This document shows positions 1 through 64,000 of a stretch of 64,000 nt of DNA, piece by piece. Every line of letters begins with the position of its first letter. Positions within the stretch are counted from its first letter, which is position 1. Source of the DNA: an uncultured Verrucomicrobiota bacterium (GTDB lineage Bacteria > Verrucomicrobiota > Kiritimatiellia > RFP12 > UBA1067); the NCBI GenBank assembly GCA_946623785.1, contig CAMORM010000001.1, positions 1,397-65,396 on the forward strand. Reading direction: 5' to 3'. A program made the position numbers and the translations under genes. The notes under the pieces were generated by a model that had not been told where the DNA came from, made no database searches, and saw only the letters and a program-made list of their open reading frames with translations.

Positions 1-2
1 GC

Positions 3-1184
3 GTGGAGGCGACCGGGGCGTGGATCAACGAGGCGAGGGAGATCAGCGAGGACCACATGGCGGCGGTGCAGAGCCGCATCGGGCGTTATCCGGCGACGAG
101 GGACGACTACAAGCCGCTGTCGCTGGGGATGCTGATGGACACGAACCCGCCGGACGACCAGAGCTGGTGGTACCGTCTGGCGGAGGTGGAGAAGCCGGTG
201 GGGTGGGAGTTCTTCAAGTGTCCCCCGGCGCTGCTGCGGATCGAGGACAAGAAGACGGGGAAGGTGCGGTACGAGCCGAACAGGGGGCAGGACCCGGCTA
301 TACCTGCGGCGGAGAACATCGAGCATCTGTCGGAGGGGTTCAACTACTACCTGAAGCAGGTTGCGGTGTGGCCGGACGCGAAGGTGAGGGTGATGGTCTG
401 CGGTGAGTACGGGACGATCCTGACGGGTGTTCCGGTGTATCCGCAGTGGAACGACGAGGCGAACCTGATGGAGAAGGAGCTGGAGCCGATGTGGGGGCTG
501 CCGATATTCGTCGGGACGGACGGAGGGTTCACGCCGAGCGCGGTGGCTGGGCAGGTGCTGCCGAACGGGCAGATCGCTGTGTACGACGAGCTGGTGGCGG
601 AGAACATCAGCTGCGGGGAGTTCGCGGAGCGGTTCCTGAGGCCGTGGCTGATCAATTCGTTCCGGCTGGCGGAGGGGCAGCGGCTGATGTGCTTCCACGA
701 CCCGAGCGGTCTGGGGGCGGGGAAGACGAGCGACGGGGTGACGGAGATCGTGGCGATGCAGCAGAAGGGGATCCCGGTGATGCCGTGTCCGGTGCAGGAG
801 AATGCGGTGGGGCTGCGACTGGAGTGCGTGAGGGAGGCGATGCGTCGGAGGGTGGACGGAGGGAAGGGGGGACTGGTGGTGAGCCGGAAGTGCAAGACGC
901 TGCTGGCGGGGCTGCGGGGTAGGTACCAGTATCGGCGGCTCAACACGTCGAGCGCGGAGAAGCGGTATGCGGACTCGCCGGACAAGGGGCCGCTGAGCCA
1001 TGTGCAGGATGCGCTTCAGTACATGGTCTACGGGGCGCTGCACCCGGACGGTTCGCCGCAGGGGCGGGATCCGTTCTCGACGAAGCCGCCGGACGCGAGG
1101 CTGTGGCTGCCGCAGTCGGCGAGGGGTGAGACGGGGACGCAGCAGGCGCTGGCGACGGGGCTCGACCTGGCCGGGTACTTCTAG
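3..1184 (+). CDS. terminase large subunit, C-terminal part (5' end lies outside the window)
   Basis: ORF runs from the window edge; it sits immediately upstream of the portal-sized gene, which is the usual first gene of a packaging/head module; Asp/Gly-rich C-terminal region fits a nuclease domain; family not checked against a database. Confidence 0.5.
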   Translation: MEATGAWINEAREISEDHMAAVQSRIGRYPATRDDYKPLSLGMLMDTNPPDDQSWWYRLAEVEKPVGWEFFKCPPALLRIEDKKTGKVRYEPNRGQDPAIPAAENIEHLSEGFNYYLKQVAVWPDAKVRVMVCGEYGTILTGVPVYPQWNDEANLMEKELEPMWGLPIFVGTDGGFTPSAVAGQVLPNGQIAVYDELVAENISCGEFAERFLRPWLINSFRLAEGQRLMCFHDPSGLGAGKTSDGVTEIVAMQQKGIPVMPCPVQENAVGLRLECVREAMRRRVDGGKGGLVVSRKCKTLLAGLRGRYQYRRLNTSSAEKRYADSPDKGPLSHVQDALQYMVYGALHPDGSPQGRDPFSTKPPDARLWLPQSARGETGTQQALATGLDLAGYF

Positions 1185-1187
1185 TCC

Positions 1188-1223
1188 GGTGCAGTTCGGT
1201 GCTATGGAGAATAGGGTGGCGTC
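1188..1223 (+). promoter_or_regulatory. conserved late-gene upstream motif GGTGCAGTTCGGTGC + TATGGAGAAT, copy 1
   Basis: the 39-nt intergenic gap between terminase and portal contains GGTGC-N5-GGTGC followed by a -10-like AT-rich element; same architecture at 9742 and 22813. Confidence 0.35.
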
Positions 1224-3773
1224 ATGAGCGAACAAGCGATCCAGAGCGGACTCGACGCCTTCAGCATAGCGATGGGGGCGAACCCGTCGCTTGGCTCGAC
1301 GGAGCTTCACGTCGGCGGCGTTCCGGGAGGGGCGCAGCTGACGCCCGGCCTTGCGATGCCGGTGATCGACCGGGATGGTCTGGATGGCTCGGAGAAGGAC
1401 GTTGAGAAGTCCGGCGAGGTCGTGCAGAGCGAGCCTCTGTGCGAACTGGCGAGGCATGTGAAGCGGGTCTTCGAGATCGCGAGGGTTGAGCGCGACAAGG
1501 CGCACGGCGTCACCGAGCGGCTGAACGAAGAGAAGCGGATGTTCAAGGGCGAGTACTCCGACATGGAGACGGACATCATCCGCAGCACGGGAGCCATCGG
1601 TGCGGACGGGCGTCCGGCGTTCTTCCAGCATCCGGCGGCGACGGTTCGCGGTCTTCGGTCGATGGCCGGGGACGTGTGGATGAACGGCGGTGACCTGCCG
1701 TTCACGCTGGACCCGACGCCGGACCCGGACATGCCGGAGGAGGTGACGGAGGTAGCGGTGCAGGAGGCGATGCTCGTCATCATCCAGCGCGAGGCGGCGA
1801 TCAAGAAGCTGGCGCAGACCGCGGCGGAGGCCGCAGCGGCGGCGGGGCAGAATCCGAACGATGCGTATGCGGCGGTGATGGCGGACCCGGACGCGCAGCC
1901 TCTGACGCCGCAGCAGATGGCGGTGCTGATGCCGCACAAGGTCGAGGAGGTCAAGAACCGCGTCAAGGAGGAGGCGCAGCAGCGGTGCGAGCTGATGTTC
2001 CGCAAGATCTCCGACCAGCTGACCGAGGGCGACTACGAGAAGGCGAAGGGGAAGTTCCTGGACTATCTGTGCCTGCACGGGACGGCGATCATGCGCGGTC
2101 CGGTGCCGAGGGTGAAGCGGCGTCAGGTGCGGAGGAAGACGAAGGACGGTGTGTGGACCATCAGGACGGAGGAGAAGACGGTCCTCTCGTTCGAGGCGAT
2201 CAATCCGTTCGACTGCTATCCGGCACCGGACTCGAGGGAGATCGGGGACTCGCCGCTGGTCATCAAGGTGAAGTTCTCGCCGAGCGACCTGCGTCTGTTC
2301 AGCAAGGCGAAGGGGAAGCTGTACAAGGGATGGAACGCGGACGCGGTGAACCGCATCCTTGCGGCGAACCCGCAGGGCGGCGTGGAGGCGACCCCGACGG
2401 CGAGCGACGCCGGGACGAGGGAGCACGAGGAGCTTTCGGACCGTCCGGCGCAGGCTACGCCGGAGAGCGGCAAGACGACCATCGACGCGCTTGAGTACTT
2501 CGGGGAGGCGAGGGGCAGCGAGCTGGTCGGCATCGGTCTGCGTCGCGATACGAACGGCAGGGAGATCGACCCGGAGGAGTACTACGACGTGAACTGCATC
2601 GTGGTGCAGGACGTGGTGGTGTACTGCCGGATCATCGAGCCGGAGATCGGCTGGCCTCTGAGCAAGGCGGTGTGCTTCCGCGACCCGGACTCGTGGTGGG
2701 GCGAGGGGCCGATCTGGAAGGCTAAGGACGCGTATAAGGTTCTGAACAGCTGCGGCCGCAACCTCATCGTGAACATGAGCGAGGCGGCCGGTGCGATGAT
2801 GGTGGTGAACACGAACCGCCTCGCCGCCGGGACGGACCTGAAGATCAGGCCGCACAAGGTATGGCCGATCGTGGACCCGCCGATGGGGGTGGCGTCGCAG
2901 CCAGGCGCTCCGGTGCAGATGCTCCAGGTCAACAGCAACTCGGGCGACCTGCTGAACATCTACAAGTTCTTCAAGACGGAGGTCGGCGACCTTGCCGGTG
3001 TTCCGTCCTACGCGTTCGGCTCCAATACGGGAAGCGCGTCCGCGATGCGGACCGCCTCGACGCTCTCGATGCTCTCGGAGGGAACGACGCGCGGCATCAA
3101 GGACATGCTCTTCAGCGTGGACCGCGAGGAGATGCGGCCCATCGTGATGAGGCTCTACGCCTGGAACATGCTCTACGACAAGGACGAGAGCATCAAGGGC
3201 GACATGACCTGCAACCCGGGCGGGCTGATGGGGCTCGTGCTGGTGGAGCAGGAGTACAACCGGATGGTGCAGTTCCTGAACCTCGCGAACAACGGCACGG
3301 ATTTGCAGATCGTGACGGTGCAGGGGCGCGCGATGATCTACCGCAAGATCGCGCAGATGCTGAAGATCAACCCGGACCGGGTGGTCGCGACGTACGAGCA
3401 GCTTCAGGAGAAGCAGCGGCTTGCGGACGTCCAGCAGAAGCTCCAGATCGCTCAGCAGCAGGCGGCCCTTGCCAACACGCAGGCCGGAATCGGCGGCGGC
3501 GACAACGGCGAGGTTCCGACCGATGGCCCGTCCACCACCGGAGCGGAGGGCCCGGTGCAGGGCGAGGCTCCGCGGCAGGGCGCGGCGGGCGGCGGCAATC
3601 CCGGCGGCTCGCAGCCATCGCAGGCCACGGCCGAGTCGGCGCTGTCCGGCGGACCGGGCGGAGGGCTCACTCCGTCGGCGCGCGGGACGATCCGGTCGAC
3701 CATCACGAATCCGCAGGCGCGGGCCGCGGCCGGGGCCAGGTCGGCGGCCACGAGGGGAGGGGGCGCGGAATGA
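1224..3773 (+). CDS. putative portal protein (849 aa) with a Gly/Ala/Pro-rich disordered C-terminus
   Basis: large protein directly after terminase, before scaffold and capsid genes; strong GC3 bias; function inferred from position only. Confidence 0.45.
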   Translation: MSEQAIQSGLDAFSIAMGANPSLGSTELHVGGVPGGAQLTPGLAMPVIDRDGLDGSEKDVEKSGEVVQSEPLCELARHVKRVFEIARVERDKAHGVTERLNEEKRMFKGEYSDMETDIIRSTGAIGADGRPAFFQHPAATVRGLRSMAGDVWMNGGDLPFTLDPTPDPDMPEEVTEVAVQEAMLVIIQREAAIKKLAQTAAEAAAAAGQNPNDAYAAVMADPDAQPLTPQQMAVLMPHKVEEVKNRVKEEAQQRCELMFRKISDQLTEGDYEKAKGKFLDYLCLHGTAIMRGPVPRVKRRQVRRKTKDGVWTIRTEEKTVLSFEAINPFDCYPAPDSREIGDSPLVIKVKFSPSDLRLFSKAKGKLYKGWNADAVNRILAANPQGGVEATPTASDAGTREHEELSDRPAQATPESGKTTIDALEYFGEARGSELVGIGLRRDTNGREIDPEEYYDVNCIVVQDVVVYCRIIEPEIGWPLSKAVCFRDPDSWWGEGPIWKAKDAYKVLNSCGRNLIVNMSEAAGAMMVVNTNRLAAGTDLKIRPHKVWPIVDPPMGVASQPGAPVQMLQVNSNSGDLLNIYKFFKTEVGDLAGVPSYAFGSNTGSASAMRTASTLSMLSEGTTRGIKDMLFSVDREEMRPIVMRLYAWNMLYDKDESIKGDMTCNPGGLMGLVLVEQEYNRMVQFLNLANNGTDLQIVTVQGRAMIYRKIAQMLKINPDRVVATYEQLQEKQRLADVQQKLQIAQQQAALANTQAGIGGGDNGEVPTDGPSTTGAEGPVQGEAPRQGAAGGGNPGGSQPSQATAESALSGGPGGGLTPSARGTIRSTITNPQARAAAGARSAATRGGGAE

Positions 3774-4048
3774 CCATCGACTTCAACAATCTTTCCGTGA
3801 AGGAGGCGCGCGTTCTCGCGACCTCCTCGGTTCAGGAGACGCTGCTCGGCATGATCGAGCCGCGCATCGACTCCATCCAGAAGCATCTTTCCGACATGGG
3901 CAGCGACCGCGAGGAACACCTCGCCGTCGGAGCCCTGTCGGCTCTCGCCGCGCTACGCGACGCTCTCAGGACCGCTCCCTCCGTAGTCGAGGCCGACGCC
4001 AAGGCCGCCGACGCGAAAGGGACATCGGCATTGGAGGGCTTCGTGTAG
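3770..4048 (+). CDS. hypothetical protein (92 aa)
   Basis: ATG overlaps the portal stop (ATGA); GGGGAGGGGG upstream as ribosome-binding site; sense-strand codon bias. Confidence 0.4.
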   Translation: MTIDFNNLSVKEARVLATSSVQETLLGMIEPRIDSIQKHLSDMGSDREEHLAVGALSALAALRDALRTAPSVVEADAKAADAKGTSALEGFV

Positions 4049-4160
4049 GCGAGGCAAAGTGGACTTCCGGAACTTCGCCGCGAGGCGCTCCGGCAGACCG
4101 ATGGAACATCCGCCGAATTTGGCAAGGCGGCTCCAGCAAACACGCAAGGACAAACCAAAC

Positions 4161-5144
4161 ATGGACACCGAAACCACCAACCAGAACACCGCAACTCCCG
4201 CTACCGCGAACGCCCCCGCCGCGTTCGCCCCCACTCAGCTCGCCGACGCCTTCGCCGCAGCGACCTCTCCGATCGAGACGGACTCCGCGACGAACGAGCA
4301 GGGCCAGCAGGGGGCGACGGACGACAAGGCCGCAGCGGAAGCCGCAGCGCAGGCCCACGCCACCTCCGTCCACAACGGACGGCTCGGCGCGGCGATGCGC
4401 GAGAACAACTCCCTCAAGAAGAGCCTCTCGGAGAAGGACGAGGAGATCGCCCGGCTTCGCGAGCAGCTCGAGGCGTCGCGAAAGACGCTGCCTCCGAAGG
4501 AGCGCTACAAGGACGTGGAAGGCATCGACAACTTCGATGACGATACCGTCAAGCTTGTGGACGCGATCGCGGAGAAGCGCGAGGCCGCCATCCGGCAGCA
4601 GCTGGAAGAGCAGCGCAAGCGCAACGAGGAGCTGGAGAGGCGCTTCGCCATGAGCGGAGCGAAAAGCAGCGAGGACGAGGTGAAGGCCGCGGTCTGGCGC
4701 GAAGTGGAGGCCCGCACGCCGGGACTCCTCGCCCGCGTCTCCGGCGGCGGCGATCTGGTCGATGCGTGGACCGCGTTCACCCACAACGAGAAGGATCCGG
4801 CGACGGGCCTTCCGTGGGGAACCGCCTTGGGCGAGGCGCTCAAGCGCGGATACGCGCCCGGCATCACGAGGGTCTTCGAGCAGTTCGTGGAGAGGAACGG
4901 CCTCGCGCGTCAGCATGACGGCACCGGACTCGCTCCGACGCCACCGGCCTCCAAGGGCGCTGGCGGCGAAGGGGGTCTCCGGGATTCGAACGGCCGCAAG
5001 GTCTGGCCGAGCAAGCAGGCGATCTTCGACGAGATGGAGCGAGTCTCCGTCGCCGAGCGCCGCGGCTCCATCACCAGCGCCGAGCGGCACAAGCAACTGG
5101 AGGCGCTCGAGGACGACTTCCGGTCCGGTCGCTACGTCAAGTAG
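4161..5144 (+). CDS. putative scaffolding protein (coiled-coil, charged; alternative start at 4059)
   Basis: lies between portal and capsid genes; Ala/Glu/Arg/Lys-rich helical sequence (EEQRKRNEELERR); AAGGA ribosome-binding site before ATG 4161. Confidence 0.4.
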   Translation: MDTETTNQNTATPATANAPAAFAPTQLADAFAAATSPIETDSATNEQGQQGATDDKAAAEAAAQAHATSVHNGRLGAAMRENNSLKKSLSEKDEEIARLREQLEASRKTLPPKERYKDVEGIDNFDDDTVKLVDAIAEKREAAIRQQLEEQRKRNEELERRFAMSGAKSSEDEVKAAVWREVEARTPGLLARVSGGGDLVDAWTAFTHNEKDPATGLPWGTALGEALKRGYAPGITRVFEQFVERNGLARQHDGTGLAPTPPASKGAGGEGGLRDSNGRKVWPSKQAIFDEMERVSVAERRGSITSAERHKQLEALEDDFRSGRYVK

Positions 5145-5204
5145 CGGCGCGGGCCGAGACCGTCGCGGGCGCAACCGCCAACCACCAAGAAAGAAGGCAA
5201 AGCA

Positions 5205-6200
5205 ATGATTGCGCCTACCGCACGGGTGTACCACAAGATTCCGGATCAGTGGGAGCCCATCATCTATTCCAAGAAGATCGACGAGGTCGTCCACGACAAC
5301 GTCGTCTTCAACCAGATCTTCAACCGCGACTACGAGGGCGAACTCAAGGGCGTCGGCTCGAAGCTGGTCATCCGTTCGTGGCCCGAGCTGAAGGCCAACG
5401 ACTACGTCCTCGGCACGCCGATCAACCCGCAGAGGGTGGACGCGCGCTCCAAGGAGGTCGTCGTCGGTCGCGCCTGGGAGCTGTCCATCGTCCTCGACCA
5501 GTGGGACCTGATGTGGTCCGACATGAAGGCGTGGGAAGGCCAGCGCTCCAAGAAGATCGGCGTCGCCACCTCCGAGTTCCTCGAGGACAAGTGGTTCGGC
5601 GAGGCGTATGCCGCCGCCGCCAACACTCCGTTCACGAAGTGGAACACGGGCAACGACGCGGGCATCAACGGCGGCATCAAGCTCGGCACGGCCGCGCTTC
5701 CCGTCGTCCTGACCGCCACGAAGAGCCCGACCGGAACCGGCGAGAAGAACGTGCTCAAGCACATCTACGACATGGACATGGTCCACACCCGCCATCAGGG
5801 AGCCTCGTCCGCGACCCGCAAGTACATGATCACCTCCCCCGAGGTGCTCAAGGTGCTCCGCGAGTTCGACGCGTTCGAGCGCACCTCGTGCAACGAGACG
5901 CTGGACGTGCTCCTCCGCAAGGACGTGATGAGCTACGGCCGCAACGCGGCGACGGGCTTCGAGATGTACCTCTCGAACCGCCTCGGCGGCACGGCTGGCA
6001 CGGGCGACTACGCCGGGAAGACGATCTACCCGATCTTCTTCGGCGACACCCGCGCCTGGACCTACGCCGACCTCGTCTCCGAGACCGGTATCAAGGACTC
6101 CCCGGACACTCCCGGAGTCTCCTATGAATACCACATCGGCGCGTACGACTGGTTCCTCGCGCAGCCCGAATACTTCGGCGTCTCGTACGTCGCGGTCTAA
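5205..6200 (+). CDS. putative major capsid protein (331 aa)
   Basis: position after scaffold; size; good ribosome-binding site GAAAGAAGG; strong terminator follows the next gene, suggesting high expression. Confidence 0.5.
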   Translation: MIAPTARVYHKIPDQWEPIIYSKKIDEVVHDNVVFNQIFNRDYEGELKGVGSKLVIRSWPELKANDYVLGTPINPQRVDARSKEVVVGRAWELSIVLDQWDLMWSDMKAWEGQRSKKIGVATSEFLEDKWFGEAYAAAANTPFTKWNTGNDAGINGGIKLGTAALPVVLTATKSPTGTGEKNVLKHIYDMDMVHTRHQGASSATRKYMITSPEVLKVLREFDAFERTSCNETLDVLLRKDVMSYGRNAATGFEMYLSNRLGGTAGTGDYAGKTIYPIFFGDTRAWTYADLVSETGIKDSPDTPGVSYEYHIGAYDWFLAQPEYFGVSYVAV

Positions 6201-6227
6201 CCAACAGCCAAGAAAGGAAAAACTGAA

Positions 6228-6719
6228 ATGGCTACGTTCACCTACCTCCCCCCCGACCAGGCCCCCGTCACGCAGCAGGGCGTCTGCACCGAGTACCCCG
6301 CCGGCTACGGCGGCACGCCCGTCCACTGGGTCGGGCCGCTCTCGCAGATCGTCGCTGCCGCGTCCGGCGTGAAGGTCAAGGTTCCCGAGGGCTTCCAGCC
6401 CAAGCGCTACGTCGTGAAGACCGAGGCCCTCGCGCCCCACATCTTCACGAACGGCATGGAGGCTCCGACGGAGCTCGTCTCCGGCGACTCCGTGGTTCTG
6501 ACCCTGAGCGGCGCGGGCGTCGCGGCCTCCGGCACGCTGGCCTACTCCGGCACCGATGGCACGCCGATGTTCGCCGGTGCGGTTGCGTCCGGCGCTGTTG
6601 TCGGCGATGACGCGACCTACGTCACCATCACCAGCTCCGGCTCCGCGTCGGGCGACGTGATGGTCGAGGCGCTGGTCTACTGCGACATCGTGGACCCGCA
6701 TCCGCCCAAGATGTTCTAG
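6228..6719 (+). CDS. hypothetical head protein (163 aa; possibly decoration or auxiliary)
   Basis: immediately follows capsid gene with AAAGGAAAA ribosome-binding site; Gly/Ala/Ser/Thr-rich, beta-like. Confidence 0.4.
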   Translation: MATFTYLPPDQAPVTQQGVCTEYPAGYGGTPVHWVGPLSQIVAAASGVKVKVPEGFQPKRYVVKTEALAPHIFTNGMEAPTELVSGDSVVLTLSGAGVAASGTLAYSGTDGTPMFAGAVASGAVVGDDATYVTITSSGSASGDVMVEALVYCDIVDPHPPKMF

Positions 6720-6729
6720 CGAACGTCTC

Positions 6730-6798
6730 GTCCCCCTCGTGGCGGGGTGTTTCCCCTCCATCACCTCCCGCCCCGTCACGAGGGGGGCTTTCTTCTTC
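6730..6798 (+). terminator. Rho-independent terminator (18-bp GC stem, 23-nt loop, TTTCTTCTTC tail)
   Basis: GTCCCCCTCGTGGCGGGG pairs with CCCCGTCACGAGGGGGGC; followed by a U-rich tract; sits in the 115-nt gap after the capsid/decoration genes. Confidence 0.5.
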
Positions 6799-6834
6799 AA
6801 ACCAAAAGAAACCCGAACCGCAAAGGAATCCTAC

Positions 6835-7305
6835 ATGGACTACGACCCCTCTTTCCCCTACCTGATGAGCAAGGAGACTCTTGCCTACTGCCCGAATAAC
6901 GTCCACGCGTGGAAGCAGTACGGAGACAAGTTCGTCCCGATCACCCGCGAGCAGGCTCTGGACATCGACAGGCGCGGCAGGGCGGCTGGCGTCGACATCC
7001 TCCGCGCCGTGGTGGCGCGCGACAACGCCGACGCGCTGCGCCGTGCCGAGGCCGCCATCGGGGCGATGGTCTCAGACGCGCCCTCCCCGGCTCCTGTCGC
7101 CGCGGCCGAGGAGGCTCCCGCCGCCGTCGAGACGGAGCCGGACCGCCCGTGGAGCGCTAAGACCATCAAGGGCAACCCGCCCAAGAAGGACCTCATCGCG
7201 TTCCTCGAGGGCAAGGGCGTGGCGGACGCCGCCGAGCTGCCATACGACGAGCTGAAGGCCACCGCTGCGACCTATGACTGGGTCGCCGAACACGGGGCGC
7301 AGTAG
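6835..7305 (+). CDS. hypothetical protein (156 aa)
   Basis: ATG preceded by AAAGGAA; track ORF 6739-7305 trimmed to the first ATG with a ribosome-binding site. Confidence 0.4.
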   Translation: MDYDPSFPYLMSKETLAYCPNNVHAWKQYGDKFVPITREQALDIDRRGRAAGVDILRAVVARDNADALRRAEAAIGAMVSDAPSPAPVAAAEEAPAAVETEPDRPWSAKTIKGNPPKKDLIAFLEGKGVADAAELPYDELKATAATYDWVAEHGAQ

Positions 7306-7309
7306 GGAG

Positions 7310-7747
7310 ATGGCGGAGTTCGGCGAGCAGAGGACGTACCGCTGGGCGGTCGAGAGAGCGCGCGAGCTGCTCTCGGACAGGAACCCGGAGCGGTACCGTT
7401 GGCTGGACGAGGAGCTTCTCCGTTTCGTGGCGCAGGGCATCGAGGCGCTTGCCTCGGTCCGCCCCGCGTCGCGGTATCTGGGGATGAGACTGGTCCGTCG
7501 GGTGTACCCAGACATTCCGCCTCGCGACAAGGTTCTTCCTCCGAATCCGACGCAAGCGCAGGTGGACGCATACGAAGCGGCCATCAACGACTTCGCCGAC
7601 TCTCCGCTGCTCGTCGACCCGCAGTGGCACGACGCCCTCGTGGAGTTCGCCTGCTACAAGGCGTACACGATGGACCAGGCCGACGCCGGGAACCTGGCGA
7701 TCGCGGAGAAGCACTACAAGAAATTCCTTGAGGACGCCGCCCGATGA
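7310..7747 (+). CDS. hypothetical head-completion/connector-region protein (145 aa)
   Basis: GGGAGA ribosome-binding site then ATG at 7310; located in the head-tail joining gene block. Confidence 0.4.
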   Translation: MAEFGEQRTYRWAVERARELLSDRNPERYRWLDEELLRFVAQGIEALASVRPASRYLGMRLVRRVYPDIPPRDKVLPPNPTQAQVDAYEAAINDFADSPLLVDPQWHDALVEFACYKAYTMDQADAGNLAIAEKHYKKFLEDAAR

Positions 7748-8436
7748 GCAGTCTTCCACTCGACACCGACCTCGCCGCGAAGAAGCAGCCGAAGGAGCTG
7801 TCTGCGGCGAACGCGACCGGGACTCTCGCATCGCTTCTGGACGAGGTGGTGTGGCGGACTCCCGGATGCTCCGACCTCGAGAGGCGCAAGGCGCTGAGCG
7901 AGGCGGCGCGCGACTTCTGCGACCGGACGAACTGCTGGCAGGAACCGGTGCGATGGCCCGGACCTCCGCCGAGCTGCATGGGGCATTACCCCATCGCGAT
8001 GCCGAGCGGGGCCGTCGCGCTCCGCATCCGAGAGAACGGCAACTGGATCACGGCGAGGCATACGATCCGGTGGCGCGGGTTCCCCGGCCTGCATCCGCTT
8101 CTGGACTGGCGGCGGTTCGACCCGTGGCCTCCGTTCCTGTGCGGCAGGGCTCCGACTCCAATCGTGGCGTTCGCCCCCGCTCCTGGCTCGGAGGAGATCG
8201 ACGAGGACGTTCTGGCCCGCTGGGGCCACGCCTTCGTGGACGGAGCCTGCGCCAAGCTCCTCGCGATGCTGGACAAGCCGTGGGGAGACAAGGGGCGGCT
8301 GGTGTACCAGCAGCACGCCTCCGCCTACTCCGCCGCCGTTGCCGAGGCGAGAGCGGAGTCCGAGGGCTCGTACCAGCCGGGGACCGCTCCGGCATACGGA
8401 CCGCTCAACACCGTTCCGGGGATCCCGTTCATCTAG
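7744..8436 (+). CDS. hypothetical protein (230 aa)
   Basis: ATGA overlap with the upstream gene; sense codon bias. Confidence 0.4.
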   Translation: MSSLPLDTDLAAKKQPKELSAANATGTLASLLDEVVWRTPGCSDLERRKALSEAARDFCDRTNCWQEPVRWPGPPPSCMGHYPIAMPSGAVALRIRENGNWITARHTIRWRGFPGLHPLLDWRRFDPWPPFLCGRAPTPIVAFAPAPGSEEIDEDVLARWGHAFVDGACAKLLAMLDKPWGDKGRLVYQQHASAYSAAVAEARAESEGSYQPGTAPAYGPLNTVPGIPFI

Positions 8437-8450
8437 AAGGATGCGCCGAG

Positions 8451-8990
8451 ATGGGATGCCCGTGCAAGGACAAGGCGAAGAAGGCGGCGGCTGCCGAACT
8501 GGCGGTTGCTCCTGCTGCCGACGCGCGTCCTGCACAGTCCGTCCGGCTCGAGCTGACCGTGCGCGGGGAAGGGCATCCACTCGCGTGCGAGGACTGCCTC
8601 GCCAAGCACGTCGGCGTAGCCTACGTCCTCTCCGGCGAATGGCTCGAGGACGAGACGCGCAAGACGGAGCGCCTGCTCTGCATCGCGAACCTCCAATGCG
8701 CCGCCGAACACGCGGAGGCGCTCGGGAGGAAGAGCCTCGCGTCGCTGCTCGACGAGGCGCGCGTGCTGTTCGCAAGGGACGGCGAAGCAAGCAAGATCGT
8801 ACTCGCCGTCGACGAACTGTGCGGCGCGGACGAGCGGGAGCGCCAGCGGCTCGTCGCCATCGGGCACATGGCGGCGGCGGAGCAGGCCATGAGACTTTGC
8901 GACGGCGATTCGTTCGCCGATCGCGTGCGTGACGTCCGGCTGGACTGGACGGCACGTCCGCCGAGGCCGCCAAGGCCATCTGCGCCGTGA
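8451..8990 (+). CDS. Cys-rich hypothetical protein (179 aa)
   Basis: strong GC3 bias in this frame (MGCPCKDKAKK...); the alternative overlapping frame was rejected on codon bias. Confidence 0.4.
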   Translation: MGCPCKDKAKKAAAAELAVAPAADARPAQSVRLELTVRGEGHPLACEDCLAKHVGVAYVLSGEWLEDETRKTERLLCIANLQCAAEHAEALGRKSLASLLDEARVLFARDGEASKIVLAVDELCGADERERQRLVAIGHMAAAEQAMRLCDGDSFADRVRDVRLDWTARPPRPPRPSAP

Positions 8991-9082
8991 CGAGCTGGAA
9001 GTGGGCCCACCACGAGATCGAGGCGCATTCCTCCGCGAAGGTCTAGGCGCGCAGAGGATAACAGGCGCAAAGGAAGAGCGAC

Positions 9083-9736
9083 ATGAGAGACGAAGACACA
9101 CCGAAAACGGAACAAGGGTCTGGCAGCCCTTCCAAGAAGGACAGGCCGCTCACGCCAGTCGAGCGTACGATAGGGATGATGCTCTGCGCCGCTCTTGCGC
9201 TCTTTCTTCTTTACCTCGGCTTCGCGACAACCGCAGGGTGCGCGTCCATCGACGCCGACGAGGCGTACACGATCTACACGAACATCTCGGTCCGCGTCAA
9301 GGGCTCCGGCGCGTCCGGCGAAAACGTGGGTGCGCCGTCATCGGGTGACGCGCCGGAGCCCTCTTCTTCCCCGTTCGTCGCCGACTGGCGGTACGGAGGG
9401 TTCAACGGTAACGGGGCGGTCGAAGACAAGAGCTGCCAGATCAAGTCCGTGTCCACATCCGGCAAGGGCGTCACGTTCAAGCTGTCCGGCTCGTGGTGGG
9501 GTGCTACGCACGAGAGCCCGACGATGCGCTGCTGCGCCTTCTACAAAGATGGTTCCGGCAGGTGGGTCGGCGGGTTCTGGGAGTGGGGAAGCCCCGACAG
9601 GACATACCGAGCATTCACCAACATCAACGACGAATACAAGGGCTGGGACGCGAAGGCGTTCTTCGCGGCCAAGAAGCACGGGTTCGTCATCTGCTCGAAG
9701 GACGGAAAGAAGCGCTCCAACTTCATCGAGGACTAG
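9083..9736 (+). CDS. putative secreted lipoprotein (217 aa), inserted in the structural module
   Basis: N-terminal hydrophobic helix followed by a lipobox-like TTAGC; Gly/Trp-rich beta-like mature part; flanked by motif copy 2. Confidence 0.45.
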   Translation: MRDEDTPKTEQGSGSPSKKDRPLTPVERTIGMMLCAALALFLLYLGFATTAGCASIDADEAYTIYTNISVRVKGSGASGENVGAPSSGDAPEPSSSPFVADWRYGGFNGNGAVEDKSCQIKSVSTSGKGVTFKLSGSWWGATHESPTMRCCAFYKDGSGRWVGGFWEWGSPDRTYRAFTNINDEYKGWDAKAFFAAKKHGFVICSKDGKKRSNFIED

Positions 9737-9741
9737 CATCT

Positions 9742-9776
9742 GGTGCAGTCCGGTGCGCCTATAGAATCTGGACTTG
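9742..9776 (+). promoter_or_regulatory. conserved upstream motif GGTGCAGTCCGGTGC + TATAGAAT, copy 2
   Basis: intergenic 9737-9773; near-identical to the site at 1188. Confidence 0.35.
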
Positions 9777-10457
9777 ATGAACGCGGAACAGGCTAGAATA
9801 GCGAGTATCATCGCCAAGGCGGTCGCGAAGTACATTCGCGACGATCAAGCTGCGGACTATCCGCTTCCGGCTCCGGTGACGGTCATCGTCAAGAGCAGGC
9901 GCGTCGCGACGTTCGTCAAGGGTCCGTATACGACGAAGGACGGGTCGCTGTCCGTCACGCCGCTTGGTGATAACAAGGTCGAGCTGACGGCTCACGCATT
10001 CCCGCGCTCCGGGCTCTGGAACGGACCGGATGCGATTCCGAACGATACCCTGCGTTCGATGCTCGCCAGCCTCTACCACGATCTTATTTGGGTCCATTCC
10101 TCCGAACTGTGCGAGGCGTGGAAGTGCTATCAGGTCGACCTCCTTCGCTGGGGTGGCGACGTGCTCTACCTCGTCTGGGTCTGGGCCAGCAAGGACTCGT
10201 GGTGGGGCCGTCGCGAGGCGTGGCTTGCGTTCCAGACAACGAACTTCGCTGCCCCTGTCTACCATAAGATCAAGAAGGCGGTGGCGAAGGCGACGTGCAT
10301 CGCCGTCCTGCTCGGGCTTTGCGCCGGATGCTCCGGCTGCTTCTCCGTGCCGGACGGCGAGGTGGAGAGTGTTAATGGCGCGGAGGTGGTGGAGCAGGTG
10401 ATGAAGGACTACGGAGACGGCCTCGGGCCGGGACCGGACGAAAAGGAGGCCCGCTGA
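9777..10457 (+). CDS. hypothetical protein with C-terminal hydrophobic/Cys segment (226 aa)
   Basis: ATG at 9777 (TTG at 9774 possible); CIAVLLGLCAGCSGC near the C-terminus. Confidence 0.4.
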   Translation: MNAEQARIASIIAKAVAKYIRDDQAADYPLPAPVTVIVKSRRVATFVKGPYTTKDGSLSVTPLGDNKVELTAHAFPRSGLWNGPDAIPNDTLRSMLASLYHDLIWVHSSELCEAWKCYQVDLLRWGGDVLYLVWVWASKDSWWGRREAWLAFQTTNFAAPVYHKIKKAVAKATCIAVLLGLCAGCSGCFSVPDGEVESVNGAEVVEQVMKDYGDGLGPGPDEKEAR

Positions 10458-10870
10458 TGGCCGTGACACCGCAGAACGAGACGCGGGCGAGGATCTCGAT
10501 CCGCGAGATCGAGGAGAGCGAACTCGACTCCGAATCAAAGAACGATCTGGTCGAGATGATCGACGAGGCGAAGATCTCGACGAACGGTCTCACGCCGGAG
10601 GAGAAGCTCCAAGCCGTGTCCGAGAACCAGTTCAGGATGGTTCGATGCCTCGCTCGGAGCATTGTATCGGCGGCGAAGCCGAAGGTCCGTACATGGAAGG
10701 ACGTGATCGTTGAGTGCAAGGCCTGGCTCTTTCCGAGCCTCTGCATCGGTCTCGCGATCATCGCCTCGGCATTTGTATTGAAACCGGAGCTGGCGCAGAT
10801 CGCCGCGTCTGTCCACGCGAATCGGTTGGCGACGCAGACGGCGGCTCCGTTCGGAGATCCACTGAAATGA
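10457..10870 (+). CDS. hypothetical protein with C-terminal transmembrane helix (137 aa)
   Basis: ATG overlaps the previous stop; WLFPSLCIGLAIIASAFVL hydrophobic segment. Confidence 0.4.
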   Translation: MAVTPQNETRARISIREIEESELDSESKNDLVEMIDEAKISTNGLTPEEKLQAVSENQFRMVRCLARSIVSAAKPKVRTWKDVIVECKAWLFPSLCIGLAIIASAFVLKPELAQIAASVHANRLATQTAAPFGDPLK

Positions 10871-11511
10871 CGACAATCACCCTATCGCTCGACAAGGACA
10901 CCAAGAGGTTCGAGCTGGACGACGGTCCGACGCACGTCCATGCAGGAGAGACGGTCGAGCTTGTGCTGAAGGGCCTCGGCATCACGGCGGAGACCGCGAA
11001 CGGCACGAATATCCCGGAGGGGGAGACGGTCGACCCGCCGGACTCAGATCTTGCCTCCGCCTATCCGTATCTCCGCATCCGTCTGCTTCATCCGGTCTTC
11101 GGCGACCTCGCGATGTACCCGTGGCCGGAGAGTCCGGCGCAATGGGAGGACACCACCGATGGCGGACTCAAGTGCCAGATTGACCTCGACACGGAGCAGC
11201 TCTTCCGTGTTGTGCGCTCGAACCACGGAGACGAACTCTCGCTTTTCGTGGAGACGCCGTGGCCCGAGTCCGTGCCGACGGTGTACGGAACCTACGGGCT
11301 CCCGGTGCAGGACTGGCCCGAGGCGACCGGGGAGATTCGCGTGTTCCCGGCGACGGGACGGTACGCCAACGCGCTTGCCGGAATCCTGTCGCTGAACGCG
11401 CTTGAAAGGGGCGCGTCGCTCAACGACACGATGGACCATGTCAACGCCATTCTCGCTGCGCTGAAGAAGCTGGCGAAGCGCGATGGCAGCAATAGCGAGC
11501 CCGAAGAATAG
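10867..11511 (+). CDS. hypothetical protein (214 aa)
   Basis: ATG overlaps the previous stop (ATGA); codon bias. Confidence 0.4.
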   Translation: MTTITLSLDKDTKRFELDDGPTHVHAGETVELVLKGLGITAETANGTNIPEGETVDPPDSDLASAYPYLRIRLLHPVFGDLAMYPWPESPAQWEDTTDGGLKCQIDLDTEQLFRVVRSNHGDELSLFVETPWPESVPTVYGTYGLPVQDWPEATGEIRVFPATGRYANALAGILSLNALERGASLNDTMDHVNAILAALKKLAKRDGSNSEPEE

Positions 11512-11522
11512 GAGGCCGAAGA

Positions 11523-12782
11523 ATGAGCGATAGCGTCACCACATACGGAAGCGGAACTCTAGGTGAACTTCCCGGGAATGTACGCATTTACACGGCAGAG
11601 GAAACGGACTCCGTAGTTGAGACCGCCGTTTCGGCTTCGGTCGATGGACTCAGCGGAGAAATCACGTCAAGGCTGGACGAGTTGAGCGGAACAATCGCAG
11701 ACATGTCAGGGTCTGCTGTTGCCGAAGATACACTGAACCAGTTGATCAAGATCGGCGAAGACCCATCCTGCGGAAGCAGGAACGCGCTCCTTCTTGCGAG
11801 CGGTGGACCGGAGTGCGGATTCGGATACGAAACGCCTTCCGTCATCAAGGCTAGGATATATGACGATGATAATAACGTCATATGGGACACAGTTCTGACG
11901 GATAGCATGTTCGAAGTCAACGGAACGTCTGGTCGTTCCGGCATTCTTTCAGCGATGAGCGGGATTGCAGACGTTCAATATGCAATCAGCGATGCGTACG
12001 GCAGCTACGGCGGTGCAACGATATTGTCTGGAATTCGCAATGCGACGCTCGCAGGACTTCTAGCGACGAATATCGGTATTAGCGGCCGAGGCGATACCGA
12101 CGCAACAGACTCGACAACGGTTGGGGGCGCTCTCAAGCGAATTCTTGATTATTTTGTAGGAGACGAACAGCATGCCGAAACAGCATGGGATTCTCTTTCA
12201 AAACTTGCCCAGGGGCTTTATGTGCCACATTCTGTCACGGCCGATGAGGTGACAGACATCATCAGCGGTTATCTTGAAGATAATCTTTGTCGACTTGTAA
12301 GCGGCTGCCTCTCCGGCTACACGGCGAGTCTCGATGCGCTTACGAACGCCGTGTCTGGCCTAAACGACCAAGTCGGAGTCCTACAGAGCGGCATCGAGAA
12401 CATGGTCTCCGGTCTTGCCGACACCATCGTCCAGTCGCTCACCACGGCGGAGGAGGAGGCTGATTCTCCGGAGGAGCAGCAGCGGGTCGCCGCGGCGAAG
12501 GCGGCGTTCGCAGACCCCGTGAAGCGGGACGAGACGATCGATGCCGCGAAGAAGAGCGTCGGCAACAGCATCAATGAAGACATCACGCCTGCTGTCGACA
12601 ACGTTGCCGATAAGCTCGATGCGCCGAACACCGACGAGGATGTCGCCGGTGCCGCGTCCAATGTGGACGATGGAGGCCCGACCGCCGTGGAGGCGCAGGA
12701 CACGTCCGACAACATCACGAAGCCGAACGGAGTGTCCGACGGGCTCGACCAACTCGCGACAGAACTGATTGGAGAGATCTGA
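11523..12782 (+). CDS. putative tail fibre/needle-like protein (419 aa) with AT-rich (about 50% GC) N-terminal two thirds
   Basis: Ser/Gly/Thr/Asp-rich; GC drops sharply over about 11560-12400; position in the tail block; function is a guess. Confidence 0.35.
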   Translation: MSDSVTTYGSGTLGELPGNVRIYTAEETDSVVETAVSASVDGLSGEITSRLDELSGTIADMSGSAVAEDTLNQLIKIGEDPSCGSRNALLLASGGPECGFGYETPSVIKARIYDDDNNVIWDTVLTDSMFEVNGTSGRSGILSAMSGIADVQYAISDAYGSYGGATILSGIRNATLAGLLATNIGISGRGDTDATDSTTVGGALKRILDYFVGDEQHAETAWDSLSKLAQGLYVPHSVTADEVTDIISGYLEDNLCRLVSGCLSGYTASLDALTNAVSGLNDQVGVLQSGIENMVSGLADTIVQSLTTAEEEADSPEEQQRVAAAKAAFADPVKRDETIDAAKKSVGNSINEDITPAVDNVADKLDAPNTDEDVAGAASNVDDGGPTAVEAQDTSDNITKPNGVSDGLDQLATELIGEI

Positions 12783-13003
12783 TGATGACGCCACCGCCCC
12801 CGTTTCCGTTTCATCCAGGCTTCGCGCCGATGCCGCCTCGCCCGTGCCCTCCGCCTCCTCCGCGCCACCCCGACCTCTGGGGAGACGCGGACGGCTACAC
12901 GCGGAAGGAGATCGACGAGGAGGACGCGAGGACTCTTGCAGAGGCGAAGAAGTACACTGACGAGAAGATCGCGGAGCTTCGCGAGGAACTTGGGCTTACA
13001 TAG
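12782..13003 (+). CDS. small Pro-rich protein (73 aa)
   Basis: ATGA overlap with the upstream gene; C-terminal helical part is basic. Confidence 0.3.
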   Translation: MMTPPPPFPFHPGFAPMPPRPCPPPPPRHPDLWGDADGYTRKEIDEEDARTLAEAKKYTDEKIAELREELGLT

Positions 13004-13169
13004 CATGCCGAGAACGCCACTACAGCCGCACTACAAGAACGCGAGGGCGGGAAAGCAGATTCTCCTGCCCCCGCCCCCTCCGCGCATCTATCCGCTTCCG
13101 ATTCCGGTGCGGTGCCCGAGCGCGCCTCCTGTCGCCGTCGCCCGCCAGCCGCTTACGGCGAAGACGGGA

Positions 13170-13340
13170 ATGACGCGCACCGAGCTGACGGAGCGCTTCG
13201 CGCAGATGCGCGCGGAGATGGCGGAGAGGTTCGCGGGGCTGCGGCGCATCACGGACCCGCTCCCGACCACCATCTACAAGATCCGCGACCGGCAGGACAA
13301 GGTTGTGGACAACATCAACCAGCTTGCACAGAACCAATAG
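13170..13340 (+). CDS. small protein (56 aa)
   Basis: only the 3' portion of track ORF 12936-13340 shows strong GC3 bias; ATG at 13170. Confidence 0.3.
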   Translation: MTRTELTERFAQMRAEMAERFAGLRRITDPLPTTIYKIRDRQDKVVDNINQLAQNQ

Positions 13341-13355
13341 CAAGGAGAAAAGAAA

Positions 13356-14732
13356 ATGGCTACCACTACGACCACAGCGGGCATGGCCCTTGGCAACATC
13401 CCCCTCAGCACCCTGATGGTGGACAAGGATGCCGTCGTCGACATCGTGTCCGGCGAGGCGGAGGAGATTCTGTCCGGCGTCCAGGAGATCGTGGACACCG
13501 CCGTCAGCACGGCGTGGAAGGCGGGCGGCAGCGCGGCTCCGGCCGACCTCACCTCGTCCCTGCTCGTCAAGGCGAACGAGGGCAAGGTGTACAACATGTC
13601 GGCGTCCGGCACCACCGACTCCAACTTCATGGAGGGGGCTGGCAAGCCGTACACCGCCGGAACGGACATCGCCGTCATCAACACCGGAACCGCCGCCTCG
13701 CCCGTCTACAAGTTCAACGTGCTTGCTACGCAGGATTCCTCCGTGGTGAAGTCCGTGAACGGAATCACTCCGACGAACGGCGCGGTGACGATCCCGAACG
13801 CGGGCGCGTCCACGAACGGCCTCATGACGAGCGGTGACTACACGAAGCTGTCCGGCATCGCCTCCGGCGCGGAGGCCAACCAGAACGCCTTCGCGAAGAT
13901 TGCCGTTTCCGGCGTGGCAGGAACCGGCGACGCGGCGTCCAAGACGGACACCCTCACCCTCGTCCCCGGCGACAACGTGACGATGAGCCGGAGCGGGAAG
14001 TCGGTGACGATCAATGCGACCGTTCCGTCGGGCGTCGTGACTGGAGTCGCCACTGACAGCGGAACGGCCTCGGCAGATTCAAGCGGACACGTCGATATCC
14101 ACGGAAACAACGGCGTTTCCGTTGTCGTGTCTGGAAGCAGCGTTATCTTTGTCGATGGCTCTTCGATTTCCGGCGTCGCATCCGGTGCGGCATCCGGTGT
14201 GACTGCGCTCTCCGGCGTCGTGTCCGGCCTAAAGAACTTCTCCAAGGTCACGGTCGTGAATTCCGGCGGGACCGCCGTGACGAACGGAACTCTGACGCCC
14301 GCATCAAACGCGGACGATACGCTCAAACTTCAAGCCGGAAGCAACGTGACCCTTTCCGTCACGTCCGGCACAAAGACGGTCAAGATCGACGCGTCCGTCC
14401 CCGTGAAGGACGGAAAAATCAGCGGAGGCTCGTCCCTGCTGTCCGGCACGACCATCGTGATTCCGCAGGCTGGTAGCGGAGCGGGCCGCCTAGGCGTTGT
14501 CGCGCTGGATGACTATCCTGAAGAAAATAATACTATCGCTTCTGGAATCGCCGTTGCCGCAACTCCAGCCGCCGTTGCCACTCGCGTTAGCAAGTCGGTT
14601 CTTGATACGAACGTGACCAAGGTTTCCGCCGACACGCAGACGCCGGCTTCGTATGACACCGGGGATACTCTCCCAAACACGATCTACGGCCTCATTCGCG
14701 CGATCAAGATCACGAACGACACGGCAAACTAA
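13356..14732 (+). CDS. Ser/Thr/Gly-rich fibre or tail protein with tandem beta repeats (458 aa)
   Basis: repeated units GDNVTMSRSGKSVTINATVP and GSNVTLSVTSGTKTVKIDASVP plus SGVASGAASGV runs; AAGGAGAAAAGAAA ribosome-binding site. Confidence 0.45.
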   Translation: MATTTTTAGMALGNIPLSTLMVDKDAVVDIVSGEAEEILSGVQEIVDTAVSTAWKAGGSAAPADLTSSLLVKANEGKVYNMSASGTTDSNFMEGAGKPYTAGTDIAVINTGTAASPVYKFNVLATQDSSVVKSVNGITPTNGAVTIPNAGASTNGLMTSGDYTKLSGIASGAEANQNAFAKIAVSGVAGTGDAASKTDTLTLVPGDNVTMSRSGKSVTINATVPSGVVTGVATDSGTASADSSGHVDIHGNNGVSVVVSGSSVIFVDGSSISGVASGAASGVTALSGVVSGLKNFSKVTVVNSGGTAVTNGTLTPASNADDTLKLQAGSNVTLSVTSGTKTVKIDASVPVKDGKISGGSSLLSGTTIVIPQAGSGAGRLGVVALDDYPEENNTIASGIAVAATPAAVATRVSKSVLDTNVTKVSADTQTPASYDTGDTLPNTIYGLIRAIKITNDTAN

Positions 14733-14753
14733 CCACACACAACCACGCACACA

Positions 14754-15632
14754 ATGGCCCAGAAGAAACCAACTCAGCCCGAAACCGCCGCCTCGCCCCG
14801 TCCGCAGGAGCAGGAGGCTCCCGCCGTCCCGCCCGCTGCTCCCGCCACCGGACCCGTCCACGTCGCGTGGTGCATCGACGTGCAGGGGCAGGGCGCGGCG
14901 CAGTTCTGCGACCAGCTCTATGTCTCCGTCAAGTCCGTCCGGGACACGAAGCGGCCCGAGGACGAGGTGGTGGCACACGTCTGCTACGCGCACGTCTCGG
15001 TCGAACTCATGGAGCGGCTGCACGCGCTGGACGCGGACGGATTCAAGGTCGTGACGCGGCACATCACGGACCAGGATCTCGCGTACTGGCAGCAGTTCAC
15101 AAAGCACGACCCTCGCTCCGCGGCCCGTCCGTGGGGCGGCATCGTGTTCGCGCGCATCTGGCTGCCTCTGCTCCTGCCGAACGTGGACCGGTGCGTCTAT
15201 CTCGACGCCGACACGATGTGCCGCGCGCCGATTGCCGAACTTGCCGCGACGAACCTCGACGGCAAGTGGCTCGGCATGAACCTCGGCTCCGTGCCGGAGT
15301 ACGGGTACAACAGCGGCGTGATGGTGATGGACCTCAAGGCAATGCGCGAGGACAATACACTCTACCAGCGCCTGGGGGAGTTCATGGCGCAATACACGCG
15401 CTCGTTCCACTGCCCGGACCAGACCACGATCAATAGGTTCTTCGCCGACAGGATCGCGGACATTCCGCGCGAGTGGAACTACCCGCCGACACCGGGGGCT
15501 GCCGACCCGGAGATGATGAAGGCGAGGCTCTGGCACTTCTACAACGGCCATCAGAAGCCGTACCGGATCGCAGCGGACGACTTCGGGCGCGCGCTCGTTC
15601 TCTGGAACAATCTGCTTGCGGAGGAGAAGTGA
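14754..15632 (+). CDS. glycosyltransferase, family 8-like (292 aa)
   Basis: VYLDADTMC DxD motif and NSGVMVMDLKAMRE, as in LPS 1,3-galactosyltransferase-like enzymes; embedded in the tail gene block. Confidence 0.55.
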   Translation: MAQKKPTQPETAASPRPQEQEAPAVPPAAPATGPVHVAWCIDVQGQGAAQFCDQLYVSVKSVRDTKRPEDEVVAHVCYAHVSVELMERLHALDADGFKVVTRHITDQDLAYWQQFTKHDPRSAARPWGGIVFARIWLPLLLPNVDRCVYLDADTMCRAPIAELAATNLDGKWLGMNLGSVPEYGYNSGVMVMDLKAMREDNTLYQRLGEFMAQYTRSFHCPDQTTINRFFADRIADIPREWNYPPTPGAADPEMMKARLWHFYNGHQKPYRIAADDFGRALVLWNNLLAEEK

Positions 15633-15844
15633 TGGACGGATACGACTTCAAAGAGGCGGGCGCCGTGCGGCTGGACGCCATCGTGCTGACGCGCGAGGGC
15701 GACAAGCGGTTCGGCGAGTGCAGAATCCAGAAGGACGAACTTCGCTGCCGCAACTCGCACGGCGAGGAGTTCTGGGTGAGCACGGGGTGCGTGCTCGTCG
15801 TCCCGCATTTCGCCATCGCGGTCAGGGTGAAGGAGGGCAAGTAA
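15632..15844 (+). CDS. small protein (70 aa)
   Basis: GGAGGAGAAG ribosome-binding site; ATG overlaps the glycosyltransferase stop. Confidence 0.4.
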   Translation: MDGYDFKEAGAVRLDAIVLTREGDKRFGECRIQKDELRCRNSHGEEFWVSTGCVLVVPHFAIAVRVKEGK

Positions 15845-16981
15845 ATGCCTAGCGCACTTGGCAACATTCCTCTTGACGAGCGCGTCCTGACCGAGGCGGA
15901 TGTCCTCCACTACGACAGTCAGGTGGAGTACTTGGAGAGTGACGGAACACCATACATCAATACTGGCTACCTCCTTACGGACAACACTGAAATAGAGGTC
16001 AGAGCCGCTCTTACGCAGTCAGTCCAGAACGCTCCGGCGTTCTTCGGGTCTAGAGTTGACCGCAACGGCACAAACGGCGTTGTGTCGTGGTGGGACTCCG
16101 ACGAGTTCTGGTGCTACGCTCCGGGAAATGGAAATTCTTCTGAAACCAAGGTCTCGATGAGTTTCCCTGTCGGTACACAGTTTATTTTCAAGTACGCTGG
16201 CGACGGCATCTATGTCAATGGTATAAAGAAGACAACATACAGGACTAAGACTCCGTTGACCAACCAACTACCTCTATGGATTTTTGCAATTAACAACGGG
16301 GGAGTACATTACAACCCAAGAGTACCATGCCGTATCTATAATTTTAGAATCTACGAGTCCGGCGTCCTCGTCCGTGACTTCATACCTGTCCGCAAGAACG
16401 GCGTGGGCTACCTGTACGACAAGGTGTCAGGCCAACTCTTCGGCAACGCCGGGACAGGTGCATTCCAGTACGGCGAGGATGTTCAGGCTGATGTGTTGAT
16501 ACCACGATTGGCGAATGCCGTCGCGGTCAACACGGCGATAAGTACGATCAATTCCAATCTTAATGGCATCGACGAGTGGCTGGCTTCCGGATGGAAGGAA
16601 ACGGCGCAATTGTCGGTCGGATCGATTGCGTCTGGATGGTCGTTCTCTCCGGACGGCAGCACCTGGAACAACAAGGTGCGGTTTTTCCACTGGGGACAGC
16701 TTGGATACATCATGGGGGCCTTGCGAAAATCGTCCGCGCTCGCCGCAAACACAAATTCAACTAGTGTAGGAATAATCACATGGCCATCCGGATACACGTT
16801 GATTGGTGCTGGAGGTGGTCTTGGTGATCAGCGCATGAACATTGTGATTAATGGTGGCGGTAGCATCACCATGCTAAATATTTCGGCTGTTTCCGCCAAT
16901 GACGCACTAACGATTCGAGCTTTTGTTCCTCTTGGGACCATCGGCGGCAGCTGGACTAGAACCGAGGTTGAGACAATCTAG
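15845..16981 (+). CDS. putative receptor-binding tail fibre protein (378 aa) with an AT-rich central patch
   Basis: TAAATG overlap; Asn/Gly/Ser-rich beta-type sequence; region about 16100-16400 is far more AT-rich than its surroundings. Confidence 0.4.
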   Translation: MPSALGNIPLDERVLTEADVLHYDSQVEYLESDGTPYINTGYLLTDNTEIEVRAALTQSVQNAPAFFGSRVDRNGTNGVVSWWDSDEFWCYAPGNGNSSETKVSMSFPVGTQFIFKYAGDGIYVNGIKKTTYRTKTPLTNQLPLWIFAINNGGVHYNPRVPCRIYNFRIYESGVLVRDFIPVRKNGVGYLYDKVSGQLFGNAGTGAFQYGEDVQADVLIPRLANAVAVNTAISTINSNLNGIDEWLASGWKETAQLSVGSIASGWSFSPDGSTWNNKVRFFHWGQLGYIMGALRKSSALAANTNSTSVGIITWPSGYTLIGAGGGLGDQRMNIVINGGGSITMLNISAVSANDALTIRAFVPLGTIGGSWTRTEVETI

Positions 16982-16990
16982 GAGCCAGAA

Positions 16991-17473
16991 ATGAGATACG
17001 GAAAGTTTATCGACGGGAACACGACAGACGCTACGGACGTTATTGCGACCTCGGACGGAGTTGAGTTCACTGACTCCGTTCTCCGCGAGGCTGGGTTCTA
17101 TCCGATTGTTGAGGTGGATGAAATCGACGCTCCTAGCCGTGAGTTCCGCTACACTCTGGTCGACGATGAGCACGGCGGGCACATCGAGCAGCGCACGGTC
17201 ATTCCGCCGCCGCCGCCACGCGTGTTCTCCAAGCTCAAGCTCAAGGGTGCCATCGCCACGGCGGGTCTGCTCCCCGCGTTCAAGGAACTGCTCGCTGGAA
17301 TGGAGGTCGCGCCTGGCTACACGGCGCAGGAGGCGTTCGACGATGCCGTGAATCTCTCCGAGGCGCATCCGCGCTTCGTAGAGGCGGTGGACATCGCCAA
17401 GCAGGTCCTCGCGGTCACCGACGAGCAGGTGGAGGAGATCCTCGCCGCGAGCGTAGCGGAGGGTTCTACATGA
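16991..17473 (+). CDS. hypothetical protein (160 aa)
   Basis: AGGAGCCAGAA then ATG; acidic. Confidence 0.4.
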   Translation: MRYGKFIDGNTTDATDVIATSDGVEFTDSVLREAGFYPIVEVDEIDAPSREFRYTLVDDEHGGHIEQRTVIPPPPPRVFSKLKLKGAIATAGLLPAFKELLAGMEVAPGYTAQEAFDDAVNLSEAHPRFVEAVDIAKQVLAVTDEQVEEILAASVAEGST

Positions 17474-17483
17474 GACGGTTTAC

Positions 17484-17580
17484 GGGGCCGCGTCGTCGTC
17501 CGCGTTCGGAGAAGGGCGCGTCGGCAACGACGAAGAAAGGTACGCGGTAAGTCGGGTTCGGCGGCGCGGCCCCCTTTCTT
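17484..17580 (+). terminator. large GC-rich stem-loop (GGGGCCGCG...CGCGGCCCC) with a nested hairpin and a C/U-rich tail; candidate terminator or structured RNA
   Basis: 9-bp outer stem encloses about 70 nt that contain a CGTCGTCG/CGACGA inner stem; sits right after the stop at 17473. Confidence 0.3.
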
Positions 17581-17644
17581 CCCCGCCACGGAGTAGTGGA
17601 CAGGGGCAGACGAAGAAACAAGCAACAAGACAAAGGCAACAAAG

Positions 17645-17803
17645 ATGGATGGCCAGGACAAGATTCAGCCGATGAAGTTCGGCGGAAACGGGATGGGCTC
17701 GGAGCGCGGCGCGGGTGCGTCGTCTCGACAGACCACCGGTAACCGGGAGCGGCGCGAGAAGATGCGGATCTACCGCGAGAAGCACCGCGAGGCAAACTCC
17801 TAG
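17645..17803 (+). CDS. small basic ORF (52 aa) not present in the supplied track
   Basis: ATG to TAG in the 355-nt gap; moderate GC3 bias; no clear ribosome-binding site. Confidence 0.25.
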   Translation: MDGQDKIQPMKFGGNGMGSERGAGASSRQTTGNRERREKMRIYREKHREANS

Positions 17804-17827
17804 ACCCAGCAGCAGGAGAGACAAGCC

Positions 17828-28500: not shown

Positions 28501-31500
28501 AGAAGCAGCGCGTGCCGATGCTCCAGAAGCTCTTCCGAAACATTCCGCTTCTCAAGGACCATCTGTCCAGCTATATGAGCGAACAGCTCGGACGCGCTCC
28601 GACCACGCAGGAGGAGATGGCGGACTACCTGTTCACGGTGATTTCGAACACCAAGAGCGACGGTGGCGTTGCGCTGATTGGTGTTCCGCCCGTGCAGTCG
28701 CTTGAAGCGGTCGCTACTGAGACAAGTGGAGAAGGACCGCAGAATGGGTGGGAGCAGACGTTCCTTCCGACGAGCCAAGAGGATGCTGAGGCCGCGCGAA
28801 ACACCACGCCGAAGGCCACGGAGAACACGCGGCAGGCGCTAGGAGACCTGATTGTCAATTCGCTCAAGGACGGCGTTGTCCGGTCTAAGAACAAGAGCCT
28901 GGTCCAGCAAGTCGCGGCATTCCTTGAAGGGCTTGGCGTGGATGTCACCGACGCGAAGATGGAAGGCGAGGAGTACACCGTCAAGATCGACGCGAACGAT
29001 ACGGTGAACGCGCTGATGTATCTGCTTGCCGGTAGCGGAGGCGAGGCGGGTGCTGCCGAGGCCGTCAACACCATCATCAAACTCGCTGACGCGCTTGACA
29101 AGAATGTCAACGTCGACGAGCAAGGAAACATCAGCTTCGTTGACCGCAACGCGGAGAGCGAAGCGACGTCAGACGCCGCGCAAGAGCAGAGAGCGGAAGA
29201 AGGCGAGGGAAAGAAGGAAGAGCCCGCGAAAGAGCCTCAAACGGAACCGAAGCCCGAAGAGCCGAAGACGGCGGAGAATCCTCCTGCGCCAGCAAAGCCG
29301 AAGGAGGAGCCAAAGAAACAGGAACCTCCGAAAAAGGAGAAGTCTGAATCTGGACGCGATATGGGGTATCCAGAGCCTGAGGACGCATACATCACTCCTA
29401 CGAATGGAACCGTCTATGACATGGGCGGGAAGTCTTCAGGCAACTTCGACATGTCCGAGATCTTCAACGGTCTTACAGACGAAATTGAGAAGCGCGCCAA
29501 GGACCATCCTGGTGAAGCGCAGATTGTCAGAGTTCCCGTGAAGAACGGTCCCGAAGGAGCGGCATACATTGAGTTCTCGGTTCTCCGCAAAGGCGACGAA
29601 CTCAGCGTGTCGGCACCTAGAATCGTCGATGCAAGCGGAAACCAAGTGAAGGGGGTAGCAACAAAAGGCGTCAACCTTCAGACGGATTCGCAGCAGGTTT
29701 CGAAGAAGACCCTCAAAAATCCGAACAACGAGCAGAAGGCCGAGGCGAAGGCGAACAAGGAAAGGGCCGCTGCCGCCGCAGACGCGATCCAGAAGCAGCT
29801 TGACGCTCGTGAGAAAATCAACAAGAAGGCGCAGGAGACTACGTCGTCTCCTTATGGCCCTCGTGCAAAGAATCCAACAGCAATCGAGCGCGGCGAGATG
29901 CCGCAGCCTCGTGGCGAGGGCAGCCCGCTGGCTCGCGGGCCTGAACCGACTCCGCAGAACGCGCGCGTTCCCCGTTCGTTGAAGCGCGTCTCGATGACGG
30001 ATCTCGGTCCTGTCGGCGAGGGCAGCCCGCTGGCCAAGGTCGACATGGCGCAGAAGAAGACCAAGGTCCGCACGGACGCGAACGGGAAGAGAACGCTGAA
30101 GAAGCAACCTCGCAGCGTCAAGGAAATCAGCGCAGAACTTGAGAAGGCGAGCGACGCATTCTATGCCGAGCATGTAATGGATGACGGGCTCTTCTATGAC
30201 GATCAAATTCGGGACGGAGGTAGGGTCGACTGGAGCGAAGTTCCGGAAGGGGATCGACCAGAGATTGTCAACGGATGGCGCTTCCACAAGATGGATGCTA
30301 TATACGGAGACGGCAGTTCGTCCGGTTGGGTTGTAACTCTTGACGAGCAGTGGAAGCCGTTCAAGAAGAAGATGACAGCTCTTGAGAAGGAGCTTGCCGA
30401 TGCGAAGAAGCGCGAGTCTGAGGAAGATTCCAATGTTCCACAGCCTGTCGCACCTGCTGCTCCTACTCAGGCGGTTCCTGTCCAGCAGAACATTCCTCAG
30501 CCAGCGGAGCCAGCCGCACAATCCGCAAAGCAACGCGTTTCGGAAGCAGTCGGCAAGGGAACAGAGGGGATCGTCAAGGCGGCGTCCGATCTCTCCGGCA
30601 TCGACGTTGGCGAGTATCTCGTTGAGGACTACGTGAGCGACACGGCACGCGCAAAGCCGCACCAGCCGTACACTCGCTACGTCCCTTCCGATGCGGACTA
30701 CCGCGGGGACATCCCAATTCACGTTGGCGTGCTTGCCGGGTTCACTTCGGAGCGGTTCGACGGACTGACCGACGAGGAGCAGCAGTACAACACTGTCCGC
30801 ACCGTCACGAACTCCGGCATCGCCGAGAGGATTCGCGACGACTTCGAGTCGATGGCGGACCGGCTCAACGACAACAGCGCAGGGCCTCTCTCCGACCAGG
30901 ACATCGGTCGCGCTCTTGCTCTTTACGCGTGGCTGTCCGACGGCACGAAGGGGGCCGACGGAGACTTCGGCGAGATGCTGTCGCAGGCGTCGGACTTCAT
31001 GGACGAGCGCGGGATGGACAACTGGGCGGACGAGGTCGCGGATCGCGCAGGTGACTTCATGGAGGCGATGGAGGGCTACGCGGAGCGCGAACTCGGCGTG
31101 GAGCTGTCTGAAGGCGAGGTTCGCGGAGAGGCTGCGAACGAGGAGGGTGAAGACGCGGAGCCGATTCGTCCGAAGATGGAGTTCGACGGACGTTTCGAAT
31201 CTATTGACAGCAAGGAGCAGGGAAGGGTTCTTGGCGAGGTCGAAAGGACGGCGCTGAACGTCATCGACGACCTCATCTTCGCCGCGTCTCCGATTGACGC
31301 GAAGCGGACGAAGGAGGCTGATTCGCTGGCTCATTCTATGATGATGCTGCCGTTCCAGTCATACAAGCTGTTGAACGAAGAGCAGCAGAAGCGCGTCGCC
31401 GCTCTTGTCGGTTCGTTCGTCGACAGCGAGGTGCCGGACAGGAATGCGAGCCCGGACCAGAAGATGCTCGAGCTTCTGGTCGACGCGATGTACGAGAAGC

Positions 31501-34500
31501 TCGCCGCCGAGCAGAACGTCGACTATGCAAAGCTTGGCCGTGATGCGGTAGACGCGAACGACAAGAGGATGTCCGTGTTCGATGACGGACCTGATGCCTC
31601 TCGCGTGAAGAGAGGCATCGTTGAAGATATGGTCTTCAACCTCTTGTCGCGAGCGGCTGGAATGAAGGCTACGGCGCACTATTCGAGGTTCGCGTCCGAC
31701 CAGACCGCCAGATTCGCGAACATGGACACGCTCCGCAAGGCGAACCCTCCGCTCGACTCGCTCCTGCGGTACATCGGAAACAACCTCACGGGGCGTCGGC
31801 GCGTATTCCAGAATCCAGCTCATCACTTCCAGATCGAACGAGACGAGGAATCCCCTCGCGCGGCGGTTCGCAACGCCATCCGGTTCATCCGCGAAAAGGG
31901 ATTCCCGGAGTGGGAGATCCGCGACGCGCTCCGCAAGGAGTGGGGCTCCGGGTCCGTTGTCGAGCGCGAGCTCATCAAGCAGATGGTCATCCGCGACGAG
32001 CGACGCGCCGGGAGGAACATCACATACACAGGGTGGAAGCTCGGAGAGGGCCTGTCCACGCGGGACGTGGATGCGTTCAACGAGACGATGAAGGCGGTCG
32101 GGCAGCCGACCACGATGGACGGCGCGTTCACGGACATCCAGCGCGTCGATTACGTTCTCGACGAGAATGGGAACACGTTCGAGCGGCAGGTGCCGTGGGA
32201 CGACACCACGCTGGAGAAGGCTCAGCTTGCCACCATCACGCGCAATCTTCTGAACGAGGCGGACGATGCGGCAAGCGCGATGCTCGGGAAGGTCGAGTTC
32301 CTGACGGACTCAGAACTCAAGGAACTGGACGGTGCGTTCGCCGCGCAGGCGAAGCTCAAGCGACTCTACAACCGTCTGACTGGCGTAAAGGAGGAGAACG
32401 CCGGAAGCCAGGATCGCAGTCAGACGGCGCGAGTCGCGGACAGCATGGCGCGCCAGCCGGACCGCGCGGCGAACGGACTGTTCTCCGCGTCCGCGCTTCA
32501 GCACCACCGCTCGCTTGCGAACAAGCGGTTCGACGCGATCTCGACGGCCATCCGCTCGTCGCGCGAGAACAAGCCGTTCGGCGCGCAGCCGCTCTTTGAC
32601 GAGAAGGCTGAGGCGAGGGTTCAGAGCCTTGTCTCCATGCCGGCGATGGGCGGCAGGATGTCGCTTGCCGATGCGATTGCGAAGGATGACGCCGCGGCAG
32701 GAATCTGGGCGGCGAGGTCGGCGATCATGTATGCCGAGATGTCGCCGAAGAGCGAACTGTCCGGCTCGCTCGTCCAGCAGGTTGCCGCGCGCATCGCCCG
32801 CATCTTCGCAGACGCGTTTCCGGAGCAGGCCGAATGGCTCGACCCGAAGGCGGACAACAAGAAGGCGACGAGGAACAATCCGCTCAAGCCCACGCAGATC
32901 CTTGCATGGAAGGGCGGCACGATGCTCGACGAGGTTGTCAAGTACGAGCTCGGGCCGGAAGGGACGCGCGACCTCGGTTCCCTCCTGTTGCTCGGGCCGG
33001 AGAACGATGTTGCGTCCTACGTTCGGACGCCTGTCGCCATTGACATGATTCTTCGCGCTCTGGAGCAGGTCGCTGCCCGCAACGAAGGAGTCCCGGATGC
33101 AGTGTTCGAGCGCATCGACGCGCTCCGTCACTCGCTTGAACGAATCGTTCTCGGATTCTCGATGGACGTGAAGCAGCCTCGGATGTTCGAGATTCAGGCG
33201 ATGCAGGGCGTCCGCAATGTTCTTGCTGAAAAGTTCCCGATCCGTGACTTCTCGGATGCGGTGATCTCCGGCGTAGACGAGGAGCTTGAGCGGAGGGAGA
33301 GCAGGGTCGAGAAGACCCGTGGCACGCCCGTCGACGAAATGCTCGACGCCGTAAATGCCGAGAACGGTCTGGACGAAGCAGGGTTCGACGAGGGCGAAGA
33401 AAACAGAGACGCGACCGGAGAGTCTGCCGAGATGGCCGAGCAGCGCAGGCTTGACGAAAGGGACGCCGCACAGTCTCGCTTCGCGTCGGACGCGTCTCTC
33501 GCGCTTGCCGACCCGAACACGGTCGCGTCTGCGCTTGTCGCATTTCGCGTAAAGAACAATGACGGTTCGTTCTCCTACTCCACGCGCGTTGCAGACGCTC
33601 TGCAATATGAGCGGATTCTGAAAAACGATCCAAGCTACACGTTCTGGAAGGAAAAGACGGACTACGACAAGCTGATGGAGCAGACGAAAGCCCGGCTGCA
33701 GAACGACCCCGGAGCGATCCAGCAGCTTGTCCAGGACGTTCTCAACGCATGGGACAAGACGGAAGCGACGGGTCGGCGCGCGGACTTCCGCGTGTCCGCA
33801 TCGCAGCTTCTCGACCTCAGGGCCAATCTAATTATGAGGCAGGCGGAAGTCAAGAAGGCGACGGACGCGCTGTTTGAAGCCGAGGCCAAGAGCGACGGGT
33901 CCGTGAACATCCAAGACCTTCGCGCCGCCGTTGCGGAGAAGGAGGCGCTTCTCTCGCAGGCAGTCCACGCCACGGCGTTTGCCGAGTCGGCAGCTGGCAC
34001 GGCGCTCGGTTCGCTCTCGCGTCTCGTCAAGGAGGACTTGTCTCTGGGCGAGCAGATGAGGCAGGCCGAGAAGGTCATCCGCAACACGAAGGGAATCGCC
34101 GCGGAAAACCGCGGTCCGCTCACAGCCGCAGAGATCGCGAAGCTCAAGGAGATCGCGGGCAAGTACGAGAAGGTCTGCAAGGAGCGCGACGCGCTTCTCA
34201 AGGAGAAGCAGGATGGATGGCGAAAGGAGCACGTCGACGGGAAGATTGAAGAAGGCATCCGCGAGGCGCGCAAGGGCAAGGCTGCAGGACGCAAGGCGAA
34301 GTCCGTAGCGGAGGCGGTGGAGGCTGCGCGCAAGGAGCTTGCGGACGGCGAGATGGTGGACATCTCGGTCTACCCGGAACTCTGGGCGCAGATCGGCGAC
34401 GCGGTGAAGGGAATCGCGCAGGCCATCATCGGAGAGCATCTGGAAGGGCCGTCGCGGCTCAAGGCGCTCGACCACGCGGAGTTCGCTCGTCGGCTCCTCG

Positions 34501-37157
34501 CGGAGACGAATCGCGCCTACGAAGGCCGCATCACCTCGCGCGACACGAACCACCAACAGCTCACGGAGCGCGACGTGATGGACCTTTTCTCGGACTACGG
34601 CGACCCGGAGAAGCTGCAGACCGACTACGACATCGCCGCGACGGAAGAACTGGAGCGCATGAAGAGCCAGTCGGCAAGGATGAAGGAACTTGCAAGGCTT
34701 CAGTCCGCGCTCGAAGACGTCAAGGCTGGCAGGCCTCCTCTCGAAGCATTCGGGCATCTGAGCAAGCTTGGTCCCACGCAGATTGACGAGGAGCTGGCGC
34801 GCGTCAGGAAGGAGCTGGACGATGCGTTCCGCCAGTCCGGCATCTCGACCGACCTGCTTCACCGCAAGATGAGTCCGATTGACCTAGCGCGCGAAAGTCT
34901 GGAGCGGCGCATCGAGGAAATCAAGAAGAACCTCGCGGCAGGAGAGATCGCGAAGAAGGAGGGGCGCGCGCCTCTCGTTGGCGAGGAGGGACTTGCGTCG
35001 CTCCGGGAGGAGCTCGCGTTCCTCCAGTCCGTGCAGAACGCCACGTTCAAGAACCGCGGCCTCACCGACAACGAGCGGATGCAGAAGATCGAGGAGATGT
35101 ACCGCAAGCGGGAGAAGGCGGCGAGCGACGAGCTCCTGCGCCTGATGTCCGGCGGGCGTCCGGTGAAGCCGCTCGACATGAGCGACGATGGTGCGAGGAG
35201 CGCGTGGGCTCACGCGGACGCGGAGTGGAAGAAGAAGGCCGGAGAGGCGAGGCGCGCGGCCGCCGCCGCTTCGCGCAACCTCAACGAACTGCGGAAGGCG
35301 CTCCAGTCAGAATCCTACAAGGGCGAGCGCGCGCTCGAGATGGCGATCGCTAGGAAGGAGGACCTCGCTGCACGATGGCGCGACGCGCTAGCGGCAGGTC
35401 GCGTCCAGATTATCGACAAGAGCCGAAACGGCAAGTACGACCAGTACGACCGTCGGCTTCTTGAGGTCAACCGCGAACTCAAGAACCTCGTTCGTCAGAA
35501 GAACGAGCGCATCGCGCAGATCGCGTTCGACCGCAAGAACAAGTTCGCGCAGGTTGTGTCGAAGATCTGGCAGGCGCCAAACCTCCAGCGCATCGTCCAG
35601 GCGTCCGGAGACCTTTCGTCCATCGGCGTCCAATGCGCCGTCGCGGTCCTCGCGAACCCCATCCACGGCATGCGTGCTGTCATCCCCGGCATCAAGGCGT
35701 TCTGGGGCGGGCTGTTCAACAAGCCGGAGTATACGGAGGCGTTCTTCGAGAAGCTTCGGCAGGACCCGGACTTCAACCGCATCGCCGACTTCGTGGCCAT
35801 CCCGGAGACGGACGGGAAGGGCGGGTTCCTTCAGGGCGGAACGGAAGAGTTCTTCAACCGCAAGGCGGTGCAGGACAGGTTCCCGAAGCTGTTTGGCTTC
35901 GACCTGTTCGACAACGCATACCTTCGCGCGTCAGAGGCCGGGTTCAACGTGCCGGTAGCGCTCATCCGATTCTCGCTAGCAAAGAAGCTCATCCAGCAGA
36001 TGCGTACGTTCCGCGGCGAGAACTACAAGCCGACGGACGATGAAATGCGTCTCATCGGCAACGTGGTCAACGCTGCGACCGGCAAGGGCAAGTGGCTTGC
36101 GGACGGAAGCAAGGTTAATCTCTCCGGCCTTCTTTGGGCGGCTAGCCGCGTGTCTGGACAGGTTGAGAGCCTTGCGATTGTACCGAGGCTTCTTGCTCAC
36201 GGCGAGGTCGGTGGAGATGTTCGTAGGATGATCGCAAAGGAACTCATCCTTCGTCCGATGCTGCACTTTGCGGAAGCGATGCTTCTGCTTGGACTGGCGC
36301 ACGCGATGTTCAAGGACGAGGACGACGACGATCCGTTCCTCGAGATCGACCCGCGCAGCAGCAAGTTCCTGCGCGCGAAGATCGGGAACCGCTACATCTC
36401 CATCACGGGCGGTCTTGAGCAGTACGTCGTCCTTCTTAGCAAGGCCGTCTCCGGGCAGGTCAAGACGAAGGATGGCGAGATCATCAAGTTGCGCGGAGAA
36501 GGCGCGGCATACGGACGCGCCTGGTCGGACGAGCTGTCGAGGATGTTCTGGAGCAAGATTCGCCCTGACGTCGGCCTCGCAAAACAGCTCATTGATGCTA
36601 GAACGGCGACAGGCAAGCGCATCCAGCCGACGTGGTTCGGCAAGGACGGACGCCTGCTGTTCCTCGTCAACAACACCGTCATGCCGCTCACGGCCCGTGA
36701 CATCATCGAGGCAGGCGTCGACATCGGCGAGAACGGGATGGGCGTGACAACCGCGCTTGCGTCAATCGCCGTCCTCGGCTACAACGGCAGCGACTTCGGA
36801 GAGAATGCCTACACGAAGGACCGGGCGAAGATTGACCGCGTGGCGCAGGCCCGCCGCGACATGAAGAACGGCAAGGAAGGCGCGGACGAGAAGTACGCCG
36901 CGATCGCCGGACAGGAGGCGATGCAGCGCTACATCTCGGCGTCGGAGAGCAAGCGCGTCAAGAAGATCGGAGACCGCATCACCGAGCTGGACGAGCTTCT
37001 CGAGCGAGGGGAGCCGAAGCGCGCGAAGAAGAACGGCCCCATCCTCTCGCGCCGGATGCTTACGCGGCAGGAGCGCAAGGAGGCGCGAGAGGAGAAGGAG
37101 CGGCTCGAGGCCGAGTACCACGAGCTCGTGTGGCCCGAACTCAAGCGGATTCGATAG
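25563..37157 (+). CDS. giant multi-region protein (3864 aa) with a zincin-like HExxH motif (HESFH at residues 881-885) and hydrophobic C-terminal segments; candidate virion-packaged ejection or polyvalent protein
   Basis: one uninterrupted 11,595-nt frame with uniform GC3 bias; start 4 nt after the preceding stop; acidic N-terminus, long Ala/Lys/Glu helices, HExxH, repeated GEGSPLA; no NTPase motifs seen. Confidence 0.55.
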   Translation: MPIDNINDPWRNEEEEPEIQAAHHPVQQQQTEEGSDLGGLPEVSREEQSRVYLDALARSQGAERFEQEQKPEPEPTQNGPSPNDIVEVAGQPQQETQEPPPDPYAPTWEQKHDIRHVDYGMGMDDERRARDKLVDQIKAQVRFARDHGQDVTNEEWGDNEQIDAVLNGYGVRENFSPEATDMLNRFAEHVGVKYQAAKDEMGRLEGVVNTAKNTLNPNAIVEGWAETTKTLGWMTGSVSDQDFEDYLLDKMDKDELSRISDPGKVEGLKDVHGVLDAFALVGNVFAEQSSIIAESMIVAGLSAATGGAAAGAFGGARLAAREAAEKAVRKAAQKEIRKIAEKKALEATARKAGAAAAKAATEAAARKATAKSIGSNIGALVVDAQFNLGSSAEQRMSEAMARGSTHIDKGAVFGQAAGRTFADYFGPIRKMATRPFRAGTTIQQMAADGVLTDARTFAGGLVGAGARYAKDAFGAGLSFEGETISDRITNKVINDTYLLNGERDWTDAFASDLETFVKGGIMSVTGIPSLARRSFAEVQMNRAVDAFADTNGAAFDNAFAKSRRERDTFASPGFRSLDLTSQRSILEMNRLKAKLDQENNLAKSGTAGEIGEAAGNAFQIQNQIDKLRETLSPEGRKWVDAYNSQFNRPGVGMQDFDKAVKSDPNVAAKLQTEYAPDVSGVDQVVDWVSKLVGKELSYDNIRNAANENGGLVIDSGNVRIRIDDGLENGLVVSVCRTDGGPMADTYVSEFRQADFAEDGESVDSSDAFYKTLQAATGCARKLSSWAKWSDAQTYGRDMSFANALAQKSGRNVTIIRSARDLVNAGLVDERGIFKGSNEQVLGDLPNGLNGKWRGVTTGDGHIYVNASAYRSPAELAAIIDHESFHSRFIEMVKNGVGEKEAQKIAADFERKYGRPLSADNLKRAMKATILGVELTADDFAGLNDDAVDQKLAKTLTKKLDDALVSREERLAYDSEGMIPQKQRVPMLQKLFRNIPLLKDHLSSYMSEQLGRAPTTQEEMADYLFTVISNTKSDGGVALIGVPPVQSLEAVATETSGEGPQNGWEQTFLPTSQEDAEAARNTTPKATENTRQALGDLIVNSLKDGVVRSKNKSLVQQVAAFLEGLGVDVTDAKMEGEEYTVKIDANDTVNALMYLLAGSGGEAGAAEAVNTIIKLADALDKNVNVDEQGNISFVDRNAESEATSDAAQEQRAEEGEGKKEEPAKEPQTEPKPEEPKTAENPPAPAKPKEEPKKQEPPKKEKSESGRDMGYPEPEDAYITPTNGTVYDMGGKSSGNFDMSEIFNGLTDEIEKRAKDHPGEAQIVRVPVKNGPEGAAYIEFSVLRKGDELSVSAPRIVDASGNQVKGVATKGVNLQTDSQQVSKKTLKNPNNEQKAEAKANKERAAAAADAIQKQLDAREKINKKAQETTSSPYGPRAKNPTAIERGEMPQPRGEGSPLARGPEPTPQNARVPRSLKRVSMTDLGPVGEGSPLAKVDMAQKKTKVRTDANGKRTLKKQPRSVKEISAELEKASDAFYAEHVMDDGLFYDDQIRDGGRVDWSEVPEGDRPEIVNGWRFHKMDAIYGDGSSSGWVVTLDEQWKPFKKKMTALEKELADAKKRESEEDSNVPQPVAPAAPTQAVPVQQNIPQPAEPAAQSAKQRVSEAVGKGTEGIVKAASDLSGIDVGEYLVEDYVSDTARAKPHQPYTRYVPSDADYRGDIPIHVGVLAGFTSERFDGLTDEEQQYNTVRTVTNSGIAERIRDDFESMADRLNDNSAGPLSDQDIGRALALYAWLSDGTKGADGDFGEMLSQASDFMDERGMDNWADEVADRAGDFMEAMEGYAERELGVELSEGEVRGEAANEEGEDAEPIRPKMEFDGRFESIDSKEQGRVLGEVERTALNVIDDLIFAASPIDAKRTKEADSLAHSMMMLPFQSYKLLNEEQQKRVAALVGSFVDSEVPDRNASPDQKMLELLVDAMYEKLAAEQNVDYAKLGRDAVDANDKRMSVFDDGPDASRVKRGIVEDMVFNLLSRAAGMKATAHYSRFASDQTARFANMDTLRKANPPLDSLLRYIGNNLTGRRRVFQNPAHHFQIERDEESPRAAVRNAIRFIREKGFPEWEIRDALRKEWGSGSVVERELIKQMVIRDERRAGRNITYTGWKLGEGLSTRDVDAFNETMKAVGQPTTMDGAFTDIQRVDYVLDENGNTFERQVPWDDTTLEKAQLATITRNLLNEADDAASAMLGKVEFLTDSELKELDGAFAAQAKLKRLYNRLTGVKEENAGSQDRSQTARVADSMARQPDRAANGLFSASALQHHRSLANKRFDAISTAIRSSRENKPFGAQPLFDEKAEARVQSLVSMPAMGGRMSLADAIAKDDAAAGIWAARSAIMYAEMSPKSELSGSLVQQVAARIARIFADAFPEQAEWLDPKADNKKATRNNPLKPTQILAWKGGTMLDEVVKYELGPEGTRDLGSLLLLGPENDVASYVRTPVAIDMILRALEQVAARNEGVPDAVFERIDALRHSLERIVLGFSMDVKQPRMFEIQAMQGVRNVLAEKFPIRDFSDAVISGVDEELERRESRVEKTRGTPVDEMLDAVNAENGLDEAGFDEGEENRDATGESAEMAEQRRLDERDAAQSRFASDASLALADPNTVASALVAFRVKNNDGSFSYSTRVADALQYERILKNDPSYTFWKEKTDYDKLMEQTKARLQNDPGAIQQLVQDVLNAWDKTEATGRRADFRVSASQLLDLRANLIMRQAEVKKATDALFEAEAKSDGSVNIQDLRAAVAEKEALLSQAVHATAFAESAAGTALGSLSRLVKEDLSLGEQMRQAEKVIRNTKGIAAENRGPLTAAEIAKLKEIAGKYEKVCKERDALLKEKQDGWRKEHVDGKIEEGIREARKGKAAGRKAKSVAEAVEAARKELADGEMVDISVYPELWAQIGDAVKGIAQAIIGEHLEGPSRLKALDHAEFARRLLAETNRAYEGRITSRDTNHQQLTERDVMDLFSDYGDPEKLQTDYDIAATEELERMKSQSARMKELARLQSALEDVKAGRPPLEAFGHLSKLGPTQIDEELARVRKELDDAFRQSGISTDLLHRKMSPIDLARESLERRIEEIKKNLAAGEIAKKEGRAPLVGEEGLASLREELAFLQSVQNATFKNRGLTDNERMQKIEEMYRKREKAASDELLRLMSGGRPVKPLDMSDDGARSAWAHADAEWKKKAGEARRAAAAASRNLNELRKALQSESYKGERALEMAIARKEDLAARWRDALAAGRVQIIDKSRNGKYDQYDRRLLEVNRELKNLVRQKNERIAQIAFDRKNKFAQVVSKIWQAPNLQRIVQASGDLSSIGVQCAVAVLANPIHGMRAVIPGIKAFWGGLFNKPEYTEAFFEKLRQDPDFNRIADFVAIPETDGKGGFLQGGTEEFFNRKAVQDRFPKLFGFDLFDNAYLRASEAGFNVPVALIRFSLAKKLIQQMRTFRGENYKPTDDEMRLIGNVVNAATGKGKWLADGSKVNLSGLLWAASRVSGQVESLAIVPRLLAHGEVGGDVRRMIAKELILRPMLHFAEAMLLLGLAHAMFKDEDDDDPFLEIDPRSSKFLRAKIGNRYISITGGLEQYVVLLSKAVSGQVKTKDGEIIKLRGEGAAYGRAWSDELSRMFWSKIRPDVGLAKQLIDARTATGKRIQPTWFGKDGRLLFLVNNTVMPLTARDIIEAGVDIGENGMGVTTALASIAVLGYNGSDFGENAYTKDRAKIDRVAQARRDMKNGKEGADEKYAAIAGQEAMQRYISASESKRVKKIGDRITELDELLERGEPKRAKKNGPILSRRMLTRQERKEAREEKERLEAEYHELVWPELKRIR

Positions 37158-38394
37158 ATGCGGCAGCGGAGGCGTCGCGGGCGGGGAGCACGTTGAAGTA
37201 CTCCTCCGCCTCGCGCCTCGTTGCGAGGCCCTGGTAGTGCTTGACGCGCATCTGCGCCGAGGTGCCGACGATCATCTCCGTCCTGCGCGGATCGCCGTGC
37301 ATCGCGATGTGCATCGTGACGAACGAGTGGCGTCCGGCGTTGTGCGGCCAGTTGACGGGCGAGGCGAGGTTGCGCTCGGCGAAGTCCTTGACGAGCCGCG
37401 AGAACGCGTCCACGCGGAACAGTTCGTCGAGCAGCTTGGCGTCTGCGGGGCCGTCGGTGCGGACGGGATAGGCGAGCATCCACGCCTTCGCCGCGTCGGT
37501 GAGGTAGACGATGCGCGGCGGCGTGCCGTGCTGGAACCCCTTCGGCGTGATGCGGACGTACCCTTCGTCGAGGTTCACGTCTCCGCGCTGGATGCGGAGA
37601 AGCTCCTCGGAGCGGACGCCGTTGAAGAACGAGAGGGCGATGGACCAGATGATCTGGTTGCGGCGGCGCGAGTTCCTGTCCATGGCGACGGCGGTGTCGA
37701 GGATCTGGCGCAGGTCGTCCGCCCTGACGAACTCGGGCTCGTGGTACTCGACGGCCTTCGCGGAGAACGCGGCCATCGGGTTCTCGGCGCAGTACTTCTG
37801 CCGGAGGCACCAGGAGAAGAACGACTTGAGGTAGGACATGTTGTTGTTCCATGTCTTCGGAGCGCACGAGCCGAACCGCGACGAGAGATACGCCTTGGCC
37901 TTGTCCGTGGTGACGGCCGAGACGAGCGTGTCGCGTCCGAACCAGTCGATTGCCAGACCGACGCGGTTCTCCACGGCGGAGCGCTGGACCTTCTGGACGG
38001 CGGAGTACTGCGAGACGTACTCGGTGTACGCGTCGAGCAGCTTGGTCGGCGTGAACATCTTGTGTCCGTCGACGAACGCGCGCGCCGCCTCGACGAGGGT
38101 GGCCTCGTGGAAGCCGGCTGCGTCGAGGATCTGGCGGGCGAGCTGGTAGTCCGCGAAGCCGCCCGCGGTGAAGTCGCGCGCGACCTTCGGCGTGAGCCCG
38201 TTGCTCTGCGCCGCGTAGAACTCGTCGATGGCCCGCTTGAGCTCGTCCTTGGTTGCCCGCTCGAAGCGGATCTTCCTGTGAGTGAGCTTGTCGGTTCCGA
38301 GGTAGCACGACCACGAGGTGTAGGTGGTGCCGTTGGCGGTCTTGGTGATCTGTCTGAGGCTCCTGATGGCCTCATCCTTTCGCTTCATTCCCAT
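37141..38394 (-). CDS. int: tyrosine integrase (phage integrase family)
   Basis: C-terminal catalytic signature HNAGRHSFVT...HGD...VKHYQG (R-H-R-Y type); N-terminal SAM-like region; convergent with the giant gene and overlaps its end. Confidence 0.8.
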   Translation of the reverse strand: MGMKRKDEAIRSLRQITKTANGTTYTSWSCYLGTDKLTHRKIRFERATKDELKRAIDEFYAAQSNGLTPKVARDFTAGGFADYQLARQILDAAGFHEATLVEAARAFVDGHKMFTPTKLLDAYTEYVSQYSAVQKVQRSAVENRVGLAIDWFGRDTLVSAVTTDKAKAYLSSRFGSCAPKTWNNNMSYLKSFFSWCLRQKYCAENPMAAFSAKAVEYHEPEFVRADDLRQILDTAVAMDRNSRRRNQIIWSIALSFFNGVRSEELLRIQRGDVNLDEGYVRITPKGFQHGTPPRIVYLTDAAKAWMLAYPVRTDGPADAKLLDELFRVDAFSRLVKDFAERNLASPVNWPHNAGRHSFVTMHIAMHGDPRRTEMIVGTSAQMRVKHYQGLATRREAEEYFNVLPARDASAAASIESA

Positions 38395-38457
38395 TGCGTT
38401 TCCCTTCCGTTGTGTCTGTTCTCTGGACTGAAACTAGGCGGAAAAATTTCCGTCCAT

Positions 38458-38598
38458 CTTGTGTTTGTGCGCTCTGGGAGAGGCGATTTAACTGGTGCCG
38501 GGAGCGGGGATCGAACCGACTGCGGCAGCAAGACGGGCGGAAAGAAGAATCCGCTAGTGTTTCAGCTGGTTATGTTGTGTTTTGTGCGTTGTTTGGGA
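38458..38598. other. candidate attP: core resembling a tRNA 3' end (CCA end at 38493 on the - strand, T-loop GGTTCGATCC) flanked by direct repeats TTGTGTTTGTGCG / TTGTGTTTTGTGCG
   Basis: on the - strand the sequence reads ...GGTTCGATCCCCGCTCCCGGCACCA; the matching 5' acceptor strand is absent so this is not a whole tRNA; it lies directly upstream of int. Confidence 0.35.
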
Positions 38599-38671
38599 CT
38601 GGCTGTAGGGGTGCGTTCCCGCACCCATGTGCCGTGTCTGGCGCGTATGATAGACGGAAAACAGACAGAAG

Positions 38672-38860
38672 TCAAGAGCGGTTTTCCATGTCCGCGAACG
38701 CCCCGACGCAGGTCTGGTATACTGAGCCTTCCGCCTTGAGACGGAACGCCTCGGCCTTGGCTCTGGCGACCGGGCAGGAGGAGCAGTCCTTCTGGCTCTT
38801 GCAGTACTTGATGAAGGCTGCCGGAATTCCCAGCAGCCCGTAGCGATCCATGTTGCTCAT
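38672..38860 (-). CDS. small Cys-containing protein (62 aa) adjacent to the att region
   Basis: GGGAGA ribosome-binding site; 3' end of the spurious long track ORF 38672-39922; an excisionase role is possible but unsupported. Confidence 0.3.
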   Translation of the reverse strand: MSNMDRYGLLGIPAAFIKYCKSQKDCSSCPVARAKAEAFRLKAEGSVYQTCVGAFADMENRS

Positions 38861-38871
38861 ACGATGTCTCC

Positions 38872-39351
38872 CTACGCCGACGCGGCGCTGTCCTCGACGA
38901 TTCCTCGGACGGTATTGGCGAGGATGCGGTACGCCTCGTCGTCTGCGACCTGCTCGAACTTGTAGACGCGGTTCTTGGTCGCGCCGATCTTGCGGACGAG
39001 TCCGGCGTTCGCGAGAAGGTTCAGCGCGGACGAGATGGTGGAGGCGCAGTCCGGGTCGAGCCATTGCGTCTCGCAGTAGTTGCGCCAGCAGGGGAGTGCT
39101 CGGACTCCGTTTGCGGAGAAGGTGTCCGTCTCCTGGTTCGAGACGGCGCAGGTGAAGATGGCGTGGGCGATGTCCACGGCGCGGCGCTGCGGGATGGTGA
39201 GCGGCTTGGGCTTGGGCGGGACGTACTCGGCGTTGAGCCATTCGAAGAACTGCTCCTCGTTGCCGGTGTCGAATCCGGCCTCCTTGCGCTGGTCGAGGAA
39301 GTGGGTCTTGGCATCCGCGTAGTCGCGGAGCGTTTCGTAGTTGGACGGCAT
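38872..39351 (-). CDS. hypothetical protein with a C-terminal winged-helix-like segment (159 aa)
   Basis: NLLANAGLVRKIGATKNRVYKF resembles a winged-helix DNA-binding fold. Confidence 0.4.
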   Translation of the reverse strand: MPSNYETLRDYADAKTHFLDQRKEAGFDTGNEEQFFEWLNAEYVPPKPKPLTIPQRRAVDIAHAIFTCAVSNQETDTFSANGVRALPCWRNYCETQWLDPDCASTISSALNLLANAGLVRKIGATKNRVYKFEQVADDEAYRILANTVRGIVEDSAASA

Positions 39352-39387
39352 TGCGGTTTCTCCTTGTTCGTTGTTCTGGGTTTTCTT

Positions 39388-39813
39388 CTACATCACGTCC
39401 TCGGGCTTGAGGTCGCGAAGCTGTCTGTACTTGTCGAGGTATGGCAGGGTGCAGTCGCGCTCCGCCCCAAGCGGGCCTCCGTTGTGGATTCTGGCGAGAA
39501 CCTCGTCTGTGGCGGGTTGGCCGGTGCGGCGCTCGTAGGATTCGCCGTAGCGCATGAGGTAGGCGCGAACGACGACCTCGGCCTTGTAGGGGTCGTGCAT
39601 ATCCTGCAAGGTGTAGGCCGTGCCGAGGCGCTGGTTGGCGTCGTCGAGGTAGCACTGTCGGATCTGATACCGACCGTGCGCTCCCTCGGCTTCGTTGACG
39701 GCTGCGTCGTCGACTCCCGATTCGACCATTGCGAGGTCGCACAGGAATGCGTGGTTGACTTCGGATGCGATTGTGTAGAGGCTCATGGTTAGCAGGATGA
39801 TTAGGGGTTTCAT
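39388..39813 (-). CDS. lytic transglycosylase (SLT-like) with signal peptide; candidate endolysin
   Basis: MKPLIILLTMSLYTIAS signal peptide; ES...GAHGRYQI and AYL..YG motifs as in family-1 lytic transglycosylases. Confidence 0.55.
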   Translation of the reverse strand: MKPLIILLTMSLYTIASEVNHAFLCDLAMVESGVDDAAVNEAEGAHGRYQIRQCYLDDANQRLGTAYTLQDMHDPYKAEVVVRAYLMRYGESYERRTGQPATDEVLARIHNGGPLGAERDCTLPYLDKYRQLRDLKPEDVM

Positions 39814-39995
39814 TTTTTCTTCTTGTACGTGTCGAGGGTTCTCTGCGCGTCTTCGATTGACTTGTCGATGTCAGCCCTTTCGTCGTCTGAAAGATAGTTG
39901 TAGAACCCGCAGTCGCGGGCATACCGGACCATGTTCGTCATCTTCCAGAGGTTCATGTAGAACTCGTAGTAAAATCTGTCGCCAGGTCTTCTCAT
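39810..39995 (-). CDS. small protein (61 aa)
   Basis: overlaps the downstream gene start; Tyr/Phe-rich. Confidence 0.35.
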   Translation of the reverse strand: MRRPGDRFYYEFYMNLWKMTNMVRYARDCGFYNYLSDDERADIDKSIEDAQRTLDTYKKKK

Positions 39996-40570
39996 TGCTT
40001 ACTCCTATCGTGATTGCTGGATTTCTTGCGTCTTTGGTATTTTTCTCTCTTGTTCCTCAGGTACTCGGCGTATTTCACAGGGTCCGCCTTGACTCTTTCC
40101 CACCACTTGCGCGCTCTGATTCTCGCCCTTTCGGCGAACTCGGGATCTGTTTCCCTTCTTCTGCGACGATAGTCTCTTCCATAGGCGAGCTGCTTCTCGC
40201 GCCATGCGCTATCGGTCGCCCACTTGTTTCTCCTGGATCGTTTTCTTGCCTCTTTGTATCGTTCCGGGTTGTTTTTGCGCCATGCGAAGAGCTTGGCAAG
40301 CTGCTTCCTTTTCCTATCTTCGCGCTCCTCCGCAGTAAGCCTGCGTGGCTTCGTCCTGTCTTTGCATGGCCGCTTGACGTTCGCGCCACGGTGGGAGAGG
40401 TAGTAGCTATGCTGGTATTCCTTCTTACATTGCGCTAGTTCTTTTGGGTTTGCACACTTCGCTCTGCGCCCGCGTCTTTTGAGCTTCGCCCAGTCTGGAA
40501 CTGGAATGCCTAAGAACTCGCATTCAATGCGCTTCCAATAGCGCTTGTTCGCTTCGCTTGCGTAGCTCAT
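39992..40570 (-). CDS. extremely basic Lys/Arg/Trp-rich repeat protein (192 aa)
   Basis: repeats such as KRYWKRIECE, AKLFAWRKNNPERYKEARKR, KWWERVKADPVKYAEY; internal ATG at 40570 chosen because the upstream part of the track ORF overlaps another gene. Confidence 0.4.
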   Translation of the reverse strand: MSYASEANKRYWKRIECEFLGIPVPDWAKLKRRGRRAKCANPKELAQCKKEYQHSYYLSHRGANVKRPCKDRTKPRRLTAEEREDRKRKQLAKLFAWRKNNPERYKEARKRSRRNKWATDSAWREKQLAYGRDYRRRRRETDPEFAERARIRARKWWERVKADPVKYAEYLRNKREKYQRRKKSSNHDRSKQ

Positions 40571-41064
40571 GCCTTGTACCTTTCCAGCCAGCCGCCGCCC
40601 TTCTGCTTCTCGTACCATTTGAACGTGAGGAAGGGGAACGCGGCGCGGGCCTCGCGGAACGCAGTGAGGGCGCGTCCGTGGGAGCCGAGGCGGTAGGTTC
40701 CCTTGACCTCGTAGACGGTTGTCTCGTAGCGCTGCTCCTGCGGATCGAAGACGGAGGTTAGCCAATCACCCGTGTATTTGCTGCCACCAGGTAGTCTCAG
40801 CGTGATCGCCTCGTACTGCCCGAGCCCTCCGAGCATCTCGCGGTTGAAGAGCTGCTCGGTCTTGTTCGGCCCCTTCGGCTTGCGGTCCTTGCGAACTTGT
40901 AAGGATTCTTTACAAGTTGGAACGAACACGTCTACCGTCCTCCGTTCCAACGTGGAGCAGTTCGCTCCGAGAGGAACGTCTGGCCCGCCCCAGAGTTGGA
41001 GTTTTGCCTGCTCCCTGTACTTGGGTGGCAGGTCGTCGAGGGTGATGTGCTTGCTTCGCTTCAC
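40567..41064 (-). CDS. putative PD-(D/E)xK-type nuclease (165 aa)
   Basis: VFD...YEVKG arrangement resembles a D...ExK nuclease motif (VRR-NUC-like); GTG start with GGGAGG ribosome-binding site. Confidence 0.3.
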   Translation of the reverse strand: MKRSKHITLDDLPPKYREQAKLQLWGGPDVPLGANCSTLERRTVDVFVPTCKESLQVRKDRKPKGPNKTEQLFNREMLGGLGQYEAITLRLPGGSKYTGDWLTSVFDPQEQRYETTVYEVKGTYRLGSHGRALTAFREARAAFPFLTFKWYEKQKGGGWLERYKA

Positions 41065-41066
41065 GG

Positions 41067-41360
41067 CTAACCTCCCTTGAGTTTCATCTTTGCGCGCTCG
41101 GTGCGAAGCATGACTTCAAATTTGACCGCCTCCGCGAACTGTCCGACGGTCCAGAGCGCGGCAATGATTCCTGCCTCCCAGCATCCTGTCGCGAAGAGAA
41201 CGACCGTGATGGCGAAGTCGATGTTCGCGCACACATCCTCCCGCGCCGAGTGGACGCAGAGTTCCGTCTCCCTGCTGAGCGCTCTTTCGCGAGGCTCCGC
41301 GCAGTCGTTGATTGAGCGGCAGTAGTGCTTGCATTCTCTGATTGCTTCGCGTAGATTCAC
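41067..41360 (-). CDS. small Cys-rich protein with C-terminal transmembrane helix (97 aa)
   Basis: FAITVVLFATGCWEAGIIAALW hydrophobic stretch; GTG start. Confidence 0.35.
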   Translation of the reverse strand: MNLREAIRECKHYCRSINDCAEPRERALSRETELCVHSAREDVCANIDFAITVVLFATGCWEAGIIAALWTVGQFAEAVKFEVMLRTERAKMKLKGG

Positions 41361-41533
41361 GGCTTATCCTCCGGGTCTGTGCGCCTGAGAACCTCCTCGG
41401 CCTTGTTCCAAAGCGCGGGCAGGTCCGTCACTTGGTTCCCGTACTTGACGGCGTCGAAGAGCAGGACGCAGAGGTCGCGTAGTTCGTCGCGCTGTTTTTT
41501 GAGTCGTGTGATCGTCCAGTTCTGGTAGTCCAT
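41357..41533 (-). CDS. small protein (58 aa)
   Basis: internal ATG of track ORF 41357-41794; the upstream part of that ORF is low-complexity. Confidence 0.3.
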   Translation of the reverse strand: MDYQNWTITRLKKQRDELRDLCVLLFDAVKYGNQVTDLPALWNKAEEVLRRTDPEDKP

Positions 41534-41550
41534 CGCGTCCTTCAGATCGC

Positions 41551-41946
41551 TCACTTCGTCGCCTCCTTGTAGAGGTATTCCAGCGTATAGCACAGCGCCT
41601 CCTCGTCCTCGCAGTTGCGGGAGCGCATCAGCATCAGCGCGGCGTGGAGCAGCTCGTGGACGAGCGTCTCCGGCGCGAGCTTGGTCGGCGACCAGATGGC
41701 CACGTCTCCGTCCAGACCGAACGAGGAAGCCGTGAGGTACGTCGCGTCCTCCTTGTGCTTGGCGCGCATCCGGTCCACCTCGTCCTCGGGCCACATGCAG
41801 TCGCGCTCAAGGTGTTCGTAGAAGCGCTCGATTGGCCCGACGTAGAGGAAAAGGTTGCTCTTCCAGACGGGGATGTGAATCGCGCGCCACGACTCCTCGG
41901 GCTCGGCGGCCTCGACGGGGAGCGGCAGGGTCTTGATCTTCTTCAT
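41551..41946 (-). CDS. small HExxH metallopeptidase-like protein (131 aa)
   Basis: LVHELLHAALML motif (SprT-like/zincin-like). Confidence 0.45.
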   Translation of the reverse strand: MKKIKTLPLPVEAAEPEESWRAIHIPVWKSNLFLYVGPIERFYEHLERDCMWPEDEVDRMRAKHKEDATYLTASSFGLDGDVAIWSPTKLAPETLVHELLHAALMLMRSRNCEDEEALCYTLEYLYKEATK

Positions 41947-41958
41947 TCTTGTCTCCTC

Positions 41959-42213
41959 CTAGTCGCACCAGATGTCTGTGTGCGCCATCGGCTTTGGCTC
42001 GTGGTCCATCCAGTCGGCGAGTCGCTTGAACGTGCGGCGGATCAGGATGCGTCCCTCGACGAGGCTCTTGCCGAGCCAGCAGAGGGGCATGGTGATTGCG
42101 AGCAGCACGTTGATGAGCAGCCAGGCGAACCAGTAGACCGCCGCGCCGAGTAGCATGGCGGCCGCTACGAACGGGATTAGCAGGATGTATTCGATTGTGT
42201 CGGGGTGTCGCAT
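41959..42213 (-). CDS. small membrane protein (84 aa)
   Basis: two hydrophobic helices (ILLIPFVAAAMLLGAAVYWFAWLLINVLLAITM). Confidence 0.35.
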   Translation of the reverse strand: MRHPDTIEYILLIPFVAAAMLLGAAVYWFAWLLINVLLAITMPLCWLGKSLVEGRILIRRTFKRLADWMDHEPKPMAHTDIWCD

Positions 42214-42242
42214 TTGTGTGTTTGTCTCCGTTTTGTTTTTCT

Positions 42243-42674
42243 TCACTTGCTGTTGTTGCTCTGGATGGCGTCGGCCACCTCCTTCGCCTCGGAGCGGAGG
42301 AACGGCTTGACGTAGCGGCGGCCGATGCGCTGGCCTCCGTAGACGGCCTCGGAGTCGCGGCGCTGCGCGACAATGCAGTCTCCGGTGATGGTGACGCCGA
42401 GCCACGCGGACGCGGCGGCGTTCTTCGTGCCCTCGGTGGCGGCTACGGACTTGTAGCAGACGGCGAGCTTGTGCTTCGGCAGCTCGGTCACCGGGATCTG
42501 CGAGAACGCCCCGCCTCCGAGGAGGTCGGAGAGCTGTCGCATCTCGTATCCTCCCTGCGACGCGACGAGCCGCGGCGCTCCGCCGGAGCGGGGGATGACG
42601 ACCCAGTAGTATCGGCCGGACGAGGCTTCGGTGCGTTCTTCTTCGTTGGTTTTGTTCTGTTCTTCGGTTGGCAT
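42243..42674 (-). CDS. hypothetical protein (about 143 aa; start uncertain, 42542 also possible)
   Basis: MPTEEQNK... frame; overlaps the tail of the upstream zinc-ribbon ORF in another frame. Confidence 0.3.
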   Translation of the reverse strand: MPTEEQNKTNEEERTEASSGRYYWVVIPRSGGAPRLVASQGGYEMRQLSDLLGGGAFSQIPVTELPKHKLAVCYKSVAATEGTKNAAASAWLGVTITGDCIVAQRRDSEAVYGGQRIGRRYVKPFLRSEAKEVADAIQSNNSK

Positions 42675-42955
42675 TTTGTGTTTTCCTTTCGCGTGTTGAT
42701 TTTGTCGAGGATGTCGGACTGCGCCTTTCGCGTCCGCGCTTCGTTGGGGAACCGGTGCTTGAGCATCTTGCCGAAGCACTCCTGCGTCACCGGGTCTTCC
42801 TTGATGTAGAAGAAGCACGGCGCGCATATCTTTGCGGAGCGGCCTGCGTCCACGTCGGAGTAGACGTGCAGTCCGTACTCGCCGGCCCAGATGGTCTTCC
42901 GGCAGCAGTCGCACAGGAACTTCTCGTTTGCGACGAACGGTTCGACGGCGATCAT
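42488..42955 (-). CDS. zinc-ribbon protein (CDCC...CAPC) with low-complexity basic tail (155 aa)
   Basis: Cys pairs in the N-terminal 60 aa; the C-terminal tail overlaps the next gene, so the true 3' extent is uncertain. Confidence 0.4.
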   Translation of the reverse strand: MIAVEPFVANEKFLCDCCRKTIWAGEYGLHVYSDVDAGRSAKICAPCFFYIKEDPVTQECFGKMLKHRFPNEARTRKAQSDILDKINTRKENTKCQPKNRTKPTKKNAPKPRPADTTGSSSPAPAERRGSSRRREDTRCDSSPTSSEAGRSRRSR

Positions 42956-43284
42956 TTCTTCCCCAGCTTCTTCTCGCGGTCGGCAAGTTCCGCTTTGAGG
43001 TTGTCGCGGAACCTGCGCCAGCCAGGGGCGTCGATGGTAGGAGAGCCGAGGTTGTCGTGCTTCTCCGCTTCGTCGATGCGCTGAATCATCGTGTAGAGGT
43101 CTCCGTCGCGGAGCAGCTTGCGGTTCCGCAGGATTAGCATAGGGATGACGTCGGTCACGTAGGTCTGGCGGCCGAGCGCATAATCGAGACCGCAGAAGAG
43201 CAGGATCACGAGGTCGCAGCGCGTGCCGGTGATCTTGCCGTCTCGGAATGATTCAAACAGGTCTTTTGTTGATGGTCCTCTCAT
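42952..43284 (-). CDS. hypothetical protein (110 aa)
   Basis: internal ATG of track ORF 42952-43395; ATGA overlap with the upstream gene. Confidence 0.35.
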   Translation of the reverse strand: MRGPSTKDLFESFRDGKITGTRCDLVILLFCGLDYALGRQTYVTDVIPMLILRNRKLLRDGDLYTMIQRIDEAEKHDNLGSPTIDAPGWRRFRDNLKAELADREKKLGKK

Positions 43285-43907
43285 TCCTTGTCCTCCTTGA
43301 TTGCTGCGCGCGCCTCTTTGCGGATGTAGTAGATCGCGTCGTCCAGCCATTCCTCGCGGGCTTCCCAGAGGTCGGTCCGGTCGAGAACCTTGCACAAGTC
43401 CTCGATGGCCTTCATCGCGGAGAGAAGCCGGTTGTACCTTTCGCCAAGTTCGGCGTACTCGTTCACGGCGGTCTTTGCGATGCCGCGCGCGTTTCCGATC
43501 TGGTTCACCGCGTCAACGATGAGCGCGGCGTCGGCCTTTGCCGTGCTTCGTCGCAGGTTCATCGTGGCGATCCACTCTCCTTCGGCGCAGATCGAAACCT
43601 CGCCGTCGCCTCCTTCTTGCTCGTCGTGGACGAACAGCGACCACGGCCTCGGGCTTGCTTCGTCGCTCATTTCTTTCTGGGTTCCTTTCTTGACTTCTTT
43701 CTTGACTTTGTAGTATTCGGTCTGGATTTTAGCCACCGCGTTCAGCGCGCTTGCAATTGTCTCGTCGCTCACGGGGCATCCATCACCGTCGCACACGCCA
43801 TACTTCGATGATGTCATAAACGGGAGAGTGCATGGCGTCTGCATGTCGTCCCGTTCAAGCTGGACGTAAACTGCGTCCATGATCGCGTCTTTCAGTTCCT
43901 GGTTCAT
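43281..43907 (-). CDS. hypothetical protein, paralog A (208 aa)
   Basis: shares ASPRPW and AALIVDAVNQ with the next gene. Confidence 0.4.
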   Translation of the reverse strand: MNQELKDAIMDAVYVQLERDDMQTPCTLPFMTSSKYGVCDGDGCPVSDETIASALNAVAKIQTEYYKVKKEVKKGTQKEMSDEASPRPWSLFVHDEQEGGDGEVSICAEGEWIATMNLRRSTAKADAALIVDAVNQIGNARGIAKTAVNEYAELGERYNRLLSAMKAIEDLCKVLDRTDLWEAREEWLDDAIYYIRKEARAAIKEDKE

Positions 43908-44284
43908 TTTCTATCCTCCTCCCCGATTGCTGCGCGGGCCTCGCGGATGAGCGAGCAGGTTTCGTGGCATCCCGTTTCCGACCACACGTTGCTCGCCGTG
44001 AAGATTCCCCGGTGGACTTCCAGTTTGTCTGCCATCCGTTTCACGATGTCGCGGAGGCGGTCGCGCTCGTTCACGGCGTCCACGATGAGGCGCGCGTTCG
44101 CCTCTACGATTGCGTCCCATGTATCTCGATTCTTCTTCGACATTCTGGACTTCGGGCACGACGGCAGGTTCGCAACCACGCCGCGTCCGGTCTTCTCGTT
44201 CTGGAGCCACAGACCGTCCGGGTCGTTGGCCTCGATGGAATGGCCGTTCACGCGCCACGGCCTCGGGCTTGCTTTGGCGCTCAT
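43904..44284 (-). CDS. hypothetical protein, paralog B (126 aa)
   Basis: MSAKASPRPWRV...NARLIVDAVNERD; ATGA overlaps on both sides. Confidence 0.4.
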   Translation of the reverse strand: MSAKASPRPWRVNGHSIEANDPDGLWLQNEKTGRGVVANLPSCPKSRMSKKNRDTWDAIVEANARLIVDAVNERDRLRDIVKRMADKLEVHRGIFTASNVWSETGCHETCSLIREARAAIGEEDRK

Positions 44285-44598
44285 CCCCTCCACCTCCTGT
44301 CTCCTTTGTTGCTGACCGGCGTTGCGATCACCTTCCACGGACACGTCAGCGCATTCGTCTGCGTGACGGTCGTGAGTCCGGTCTGCTTCGTTCCGATCCA
44401 CATCTTCCTTCCCTTGATTGTGACGTTCTCGAACTTGCCGCGCTGGATTCGTCCGACGAGAGCGCCGCACATTCGGACGCGCTCCGCCGCGATGTAGGTC
44501 AGATGGTTGATCGACCAGCACGTCTCGAAGATCGCGTCGATCTCCTTCTGAATTTCCGCATCGGTCGCATCGTCCACATGGTATGCGTCGAAGCTCAT
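44281..44598 (-). CDS. hypothetical protein (105 aa)
   Basis: translationally coupled to its neighbours. Confidence 0.35.
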   Translation of the reverse strand: MSFDAYHVDDATDAEIQKEIDAIFETCWSINHLTYIAAERVRMCGALVGRIQRGKFENVTIKGRKMWIGTKQTGLTTVTQTNALTCPWKVIATPVSNKGDRRWRG

Positions 44599-44867
44599 TT
44601 CGTTTTATACTCCGCATTGCAGGTGACGGTCGGCCGCGGCACGTTGGGGTTCATCCACCACGGAGCCTTTTCATAGACCGGATTCTGCAACGCCGGCACG
44701 TTCCACACGAGCGGACGCGAGAGCAGTTCGTCCAGCTTGCGCTCGATGCGGTCGAGCTGCGACTCCTTCTTGAGTCGGATGGTGACAGCGCGTGGCAACC
44801 CGACGCCGGATGTAGTCCATTCGGCGCTCTTGGCCTTCTTCTTGTTCTTGGTGTATGGTTTATTCAT
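44595..44867 (-). CDS. small basic protein (90 aa)
   Basis: internal ATG (MNKPYTKNKKK); coupled overlaps. Confidence 0.35.
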   Translation of the reverse strand: MNKPYTKNKKKAKSAEWTTSGVGLPRAVTIRLKKESQLDRIERKLDELLSRPLVWNVPALQNPVYEKAPWWMNPNVPRPTVTCNAEYKTK

Positions 44868-45061
44868 TTCGTTCCTTCCTTCACGACACGCCACGGCGTG
44901 ACTTCGCGCTCGACGATCTTGTAGTAGCCGTCTGGTCGCCCGATGTCGTAGGCTTCGTCCGCCTCCTTGAACAGCTTGACTTCGCGCTTGGCTTGCGCGA
45001 GAGTCTCGAAGTGGTTGGAGACAACGACTTCGTTTCCGGCCTTCACGTTGTACTGCTTCAT
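44864..45061 (-). CDS. small protein (65 aa)
   Basis: MKQYNVKAGNEVVV...; coupled overlaps. Confidence 0.35.
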   Translation of the reverse strand: MKQYNVKAGNEVVVSNHFETLAQAKREVKLFKEADEAYDIGRPDGYYKIVEREVTPWRVVKEGTK

Positions 45062-45249
45062 TTCGCTTTCTTCTCCTTTCGGTAGTAGTAGCATTGCCCC
45101 TTCTTGCACCCAAGGCGCTCGTCGTACTCATCGAGTTCGCAGGACCAACCCAGTCGGCCCTTGTTCTCGTCGCGCTTGGACGGGAACCAAGTCCGGACGC
45201 AATGCACGCAGTCGGTCGTTCCTGGCATCGTCTCGCGGTAGACTCTCAT
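45058..45249 (-). CDS. small Cys-rich protein (63 aa)
   Basis: CVHCVRTW...CKKGQCYYY. Confidence 0.3.
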   Translation of the reverse strand: MRVYRETMPGTTDCVHCVRTWFPSKRDENKGRLGWSCELDEYDERLGCKKGQCYYYRKEKKAK

Positions 45250-45458
45250 TTCTTGTCCTCCCCCGCGCGGCGGTTCCACGCGTCGACGGCCTCTCTTTCC
45301 GAACTTCTCGGAGACATTGAAGACGGCTGGACTGGGCAGCCTGCATTCTCACACCTGACATACCATATGCAAGGATTTCCCCATCCGCCGGGAATCGAAC
45401 TTCGAACCGTTGCGGCACCTCCGCAGAACGGGCAGGGCTTGAGTTTTTGGCTAGGCAT
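45246..45458 (-). CDS. lar: Lar-family restriction alleviation protein (70 aa)
   Basis: LKPCPFCGG...VRCENAGC...EAVDAWNRRA zinc-ribbon signature typical of Rac-prophage Lar-like proteins. Confidence 0.65.
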   Translation of the reverse strand: MPSQKLKPCPFCGGAATVRSSIPGGWGNPCIWYVRCENAGCPVQPSSMSPRSSEREAVDAWNRRAGEDKK

Positions 45459-45663
45459 GGTCGCCTCCTTCCTTCTCCGCGTCCTGCTTCGCGTTGAACA
45501 TCATGTCGCGGGCCGCGTTTGCCATTTTCGCGGACTCGCGGAAATGGTTTCGGTAGCCCTCTGAAATCGACGTGTCCATCATTCGATCCTTGAACTCGGC
45601 TTTCGCCCTGCTCAGAATGCGACAGATGAAATCGAAGTCCACTTCGTCGAGTTTGAGTATCAT
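45451..45663 (-). CDS. small protein (70 aa)
   Basis: internal ATG MILKLDEVDFDF...; overlaps Lar and the HNH gene. Confidence 0.35.
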   Translation of the reverse strand: MILKLDEVDFDFICRILSRAKAEFKDRMMDTSISEGYRNHFRESAKMANAARDMMFNAKQDAEKEGGDHA

Positions 45664-46205
45664 TCCGCGCCTCCTTCCGCCGGGGCGAAGAGCCAGCGAT
45701 AACCCTTTGCTGTCTTGCATCCGTATTCACCTTTTGCAACTCTGCTAATGCTTCTTCTGTGACATCCAACGGCTCTTGCTGCCGCTTCGACAGATTCGTA
45801 TGAAGCAACAAGTTCAGATCCGCGATACGCAAGGACTTTGTGCGCTCTTGTTTTTCCAGATGCGATACCAGCCTTTCGCCATCGTGCAAGTTCTCTTTGC
45901 GGATGAAGTCGTCTGGAGTACTCGCTATTGTATTTCGATGTACACCATTCAAGATTGTTCGCTTGATTGTTTTGTTTGTTCTCGTCCTTGTGGTTGACCT
46001 GTGGAAGATTGTTTGGATTTGGAACAAACGCCTCCGCAATAAGTCGATGGGCAAAAACTTTTTTAGGCTTCTCATTGTACATAATGCAAAACACCAAGTA
46101 GCCGCATCGCTCTGTGCGTGGCTTTATCAATCCATTTCGGCTTTCCATAAGACACGTCCCATCTGCTTCGACCAAGAAACATCGTCCGAATTTGCTGATT
46201 TTCAT
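45660..46205 (-). CDS. HNH homing endonuclease (HNH_3-like plus C-terminal helix-turn-helix), in an AT-rich island
   Basis: AHRLIAEAFVPNPNNLPQVNHKDENKQNNQANNLEWCT motif; ARAVGCHRRSISRVAKGE helix-turn-helix tail; local GC drops to about 45-50%. Confidence 0.6.
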   Translation of the reverse strand: MKISKFGRCFLVEADGTCLMESRNGLIKPRTERCGYLVFCIMYNEKPKKVFAHRLIAEAFVPNPNNLPQVNHKDENKQNNQANNLEWCTSKYNSEYSRRLHPQRELARWRKAGIASGKTRAHKVLAYRGSELVASYESVEAAARAVGCHRRSISRVAKGEYGCKTAKGYRWLFAPAEGGAE

Positions 46206-46555
46206 TTCGTTTCCCCTTTGATTGCGGCGTCTGCGATCTTCGCCAATTCGCGCCACGGCTTGCAGCAATCGTCGTTGCAGGTCGGGTCGATACTCGACCA
46301 TATCGAATGGCTGATTTTCTGGAGCGCCTCGCGCATGGCGGCGGCGTTGCCGGGGGCGCGCTCCAGTTCCGCGATTCGGCGCTCGGCCTTTTCCAGCGCT
46401 TCCTGCAACCGCTCCGCGAGGTCGCCTTCCGGGTGCATCCCGAGGGTCGGAGCATTGCATCCGTTCGGATCGCCGTAGTAGGCGCACCGCGCAGGCGGCG
46501 TTCCTTCAGCGCACGCCGCGCAGACCTTCTTCCATTCGTTGTTGCTCATCTTCAT
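46202..46555 (-). CDS. Cys-rich protein (117 aa)
   Basis: MKMSNNEWKKVCAACAEG...; ATGA overlap. Confidence 0.35.
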   Translation of the reverse strand: MKMSNNEWKKVCAACAEGTPPARCAYYGDPNGCNAPTLGMHPEGDLAERLQEALEKAERRIAELERAPGNAAAMREALQKISHSIWSSIDPTCNDDCCKPWRELAKIADAAIKGETK

Positions 46556-47064
46556 TCTCCTTTGGTTTCGTTGATTGCCGTGTTTGCGATGTCGTGGATT
46601 TCGAGGATGCCGCAATTGAGGGCCGCGTCGTAGTTGCGCGCCTTCTCGCGATTCGTCCGGTCGAGGATTTCGACGAGCGCGGACTTCAACTCGGATACGA
46701 TATTGCCGGCGAGCCGTTCGATCTTTCGATTTGCCTTCAAGAGATCGTTTTTGCGCTTTTCATTCTCTGCACGAAGGAGCTTGTTTTCGCGAACCGACTC
46801 AGCCAGTTTATCCTCCAGCCGAGAGATGATTTTAGAGTAGAGTTTTCTTTTCTGTTCCCGTTCCCGCATCTCGGCGGCCTCGATCCGGTCGGCGAGATGC
46901 GCGAGATAGGCGTCGTCATCCTTGAGCGCCTGTGCGGCAGGCACTTCGTCGAGGCGTCCGGTCTCCTCGTATTCCGCGACTAGTTTTGACGCGAACGAAT
47001 CGTGTGCAGATGCGCGCATCTCCGCGAGGATCGCGGAGAGGGTTTCTGGCTGGTCGTTATGCAT
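46552..47064 (-). CDS. coiled-coil protein (170 aa)
   Basis: GGGAGGG ribosome-binding site; heptad-rich KLAESVRENKLLRAENEKRKND. Confidence 0.4.
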   Translation of the reverse strand: MHNDQPETLSAILAEMRASAHDSFASKLVAEYEETGRLDEVPAAQALKDDDAYLAHLADRIEAAEMREREQKRKLYSKIISRLEDKLAESVRENKLLRAENEKRKNDLLKANRKIERLAGNIVSELKSALVEILDRTNREKARNYDAALNCGILEIHDIANTAINETKGE

Positions 47065-47242
47065 GGCGTCTGCCCTCCCAATCATCCTGCAGGCGCTCAA
47101 GTCGGCGTGCCTCTAGCGCTTCCGCCCACACGCAGGACTTCCCGTCTCGCGCGCAGTCGCGGCACTCGCGATGCTCGTCGCAGGAGCCGTCCGGCGCGCC
47201 GTTCGACTCGGTGTAGGCGATTGTCTCCGGGGTGAGGTTCAT
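47057..47242 (-). CDS. small Cys-rich protein (61 aa)
   Basis: internal ATG of track ORF 47057-47467. Confidence 0.3.
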   Translation of the reverse strand: MNLTPETIAYTESNGAPDGSCDEHRECRDCARDGKSCVWAEALEARRLERLQDDWEGRRHA

Positions 47243-47250
47243 GAGTCTAT

Positions 47251-47712
47251 TCACTTGTTTGTCCCCCTGTTGATTTCGTCTTCGATGTATTCCATCGCCC
47301 GGATGCACACGGCGGCGCATTGGGCGAGTTCCTGCCGTGCGTGCGCGAGGTCGCATCGTTCGACGGCGGCGAACGCCTCCGCGAGTTCCTCCATGATGAT
47401 GTCGTCGGCGGCAGAGTAGACCCGCGTATTGTTGCGAATCTTGATCGCCTTCTCGGAATCGCTCCACTTGACGTTTCGCGTGTCGGTGAGCTTGTCGCAG
47501 AACTTCGGGTGCTTCTTCTTCGCCGCTTCCAGCTCCTCTATTACGAGGCTCCAGTTTTGGTCTGTCATTTCTTGTTCTCCATTGATCTCTTCCTCGTCAG
47601 GCGGCATAGGCTCCCAGCAGTCGCATTCCCACACGCCTTCGTGGCGCTTGGGCTTGCAGCCGCAGTCGCCGTAGCCGTCGGCGAGGGCGCAGTCTTCGCA
47701 GCAGCGGTTCAT
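47251..47712 (-). CDS. protein with N-terminal Cys-rich zinc-finger-like region (153 aa; alternative start at 47568)
   Basis: CCEDCALADGYGDCGCKPKRHEGVWECDCW; ATGA overlap with the SSB-like gene. Confidence 0.35.
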   Translation of the reverse strand: MNRCCEDCALADGYGDCGCKPKRHEGVWECDCWEPMPPDEEEINGEQEMTDQNWSLVIEELEAAKKKHPKFCDKLTDTRNVKWSDSEKAIKIRNNTRVYSAADDIIMEELAEAFAAVERCDLAHARQELAQCAAVCIRAMEYIEDEINRGTNK

Positions 47713-48119
47713 CAGAACGGGAGTTCGTCGTACTGCTGCGGCTGCTGCGGGGCGGGAGTCTGCGCGGGAGCGGTCGCGTGGTTCCATCTCGGCTGCACGA
47801 CAGGAGCGGGGGCGTGCTGGCCGACGTGCGACTCGCCGCCGATCTTCACCGCCTTCTCGATCCGCAGACCCTTGAGGTCCACGAAGTGACGGTCGTTCCA
47901 CTCTCGGCCATGGATGGCGAACGTGATTGTCACATGGTCGCCGGGCTGGTACTGCTCGAGCTTCTTCACGTTGTCACGGGTGAAGTCGATGGCAATCTCC
48001 TGCGGGAACTTCTCGTCCTTGTCGTTGATGACGAGCGTCTGCTTCTGGAAGCCGGAGTTGAAGGTCTGGATCGGCAGAATCTTGCTGATGCAGCCGGTGA
48101 GCTCGAATGTCTTGGACAT
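47712..48119 (-). CDS. SSB-like OB-fold protein (DUF3127-like) with acidic C-terminal DELPF tail
   Basis: C-terminal QQYDELPF resembles the SSB DDDIPF tail; Gln/Pro-rich linker; sits in the replication module. Confidence 0.45.
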   Translation of the reverse strand: MSKTFELTGCISKILPIQTFNSGFQKQTLVINDKDEKFPQEIAIDFTRDNVKKLEQYQPGDHVTITFAIHGREWNDRHFVDLKGLRIEKAVKIGGESHVGQHAPAPVVQPRWNHATAPAQTPAPQQPQQYDELPF

Positions 48120-48143
48120 TTGTGTTTTCCTTTGTTTGTGTGG

Positions 48144-48824
48144 TTAGAACGTGACGATGTTCTCGATGCGGCGGTCGACGCCGGTGAGCTGGAGCCAGCC
48201 AACGGAGTCGCACAGGCGGCTCACGGTGCGCTCGTCGTAGCGCTTGGCGAGTCCGGCCATGTCGAGGTTCGTGGTGACAATGAACTTGACGCTCGGCTTC
48301 TCCGCAATCGCGGCGATGCAGTTGCGGATCACGTCTGAGCGGGTGCCGTAGGAGTTGACCGTCGGCTCGACGCCGGCGTCCTCGATCCAGTAGTTGCCGC
48401 CACGGGCGTTGGAGATCTCCTCGATCCTGTCGGGCGACAGCGATGCGACGGCGTAGCAGTCAACGCGGACGGGAGGCACGAGCGTCGGAGGCGAGTACTC
48501 GGACAGTCCCTTGAACTCACGCGTAAGCAGGCCGTCCGCAATCGCCTTTGCCGCGCAGGTCTTTCCTCGCCCGGTCGGTCCCCAGATCACGAGGCCACGG
48601 ATGCGGCCTTCTACCATGGCGTGACAGGCATTGAGAACGCGAAGGAAGTCCGGACCCGCGACAGGACGCGTGTAGCCTCCTTGCTCTACGAAAAATCCGA
48701 TGTTGTCGTCTTTGCGCCACGGGATATGTTCCTCGATGTCGCGCGCTTCGTCCTTCGGCACGGCGTTTTCGGCAAGGCGCTTGCACATGCCGTCCGCGAT
48801 GTTCTGGATTGTGTCTTGGTTCAT
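48144..48824 (-). CDS. P-loop ATPase, DnaC/IstB-like helicase-loader candidate
   Basis: Walker A GPTGRGKTCAAKAIA; Walker B-like KFIVTTN; next to the putative initiator. Confidence 0.5.
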   Translation of the reverse strand: MNQDTIQNIADGMCKRLAENAVPKDEARDIEEHIPWRKDDNIGFFVEQGGYTRPVAGPDFLRVLNACHAMVEGRIRGLVIWGPTGRGKTCAAKAIADGLLTREFKGLSEYSPPTLVPPVRVDCYAVASLSPDRIEEISNARGGNYWIEDAGVEPTVNSYGTRSDVIRNCIAAIAEKPSVKFIVTTNLDMAGLAKRYDERTVSRLCDSVGWLQLTGVDRRIENIVTF

Positions 48825-49018
48825 TTGCGGTCAAACAAGTCGGTTGCAAGCATCAGCCAGCCGAGAACCGCCTCAGGCAACCAGAGCGGCCAGAGAACGA
48901 GAACCCAGTCCCACGAAATGATGCCTTCGCGTTTTGCCAACACATTGATTGCGGTTGTCCCGATGGTCAGTATGGTCACCACCATCGGGTTGTTTAGCTC
49001 TTTGATGATTTTGTTCAT
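48821..49018 (-). CDS. small two-helix membrane protein (65 aa)
   Basis: VVTILTIGTTAINVL and WVLVLWPLWLPEAVLGWLML. Confidence 0.35.
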   Translation of the reverse strand: MNKIIKELNNPMVVTILTIGTTAINVLAKREGIISWDWVLVLWPLWLPEAVLGWLMLATDLFDRK

Positions 49019-49019
49019 G

Positions 49020-49793
49020 TCAGAATGTTGGGGGTGTGGGTGTGGTGATGGGTGAACTTCCGTATGTCTGCCCGAGCTTGGACCAGTCGGTCGGCTCTGG
49101 GTTGTAGAACTTGGTCGGGTCGGCCGTTGACGGCGGAGTGTTGCGCTGCCGCTCCCACGTCCGTACCGCAGCCTTCCAGTCCTTCATCTGGTTCTTCCCG
49201 ATCATCCAGCCCTTCGACTCGTAGAAATCCACGAACGCCTGTGCGTCGACTCCGTTCTGCCGTTCGCGGCAGTAGGCGGCGACCTCGAACACGTCGGGCT
49301 TCTTGAACTTGGCCTTGGCGGCTGGCGGAGTCGGCTTGGCGACAGGCTCGGCGACGAGGGCGAAGTCGGTCGGCTCGGAGGGAGCCTCGACGGGTGGCTC
49401 GGGATGGGTCGAAGGGGGTTCTTCTTTCGAAAGAACTATGTTCTTTCTTTCTTCTACAGGTGTCAGTCTAAGGGTAACTTCTCCATCAGACGCGGGTGCG
49501 CGCGTTATGGCATTCTGGGTTTTGTCTGGGTTTTGTCTGGGTTTATTCTGGGTTTTATCTGGGTTATTCTGGGTTTTCGGTCTGCCGCCTTTTGCGCCGT
49601 TCCGACGGGAGATTTCCGCCAGCCGGATGATGTCGTCGCACTCGTCCTTGATGTGCGGCGGCAGCAGAGCCTCGACCCCATTCCCGGCGAGGTAGGCGAG
49701 GACGGTCTTGGCGATCCGTCCGGCCTCCTCGTTTGACGAGGCGAAGCCGATTGCCGAGGCGGCAAGTGGGCCGATTGTGACTTGACCTTTCAT
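49020..49793 (-). CDS. putative replication initiator/replisome organiser with internal iterons (257 aa)
   Basis: N-terminal helix-turn-helix-like region; repeated PDKTQN encoded by the 11-bp DNA repeats; C-terminal FVDFYESKGW...DWKAAVRTW DnaD-like motif; position beside loader and SSB. Confidence 0.35.
   Translation of the reverse strand: MKGQVTIGPLAASAIGFASSNEEAGRIAKTVLAYLAGNGVEALLPPHIKDECDDIIRLAEISRRNGAKGGRPKTQNNPDKTQNKPRQNPDKTQNAITRAPASDGEVTLRLTPVEERKNIVLSKEEPPSTHPEPPVEAPSEPTDFALVAEPVAKPTPPAAKAKFKKPDVFEVAAYCRERQNGVDAQAFVDFYESKGWMIGKNQMKDWKAAVRTWERQRNTPPSTADPTKFYNPEPTDWSKLGQTYGSSPITTPTPPTF
49512..49580. repeat. six tandem 11-bp repeats TCTGGGTTTTR (candidate origin iterons) inside the initiator gene
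   Basis: TCTGGG recurs at 49514, 49525, 49536, 49547, 49558 and 49569 with exact 11-bp spacing. Confidence 0.6.
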
Positions 49794-49890
49794 TGGCTTT
49801 GGAAAAGGGAATGGGGCTACCGCTCACTACCCCCATTCGACCGGGGCCAACACCTACGGAGACGAAGGCGAGCGGCCCGGGTTCCTTTCG

Positions 49891-50907
49891 CTAGAGGGTG
49901 TCGGGGATGTCCTCGATCTCGTCCTCTGGGGTATAGGGCAGGTCGGGCGGCGGCGTGCGCGTCTCGGGGGCGGGCGGCTCCGCTGGCGGCTCGGGCTCGT
50001 TCGCCTTGGCGGCGGCCGCGGCAGCAGCAGCCTTCTCCGCCAGAGTGGGCTTCTTGGCCTTCGGCGTCACGTTCACGGTCGCCTTCGCCTCCACGATGTT
50101 CTGGTCGAAGAAGTCCTCCGGCTTCGCCATGCCGTCCTTGAGCGAGACGAAGATCTTGCGGAGCGCGATGACCTGCGCCGGAGTGATGGCGTCGAGGTTG
50201 CGCTGGATCTTCGCCACGATCTGCGACTTCGTGACGCCGAGCTTGGCGAACGCGTCCACGAGCTTCTTGATCGTGGCCTCCGAGATGTCGGCGGTCGCGG
50301 TGAGCGTCTGCTCGCACTGGTTCACGGCGCTCTCGATCACGTCGCCGGGAATGCACTCGAGAATGCAGGCACGGACGCGGCGCATCGCCTCGTTCGCGAC
50401 CTTCTCGTAGATGTCGCGCGGGTCGGTGAGCAGCTTGTCCCCGTTCTTCGTGTGCCGGATGTGCGAGACGACGAACGCCCGCTCGACCGGGATGTTGGAC
50501 TCCATGTCGTAGGCGTAGCACAGCACCTCGGTGTTGAGCTTGTCGCTGCCCGTGACCTTGAACCCGTACTTGATGTTGCCCCATGCGCGGGCGGCCGCCT
50601 CGGCAAGCCGGATGGACGGGCCGGTGATGTCCGTCCCCATCCGTGCGTAGGTGTAGACCGCCTGCTCGGCCAGAGTGGGGCGCTGGCAGGCGACGAGGAG
50701 CTTCTCGACGGACTTCGCCTCGTCGCGCGGCCACTGCTTGGCGGCCATGACCATTGCGAAGGACTCGGCCTGTGCCTTGGCCTGCGCGATCTGGACCTCG
50801 GAGCTGCTGGCTCCGGCGGCGATGGTGGCGAGGGAGGACGCGGCGTCCGCCGGGGTGGCGGCGGCGACGGCTCCGTAGGGATTGTCAACCTTGACGATGT
50901 TAGCCAT
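49891..50907 (-). CDS. recT: RecT-family single-strand annealing protein
   Basis: QRPTLAEQAVYTYARMGTDITGPSIRLAEAAARAWGNIKYG core; acidic C-terminal tail; adjacent YqaJ exonuclease. Confidence 0.6.
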   Translation of the reverse strand: MANIVKVDNPYGAVAAATPADAASSLATIAAGASSSEVQIAQAKAQAESFAMVMAAKQWPRDEAKSVEKLLVACQRPTLAEQAVYTYARMGTDITGPSIRLAEAAARAWGNIKYGFKVTGSDKLNTEVLCYAYDMESNIPVERAFVVSHIRHTKNGDKLLTDPRDIYEKVANEAMRRVRACILECIPGDVIESAVNQCEQTLTATADISEATIKKLVDAFAKLGVTKSQIVAKIQRNLDAITPAQVIALRKIFVSLKDGMAKPEDFFDQNIVEAKATVNVTPKAKKPTLAEKAAAAAAAAKANEPEPPAEPPAPETRTPPPDLPYTPEDEIEDIPDTL

Positions 50908-50939
50908 TGTGTGTGGTGTGTTGGTTTTGTTGTTGTGGT

Positions 50940-51923
50940 TTACTTGCCGGCCGAGAGCCGGAAGATTCGGGATCCGGGGCGGGTGGTGGTGTGCGCCCCG
51001 ATGACTGCGCTTGCGGCGTCGTGATCGCCGTAGGCGTCGGCAAGCTCTTCGAAGGCGGCCTTCCAGTCCACCTTCTCCACGTCCTTGCCGGTCTTCCAGG
51101 TGACGAGCTTGCGGTGGTCCGGAGTCTCGAGAACCTCGGCAGCCTTCATCGCGGACTGGATGATGAACTTCTGCTGCTCGAGATCGTCCTCGGCCTGCTT
51201 CACGACTGCGGCGAGTCGCATGTACTCGTTGTAGGCGGCCATCACGTCATCGTCTGCGATGCACTTGAGCCCTTCCTCGTGGCGCGGGAACATGACCTTC
51301 AGGTCGTCCTCGTCCTGCGGAGGCGGCGGCGTTTTCGTGCGAACGTACTTCGTCCAGAACTCATCTGCCACCTTCGCCATATCGGCGATGAGCGAATCGT
51401 CCCTCTCGACATGATAGATGCGGAACGTGCCGAGCGACAGGAACAGGACCGGAACGTCAACGACCTTGACGGTCGGCATCAGTCCCATGTAGTGCTGGAT
51501 TTGCGTGATGTAGTGGTCCGGCACGCGGTCCCACTCGGCCATCTCGCTCGTTGTCTTGATCTCAAGGGCGCGCTCCGTCACAACGCCCATGTTCCTGCGC
51601 CAAGGGAGCTTGCCGTCCTCGCAGTAGACGAGCCGGTCCACGTTGCCGATCCGGTGCCCGCTCCCTTCCAGCTGGATGTTGCACTTGCGGACCTTTCGCC
51701 CGCTCTGCTCCGTGTACATCTCAGCAGCCAGCGGCTCGAGCGCCGTGCCGATCCGCTGCCGGACGGTTGGCATGTCGATGGCCGGACCGTCGTCCGTCTT
51801 GTCCATCCAGACATTGAGGCTTGTGCGCCATGGGCTCACACCAAGGAGGGCGGCCATGTCCGACCCGCCAACTCCTGTCTTGCGGCGTTCGAGCCATTGC
51901 TCTTTGTTGATGGTTTTAGCCAT
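50940..51923 (-). CDS. YqaJ-like viral recombinase exonuclease (PD-(D/E)xK, lambda Exo-like)
   Basis: GVGGSDMAALLGVSPWRTSLNVW N-terminal motif; internal ATG chosen over the long track ORF. Confidence 0.6.
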   Translation of the reverse strand: MAKTINKEQWLERRKTGVGGSDMAALLGVSPWRTSLNVWMDKTDDGPAIDMPTVRQRIGTALEPLAAEMYTEQSGRKVRKCNIQLEGSGHRIGNVDRLVYCEDGKLPWRRNMGVVTERALEIKTTSEMAEWDRVPDHYITQIQHYMGLMPTVKVVDVPVLFLSLGTFRIYHVERDDSLIADMAKVADEFWTKYVRTKTPPPPQDEDDLKVMFPRHEEGLKCIADDDVMAAYNEYMRLAAVVKQAEDDLEQQKFIIQSAMKAAEVLETPDHRKLVTWKTGKDVEKVDWKAAFEELADAYGDHDAASAVIGAHTTTRPGSRIFRLSAGK

Positions 51924-52374
51924 TGTTTCGTCGTGTCTTTGTTGTTGTTGGTTGCGGAATTGAGTAGTAGATGGAGCGGTGGTTCGATGCTCCACTTGTC
52001 CGTCGCTCAAGAACGAGCAATCCCTCGGCGCACATTGCCGACAGGAACCTCGCCTTGTGAGCCGAGCGGAGTCCAGGAACCTCGAGCTCGTCGCCACGGA
52101 TTGTGGTCTTGCCCGTGTCGCAGAACTGCGCTAGGACAGCCTTCTTCATGCGGTCCAGCTCGTCCTCGAAGGTGCCGCCACGGCAGATCGCATCGTGCCG
52201 CTCGGTTAGCAGTCGCGCCTGGAGCGAGAAGCAGTCCCTGCATCTGGATCGGTTGACGCAGACCTTGCACCGATTCGCGACGATGCCGATGTATCCTCTG
52301 GCGTCGCGCACCCATGCGTCAGCCGCGTCAATTCCAGTAGTGGGAAACTTTCCTCGTCCAAGCGCATCTGCCAT
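51916..52374 (-). CDS. Cys-rich hypothetical protein (152 aa)
   Basis: CKVCVNRSRCRDC; codon bias. Confidence 0.35.
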   Translation of the reverse strand: MADALGRGKFPTTGIDAADAWVRDARGYIGIVANRCKVCVNRSRCRDCFSLQARLLTERHDAICRGGTFEDELDRMKKAVLAQFCDTGKTTIRGDELEVPGLRSAHKARFLSAMCAEGLLVLERRTSGASNHRSIYYSIPQPTTTKTRRNNG

Positions 52375-52378
52375 ATCC

Positions 52379-52804
52379 TTACGCGTCCTTTCTTACGTAT
52401 GGTTGTGCCCCCGGAGAGTAGCGCCGGAAGTCTACGTAGACGCCGGAGCCGACGTAGGAGCGGTACCACTCCATCACGCCAGGCGTGAAGCGGCGAGTCG
52501 CCACGCCAAGCCGGTAGTGGGGTAGGGGGTTCCTCTTTCGGTTGCACATCCGATAGAGCTGCATCCTCGTGAGAGGCTTGCCATCCTCGCCGGGGATGGA
52601 CTCGGCGAACTCCTCCTCGGTCAGCAGGCCGGGGATGTAGTGGACGGGCTGGATCGCAACGGCCTTCTCGTTGAGGACGCGGCAGACCGCCTCCTCGCTG
52701 ATCCTCCCGCCGGGGCAAACGCTCTCGGGGAAGATCTGCGCCATTGCCCTGTTGGACAGCTTCAGCAGCTGCTGAACGCGCTTGCGCTGATAGGTCGCAG
52801 GCAT
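52379..52804 (-). CDS. hypothetical protein (141 aa) downstream of two operator copies
   Basis: ATG at 52804 preceded by an AAAAGAAAAAGG region; operators at 52828 and 52870 lie just upstream. Confidence 0.4.
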   Translation of the reverse strand: MPATYQRKRVQQLLKLSNRAMAQIFPESVCPGGRISEEAVCRVLNEKAVAIQPVHYIPGLLTEEEFAESIPGEDGKPLTRMQLYRMCNRKRNPLPHYRLGVATRRFTPGVMEWYRSYVGSGVYVDFRRYSPGAQPYVRKDA

Positions 52805-52806
52805 GG

Positions 52807-53028
52807 CTAGTTCGCCTTTTTCTTTTCGGTGTAGCCACACCCAATAGCAGAAGCACGGCGCTTCCCGCAGGTGTAGCCACACCCAATAGCGGAACGCACG
52901 AAGCGCGTGAACGCCTCGTTGCACGTGATGCCGAGGGCGTTCGCATAGCCCTTGATGAATGCCGCCTCCGTGTCTGTTGCGCGATAGGCGAGGGGAGTGT
53001 CTGTCTGGACGGATTGTGAGTTGGTCAT
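52807..53028 (-). CDS. putative ribbon-helix-helix protein (73 aa); its 3' end is encoded by operator repeats
   Basis: EAAFIKGYANALGITCNEAFTRFVRSA resembles an RHH fold; the tandem AIGCGYT segment derives from the repeated DNA, so the true C-terminus is uncertain. Confidence 0.3.
   Translation of the reverse strand: MTNSQSVQTDTPLAYRATDTEAAFIKGYANALGITCNEAFTRFVRSAIGCGYTCGKRRASAIGCGYTEKKKAN
52828..52883. promoter_or_regulatory. two copies of inverted-repeat operator GGTGTAGCCACACC (+CAATAGCRGAA), 42 bp apart
   Basis: GGTGT/ACACC arms with a 4-nt spacer at 52828-52841 and 52870-52883; third copy at 53297. Confidence 0.45.
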
Positions 53029-53030
53029 CT

Positions 53031-53243
53031 CTATTGCTTCTTTACGTTGTTTGTGTTGTTCTGTTTCGCTGCGCGCTCCTTGGCACGCGCATTCTCGTCA
53101 ATCGCAGCATGGAGCAGGTGCCGGATAAATGTTGTTGCATCCGGCTCGCCGCTCTCTTTGACGAGACGGTTCAGCTCCGCGCGCTCGTCCTTCGTGAGGA
53201 AGGCGCGGAACAGTACCTTGTCGTCCGATCTCTTGTTGGGCAT
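53031..53243 (-). CDS. ribbon-helix-helix (Arc/MetJ/CopG-like) DNA-binding protein (70 aa)
   Basis: KVLFRAFLTKDERAELNRLVKESGEPDATTFIRHLLHAAI has a beta-strand/helix/helix pattern; AGGAGA ribosome-binding site; sits right behind an operator-containing promoter. Confidence 0.45.
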   Translation of the reverse strand: MPNKRSDDKVLFRAFLTKDERAELNRLVKESGEPDATTFIRHLLHAAIDENARAKERAAKQNNTNNVKKQ

Positions 53244-53285
53244 GGCTGTTGTCTCCTGTCTGTTGTTGCGTTCGTTGTGCCCCTA

Positions 53286-53314
53286 ATTGTAGCACAGGTG
53301 TAGCCACACCGCAA
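53286..53314 (-). promoter_or_regulatory. sigma70-like promoter TTGCGG-17-TACAAT with operator GGTGTGGCTACACC in the spacer
   Basis: read on the - strand: TTGCGGtgtggctacacctgtgcTACAAT, then AGGAGA and ATG 53243. Confidence 0.45.
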
Positions 53315-53327
53315 GCGGAAAATGAGG

Positions 53328-54047
53328 CTACTCCAGCTTTTTTTTGAGCCCCTCTAGCGGGTTGGTCTCAATGAGTTTAAGTGGTTCGTTCTTCAATATG
53401 AACTGCGGCGCCTCGATGTTGTACGTGACGGCCTGCCCGATGTTCACGGTGTTCTTCGCCTCCGATTTTTCCTGCCTCATCCTTGCACCGAACTCAGCGG
53501 CCTTGGCGATCAGCGATTCGCTGTCCTGCGTGACCATTCGGATTTCGTCCGTATCCTTGTCGACGCGGACAACGACCGGCTTCACGACGCCCTTCTCGGC
53601 CTTGGAGCGGAGAAGCTCCTGCGACCGCTCGGCCTGCCCGTCCTCGCGGATCCGCATCGCCGCAGCCCAGACGAGTCCGAACCCCTTCTTGTCGATGCTC
53701 GAGCAAGCATGCAGCCGAGTCCACGTCATCCCGGTCGCAACTTCGATGTCGTGGAACCTCTCGCCCTTTGCGACCATGGCAACGGCCCAGAGCAGATGGT
53801 CTAGGACCGGATCGAACTCAGGACGGATTCGGAACTCCTCGCCCCTTTTGAGCTGGGCCTTCGCATCGTCGGCCGCGATGAGGATGATGTCCTGCGCCGC
53901 GGCGACGAGCGACTTGTTCGGCTTGCCCTTGACCATTGTCTTCCAGTTTGCGATCCACTCGGTGAGAGTCTTCTCGTTTCCTGGATGGGCGAGGGTTCCG
54001 ACCTGGATGAGTTCGGACTTGCCCGGCGTGTTCGGCTTTCCCGGCAT
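53328..54047 (-). CDS. hypothetical protein (239 aa) with perfect AGGAGG ribosome-binding site
   Basis: internal ATG at 54047 with AGGAGG 7 nt upstream; a weak GGTGCAGGTGTAGAAT site lies upstream. Confidence 0.45.
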   Translation of the reverse strand: MPGKPNTPGKSELIQVGTLAHPGNEKTLTEWIANWKTMVKGKPNKSLVAAAQDIILIAADDAKAQLKRGEEFRIRPEFDPVLDHLLWAVAMVAKGERFHDIEVATGMTWTRLHACSSIDKKGFGLVWAAAMRIREDGQAERSQELLRSKAEKGVVKPVVVRVDKDTDEIRMVTQDSESLIAKAAEFGARMRQEKSEAKNTVNIGQAVTYNIEAPQFILKNEPLKLIETNPLEGLKKKLE

Positions 54048-54108
54048 GGTAGAACCTCCTGTATGTATGGGTTTCGCCGGAGATTCTACACCTGCACCGG
54101 AGTCTCCG

Positions 54109-54522
54109 CTACATTTTCGTTGGGATATACTTTTTCGGAGGGCTCTGCCACGTATAGACGATCCCGACAACGTCTCGCTTGGTGTCGTATCCACGGTATC
54201 GTGTATGAGGATGGTTGAACCATACGCCTCCACGGCCATCGGGAGCTTCTGGCCACAAGCCCTTCCTCTTGAGCAGTAGCGCATACTCAGACTGCGGATG
54301 CAATCCCCTCGGCTCAGGTATCGGAGGAAGCCCCTGCTTCTCTCTTTCTTCGTTGAGGTCAAGCCTTCCCATCTGCCGCATGGACTCACGATCAAACAAA
54401 GCGTAGTCATCGCTCTGAGCTGCTGGATTCCACTTGTCTAGCTTTGGGCAATAACATGTGAGCGCAAGGCAGATGAGCGGGAACACCCAGAAGAAGAATG
54501 CAAAAATCGCAAGCGCAATCAT
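54109..54522 (-). CDS. N-terminally membrane-anchored protein (137 aa)
   Basis: MIALAIFAFFFWVFPLICLALTCYC hydrophobic N-terminus. Confidence 0.4.
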   Translation of the reverse strand: MIALAIFAFFFWVFPLICLALTCYCPKLDKWNPAAQSDDYALFDRESMRQMGRLDLNEEREKQGLPPIPEPRGLHPQSEYALLLKRKGLWPEAPDGRGGVWFNHPHTRYRGYDTKRDVVGIVYTWQSPPKKYIPTKM

Positions 54523-54839
54523 TGTTTGTTCTCCTTTGCTTTCGCTTTTGATTCAGCGACCATCTTACGATTTGTAAGCAATCTGCGTTCTCCCGTGTAG
54601 AAATTACGCATGGCATGGAGAACGGCGTTGGCTTGGTCCGCCGTCAATCCATTCGCGACATGTATCGTTTCCCAAGGCTCTGGGATTGGTTTCTTTTTGC
54701 TCGTCTTTCTCATCAGCTCGACGGCTACTGCAATCCCTCCGCCTGTTTCATATGCGATTAGACGCCGTCTCAACCATTCAAGAACTCGGTCGTTCACCTT
54801 TGCGAGTGTTTCTTCGCACTCTTTCGGGATCTTTTTCAT
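54519..54839 (-). CDS. hypothetical protein (about 106 aa; start uncertain)
   Basis: MKKIPKECEETLAKVNDRVLEWLRRR. Confidence 0.35.
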   Translation of the reverse strand: MKKIPKECEETLAKVNDRVLEWLRRRLIAYETGGGIAVAVELMRKTSKKKPIPEPWETIHVANGLTADQANAVLHAMRNFYTGERRLLTNRKMVAESKAKAKENKQ

Positions 54840-54902
54840 TGTGCTCTCCTTTCGTTGGATTGAGCGCCCCATTATAGCAGGGGCGCTTCCAGATTTCAAC
54901 CA

Positions 54903-55274
54903 CTACTTGACGGCGACGATTCCTGCGGCGAGGCTCTTCGCCTTGCCGGGCTTCTTCGCCTTCGCCTTGCCGTCATCCTTCCTGTCCGGGTTGGGCAGAT
55001 GGTCCTTCACGTCGATCTGGCGCGTCTCCTCGATGCAGTAGGCGCGGAGGACGCAGGCGGCGACGGCGGCCTGCTCGGCGGTGAGGCCCTCGACGAGCTT
55101 GGCCTTGCGCCACGGGGAGCCGCCGTGCTTGCGGAGGAACTCGACGGCGATGTCGTAGGTTCCCTTCTTGGCGGCGCTGTCGGTGACGGCGATGCGCTTG
55201 TAGGCGGCGGCGAGCTCGGCGGTGTTGATCTGCTCGTTGATCTTGGCGGCGGTGTTGGTGTCGTTCTTGCTCAT
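54903..55274 (-). CDS. hypothetical protein (123 aa)
   Basis: internal ATG MSKNDTNTAAKINEQ; Lys-rich C-terminus. Confidence 0.4.
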   Translation of the reverse strand: MSKNDTNTAAKINEQINTAELAAAYKRIAVTDSAAKKGTYDIAVEFLRKHGGSPWRKAKLVEGLTAEQAAVAACVLRAYCIEETRQIDVKDHLPNPDRKDDGKAKAKKPGKAKSLAAGIVAVK

Positions 55275-55324
55275 GGTGTTGTCTCCTTGGTTGGTGTGTG
55301 TTGGTTGGTGTGTGTTTGGTTTCG

Positions 55325-55684
55325 TTAGTCTGTCAGGTTGAAGTAGTACGACACCCGCTCCTCGTCCGTCCACGAGTGGCAGAGCCCGTCCACTTCTCGC
55401 CAGAGCTTGTCGTAGAGCTTGGCGAGAGGTTTGTTCTTTGCGTAGTACGCCTCCCACAGCAGGTGGTTGAGGACGACGGACAGCTCCGCCACCTCCTTCC
55501 AGTCCCTCGTAGTGAGGTCGCCGCAGTTCTTGAAGGTGTCCTTCACGGCCTTCTCGCCATACGCCTCGGCCACCTTGAAGTCCGCGTAGAACAGGGTGGA
55601 CGGGCGGTCGGCTTCGGACGGCTCTCCGCTGAAGGACGGGAAGCGCTGAGCATCGTTCAGCGCATAGAGTTGCATCGGGTTCAT
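55325..55684 (-). CDS. hypothetical protein (119 aa)
   Basis: codon bias; Trp/Tyr-rich. Confidence 0.4.
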   Translation of the reverse strand: MNPMQLYALNDAQRFPSFSGEPSEADRPSTLFYADFKVAEAYGEKAVKDTFKNCGDLTTRDWKEVAELSVVLNHLLWEAYYAKNKPLAKLYDKLWREVDGLCHSWTDEERVSYYFNLTD

Positions 55685-55715
55685 TGTGTGTTTCTCCTGC
55701 TGTTCTGTTGTCTTA

Positions 55716-55985
55716 TTACCACATATCGTGGAATGCGATGCGGATTCGGTTTGGAGTGTTCTCTTCCACGGTAAACATGTCCCACGCAGTTCCCATGTGA
55801 AGGATGTCCTCTTGCCACGTCAACCACCCCCACTTCAGTCCGGCCCCGGTGGACGACCCTCCATAGGACGTCCACACAGGAGGATGCCTGACAAATGGAT
55901 GGTCTGCACGTTTCCATCCGCGGTCCACCCATAGCTCCTTGGACGGATTGGCCTCCAAGTCCTTGACGATTTCTTCTAGTGTCAT
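55716..55985 (-). CDS. hypothetical protein (89 aa)
   Basis: internal ATG MTLEEIVKDLEANPSKELW; Trp-rich. Confidence 0.35.
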   Translation of the reverse strand: MTLEEIVKDLEANPSKELWVDRGWKRADHPFVRHPPVWTSYGGSSTGAGLKWGWLTWQEDILHMGTAWDMFTVEENTPNRIRIAFHDMW

Positions 55986-55996
55986 TTCTATTTCCT

Positions 55997-56218
55997 TTAT
56001 CCTACGGCGATCTCGCACGCCATGATGGCGTCGGAGATGTCGGCGAAGATCGTGTGGCTCGACTTGCGGAATGCCTCGGCCAACAGGTGGCGAGCCTGCG
56101 GGTTCTCCACGTTCATCAGAGAGAGCCAGAGGTACTCGCTGATTGCGTTCTCCGCCGTGCTCATGGCTCGGCGTATGCGGCCGAGTTCGGACTGCGTGAT
56201 CTTTGGTTTCGTGTTCAT
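55997..56218 (-). CDS. hypothetical protein (73 aa)
   Basis: compact ORF with codon bias. Confidence 0.35.
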   Translation of the reverse strand: MNTKPKITQSELGRIRRAMSTAENAISEYLWLSLMNVENPQARHLLAEAFRKSSHTIFADISDAIMACEIAVG

Positions 56219-56227
56219 TGTGTCCTC

Positions 56228-56572
56228 CTAGAAAACGAGGTCGATGTCCTTCTGGATCTCGGCCAGCTTCGCAAGCGCCTCGTCGACCAGCTGCTGCCGG
56301 TCGAAGATGACGGAGGCGTAGGACTTGAACGCCTCGTCCAGCCGGGAGAGAAGGGCCTCGCCCTTCTTGCGCTTGATGTAGCCCTTGACGATGTTGTCCT
56401 TGAGCAGCACGACGGTCGCCGCATAGCGGAGGCCGACGCACTTGTCCCAGCAGAACGGCTGGTCCTTGTCCTTGCTGCGCTCGTGGTAGGCGTAAGCCCG
56501 CAGGTGCAGGGATGACATCCAGACGATGCTGTCGTTGAGTTCCTTCAGGAACGTGCTTGGGATCTTAGCCAT
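56228..56572 (-). CDS. hypothetical protein (114 aa)
   Basis: compact ORF with codon bias. Confidence 0.4.
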   Translation of the reverse strand: MAKIPSTFLKELNDSIVWMSSLHLRAYAYHERSKDKDQPFCWDKCVGLRYAATVVLLKDNIVKGYIKRKKGEALLSRLDEAFKSYASVIFDRQQLVDEALAKLAEIQKDIDLVF

Positions 56573-56771
56573 TGTGCATTCCTTTCTGTTTGTATGGTTC
56601 GTATTTCTCGCATCGGTCTGCGTCCGGGTTCACCTCGTTTCCGGTGAGGACGCAGACCGGAGTTCTGTCGTTGTAGTCGTATGGCCGTCCGTTCGAACCG
56701 AACCGGATTGCGAAGCGGAGGCAGTCGTGGCACGAGTTGTTCATGGCTAGTAGAGCGATGCTGTGTTCCAC
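56565..56771 (-). CDS. small Cys-rich protein (68 aa)
   Basis: CHDC...C...C. Confidence 0.3.
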   Translation of the reverse strand: MEHSIALLAMNNSCHDCLRFAIRFGSNGRPYDYNDRTPVCVLTGNEVNPDADRCEKYEPYKQKGMHNG

Positions 56772-57421
56772 CGCAGTTTCTCGTGGTCGAGGAACATGCT
56801 ACTGCAACTTCCGTCAAGCGGCTTGCAGTCCGCATATCCCTCCGGCCTCCACGAGTGGCATTCGAGGATGCAGCCCTTGACGTAGTACGCGTTCTTTGTC
56901 ACAAGCTTACCTGCGATATAGTTCGTCCACTCGGCGTCGAAGGAGTGCTTGGCGACGAGGTACTGCACCGTGCTCGTCTCGCGTGGGTCGTATGTCGGCA
57001 GGGACAGCGAGCTGTAAAGGTAGAACAGCGCGTTGCCTTTCGCCTTCATCGCCATCTGCGCCTCGAAGTCGAGCCAGTTCCCGCCCTTGTAGGGAGGGAG
57101 GTTGCCGTACTTCTTGGCCTTCTGCTGGGACGGCGAGAAGAACATCCGGCAGATGTCCTCGTCGTTCGTCAGCCCGCACCCGCCCCAAGTGTACATGTGC
57201 CAGTTGTCCGCTCCGCCGAGCAGGTCTTTCTCCACGGGGTAGTGGTCGGTGCAGGTACGGTCGGCCTGCTCTTCGAGGAGGTCGGAGGCGTAGTGGTAGA
57301 TACCACGTTCCTGCGCGTTCTTCCTCCCGGTGGACTCTGCCACGCGGAGCCGGTAGGCGGCGTCATTGCAGATGTCCTTGATTCGTTCGCTGATCGGTTG
57401 CGGATGAACTTCGTTGTTCAT
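56747..57421 (-). CDS. hypothetical enzyme-like protein (224 aa)
   Basis: Cys/His/Trp/Tyr-rich globular sequence; no motif recognised. Confidence 0.4.
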   Translation of the reverse strand: MNNEVHPQPISERIKDICNDAAYRLRVAESTGRKNAQERGIYHYASDLLEEQADRTCTDHYPVEKDLLGGADNWHMYTWGGCGLTNDEDICRMFFSPSQQKAKKYGNLPPYKGGNWLDFEAQMAMKAKGNALFYLYSSLSLPTYDPRETSTVQYLVAKHSFDAEWTNYIAGKLVTKNAYYVKGCILECHSWRPEGYADCKPLDGSCSSMFLDHEKLRWNTASLY

Positions 57422-57434
57422 TGTGCCGTCTCCT

Positions 57435-57620
57435 TTAGTACTCGACTGATTCGTTGCCTTTGACTATCCTGAACAGATGGATCAAACAAGTGTCCCTCTG
57501 TCCGGTCAGTTCGGAAACCTTGTAGAACGCTTCACCTCTGGACATGGCATACACATCCTTCTGGATTGTGCCTTCTTTCGTCTGGACGTAAAAGCACCAC
57601 AGCGTTGGAACTTCCTGCAT
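57435..57620 (-). CDS. small protein (61 aa)
   Basis: internal ATG MQEVPTLWCFYVQTKEG. Confidence 0.3.
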   Translation of the reverse strand: MQEVPTLWCFYVQTKEGTIQKDVYAMSRGEAFYKVSELTGQRDTCLIHLFRIVKGNESVEY

Positions 57621-57633
57621 ATTCGGTTCCTCC

Positions 57634-57849
57634 TTACGGGACGGTCTTGATGTGTCCATCGCTTTCCTCGATTTCGATTTCCGAATGCCTGTCCTCGTGG
57701 ACCACGCCGTCCGGCCACCCGCCCTTTCGGATGGTTGCGTACAGCTTGTCGATGAGCATGTCGTTCTGCTCGGACTCGCTCTTGCCCTTCAGTTCCTCGT
57801 CTGGAATCTCCACTTCGTAGAGATAGCTGACCCACTTCGTTGCTTTCAC
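57634..57849 (-). CDS. small acidic protein (71 aa)
   Basis: codon bias. Confidence 0.35.
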   Translation of the reverse strand: MKATKWVSYLYEVEIPDEELKGKSESEQNDMLIDKLYATIRKGGWPDGVVHEDRHSEIEIEESDGHIKTVP

Positions 57850-58094
57850 TGTGCATTCTCCTTCGGTTCGAATTTGCAGAACCTGTCCGGGTGTTCGCAG
57901 GACAGGCAGTTGATATGGATGGTGTAGAACCCGTCACTCGGGTGCAGTTTGCAGAAGTGGCTTGCAACGACGTCGCCGGAGAAGGCACGCCACCAGTTGA
58001 ACGAGCCGTGCTTGCAGTCCACGCAGAGCCGCTTGCCTTCCGCTCGAAGTTTGTCCTGTTTTTCTTTGAGGTCCATTGTGTATTCTCCTTTCAT
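57846..58094 (-). CDS. zinc-finger protein (82 aa)
   Basis: CVDCKHG...CLSCEHPDRFC; ATGA overlap with the upstream PcfJ-like gene. Confidence 0.4.
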   Translation of the reverse strand: MKGEYTMDLKEKQDKLRAEGKRLCVDCKHGSFNWWRAFSGDVVASHFCKLHPSDGFYTIHINCLSCEHPDRFCKFEPKENAQ

Positions 58095-59494
58095 TAGGCC
58101 GCCCGTTTCTTGGCGGCGTAGTGTTTCTTGAGCGCGGCGGCGATCTTCTCCGCAATCTTTCGTGCGGCGTCGCTCGCCTTGCTGTTGTTCTTGGTGTAGC
58201 ACTGCTTCACCTTCCAGTTGCCGTCGATCTCCACGTCGACCCGCTCGCCTTCCGAGGCGAGGACAAGGCAGACGCATTCGCGCCTGCTCATGGAGAGCGA
58301 GTAGCCTCCACCGCCGATGCAGTTGTGCATGCTGGACCCCTCCTTGCGGAACTCGTCCTGCTTGGTGAGCCAGAGAATCTTGTAGTCTCCGGTCTTCACC
58401 CGCTTCAGCTTCTCCTTCAGTTCGTCGATGAACTGAGCGATCATGCTGTCGCGCTCGGCGAGTTCCTTCTTGCGGCGGAGCTCGTCCTCCCTGCGCTTGG
58501 CTTCGATGCGCTTCGCCTCCTCCGTCTTGCGCTCGTAGTAATAGACTTCGAACGTCGTCGGGAAGGCGTTGCACCTGGCGTGCAGGTCAAGGCCCTCCTC
58601 CCTTGCGAGGTGCTGCGCCTCGGCGTATCTGCCACGGTCGATCCGCATGCGTTCGCAGTACTTCATGGCCTCCTCCCGGTCGATGCAGGACGCGAGACGG
58701 CATCCGTATCCATACCAGTAGCTGGCGATCTCGTCGCGCTTCCACGCCCGCTCCCTTGCCTGCTCGATCGTCCGCTTGGATGATGCGGCGAGCCACTTGA
58801 TGTCGCACCACGCAAGTCGCATCACGGGGCTGTTCTCCATCATCGCCTTCATCACGAAGCGGCGGAGCTGGTGGTTGCGATCGAGGTCGCGCATCTTCGT
58901 CTTGCCGTACAGCTTGTAGAAGTAGTACGACCCGGCCTTGACGAGCGACTCCGCCTTCGGGTTCTGGTGGTAGGCGGCAAGCGCCGCCTCCAGCGAAACG
59001 GTGCAGCCCTGCGACCACCCGCAATATTTGTATCTCGTCTCAGCCAGAACCTCGGGGTTCACCACGGAAATATAGTTCCACGGGCCGCGGTCCTTGATGG
59101 GGTTCCACTTCCACACGAGGTCGGGCTCGTCGCTGCACCAGCAGATGTGCTGGTAGTAGCCGGAGCAGGTGTACGGCCTTTGCCCGGTCTCCTTGTAGTA
59201 GGCGTCGTTCTTTTCGATGTCCCACTGCACGGGCCATCCGGCCATCGGCCCCTTGTACGTCATGTCGCGGAAGAAGAACCGGTCGTCCTCCGGCCTCCAT
59301 TGCGCGACCACCTTCGCTCCGTCCTTCGGTCGGCGCGTTGCGACGAGCAGCATCTGCACGCCGCCGTTCCTCGTCTTGTGAAGGACGACGAAGCGGTGCG
59401 TCTGCTTGCTCGTCTTCGGCAGGCCGTACTCCTTGCGTAGCAAATGAGATCGGAGCAGGACCAAATCCCGCTCCGCCTTGGTTAGTCTCTGCAT
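58094..59494 (-). CDS. PcfJ-like protein (466 aa)
   Basis: size and C-terminal GSSMHNCIGGGGY motif recalled from the PcfJ family; adjacent PcfK-like gene; not verified. Confidence 0.4.
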   Translation of the reverse strand: MQRLTKAERDLVLLRSHLLRKEYGLPKTSKQTHRFVVLHKTRNGGVQMLLVATRRPKDGAKVVAQWRPEDDRFFFRDMTYKGPMAGWPVQWDIEKNDAYYKETGQRPYTCSGYYQHICWCSDEPDLVWKWNPIKDRGPWNYISVVNPEVLAETRYKYCGWSQGCTVSLEAALAAYHQNPKAESLVKAGSYYFYKLYGKTKMRDLDRNHQLRRFVMKAMMENSPVMRLAWCDIKWLAASSKRTIEQARERAWKRDEIASYWYGYGCRLASCIDREEAMKYCERMRIDRGRYAEAQHLAREEGLDLHARCNAFPTTFEVYYYERKTEEAKRIEAKRREDELRRKKELAERDSMIAQFIDELKEKLKRVKTGDYKILWLTKQDEFRKEGSSMHNCIGGGGYSLSMSRRECVCLVLASEGERVDVEIDGNWKVKQCYTKNNSKASDAARKIAEKIAAALKKHYAAKKRAA

Positions 59495-59506
59495 GGTCTA
59501 TCCTCC

Positions 59507-60046
59507 CTAGACGCCGATGCCGAACTCCTTGAGCCAGTCCATCTGCTCGGGCTCCTTGCGCTCTTCGGGAGCGGGCGGAGCCTCGGGCTCCGGCTCCGGC
59601 TCGGGCTCGGGATCGGCGGGCTTCTCCTCAGCCACGGCGATGCCGCAGTCTGCGAGGAGTTCGTCCACCGTGGACGAAACCTTGGCCTCGTCCACGGGGA
59701 CCGACGCCACGGCGACCTTCGTCCTCCGTCCCTTCGCCTTGACCGGGGCAGCGGCGGACGGAGCGGCCTTGACCTCGGCGACCGGAGCCTTCTTCTCGAA
59801 GTCCAGGCTATCCTCCTCGAAGTAGTGGATGGCCTGCCCGAATACCACCTCGTCCGGCGCGCCTGCCACACCGCCCTTCGGCTTCAGCTCCTTCCTCGCC
59901 CAGTCGGAGAGGTAGGAGAGGCAGCCGGAGAGAGTCTTCTTCCCTGCGTTGATGCGCTCGACGAGGGAGTCGGACGCGTTCTCTTCGAGGTAGGCGAGGA
60001 TGTATTCCTGCGTCTTGTCCTCGGCTTTGATGTTGAGTCTGCTCAT
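59507..60046 (-). CDS. PcfK-like protein (179 aa) with acidic PEPEPEPE tail
   Basis: partnering with PcfJ-like; Ala/Pro/Glu-rich C-terminus. Confidence 0.3.
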   Translation of the reverse strand: MSRLNIKAEDKTQEYILAYLEENASDSLVERINAGKKTLSGCLSYLSDWARKELKPKGGVAGAPDEVVFGQAIHYFEEDSLDFEKKAPVAEVKAAPSAAAPVKAKGRRTKVAVASVPVDEAKVSSTVDELLADCGIAVAEEKPADPEPEPEPEPEAPPAPEERKEPEQMDWLKEFGIGV

Positions 60047-60064
60047 TGTGTATTTCCTTTCTTC

Positions 60065-60508
60065 TTACATCTGCCGATCTTCGATGAGGCGACGAAAACG
60101 TTCGTCAGTCCGCTCGTCGCTCTCTTCAATGTCGAGCGAATTCGTCTCGTGGTTCCACTTCCATTTCGTCTTGCCACCGCCGTTGCATTCGATCCAGTCC
60201 CAGACCGTGATGGTGCAGTCCTTGAACAGTTCGGCGAGTTTCTCGTACACGTCGAACGGAGCGCCCCACCTCGTCTCGTAGTAGATGCAGTAGCATCCCG
60301 GCTTGTCGATGACCGGAGCGGAGAAGCCATGCGCCCACTGATTGCCGACATCCTCGCCCTTCGCCTTGTCGAGATCCATAAGAGCGGGACCGGTCTCGCC
60401 GTTCCAGTAGACGACCTTCTTGCGTTTATTGGTGATGCGCTTTTTGAGTGCGTTGACGGACTCGGCTGGTCCGGTCACCTTGAATCGGTTCGTGCAGATG
60501 TTAGCCAT
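60065..60508 (-). CDS. hypothetical protein (147 aa)
   Basis: codon bias; Trp/Cys-containing globular sequence. Confidence 0.4.
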   Translation of the reverse strand: MANICTNRFKVTGPAESVNALKKRITNKRKKVVYWNGETGPALMDLDKAKGEDVGNQWAHGFSAPVIDKPGCYCIYYETRWGAPFDVYEKLAELFKDCTITVWDWIECNGGGKTKWKWNHETNSLDIEESDERTDERFRRLIEDRQM

Positions 60509-60529
60509 TGTGCATTTCTCCTTGTTTGT

Positions 60530-60757
60530 TTACTTGTGCCTGCCGTTGTTCTTCTTGATCTGCCCGAGCTGGATGTAGTCCAGCGGGGCGCAGAACTTCC
60601 TCCCGGTCGCATCGACGCCCGTGATGGCGGTGGACGTGATGTCCTCCACCTTGTCGGGCCTCTCGCAGATCACGGAGAATCCGTTCTGCAGGAACCATGT
60701 TATAGTCTCCCCAGGCTTGCACCGGGAGAGAAACTCCTTCGCGTCGCTCTTCGTCAT
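60530..60757 (-). CDS. small protein (75 aa)
   Basis: internal ATG MTKSDAKEFLSRCKPGE. Confidence 0.3.
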   Translation of the reverse strand: MTKSDAKEFLSRCKPGETITWFLQNGFSVICERPDKVEDITSTAITGVDATGRKFCAPLDYIQLGQIKKNNGRHK

Positions 60758-61584
60758 TACTTGTAGTCCTCCATGTCGGTTGCCGGAATGTCCTCGCCAC
60801 AATGGCCGATGACCTCCTTGACCTTCTCCACGAACGTAGATAGTTCGTTGAAGCCCTTCTCGTATGCCTTGGCGTCCTCCATGTCGGTGAGGGTGTCTTC
60901 CAGATCCGAAGCGTCGGTGATGCCATGGTCGCCAAGCACGTTGTCGAACTGGTCCTTCTCCTCCAACGTGGAGTCGAGGTCGTCCGGCTCGACCATGTGA
61001 TTGTCGCACGCCTCCTTGTAGGTCTTGTAATCGTCGAACAGATCCGACAAGTCCTTCTTCCAGTCTGCGCTGGAGAAGTCGATCTCGTCGGTGTGCTCCT
61101 CGATGATGTCGCGGATGTCCTTCGCCGTCTGCAAATCCTTGCGGAGAGCCTCGACATCGTGCGGGATGTCGAACTCCTCGTGGATGGCGTCCATCTCTTC
61201 CTTGAAGTCCTTCAAGGTCTGGTAGTCGGCGGGCGGCTCGGACTTCTCGCCAGAATCCTTGACTAAATCCGGCAGACAATACAGGCCAACACCAGCGCTC
61301 TTTGCGGATGAGACGAGTTTCTCAACCCACTCCTTAACCTCGTTCCACTCCACGCCTGACGATCCGTCAAATGACGTTACGATTGCGTCCAGCATGCAAG
61401 GAACGTATCCGAACGCATCGGTCATGGCAGCATTCTCATTGCGGAGCCTCTCGTTCTCATCGAGCAGTTCACGGCACGTCTGAATGACAGACTCGCCGCT
61501 TGCGAGGAACTGCTTGAAGGACTCTGGAATGTTGGTATCTGTGTTCATCTGGGTGTCTCCGTTGTTTATTGTGTTGCTGTCCAT
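60757..61584 (-). CDS. strongly acidic protein (275 aa); candidate DNA mimic/anti-restriction
   Basis: Asp/Glu-rich throughout (DLEDTLTDMEDAKAYE...); N-terminal coiled coil similar to the next gene. Confidence 0.4.
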   Translation of the reverse strand: MDSNTINNGDTQMNTDTNIPESFKQFLASGESVIQTCRELLDENERLRNENAAMTDAFGYVPCMLDAIVTSFDGSSGVEWNEVKEWVEKLVSSAKSAGVGLYCLPDLVKDSGEKSEPPADYQTLKDFKEEMDAIHEEFDIPHDVEALRKDLQTAKDIRDIIEEHTDEIDFSSADWKKDLSDLFDDYKTYKEACDNHMVEPDDLDSTLEEKDQFDNVLGDHGITDASDLEDTLTDMEDAKAYEKGFNELSTFVEKVKEVIGHCGEDIPATDMEDYK

Positions 61585-61596
61585 TGTTTATTCCTC

Positions 61597-62316
61597 CTAG
61601 ATGAAGATGTTGATTCGCATGTTCTCAAGGGTGAGCGTACCGTTCAAAAGAGTCGGCGTCGCTTCGAAGCCGATATGCTTCACGCCTCTGTTAAGCAGCG
61701 GCTCGTTGACGCTGCACACCCACTTCTTGATGAGGGCAGGACCGCTCGGGCTGTACACGAACCAGTCGTCCATGCAGACGGAGACCTTGCAATCAACCGT
61801 CTCCAGCACAGAGCGGAGCGTCGCACCGCAGGAGTTGTTGAGTTTGTTCCATTTCTCCGGGAACTCCTCGATGAAGTCGGCGTCGGTGATGGACTCGCCG
61901 ATGTCGGACAGGGCTCCGGCCCACGCATCGTACTCGCCGCACACCTGGCGCAGCTTGCCGATGCTCGAATCTTCGAAGCGGTCCTCAAGTTCCTTCTTGA
62001 ACTCGTTGAGTTCAGCAAGGGCGGGCTGGTTTCGCAGTCTTGTCACTTCGTCGTACAGCTCGTGGTTCCTGCGAACGAGCTGTTCGCACTCCTCGTTGAG
62101 CCGCTTGTTCTCCTCAAGCAGTTCCTTTCCGTTCTCAGCAGCATTGGCGGAGGAAACGAGCAGGGTGTCGAATGTGTCCTGCATCTTCTTGTCCGTGTCG
62201 CAGTCGCGCTTAAGTTCGTCCATTGGAATCTCCTTCATTGTTGAACCCACGTTGATGACCGTGGCCGGGTCGGGGTTGGCTTCGCAGCCGGGGATGATGC
62301 TCTGTGTCATTTTCAC
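61597..62316 (-). CDS. hypothetical protein (239 aa), N-terminal coiled coil paralogous to 60757-61584
   Basis: ELLEENKRLNEE versus ELLDENERLRNE. Confidence 0.4.
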   Translation of the reverse strand: MKMTQSIIPGCEANPDPATVINVGSTMKEIPMDELKRDCDTDKKMQDTFDTLLVSSANAAENGKELLEENKRLNEECEQLVRRNHELYDEVTRLRNQPALAELNEFKKELEDRFEDSSIGKLRQVCGEYDAWAGALSDIGESITDADFIEEFPEKWNKLNNSCGATLRSVLETVDCKVSVCMDDWFVYSPSGPALIKKWVCSVNEPLLNRGVKHIGFEATPTLLNGTLTLENMRINIFI

Positions 62317-62642
62317 GCGCTCCTTTTGTTGCTGTATGCAAATCCTCCGGGGATTCGCGGGTTTGGTTTGATTGTCACGACTTTGAGGTTCTTGTAGCCG
62401 ACGAGGTTCCGCAGTTCACGGAGCAGCGGCAGGTATTCCTTGCGCGTTGCCGGACGGCAGTTCCTCGCATACCAGTTGGCGCAAGGGCCGTGCTGTCCGA
62501 CGTGTGCATAGGAAGCGTGGTGCCGTGTGTTGCTATCGTCCTTGTAATCGTCCCAGAACAGCGTCGGGAAGTAGGCGAACACGCCCCCTCCGTAATCGAC
62601 GTGGAACCGGACGGGAAGTTTGGCGCTACGCTTTCGCTTCAT
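62313..62642 (-). CDS. hypothetical basic protein (109 aa)
   Basis: internal ATG MKRKRSAKLPVRFHVDYGGG. Confidence 0.35.
   Translation of the reverse strand: MKRKRSAKLPVRFHVDYGGGVFAYFPTLFWDDYKDDSNTRHHASYAHVGQHGPCANWYARNCRPATRKEYLPLLRELRNLVGYKNLKVVTIKPNPRIPGGFAYSNKRSA

Positions 62643-64000: not shown

Follow-up and report, generated by a model that had tools for sequence, protein, structure and literature searches.

We found that a gene for a tail-fibre-like protein and the glycosyltransferase gene behind it are best explained as a conserved cassette, probably co-transcribed, that belongs to the host-recognition genes of an uncultured phage with a genome of ~77 kb. The whole stretch of DNA that was analysed, 64 kb long, is called the window below. 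The features of the region are the following, with (+) for the forward strand and the basis of each in brackets.

13356–14732 (+): tail-fibre-like protein of 458 aa, acidic with pI 4.6 (ORF, PHROG matches, homologues, mosaic architecture)
13356–13760 (+): fibN, the conserved N-terminal domain of the fibre, residues 1–135 (identity across loci, pLDDT, GC3)
13932–14027 (+): internal repeat module, copy 1, residues 193–224 (local alignment to copy 2)
14301–14402 (+): internal repeat module, copy 2, residues 316–349 (local alignment to copy 1)
14733–14753 (+): spacer of 21 nt between the fibre and glycosyltransferase genes, CCACACACAACCACGCACACA, which forms an A/C-rich leader and lacks a Shine-Dalgarno motif (sequence)
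14754–15632 (+): GT8, a family-8 (GT-A, retaining-type) glycosyltransferase of 292 aa (PF01501, AF2, Foldseek)
15198–15221 (+): DxD metal/nucleotide-sugar motif YLDADTMC, GT8 residues 149–156 with D151 and D153 (invariant; aligned by HMMER to YLDIDVL of LgtC)
15309–15329 (+): NSGVMVM motif, GT8 residues 186–192 (ORF translation)
15411–15434 (+): CPDQTTIN motif with D222-Q223 (aligned to DQD of LgtC, 1g9r)
15531–15563 (+): WHFYNGHQKPY motif with H261 and K268, the C-terminal His/Lys-Pro signature of GT8 (invariant residues)
15632–15844 (+): orf70, a hidden 70-aa ORF in the apparent gap 3' of GT8 (sequence, relatives, GC3)
15845–16981 (+): g378, a second receptor-binding-type protein with the N-terminus YLESxGTxYIxTG and a variable C-terminus (homologues)

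The original prediction had named these two ORFs and had called the second a family-8 glycosyltransferase with the motifs YLDADTMC and NSGVMVM, all of which we recovered; the ORFs lie 21 nt from each other. The family assignment is solid. GT8 matched Pfam PF01501 with E=2.3e-25 and 90.1 bits (cut-off 24.3) over profile positions 10–248 of 253, and it has the DxD, DQ and His/Lys-Pro motifs and the GT-A fold that mark membership of PF01501 and CAZy GT8. In an alignment of 30 homologues (A1), D151, D153, P221, D222, Q223, T224, H261, Y263 and K268 were invariant. Residues 1–34 form a disordered leader rich in Pro, Ala and Gln. The AF2 model had a pLDDT of 84.9, and its top Foldseek matches were WbbM, LgtC, 3tzt, GlyE, XXYLT1, LARGE1, UGGT and glycogenin, with a probability of 1.00 and a TM of ~0.6–0.65 for WbbM, LgtC, 3tzt, GlyE and glycogenin. 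The best-scoring solved structures are LPS/LOS enzymes (LgtC ranks second, with just ~21% identity), and the nearest solved enzymes as a group include both LPS/LOS enzymes and extenders of protein-linked glycans. The protein has a pI of 5.85 in a family with a median of 6.0, and no obvious membrane-association feature was seen in it. The catalytic signature of GT8 is intact, and sequence and model have the look of a retaining transferase of UDP-sugars that is soluble and acidic. No NCBIfam equivalog was found for GT8, for its fusions with GT25, or for the fibre, g378, orf70 and g419.

Weaker evidence supports the fibre-like nature of the 458-aa protein. Its matches to PHROG tail fibres were weak (phrog_7389 with E=1.2e-5, another with 3e-3), and PF03406 (Phage_fiber_2) was detected in some of its 61 homologues and not in the window protein. 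The gene comes after those for portal, MCP and connector in a portal-MCP-tail module, and the protein is a mosaic of a conserved N-terminus, a cassette-like middle and one of two alternative C-termini. Phage tail fibres are characterised by such a position in a structural module together with an N-terminal anchor that is conserved and a distal part that is mosaic. fibN contains a compact beta-domain at about residues 55–125 (pLDDT ~88 for residues 60–120), has a core-gene-like GC3 of 0.90, and is 39–94% identical across loci, while identity in the remaining fibre drops to ~36%. Its conserved Ser/Thr positions include the invariant S51 and T103. The AF2 monomer of the fibre was poor (pLDDT 58) and Foldseek returned no match at E<=1e-3, giving no support for Ig-like/BIG domains.

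Two descriptions of the fibre in the original prediction were overstated and not confirmed. Instead of tandem beta-repeat units we found one significant pair of ~33-aa modules, scoring 63 against 27.8±5.6 in 2000 shuffles, whose copies are dispersed, ~125 aa apart. In addition, four SG(V/A)x units make up a short stretch, and the gene has no DNA tandem repeat. The long Ser/Thr/Gly runs were not there either. Ser and Thr make up 24.7% of the residues, 36% with Gly, evenly distributed; no S/T run is longer than TTTTT (residues 3–7), which is missing from several homologues, and the longest S/T/G run is also 5 residues. An acceptor tract, either rich in Ser/Thr or of low complexity, is absent from the fibre.

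GT8 is embedded in a late structural operon. A scan for sigma-70-type promoters and for terminators found none between 13 and 17 kb. The ATG of orf70 overlaps the GT8 stop codon (TGATG) and its own stop abuts the ATG of g378 (TAAATG). A 96% identical copy of orf70 is present in the related loci L006 and L015, its GC3 is 0.90, and it matched no family. In relatives, the spacer upstream of GT8 ranges from an overlap to ~35 nt and the downstream one from 1 to 9 nt. N-terminal homologues of g378 lie 3' of GT8 in L001, L002, L004 and L017, in the last as a 1358-aa LRR_5/Flg_new protein; the GC3 of g378 (0.60) suggests an exchanged module. GT8 itself has a GC3 of 0.88, like portal and MCP. We considered whether GT8 is a moron and rejected this, because its GC3 equals that of core genes and there is no intergenic space around it. 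The autonomous expression or int-att position typical of a conversion module is lacking too: that scan gave no promoter or terminator of its own, and it lies ~21.5 kb from the integrase-like gene, away from the int-att end.

The phage resembles podoviruses and is probably temperate. Integrase-family matches in the window were below the Pfam thresholds (E=1e-4 and 2e-3), and the relative L001 carries a clear PF00589 integrase gene. Portal and TerL resemble those of podoviruses of Gram-negative Proteobacteria and so point weakly to that group. A lysozyme-like protein has a signal/SAR-like N-terminus, no spanins were recognisable in the phage, and the window contained no tRNAs or Rfam families. 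The only MAG label among the database names was Lepagella, which we rejected as the host because an SD-like motif precedes 31 of 47 other gene starts (17% background) and the GC content is 61%. Searches of cultured phages at the nucleotide and protein level with the 10-kb region and with GT8 gave no matches, and fibre and MCP gave 30% partial matches at most; there is therefore no annotated relative. No fibre–GT8 system was described in the literature that we searched.

The pairing recurs in other uncultured phages. fibN is directly followed by GT8, or by a GT25-GT8 fusion, in eight distinct contexts (the window, L001, L002, L004, L005, L006, L008 and the 143-kb contig L017), and GT8 also follows in all further full-length fibN matches with usable flank. 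The upstream context is inverted in L001 and L006, and the gene 3' of GT8 differs between loci, leaving the fibN fibre as the sole constant neighbour in this high-GC lineage. Because the adjacency is kept wherever there is a full fibN and enough flank, despite the rearranged neighbourhood, fibre and GT8 appear to be a functional pair and not chance neighbours. A stricter proposal, that fibN is an obligate client of GT8, is weakened by the fibre core domain, which occurs in ~25 loci without GT8, and by L048, a full fibre homologue with no GT8 after it. On the unrelated contig L059, two GT2 genes and a UDP-sugar dehydrogenase gene lie directly 5' of fibre genes with the shared core domain.

The GT8 clade was seen exclusively on phage-like metagenome contigs. 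Two scans of ~185,000 species-representative genomes found no copy, and a profile search gave just 85 members, all metagenomic. In about half of the homologues GT8 is preceded by a GT25 domain at the N-terminus, of which no remnant was found anywhere in the window. Besides GT25, the partners seen in relatives include a polysaccharide pyruvyl-transferase as well as an NDP-sugar epimerase. The homologues never adjoin an integrase or an int/att site; their neighbours are always fibre, LRR_5 or Laminin_G_3 genes, also on contigs of 143 kb and 201 kb. In more distant phages the clade sits beside LRR_5 or Laminin_G_3 proteins without a fibN fibre, and L017 has a second GT8 with no fibN fibre upstream of it. 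GT8 is 81–87% identical across mosaic genomes, and in L002 more conserved than MCP (82% versus 71%). Since the receptor-binding part of the fibre is only ~36% identical and the type of C-terminus switches, the specificity of the transferase does not track that of the fibre.

We consider late-expressed glycosylation of the fibre or of neighbouring receptor-binding proteins the leading explanation, at a little under an even chance. GT8 would be made along with the fibre, late in infection. Acting in the cytoplasm, it would attach an alpha-linked hexose to the fibre, to the receptor-binding proteins encoded nearby or to both, ahead of assembly or in the course of it; relatives with the N-terminal GT25 may build a two-sugar unit. 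Such a glycan could influence how stable the fibre is, how far it is exposed to proteases or the immune system, or how the phage adsorbs. On its side we counted the operon embedding, the linkage to fibN, the core-like GC3, the phage-restricted clade, the location without an integrase, the acidic family, the convergent arrangement in L059 and the precedents, namely mycobacteriophage glycosylation and the GT8 extenders of protein O-glycans, GlyE and XXYLT1, among the structural neighbours. Against it we counted the lack of a Ser/Thr tract and of a priming enzyme, the habit of GT8s of extending sugars, the many phages (and L048) that have the core fibre domain and no GT8, the LPS/LOS enzymes among the best-scoring structures, and the partners in relatives, of a type used in polysaccharide/LOS assembly. 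The GT8 enzymes characterised so far use sugars as their acceptors, glycogenin being the known exception. No priming glycosyltransferase, nor any glycosyltransferase other than GT8, was found among the ORFs scanned in the window. Of the virion O-glycosylation proposed in the original prediction, the idea of a meaningful pairing is borne out by the conserved adjacency and the operon context, and the specific argument fails, with no acceptor tract in the fibre and no priming enzyme in the window.

Its analogy with mycobacteriophages has shared and differing points. PMC12363180, citing Freeman et al. 2023, reports virion glycosylation in Che8, Corndog and Myrna, with capsid and tail-tube subunits, and no fibre, as the targets; the glycosyltransferases there are GT-A-type and the phages' own, with no host island, and virion decoration is proposed or shown. 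The enzyme here belongs to another family, GT8 (alone or joined to GT25), and tblastn of GT8 against 50,697 cultured-phage records, mycobacteriophages included, gave no match at E<=1e-5. The host is also no actinobacterial model. The serine-rich-repeat adhesins of streptococci offer another parallel: after priming by GtfA/B, GT8s such as GlyE (PDB 5gvv, ~15% identity to our enzyme and among its top structural matches) extend O-glycans on a fibrous surface protein. Unlike in that system, the fibre has no serine-rich repeat, its S/T tracts being <=5 residues, and no GtfA/B-type enzyme accompanies it.

Modification of a host glycan, which the original prediction gave as its alternative, is a live and quite possible explanation, although we do not think it probable. 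GT8, or GT25-GT8 in relatives, would add sugars to LPS/LOS core, O-unit, capsule or teichoic acid at the cytoplasmic face and alter the receptor of the adjacent fibre; the phage would profit if lysogens thereby excluded superinfection, or if its progeny no longer became trapped on debris. A host glycan would supply the pre-existing sugar acceptor that a lone GT8 requires. WbbM and LgtC as best solved matches fit this explanation, as do the integrase-like gene of the phage and the integrase gene of its relative, the Gram-negative-type portal and TerL, the N-terminus of the lysozyme-like protein, and the pyruvyl-transferase or epimerase added in relatives. Of the LOS outer-core enzymes LgtC (GT8) and Lic2A/LgtB (GT25) of Neisseria and Haemophilus, LgtC shares the GT8 core with its DxD, DQ and C-terminal His. 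Enzymes of the Lic2A/LgtC type form an LOS digalactoside pair, mirrored by the relatives that join GT25 and GT8 in a single polypeptide. In contrast to these LOS enzymes, GT8 in the window is phage-encoded, acidic rather than membrane-peripheral, placed in a structural operon, and alone. Modifiers known from lysogenic conversion (GtrABC of P22/Sf, epsilon15, TarP of S. aureus prophages) are also encoded by phages, and they change surface glycans tied to the receptor specificity of the phage itself; epsilon15 offers one example of conversion genes that lie beside tailspike genes. Here, by contrast, there is no flippase or GtrA/B partner, and GT8 lies between structural genes, upstream of essential ones, with no space for an autonomous promoter or terminator. 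Its position away from int/att in all relatives, its GC3, the failure of genome scans and profile search to find close cellular homologues, its acidic nature without membrane association, and the lack of covariation with the receptor-binding part of the fibre also speak against a host target.

An improbable alternative is that GT8 acts on another late target, such as the capsid, a decoration protein, g378/LRR-type proteins, or a cytoplasmic host protein or small molecule, the adjacency to the fibre reflecting inheritance as a mobile cassette. The GT8 genes beside LRR_5 or Laminin_G_3 proteins and the second GT8 of L017 would fit, as would the capsid and tail-tube targets reported for mycobacteriophages; the constant neighbour in the high-GC lineage is nevertheless the fibN fibre, and the sequence indicates no other target. 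That GT8 is an inactive or decaying passenger is very improbable, since apart from the missing GT25 domain nothing speaks for it, while the catalytic motifs are invariant, the fold model is confident, identity across mosaic genomes is high (in L002 above that of MCP) and codon composition is core-like.

We therefore favour glycosylation of the virion over that of a host glycan, and only modestly, because of the missing acceptor tract and priming enzyme, the missing cultured-phage match and the mixed nearest enzymes. A broader reading, which we regard as rather doubtful, is that a phage-restricted GT8 clade makes a short glycan of defined structure, which decorates tail fibres or receptor-binding proteins in uncultured phages of the gut or rumen, and travels between very different genomes as a fibre-transferase cassette, often fused to GT25 and sometimes with a second GT8, a pyruvyl-transferase or an NDP-sugar epimerase. 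If true, virion glycosylation would have its first example beyond the actinobacteriophages, with the host-recognition apparatus and not the capsid as its target. If a host glycan is remodelled instead, GT8 would be a conversion gene in an unusual late-operon position. The fibre and GT8 genes, with or without GT25, are compact enough together for heterologous tests, and the phage-only GT8 clade can serve as a marker for host-recognition modules in metagenomic phages. A glycosylated fibre would mean a phage-made sugar coat on receptor-binding proteins in gut and rumen ecosystems, affecting host range, protease resistance and immune recognition, which would matter for phage engineering.

The 458-aa and 292-aa ORFs of the original prediction (13356-14732 and 14754-15632, both +) are present as described, and the second was rightly called a family-8 glycosyltransferase (GT8). 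It scores 90 bits with PF01501 (cut-off 24.3), and the two quoted motifs lie at residues 149-156 (YLDADTMC) and 186-192 (NSGVMVM). Its catalytic motifs align with those of LgtC, and 30 homologues all retain D151, D153, Q223, H261 and K268. The AF2 model (pLDDT 84.9) matched WbbM, LgtC, 3tzt, GlyE, XXYLT1, LARGE1, UGGT and glycogenin at probability 1.0. With every testable defining feature of the family present in sequence and model, the predicted product is a GT8 member. We collected 71-85 homologues (37-87% identity), all on metagenome contigs, while no copy was found in ~185,000 species genomes. The family is acidic and soluble in character (median pI 6.0). About half of the homologues are longer, ~480 aa, with an additional N-terminal GT25-like domain (VFEDDA). 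The window protein has a 34-aa disordered Pro/Ala/Gln leader in its place, and no GT25 remnant was found anywhere in the window.

The upstream protein is considered a fibre on the basis of weak PHROG matches, PF03406 in homologues, genomic position and a mosaic build, in which a conserved N-terminal domain (fibN, residues 1-135) is followed by a cassette-like middle and either of two C-termini. The long Ser/Thr/Gly runs ascribed to it were not borne out. Its S+T content is 24.7%, compared to 10-18% for other virion proteins, but it is spread evenly, and the sole real run, TTTTT at residues 3-7, is missing from several homologues. A short SG(V/A)x x4 stretch is also present. The proposed tandem beta-repeats hold in part, as two modules of ~33 aa exist (score 63 vs 27.8+/-5.6 for shuffles), but the copies are ~125 aa apart and not tandem:

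Residues 193-224 of the fibre: repeat module
Residues 316-349 of the fibre: repeat module

There is no DNA tandem repeat in the gene. Ig-like or BIG domains, for which a search had been proposed, are unsupported, since the AF2 monomer model was poor and its fold search returned no matches.

The window covers most of the genome of an uncultured phage, arranged as follows:

1 to ~37 kb, +: TerL fragment, portal, scaffold-like protein and MCP; after these, small connector/structural proteins; then a series of tail genes of unknown function and an ORF of 3,864 aa
From ~37 kb, -: integrase-like gene, small lysozyme-like protein, YqaJ recombinase and PcfJ/K/M-like proteins

The portal matched phrog_332 (E=1.5e-32) and SU10_portal, and the MCP matched phrog_267. 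The AT-skew flips at ~37 kb together with the coding strand. Portal and TerL best resemble those of podoviruses of Proteobacteria (22-35% identity), and megablast and tblastn found no close cultured phage for the region (nothing or ~30% partial matches). The fibre protein has an identical copy on a 77,569-bp contig. The phage is probably temperate.

Several other features were observed. The 3,864-aa ORF (25563-37157, +; GC3 0.77), directly 3' of the tail genes, is Ala/Glu/Asp/Arg/Lys-rich and had no sequence matches in Pfam, PHROG or PDB; it may encode a giant internal, ejection or virion-associated protein. The 141-aa lysozyme-like protein (39388-39813, -) has weak Destabilase/SLT matches and a hydrophobic N-terminus, MKPLIILLTMSLYTIASE, which may mark it as a SAR or secreted endolysin. 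Neither a holin nor a spanin could be recognised near its gene. A stretch of ~480 nt without a convincing ORF (38395-38871) adjoins the upstream side of the integrase-like gene (37141-38394, -). It coincides with the flip of gene orientation and AT skew and is a candidate attP or regulatory region. PcfJ-, PcfK- and DpnD/PcfM-like genes, of families known from conjugative elements, lie in the early region (58094-63204, -). One MAG-derived homologue is labelled Bacteroidota (Lepagella), but SD-like motifs at 31/47 starts (17% background) together with 61% GC speak against this label. The record name of one relative (L008) contains PRJEB21624, presumably a cattle-rumen project, and a number of IMG sample series turn up more than once among the matches (3300031992, 3300032030, 3300037400, 3300028833). 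A link of the lineage to rumen or gut is possible.

The predicted pairing of fibre and GT8 is real and conserved across related phages. GT8, or its GT25-GT8 form, directly follows a fibN fibre in the window and in L001, L002, L004, L005, L006, L008 and L017 (on a 143-kb IMG/VR contig, GC 0.55), with the upstream neighbourhood inverted in L001 and L006. The next gene differs, being orf70 and the receptor-binding-type g378, a g378-like LRR_5 protein or directly a g1031 homologue, so the constant partner is the upstream fibre. In the reverse test, 43 loci were collected with the fibN profile. Full-length matches with usable flank had GT8 next in all but one locus (L048, GC 0.44). GT8 matches begin 30-130 nt after the fibre stop, or ~650-710 nt after it with GT25 in between. 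About 25 loci without GT8 encode proteins that share only the core beta-domain (residues 42-124) and differ elsewhere. L017 has a second, GT8-only paralogue (15453-16262, 44% identical to the window GT8) ~6.7 kb downstream of its GT25-GT8 gene in the same tail-fibre region, giving this phage three GT domains. In distant phages the same clade occurs among LRR_5 or Laminin_G_3 receptor-binding-type genes, never adjoining an integrase, and sometimes with a partner enzyme:

L020 2061-2933 and L021 10441-11286: PF04230 polysaccharide pyruvyl-transferase, or SDR-type NDP-sugar epimerase/dehydratase (best match GalE-like, far below threshold)

These companions hint at more elaborate glycans. An unrelated, high-GC phage contig (L059, 792-4654) shows a convergent association of fibre and glycosyltransferase: its several fibre-like genes with the core domain are directly preceded by two GT2 genes, a UDP-glucose/GDP-mannose dehydrogenase-like gene and an HNH/NUMOD4 endonuclease.

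A 70-aa ORF (orf70, 15632-15844, +) occupies what looks like a 212-nt gap 3' of GT8. Its ATG and the GT8 stop overlap (TGATG), and its stop adjoins the ATG of g378 (TAAATG). Its conservation (96%) is confined to L006/L015, and it matches no known family; the mechanical ORF list shows it only inside a longer GTG-started ORF. Relatives' GT8 genes overlap or almost touch both neighbours. A scan for sigma-70-type promoters and intrinsic terminators found none at 13-17 kb. The GC3 of GT8 (0.88) is at the level of portal, MCP, fibN and orf70, while the distal fibre (0.74), g419 (0.62) and g378 (0.60) are lower and look like exchanged modules. As read from the sequence, this operon context, with the gap after GT8 filled, and the core-like GC3 make GT8 a resident late gene and not a moron.

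Compared with 0.85-0.93 in their neighbours, the GC3 of g419 (11523-12782, +) and g378 (15845-16981, +) suggests a recent import of receptor-binding modules from phages of lower GC. Relatives have the g378 N-terminus (YLESxGTxYIxTG), sometimes in tandem, at the start of large LRR_5/BspA-type proteins. GT8 is among the few genes without an SD motif and has an A/C-rich leader instead. A 338-aa gene (49891-50907, -) lacks the motif too, and the leaders of both, at 14733-14753 for GT8 and upstream of 50907 for the other, are of CA-repeat type, CCACACACAACCACGCACACA and CAACACACCACACACA. Two thirds of the remaining genes have canonical AGGAG-type SD motifs.

We give glycosylation of the virion or receptor-binding protein a little under an even chance. 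GT8 would work in the cytoplasm as a Leloir GT-A enzyme on fibre/virion proteins. This is favoured by its place in the operon, the fibN partner constant across mosaic genomes, a soluble, acidic family whose clade is restricted to phages and occurs also on contigs of 143 and 201 kb, the convergent example with GT2 genes and the precedent of mycobacteriophage virion glycosylation (Freeman 2023, as cited in PMC12363180). Against it stand the lack of an acceptor-like S/T tract in the fibre and the core-domain homologues without any GT. Among the window ORFs scanned there is also no priming GT, and characterised GT8s are known to extend sugars, with the exception of glycogenin.

The LPS/LOS flavour of the partner enzymes and nearest structures also weighs against virion glycosylation and speaks for modification of a host glycan, which fits the same cytoplasmic Leloir chemistry and which we consider plausible but rather doubtful. 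The probable temperate lifestyle agrees with it, as does the fact that a GT8 on its own requires a sugar acceptor. However, GT8 sits in a late operon far from int, showed no close cellular relatives in the ~185,000 species genomes and keeps 81-87% identity across phages whose fibres fall to ~36% in the receptor-binding part. Action on other late targets is unlikely, and a dead passenger gene is very improbable.

Compared to known systems, this GT8 shows no sequence relationship to the virion GTs of mycobacteriophages, and the pair has neither the priming enzymes nor the serine-rich substrate that SRRP systems use. Unlike classical conversion modules, it is not an autonomous unit and does not lie close to att, and the GT25 half of the LgtC/Lic2A-type pair is missing in this window. 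Literature searches turned up no account of a GT8 cassette linked to a fibre. Phage-encoded glycosyltransferases tied to the host-recognition apparatus are already known, and the fibre-GT8 cassette is a variant of this theme. The linkage is striking, and heterologous co-expression would test it directly.

Follow-up and report, generated by a model that had tools for sequence, protein, structure and literature searches.

Three conserved palindromes in the promoter and coding sequence of a phage operon: candidate operators of a small ribbon-helix-helix protein

Ribbon-helix-helix (RHH) proteins include the antitoxins RelB, VapB, MazE and ParD of type II toxin-antitoxin modules. Operators may also lie far from the promoter, as in the lac operon, where the auxiliary operator O2 is located 401 bp downstream, inside lacZ. 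The small RHH proteins Arc and CopG bind operators built of inverted 4-bp boxes placed 5 bp apart, which together make up a symmetric element of 13 bp; this overlaps the promoter and accommodates one dimer per half (PMC2724298). CopG of the plasmid pMV158 is a minimal RHH autorepressor, and its element at the promoter Pcr overlaps the -35 hexamer (PMC2724298).

The locus described here lies in a 64-kb stretch of phage DNA, the whole of which is referred to as the window. Within the spacer of a promoter it has GGTG/CACC boxes in inverted order, with a gap of 5 or 6 bp depending on the lineage, an arrangement of the Arc/CopG type. The sequence comparisons given below support the view that three palindromes of the locus are conserved cis-regulatory elements and candidate protein-binding sites, associated with a putative sigma70-type promoter and with small, predicted DNA-binding proteins.

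The palindromes and the promoter

A pattern search of the window for GGTGTNNNNACACC returned three exact matches, every one of which reads GGTGTAGCCACACC. These are the three GGTGT-4-ACACC copies recorded in the initial annotation at 52828, 52870 and 53297 (op1, op2 and op3; Table 1), and their number is well above the expectation from shuffled windows (mean 0.05 matches; none of 100 shuffles reaching three). When up to three mismatches were allowed, just two further matches, each with three mismatches, were found elsewhere in the window, which corresponds to the chance level. In an unbiased count of the 12-mers of the window, those of the palindrome were the only ones present at least three times and clustered within 500 bp, a tandem array aside. 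This array is iteron-like and lies separately, near 49.5 kb. The sites op2 and op1 are located 427 and 469 bp downstream of op3, respectively, at the junction of the RHH2-like ORF and the HTH_17 gene.

Upstream of the RHH1 gene, on the minus (gene) strand, the hexamers TTGCGG and TACAAT are separated by a spacer of 17 nt occupied by op3, exactly as had been described; the palindrome reaches 2 nt into the -35 hexamer and stops 5 nt short of the -10 hexamer. The promoter had been called a good sigma70-like one. By the E. coli consensus it scores 8/12, plus the TGn extension, and is below the rule of the promoter scanner, hence unlisted, so that only the conservation of the promoter and its better-matching versions in related lineages warrant the description. 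The -35 hexamer TTGCGG and likewise the whole promoter block are invariant in 7 related lineages, distant lineages carry TTGACA, TTGACG or TTGCAA at the same place, and the -10 hexamer of relatives reads TATAAT, TAGATT or TAGTAT. The homologous promoters of the lineages L024, L029 and L021 were found by the scanner at 10/12; in L024 and L029 the promoter with a site in its spacer is the sole promoter-like match of the whole locus, and in L021 it is one of the two strongest scanner matches. An internal promoter at op1 or op2 was considered and rejected, the upstream flank GCTATNN not being a conserved -10 and no -35 being kept. The host-type promoters with a TRTG extended -10 that these phages appear to use should help host inference and annotation.

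Table 1. Features of the locus, with positions in the window
Feature	Position	Strand	Remarks
Terminator-like hairpin, GAATGGGG-N14-CCCCATTC then CCTTTTCC	49801..49838	-	loop exceeds the rule of the scanner
338-aa protein	49891..50907	-	last gene of the operon; phrog_3657, E 9.7e-84, function unknown
YqaJ/RecE-like exonuclease	50940..51926	-	start deduced by comparison with L001 (328-aa gene call)
152-aa protein	51916..52374	-	same operon; function unknown
141-aa protein, predicted HTH_17 (excisionase/MerR-like) family	52379..52804	-	Pfam matches of family members
RHH2-like ORF, 73 aa	52807..53028	-	ORF; tail from residue 51 coded by op2 and op1
op1	52828-52841		14-bp palindrome, putative auxiliary operator; 23 nt upstream of the ATG of the 141-aa gene
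op2	52870-52883		14-bp palindrome, putative auxiliary operator within the RHH2 coding tail
RHH1, 70 aa, candidate repressor	53031..53243	-	ORF; first gene of the operon
TGTGC and -10 hexamer TACAAT	53286..53296	-	TRTGn extended -10; the -10 itself is 53291..53286
op3	53297-53310		14-bp palindrome GGTGTRGCYACACC; fills the promoter spacer, 2-bp overlap with the -35
-35 hexamer TTGCGG	53309..53314	-	operon promoter; read directly from the sequence

Conservation of the sites across lineages

The layout, with one site in the promoter spacer and two sites about 400-450 bp downstream, is kept in ten metagenomic lineages. Wherever a related lineage examined had sequence covering the region, the three sites are at the same places; the one exception is L021, with a single site, and the sequence of L018 ends after op3. 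The operator sequence itself drifts between the lineages, and the part that persists is the pair of inverted GGTG/CACC boxes 5-6 bp apart. Among the close relatives the palindrome centre alone varies (GGCT, AGCC, GGCC or AGCT), which leaves half-sites of the form GGTGTR and gives flips of orientation; the relatives carry op3 both ways round, with a GGCT or an AGCC centre. Lineages in which the 141-aa homologue is just 35-40% identical retain the same layout with different sites, namely GGTGTAATTACACC in L023, GGTGGCAATCACC (three copies) in L024, GGTATCAAGCACC (three copies) in L027, GGTGTGTTCCACC (one copy, with two copies of its reverse complement) in L029 and ACTAGTC-N6-GACTAGT in L021. The boxes are spaced by 6 bp in the window and L023 and by 5 bp in L024, L029 and L027, the left box of L027 being GGTA, and in all five they fall within the promoter spacer. 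What is conserved is the core GGTG-N5/6-CACC and not the full 14-mer, a point that the initial annotation had missed.

Depending on the lineage, op2 is read in codon frame 0, 1 or 2 of the RHH2 ORF, and op1 and op2 stand as invariant islands within an indel-rich stretch. The distance between op3 and op2 ranges from 398 to 450 bp across the lineages, without helical phasing, and that from op1 to the ATG of the HTH_17 gene from 1 to 25 nt in the relatives. No hairpin can form from the L027 site (-0.8 kcal/mol, z = 0.06), which is nevertheless kept in three copies. The sites are thus constrained at the level of DNA, and their reading in three frames, their orientation flips and the lineage whose site lacks a hairpin suggest that the element works as double-stranded DNA. 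With the position of the sites fixed and their sequence changing, the ten lineages provide a small natural dataset on the co-evolution of RHH specificity and operators.

The encoded proteins and the operon

The RHH1 protein of the window has no sequence match in Pfam, PHROGs, NCBIfam or PDB, and its assignment comes through its relatives. The profile of the RHH1 family aligns with the same-position proteins of distant lineages (hhalign probability 95.8%, E 6.6e-9), and these distant positional homologues match the Pfam NikA-like family (27.3 bits; cutoff 27). In addition, the L027 homologue matches CopG_antitoxin (E 1.2e-4) and the L023 homologue has a sub-threshold match to RHH_1 of the CopG family (E 0.0019). 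By transitive homology, RHH1 is predicted to be a ribbon-helix-helix protein, and the initial annotation of the 70-aa protein is borne out in this manner. The AF2 model of the monomer (pLDDT 79) has helices at residues 18-31 and 36-69; residues 7-15, where a strand would be expected, are modelled as helical. The top ranks of the Foldseek search with it are almost all RHH proteins, none of them significant (best E 0.73), with the Arc structure 1par ranked 38th (E 8.3).

Every lineage with the operator GGTGTRGCYACACC has the same putative N-terminal strand region in RHH1, DKV[LM]FRAFLT. The covariation of strand and operator is imperfect, since L023 has the strand KNINVFLS against KVLFRAFLT in the window and yet keeps the GGTGT/ACACC half-sites. 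The HTH_17 proteins of L021 and L023 hardly differ in the part presumed to recognise DNA, the operators of the two lineages are wholly different and their RHH1 strands differ. On this handful of lineages, RHH1 is the best candidate for the binder of the sites.

The RHH2-like ORF is retained in every lineage except L021; like those of RHH1 and the 141-aa protein, it is also called by gene callers in the related contigs. Its AF2 model (pLDDT 61) shows a coil for residues 1-18, helices at 19-32 and 36-52 and a tail with pLDDT below 50, and the helix pattern of this model is compatible with an RHH fold. RHH proteins (VapB, MazE, TacA, AvtR, PutA) are among its top Foldseek matches, the best E-value being 0.65. 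Searches of Pfam, PHROGs, NCBIfam and PDB with RHH2 gave no match, no profile link to the RHH families was found, and homology between the RHH2 and RHH1 families was undetectable by hhalign (E 0.36-0.38). The stretch equivalent to the RHH1 strand varies (PLAYRAT, PLTYRAN, PLRFEAS). The proposal of a second RHH protein therefore failed to find support in the profile, PDB and hhalign comparisons: op1 and op2 do lie just upstream of the gene at 52379-52804 and in the 3' end of an ORF, as had been noted, and the RHH label of that ORF is the part that could not be borne out.

The picture of two RHH proteins also overlooked a third, putatively DNA-binding protein. PF12728 (HTH_17) is matched by 8/20 of the aligned members of the 141-aa family (best E 7.5e-6), the window protein itself being unmatched, and the 141-aa protein is accordingly predicted to belong to the HTH_17 family. 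This family is represented by 23 clusters among 1.84 billion representatives. No relatives were found in IMG/VR with either the single protein or the alignment as query, and none among the GTDB genome representatives, which leaves no prophage or host clue. A metagenome scan for 141-aa relatives returned just two near-identical contigs; the alignment of 20 distant members proved too divergent as a scan seed.

The genes of this region are all co-directional on the minus strand, and six of them (RHH1, RHH2-like, HTH_17, 152-aa, YqaJ/RecE exonuclease and phrog_3657) form an operon that ends near 49.8 kb. The exonuclease is matched by Pfam YqaJ (E 4.5e-24) and phrog_434 (E 6e-66), and the phrog_3657 gene behind it encodes a putative partner protein. 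The module had been regarded as self-contained, which does not hold, as the promoter heads a six-gene operon that runs through recombination genes to a terminator-like hairpin. Control of immunity, an antirepressor or a toxin-antitoxin-like system had also been suggested, and these readings are without support: the scanned proteins include no antirepressor, toxin or integrase and nothing resembling cI or cro, and the 73-, 141- and 152-aa proteins match no toxin family in Pfam or NCBIfam. The 70-, 73-, 141-, 152- and 239-aa proteins have no significant match in Pfam, PHROGs or NCBIfam, sequence and profile searches of PDB with the 70-, 73- and 141-aa proteins returned designed repeat proteins only, and a blastn search with 51800-54500 found no match among the INPHARED phages. 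The phage family is uncultivated, with genomes of ~77 kb, and nearly all its proteins are without a family match.

Probable mode of regulation and comparison with known systems

The palindromes probably act as operators in double-stranded DNA, recognised by a small phage repressor for which RHH1 is the likeliest candidate, with op3 serving in autorepression and op2 and op1 as auxiliary sites. If RHH1 behaves like Arc and CopG, two of its dimers would assemble on a site as a dimer of dimers, each contacting one GGTG/CACC box. With op3 placed in the spacer of what would be a host-RNA-polymerase promoter (TTGCGG-17-TGTGC-TACAAT), its occupation would block initiation, and the operon would repress itself. 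The two auxiliary operators could tighten the repression through looping to op3 or could alternatively stop polymerases reading into the HTH_17 and recombination genes. Autoregulation, which the initial annotation had also proposed, appears to be the most economical reading. In ten lineages the promoter retains an operator in its spacer and an RHH gene behind it, even as the sequence of the operator changes. A purely DNA-level model leaves unexplained that op1 abuts the ATG without a separate Shine-Dalgarno sequence in five lineages.

The same operator-promoter logic might be served by a binder other than RHH1 alone, such as RHH2, an RHH1-RHH2 hetero-complex, the HTH_17 protein or the 152-aa protein, a possibility to which we give some, if limited, weight. 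The sites op1 and op2 occur only where an RHH2 gene is present between the RHH1 and HTH_17 genes, L021 lacking both, and a hetero-complex could explain the asymmetric sites of L027 and L029; RHH2, however, is without a demonstrable RHH or other DNA-binding fold, and its putative DNA-facing residues change where the operator stays the same. Likewise, HTH_17 is a DNA-binding domain and op1 is always found just upstream of its gene, but the almost identical recognition regions of L021 and L023 go with unrelated operators. The repeats may instead act in RNA, as hairpins or a long-range op2:op1 helix that control termination and read-through in a nut-like manner or the translation of HTH_17. The op2-op1 region folds far better than its shuffles (z = -3.4 to -7.8), a GC-rich hairpin lies between op2 and op1 in five lineages and is a true terminator in L024, and in five lineages just 1-5 nt separate op1 from the ATG, its left arm RRGGTG being the only Shine-Dalgarno-like sequence. 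Two copies of a palindrome, however, fold strongly automatically, and the pairing of the flanks is unmaintained, with a G-1/+1 pair in 3/6 lineages and no extension of the op2:op1 helix by flank covariation. Moreover, op3 is upstream of the predicted start and so absent from the RNA of this operon, the centres keep a DNA-type symmetry (GGCC, AGCT, AATT) that is irrelevant to loops, the L027 site forms no hairpin and no Rfam match was found in the region; an action in RNA is considered improbable.

Other roles for the repeats are still less likely. Some RHH proteins bind centromeres and also regulate their own synthesis, and the repeats could be a centromere-like (parS), replication or packaging site bound by the upstream 239-aa protein or by an RHH partition adaptor. 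Two distant homologues of the 239-aa protein have sub-threshold ParB_N matches (E 0.12 and 0.065) covering one and the same part of the profile, but these reach only 12.8-13.7 bits against a gathering score of 26.3, the neighbouring proteins scanned include no ParA- or ParM-type family, the iteron-like array sits elsewhere, and the fixed position in a promoter spacer points to transcription control, which makes such a site very unlikely. In N4-like phages, which encode a giant virion protein, three early promoters are single-stranded DNA hairpins used by an RNA polymerase that the virion carries. The repeats could be promoters of this kind, as there are three copies, each with a 5-bp stem, and this phage has a 3864-aa ORF. 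This explanation, extremely unlikely in our estimate, was rejected: the orientation of the sites flips while the gene direction is constant, the L027 site cannot fold, and the 3864-aa ORF matches no PHROG or Pfam family, those of N4-type virion polymerases included. Further, op3 is bracketed by a -35 and a -10 hexamer that are both conserved, a start site would have no room in the five lineages where op1 directly adjoins the ATG, and the sites lie mid-arm, not at a genome end.

A more elaborate reading joins DNA and RNA. In it, op2 and op1 would be more than auxiliary operators: the conserved succession from op2 through the RHH2 stop and the terminator hairpin to op1 at the HTH_17 ATG might act as a repressor-gated checkpoint of read-through and translation, the same 13-14 bp element being a roadblock on DNA and, in RNA, a structure hiding the only Shine-Dalgarno-like bases, with asymmetric sites perhaps read by an RHH1-RHH2 hetero-complex. 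We regard this as doubtful; if true, it would constitute a compact two-layer timer for the phage recombination genes.

Under the preferred reading of double-stranded operators and autorepression by RHH1, the locus resembles the Arc/Pant (immI) region of phage P22 in having a small RHH repressor as the first gene of the operon that it would repress, and in the association of a second small gene, of RHH type in P22 and putatively so, as the RHH2-like ORF, here. The inverted 4-bp boxes and the ~13-bp symmetric element overlapping the promoter are also common to both (PMC2724298), the present boxes being GGTG and CACC, located in the spacer with a gap of 5-6 bp between them. No sequence similarity was detected between RHH1 and Arc. 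Unlike immI, the module is without a divergent promoter of the Pmnt type, an antirepressor gene or a divergent Mnt-like gene, so that control of the arc-ant-mnt type is not found; downstream lie the HTH_17, 152-aa, YqaJ exonuclease and phrog_3657 genes, all co-directional. The cargo thus consists of an HTH_17 protein and recombination genes, and two extra operators are present ~430 bp downstream.

With CopG the module shares a small, here predicted, RHH autorepressor co-transcribed with the gene it controls and an element that overlaps the -35; it differs in its phage rather than plasmid context, in its cargo and in having three dispersed operators in place of one extended region of ~50 bp. 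The primary operator at the promoter and the auxiliary copies ~400-450 bp downstream in coding sequence recall lac, whereas the repressor family is another one and the distances in the module are not phased. Type II RHH antitoxins likewise are small RHH proteins encoded first in their operons, with a palindromic operator in their own promoter, and RHH1 has weak profile and fold resemblances to them; in contrast to those modules, no toxin gene recognised by Pfam or NCBIfam follows here, its place being taken by the RHH2-like ORF and the gene of the HTH_17 protein. The module provides a concrete regulatory circuit for these phages, with a promoter, a predicted start site, three putative operators and a few candidate binders. 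It changes no general concept and is a new example of a familiar type of switch, not a new type.

Putative operator sites, promoter and operon in the window

The palindrome GGTGT-N4-ACACC has three matches in the 64-kb window, all reading GGTGTAGCCACACC (at 52828, 52870 and 53297; hereafter op1, op2 and op3), with a mean of 0.05 matches expected from shuffling and three matches in none of 100 shuffles. A search tolerating up to three mismatches added only two distant sites, both with three mismatches, as by chance. A -35 hexamer and a -10 hexamer preceded by TGTGC, separated by a 17-nt spacer, lie in the 84-nt gap upstream of the gene for a 70-aa protein (RHH1), while op2 and op1 lie 42 bp apart in a 73-aa ORF (RHH2). 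The palindromes, the promoter hexamers and the genes were found again at the positions reported in the initial annotation; its description of the promoter as good is overstated, as the promoter agrees with the E. coli consensus at 8 of 12 positions and is not listed by the promoter scanner.

Coordinates and sequences of the features in the window and in related metagenomic contigs (L handles)
Feature	Contig	Position	Strand	Details
239-aa gene	window	ends 53328	minus	upstream of the 84-nt gap
-35 TTGCGG	window	53314..53309	minus	
-10 TACAAT	window	53291..53286	minus	
op3	window	53310..53297		occupies spacer, shares last two bases of -35
RHH1, 70 aa	window	53243..53031	minus	
RHH2-like ORF, 73 aa	window	53028..52807	minus	
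op2	window	52883..52870		within last 27 codons of 73-aa ORF
op1	window	52841..52828		within last 27 codons of 73-aa ORF; end 23 nt before 141-aa gene ATG
141-aa gene	window	52804..52379	minus	
Promoter	L023			TTGCAA-TGTAATTACACCTTGTG-TATACT, site in spacer
Further copies	L023			GGTGTAATTACACC 10 nt before HTH_17 ATG; degenerate copy 62 bp upstream of it
Promoter	L024			TTGACA-GGTGGCAATCACCTGTG-TTAGAT, site in spacer
Further copies	L024			spacer 13-mer in RHH2 tail and 3 nt before ATG; true intrinsic terminator between
Promoter	L027			TTGACG-GGTATCAAGCACCCGTG-TTAGGA, site in spacer
Further copies	L027			non-palindromic spacer 13-mer twice more, same orientation; last ends 1 nt before ATG
Promoter	L029			TTGACA-GGTGTGTTCCACCTGTGC-TAGATT, site in spacer; reverse complement twice downstream
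Promoter	L021			TTGACA-T-ACTAGTC-ACCTTC-GACTAGT-AT, site in spacer; no further copies
op2-op1 hairpin	L024	567-592		RHH2 stop codon in/near loop (all hairpin rows)
op2-op1 hairpin	L010	1741-1764		
op2-op1 hairpin	L014	880-915		
op2-op1 hairpin	L019, L020			equivalents
op1-ATG abutment	L014	923-940		
op1-ATG abutment	L020	884-901		
op1-ATG abutment	L024	601-619		
op1-ATG abutment	L027	3987-4003		
op1-ATG abutment	L029	1912-1932		

All genes of this arm are carried by the minus strand. Downstream of the 141-aa gene are three further genes, encoding a 152-aa protein, a YqaJ exonuclease and a 338-aa phrog_3657 protein, after which two consecutive GC-rich hairpins (approximately 49885..49801, minus) followed by CCTTTTCC form a terminator-like structure that is probably the operon end; its second loop, of 14 nt, explains why the terminator scan did not report it. 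Upstream lies a strong promoter (54899..54871, minus; TTGAAA-17-TATAAT with TGn, 11/12), the strongest sigma70-like promoter of the arm. Therefore, the predicted op3 promoter heads a six-gene operon with recombination functions as cargo, and not the self-contained switch originally proposed. An 8-bp inverted repeat (AGCGCCCC...GGGGCGCT), kept in L001 and L006, flanks the -10 hexamer of the 54871-54899 promoter and could be another operator. The gene of about 240 aa upstream of the cassette (window 54047-53328, minus; L027 2351-3049) is conserved, and two of its distant homologues gave sub-threshold ParB_N matches at the same profile positions (E 0.12 and 0.065), which are probably noise, although they recur.

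The window appears to cover the greater part of a phage genome of some 77 kb. Structural genes, including a portal/adaptor-like protein, occupy the plus-strand arm, at the end of which a 3864-aa ORF (25563-37157, plus) had no match at all in Pfam or PHROG, N4-type virion RNA polymerase families included. The minus-strand arm carries small genes, with PcfJ, a RecE/YqaJ exonuclease and a DnaC-like loader. The region had no DNA match in the INPHARED phage set, and no integrase or repressor families were matched among the proteins scanned. At 49505-49575 (minus), six repeats of about 10-11 bp in tandem (AAAACCCAGAAT / AACCCAGAY) lie within a 257-aa ORF (49793..49020; phrog_15768), just upstream of the DnaC-like helicase-loader gene (48824..48144), and look like an iteron-type replication origin within an initiator gene, as in lambda O.

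Conservation in close and distant relatives

RHH1 is encoded on many metagenomic contigs, and six further lineages with RHH1 70-90% identical to that of the window were taken as close relatives. Three GGTGT-N4-ACACC sites occur in the same places on every such contig covering the whole region (the L018 contig ends after op3). Variation is limited to positions 6 and 9 (GGCT, AGCC, GGCC, AGCT), and the half-site is therefore GGTGTR. op3 is found in both orientations within a block, CTTGC-GGTGTRGCYACACC-YGTG-S-TAYAAT, that is otherwise invariant in the seven lineages, several with a perfect TATAAT. op2 and op1 are invariant islands amid the indels and substitutions between RHH2 and the next gene; their spacing is 42, 68, 73 or 80 bp across lineages, and op3 and op2 are 427-450 bp apart in the close relatives. 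The promoter-RHH1-RHH2 segment (window 52760-53400 compared with L001-L005) is about 99% identical among contigs whereas the identity of its flanks to the window is only about 90%, a pattern suggestive of either a recent exchange of the cassette or an unusually strong constraint on it.

A full HMMER scan with the 141-aa protein, of whose family 8 of 20 members match HTH_17, retrieved only 23 clusters, and contigs for five of these, with homologues 35-40% identical to that of the window, served as distant relatives. Gene order and cis layout are kept in all five, with different site sequences; in L021 the HTH_17 gene follows RHH1 with no intervening RHH2 gene. In an unbiased count on the small distant contigs, the site was essentially the sole 12-mer occurring three times, and in L024 and L029 the site-carrying promoter is the only promoter-like match in the whole locus. 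All lineages except L021 share a pair of GGTG/CACC boxes in inverted orientation with 5 or 6 bp between them, which fits flush between the -35 and a TGTG extended -10 motif.

Other putative control elements were observed in these contigs. In L021 (1789-1817), an upstream 80-aa RHH-like gene has a strong promoter of its own (TTGACA-17-TAGAAT) with a spacer palindrome of 4-bp boxes (GCGG-AAGCAC-CCGC), and may be a separate autoregulated unit. Divergently transcribed small genes lie upstream of the operator promoter in L027 (3378-3548) and L029 (1262-1460), and the shared intergenic region, which contains a large inverted repeat, TTTGCGAAAC...GTTTCGC[G]AAA, may be a second, divergent control region, absent from the window lineage.

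Nature of the sites and their candidate binder

Comparison of the sequences points to the palindromes being double-stranded DNA sites. The codon frame in which the RHH2 ORF reads op2 differs: it is frame 1 for the window (peptide GCGYT), frame 0 for L010, L023 and L027, and frame 2 for L024 and L029. The constraint is therefore on nucleotides and not on protein. Site orientation relative to transcription flips among lineages, and the centres (GGCC, AGCT, AATT) have a DNA-type twofold symmetry that is meaningless for a hairpin loop. Although the L027 site is unable to fold into a hairpin (-0.8 kcal/mol, z = 0.06), it is conserved in three copies. The op2-op1 region folds much better than shuffles, which is automatic for two palindrome copies; flank pairing around op2 and op1 is not kept among relatives, and Rfam gave no match in the region. 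The flips, the centres, the differing codon frames and the non-folding L027 site exclude N4-type hairpin promoters, as does the giant ORF without a polymerase family match. An RNA-level role added to DNA binding has some room at op1, which in five lineages ends 1-5 nt before the HTH_17 gene ATG: no separate Shine-Dalgarno is present there, and only RRGGTG of the op1 left arm, 11-14 nt before the start codon, is similar. Such a role is nevertheless considered improbable.

RHH1 had no direct family match. Its profile aligned at 95.8% probability with the first-gene proteins of the distant lineages, which start MPNxR or MSNQ and match NikA-like (at gathering score), RHH_1 (CopG family) and CopG_antitoxin. 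Both RHH helices are present in its AF2 model (pLDDT 79), and its Foldseek list consists mostly of RHH proteins (MazE, NikR, VapB, TacA, CopA, Arc), none individually significant. RHH2 has a predicted secondary structure compatible with the RHH fold and was linked to no family by profile searches. Of the two tandem RHH proteins initially described, RHH1 is supported indirectly, through its distant-lineage counterparts, and RHH2 is no more than a candidate.

The N-terminal strand region of RHH1 is invariant wherever the operator is GGTGTRGCYACACC; the equivalent residues of RHH2 change (A to T or R, R to E). Between L021 and L023 the HTH_17 recognition regions are nearly identical, the operators are unrelated and the RHH1 strands differ. 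RHH1 is also the sole gene always directly after the operator-bearing promoter. Together, these observations, from few lineages, favour RHH1 as the candidate binder; L023 is an imperfect case, because its half-site is unchanged despite a different RHH1 strand.

Proposed regulation and comparison with known systems

RHH1 would occupy op3 as a dimer of dimers and block initiation, resulting in negative autoregulation of the operon. As auxiliary operators, op2 and op1 would loop to op3 in the manner of lac O2, block read-through, or do both. In most lineages, a GC-rich hairpin or a true terminator lies between op2 and op1, near the RHH2 stop codon, and RHH1 and RHH2 may therefore be a short, tightly controlled unit, in which case the HTH_17 and recombination genes would rely on read-through for their expression. 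The L024 element is a complete intrinsic terminator, with a T7 run, and the window lineage lacks the hairpin.

The suggestion of toxin-antitoxin-like control is not borne out, since no toxin gene follows: none of the 73-, 141- and 152-aa proteins matched a toxin family in Pfam or NCBIfam. The suggestion of an antirepressor is likewise unsupported, none having been matched among the proteins scanned. As the module also has neither a divergent Mnt-type gene nor divergent promoters, it lies outside the P22 immI arrangement. The operators of Arc and CopG each have a pair of inverted 4-bp boxes separated by 5 bp, which make up a symmetric element of 13 bp over the promoter, with each half taking one RHH dimer (PMC2724298). 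The sites described here match this geometry. By analogy, the module would work like the Arc/Pant and CopG/Pcr autorepressor systems, a type already known, here in an otherwise uncharacterised phage family.
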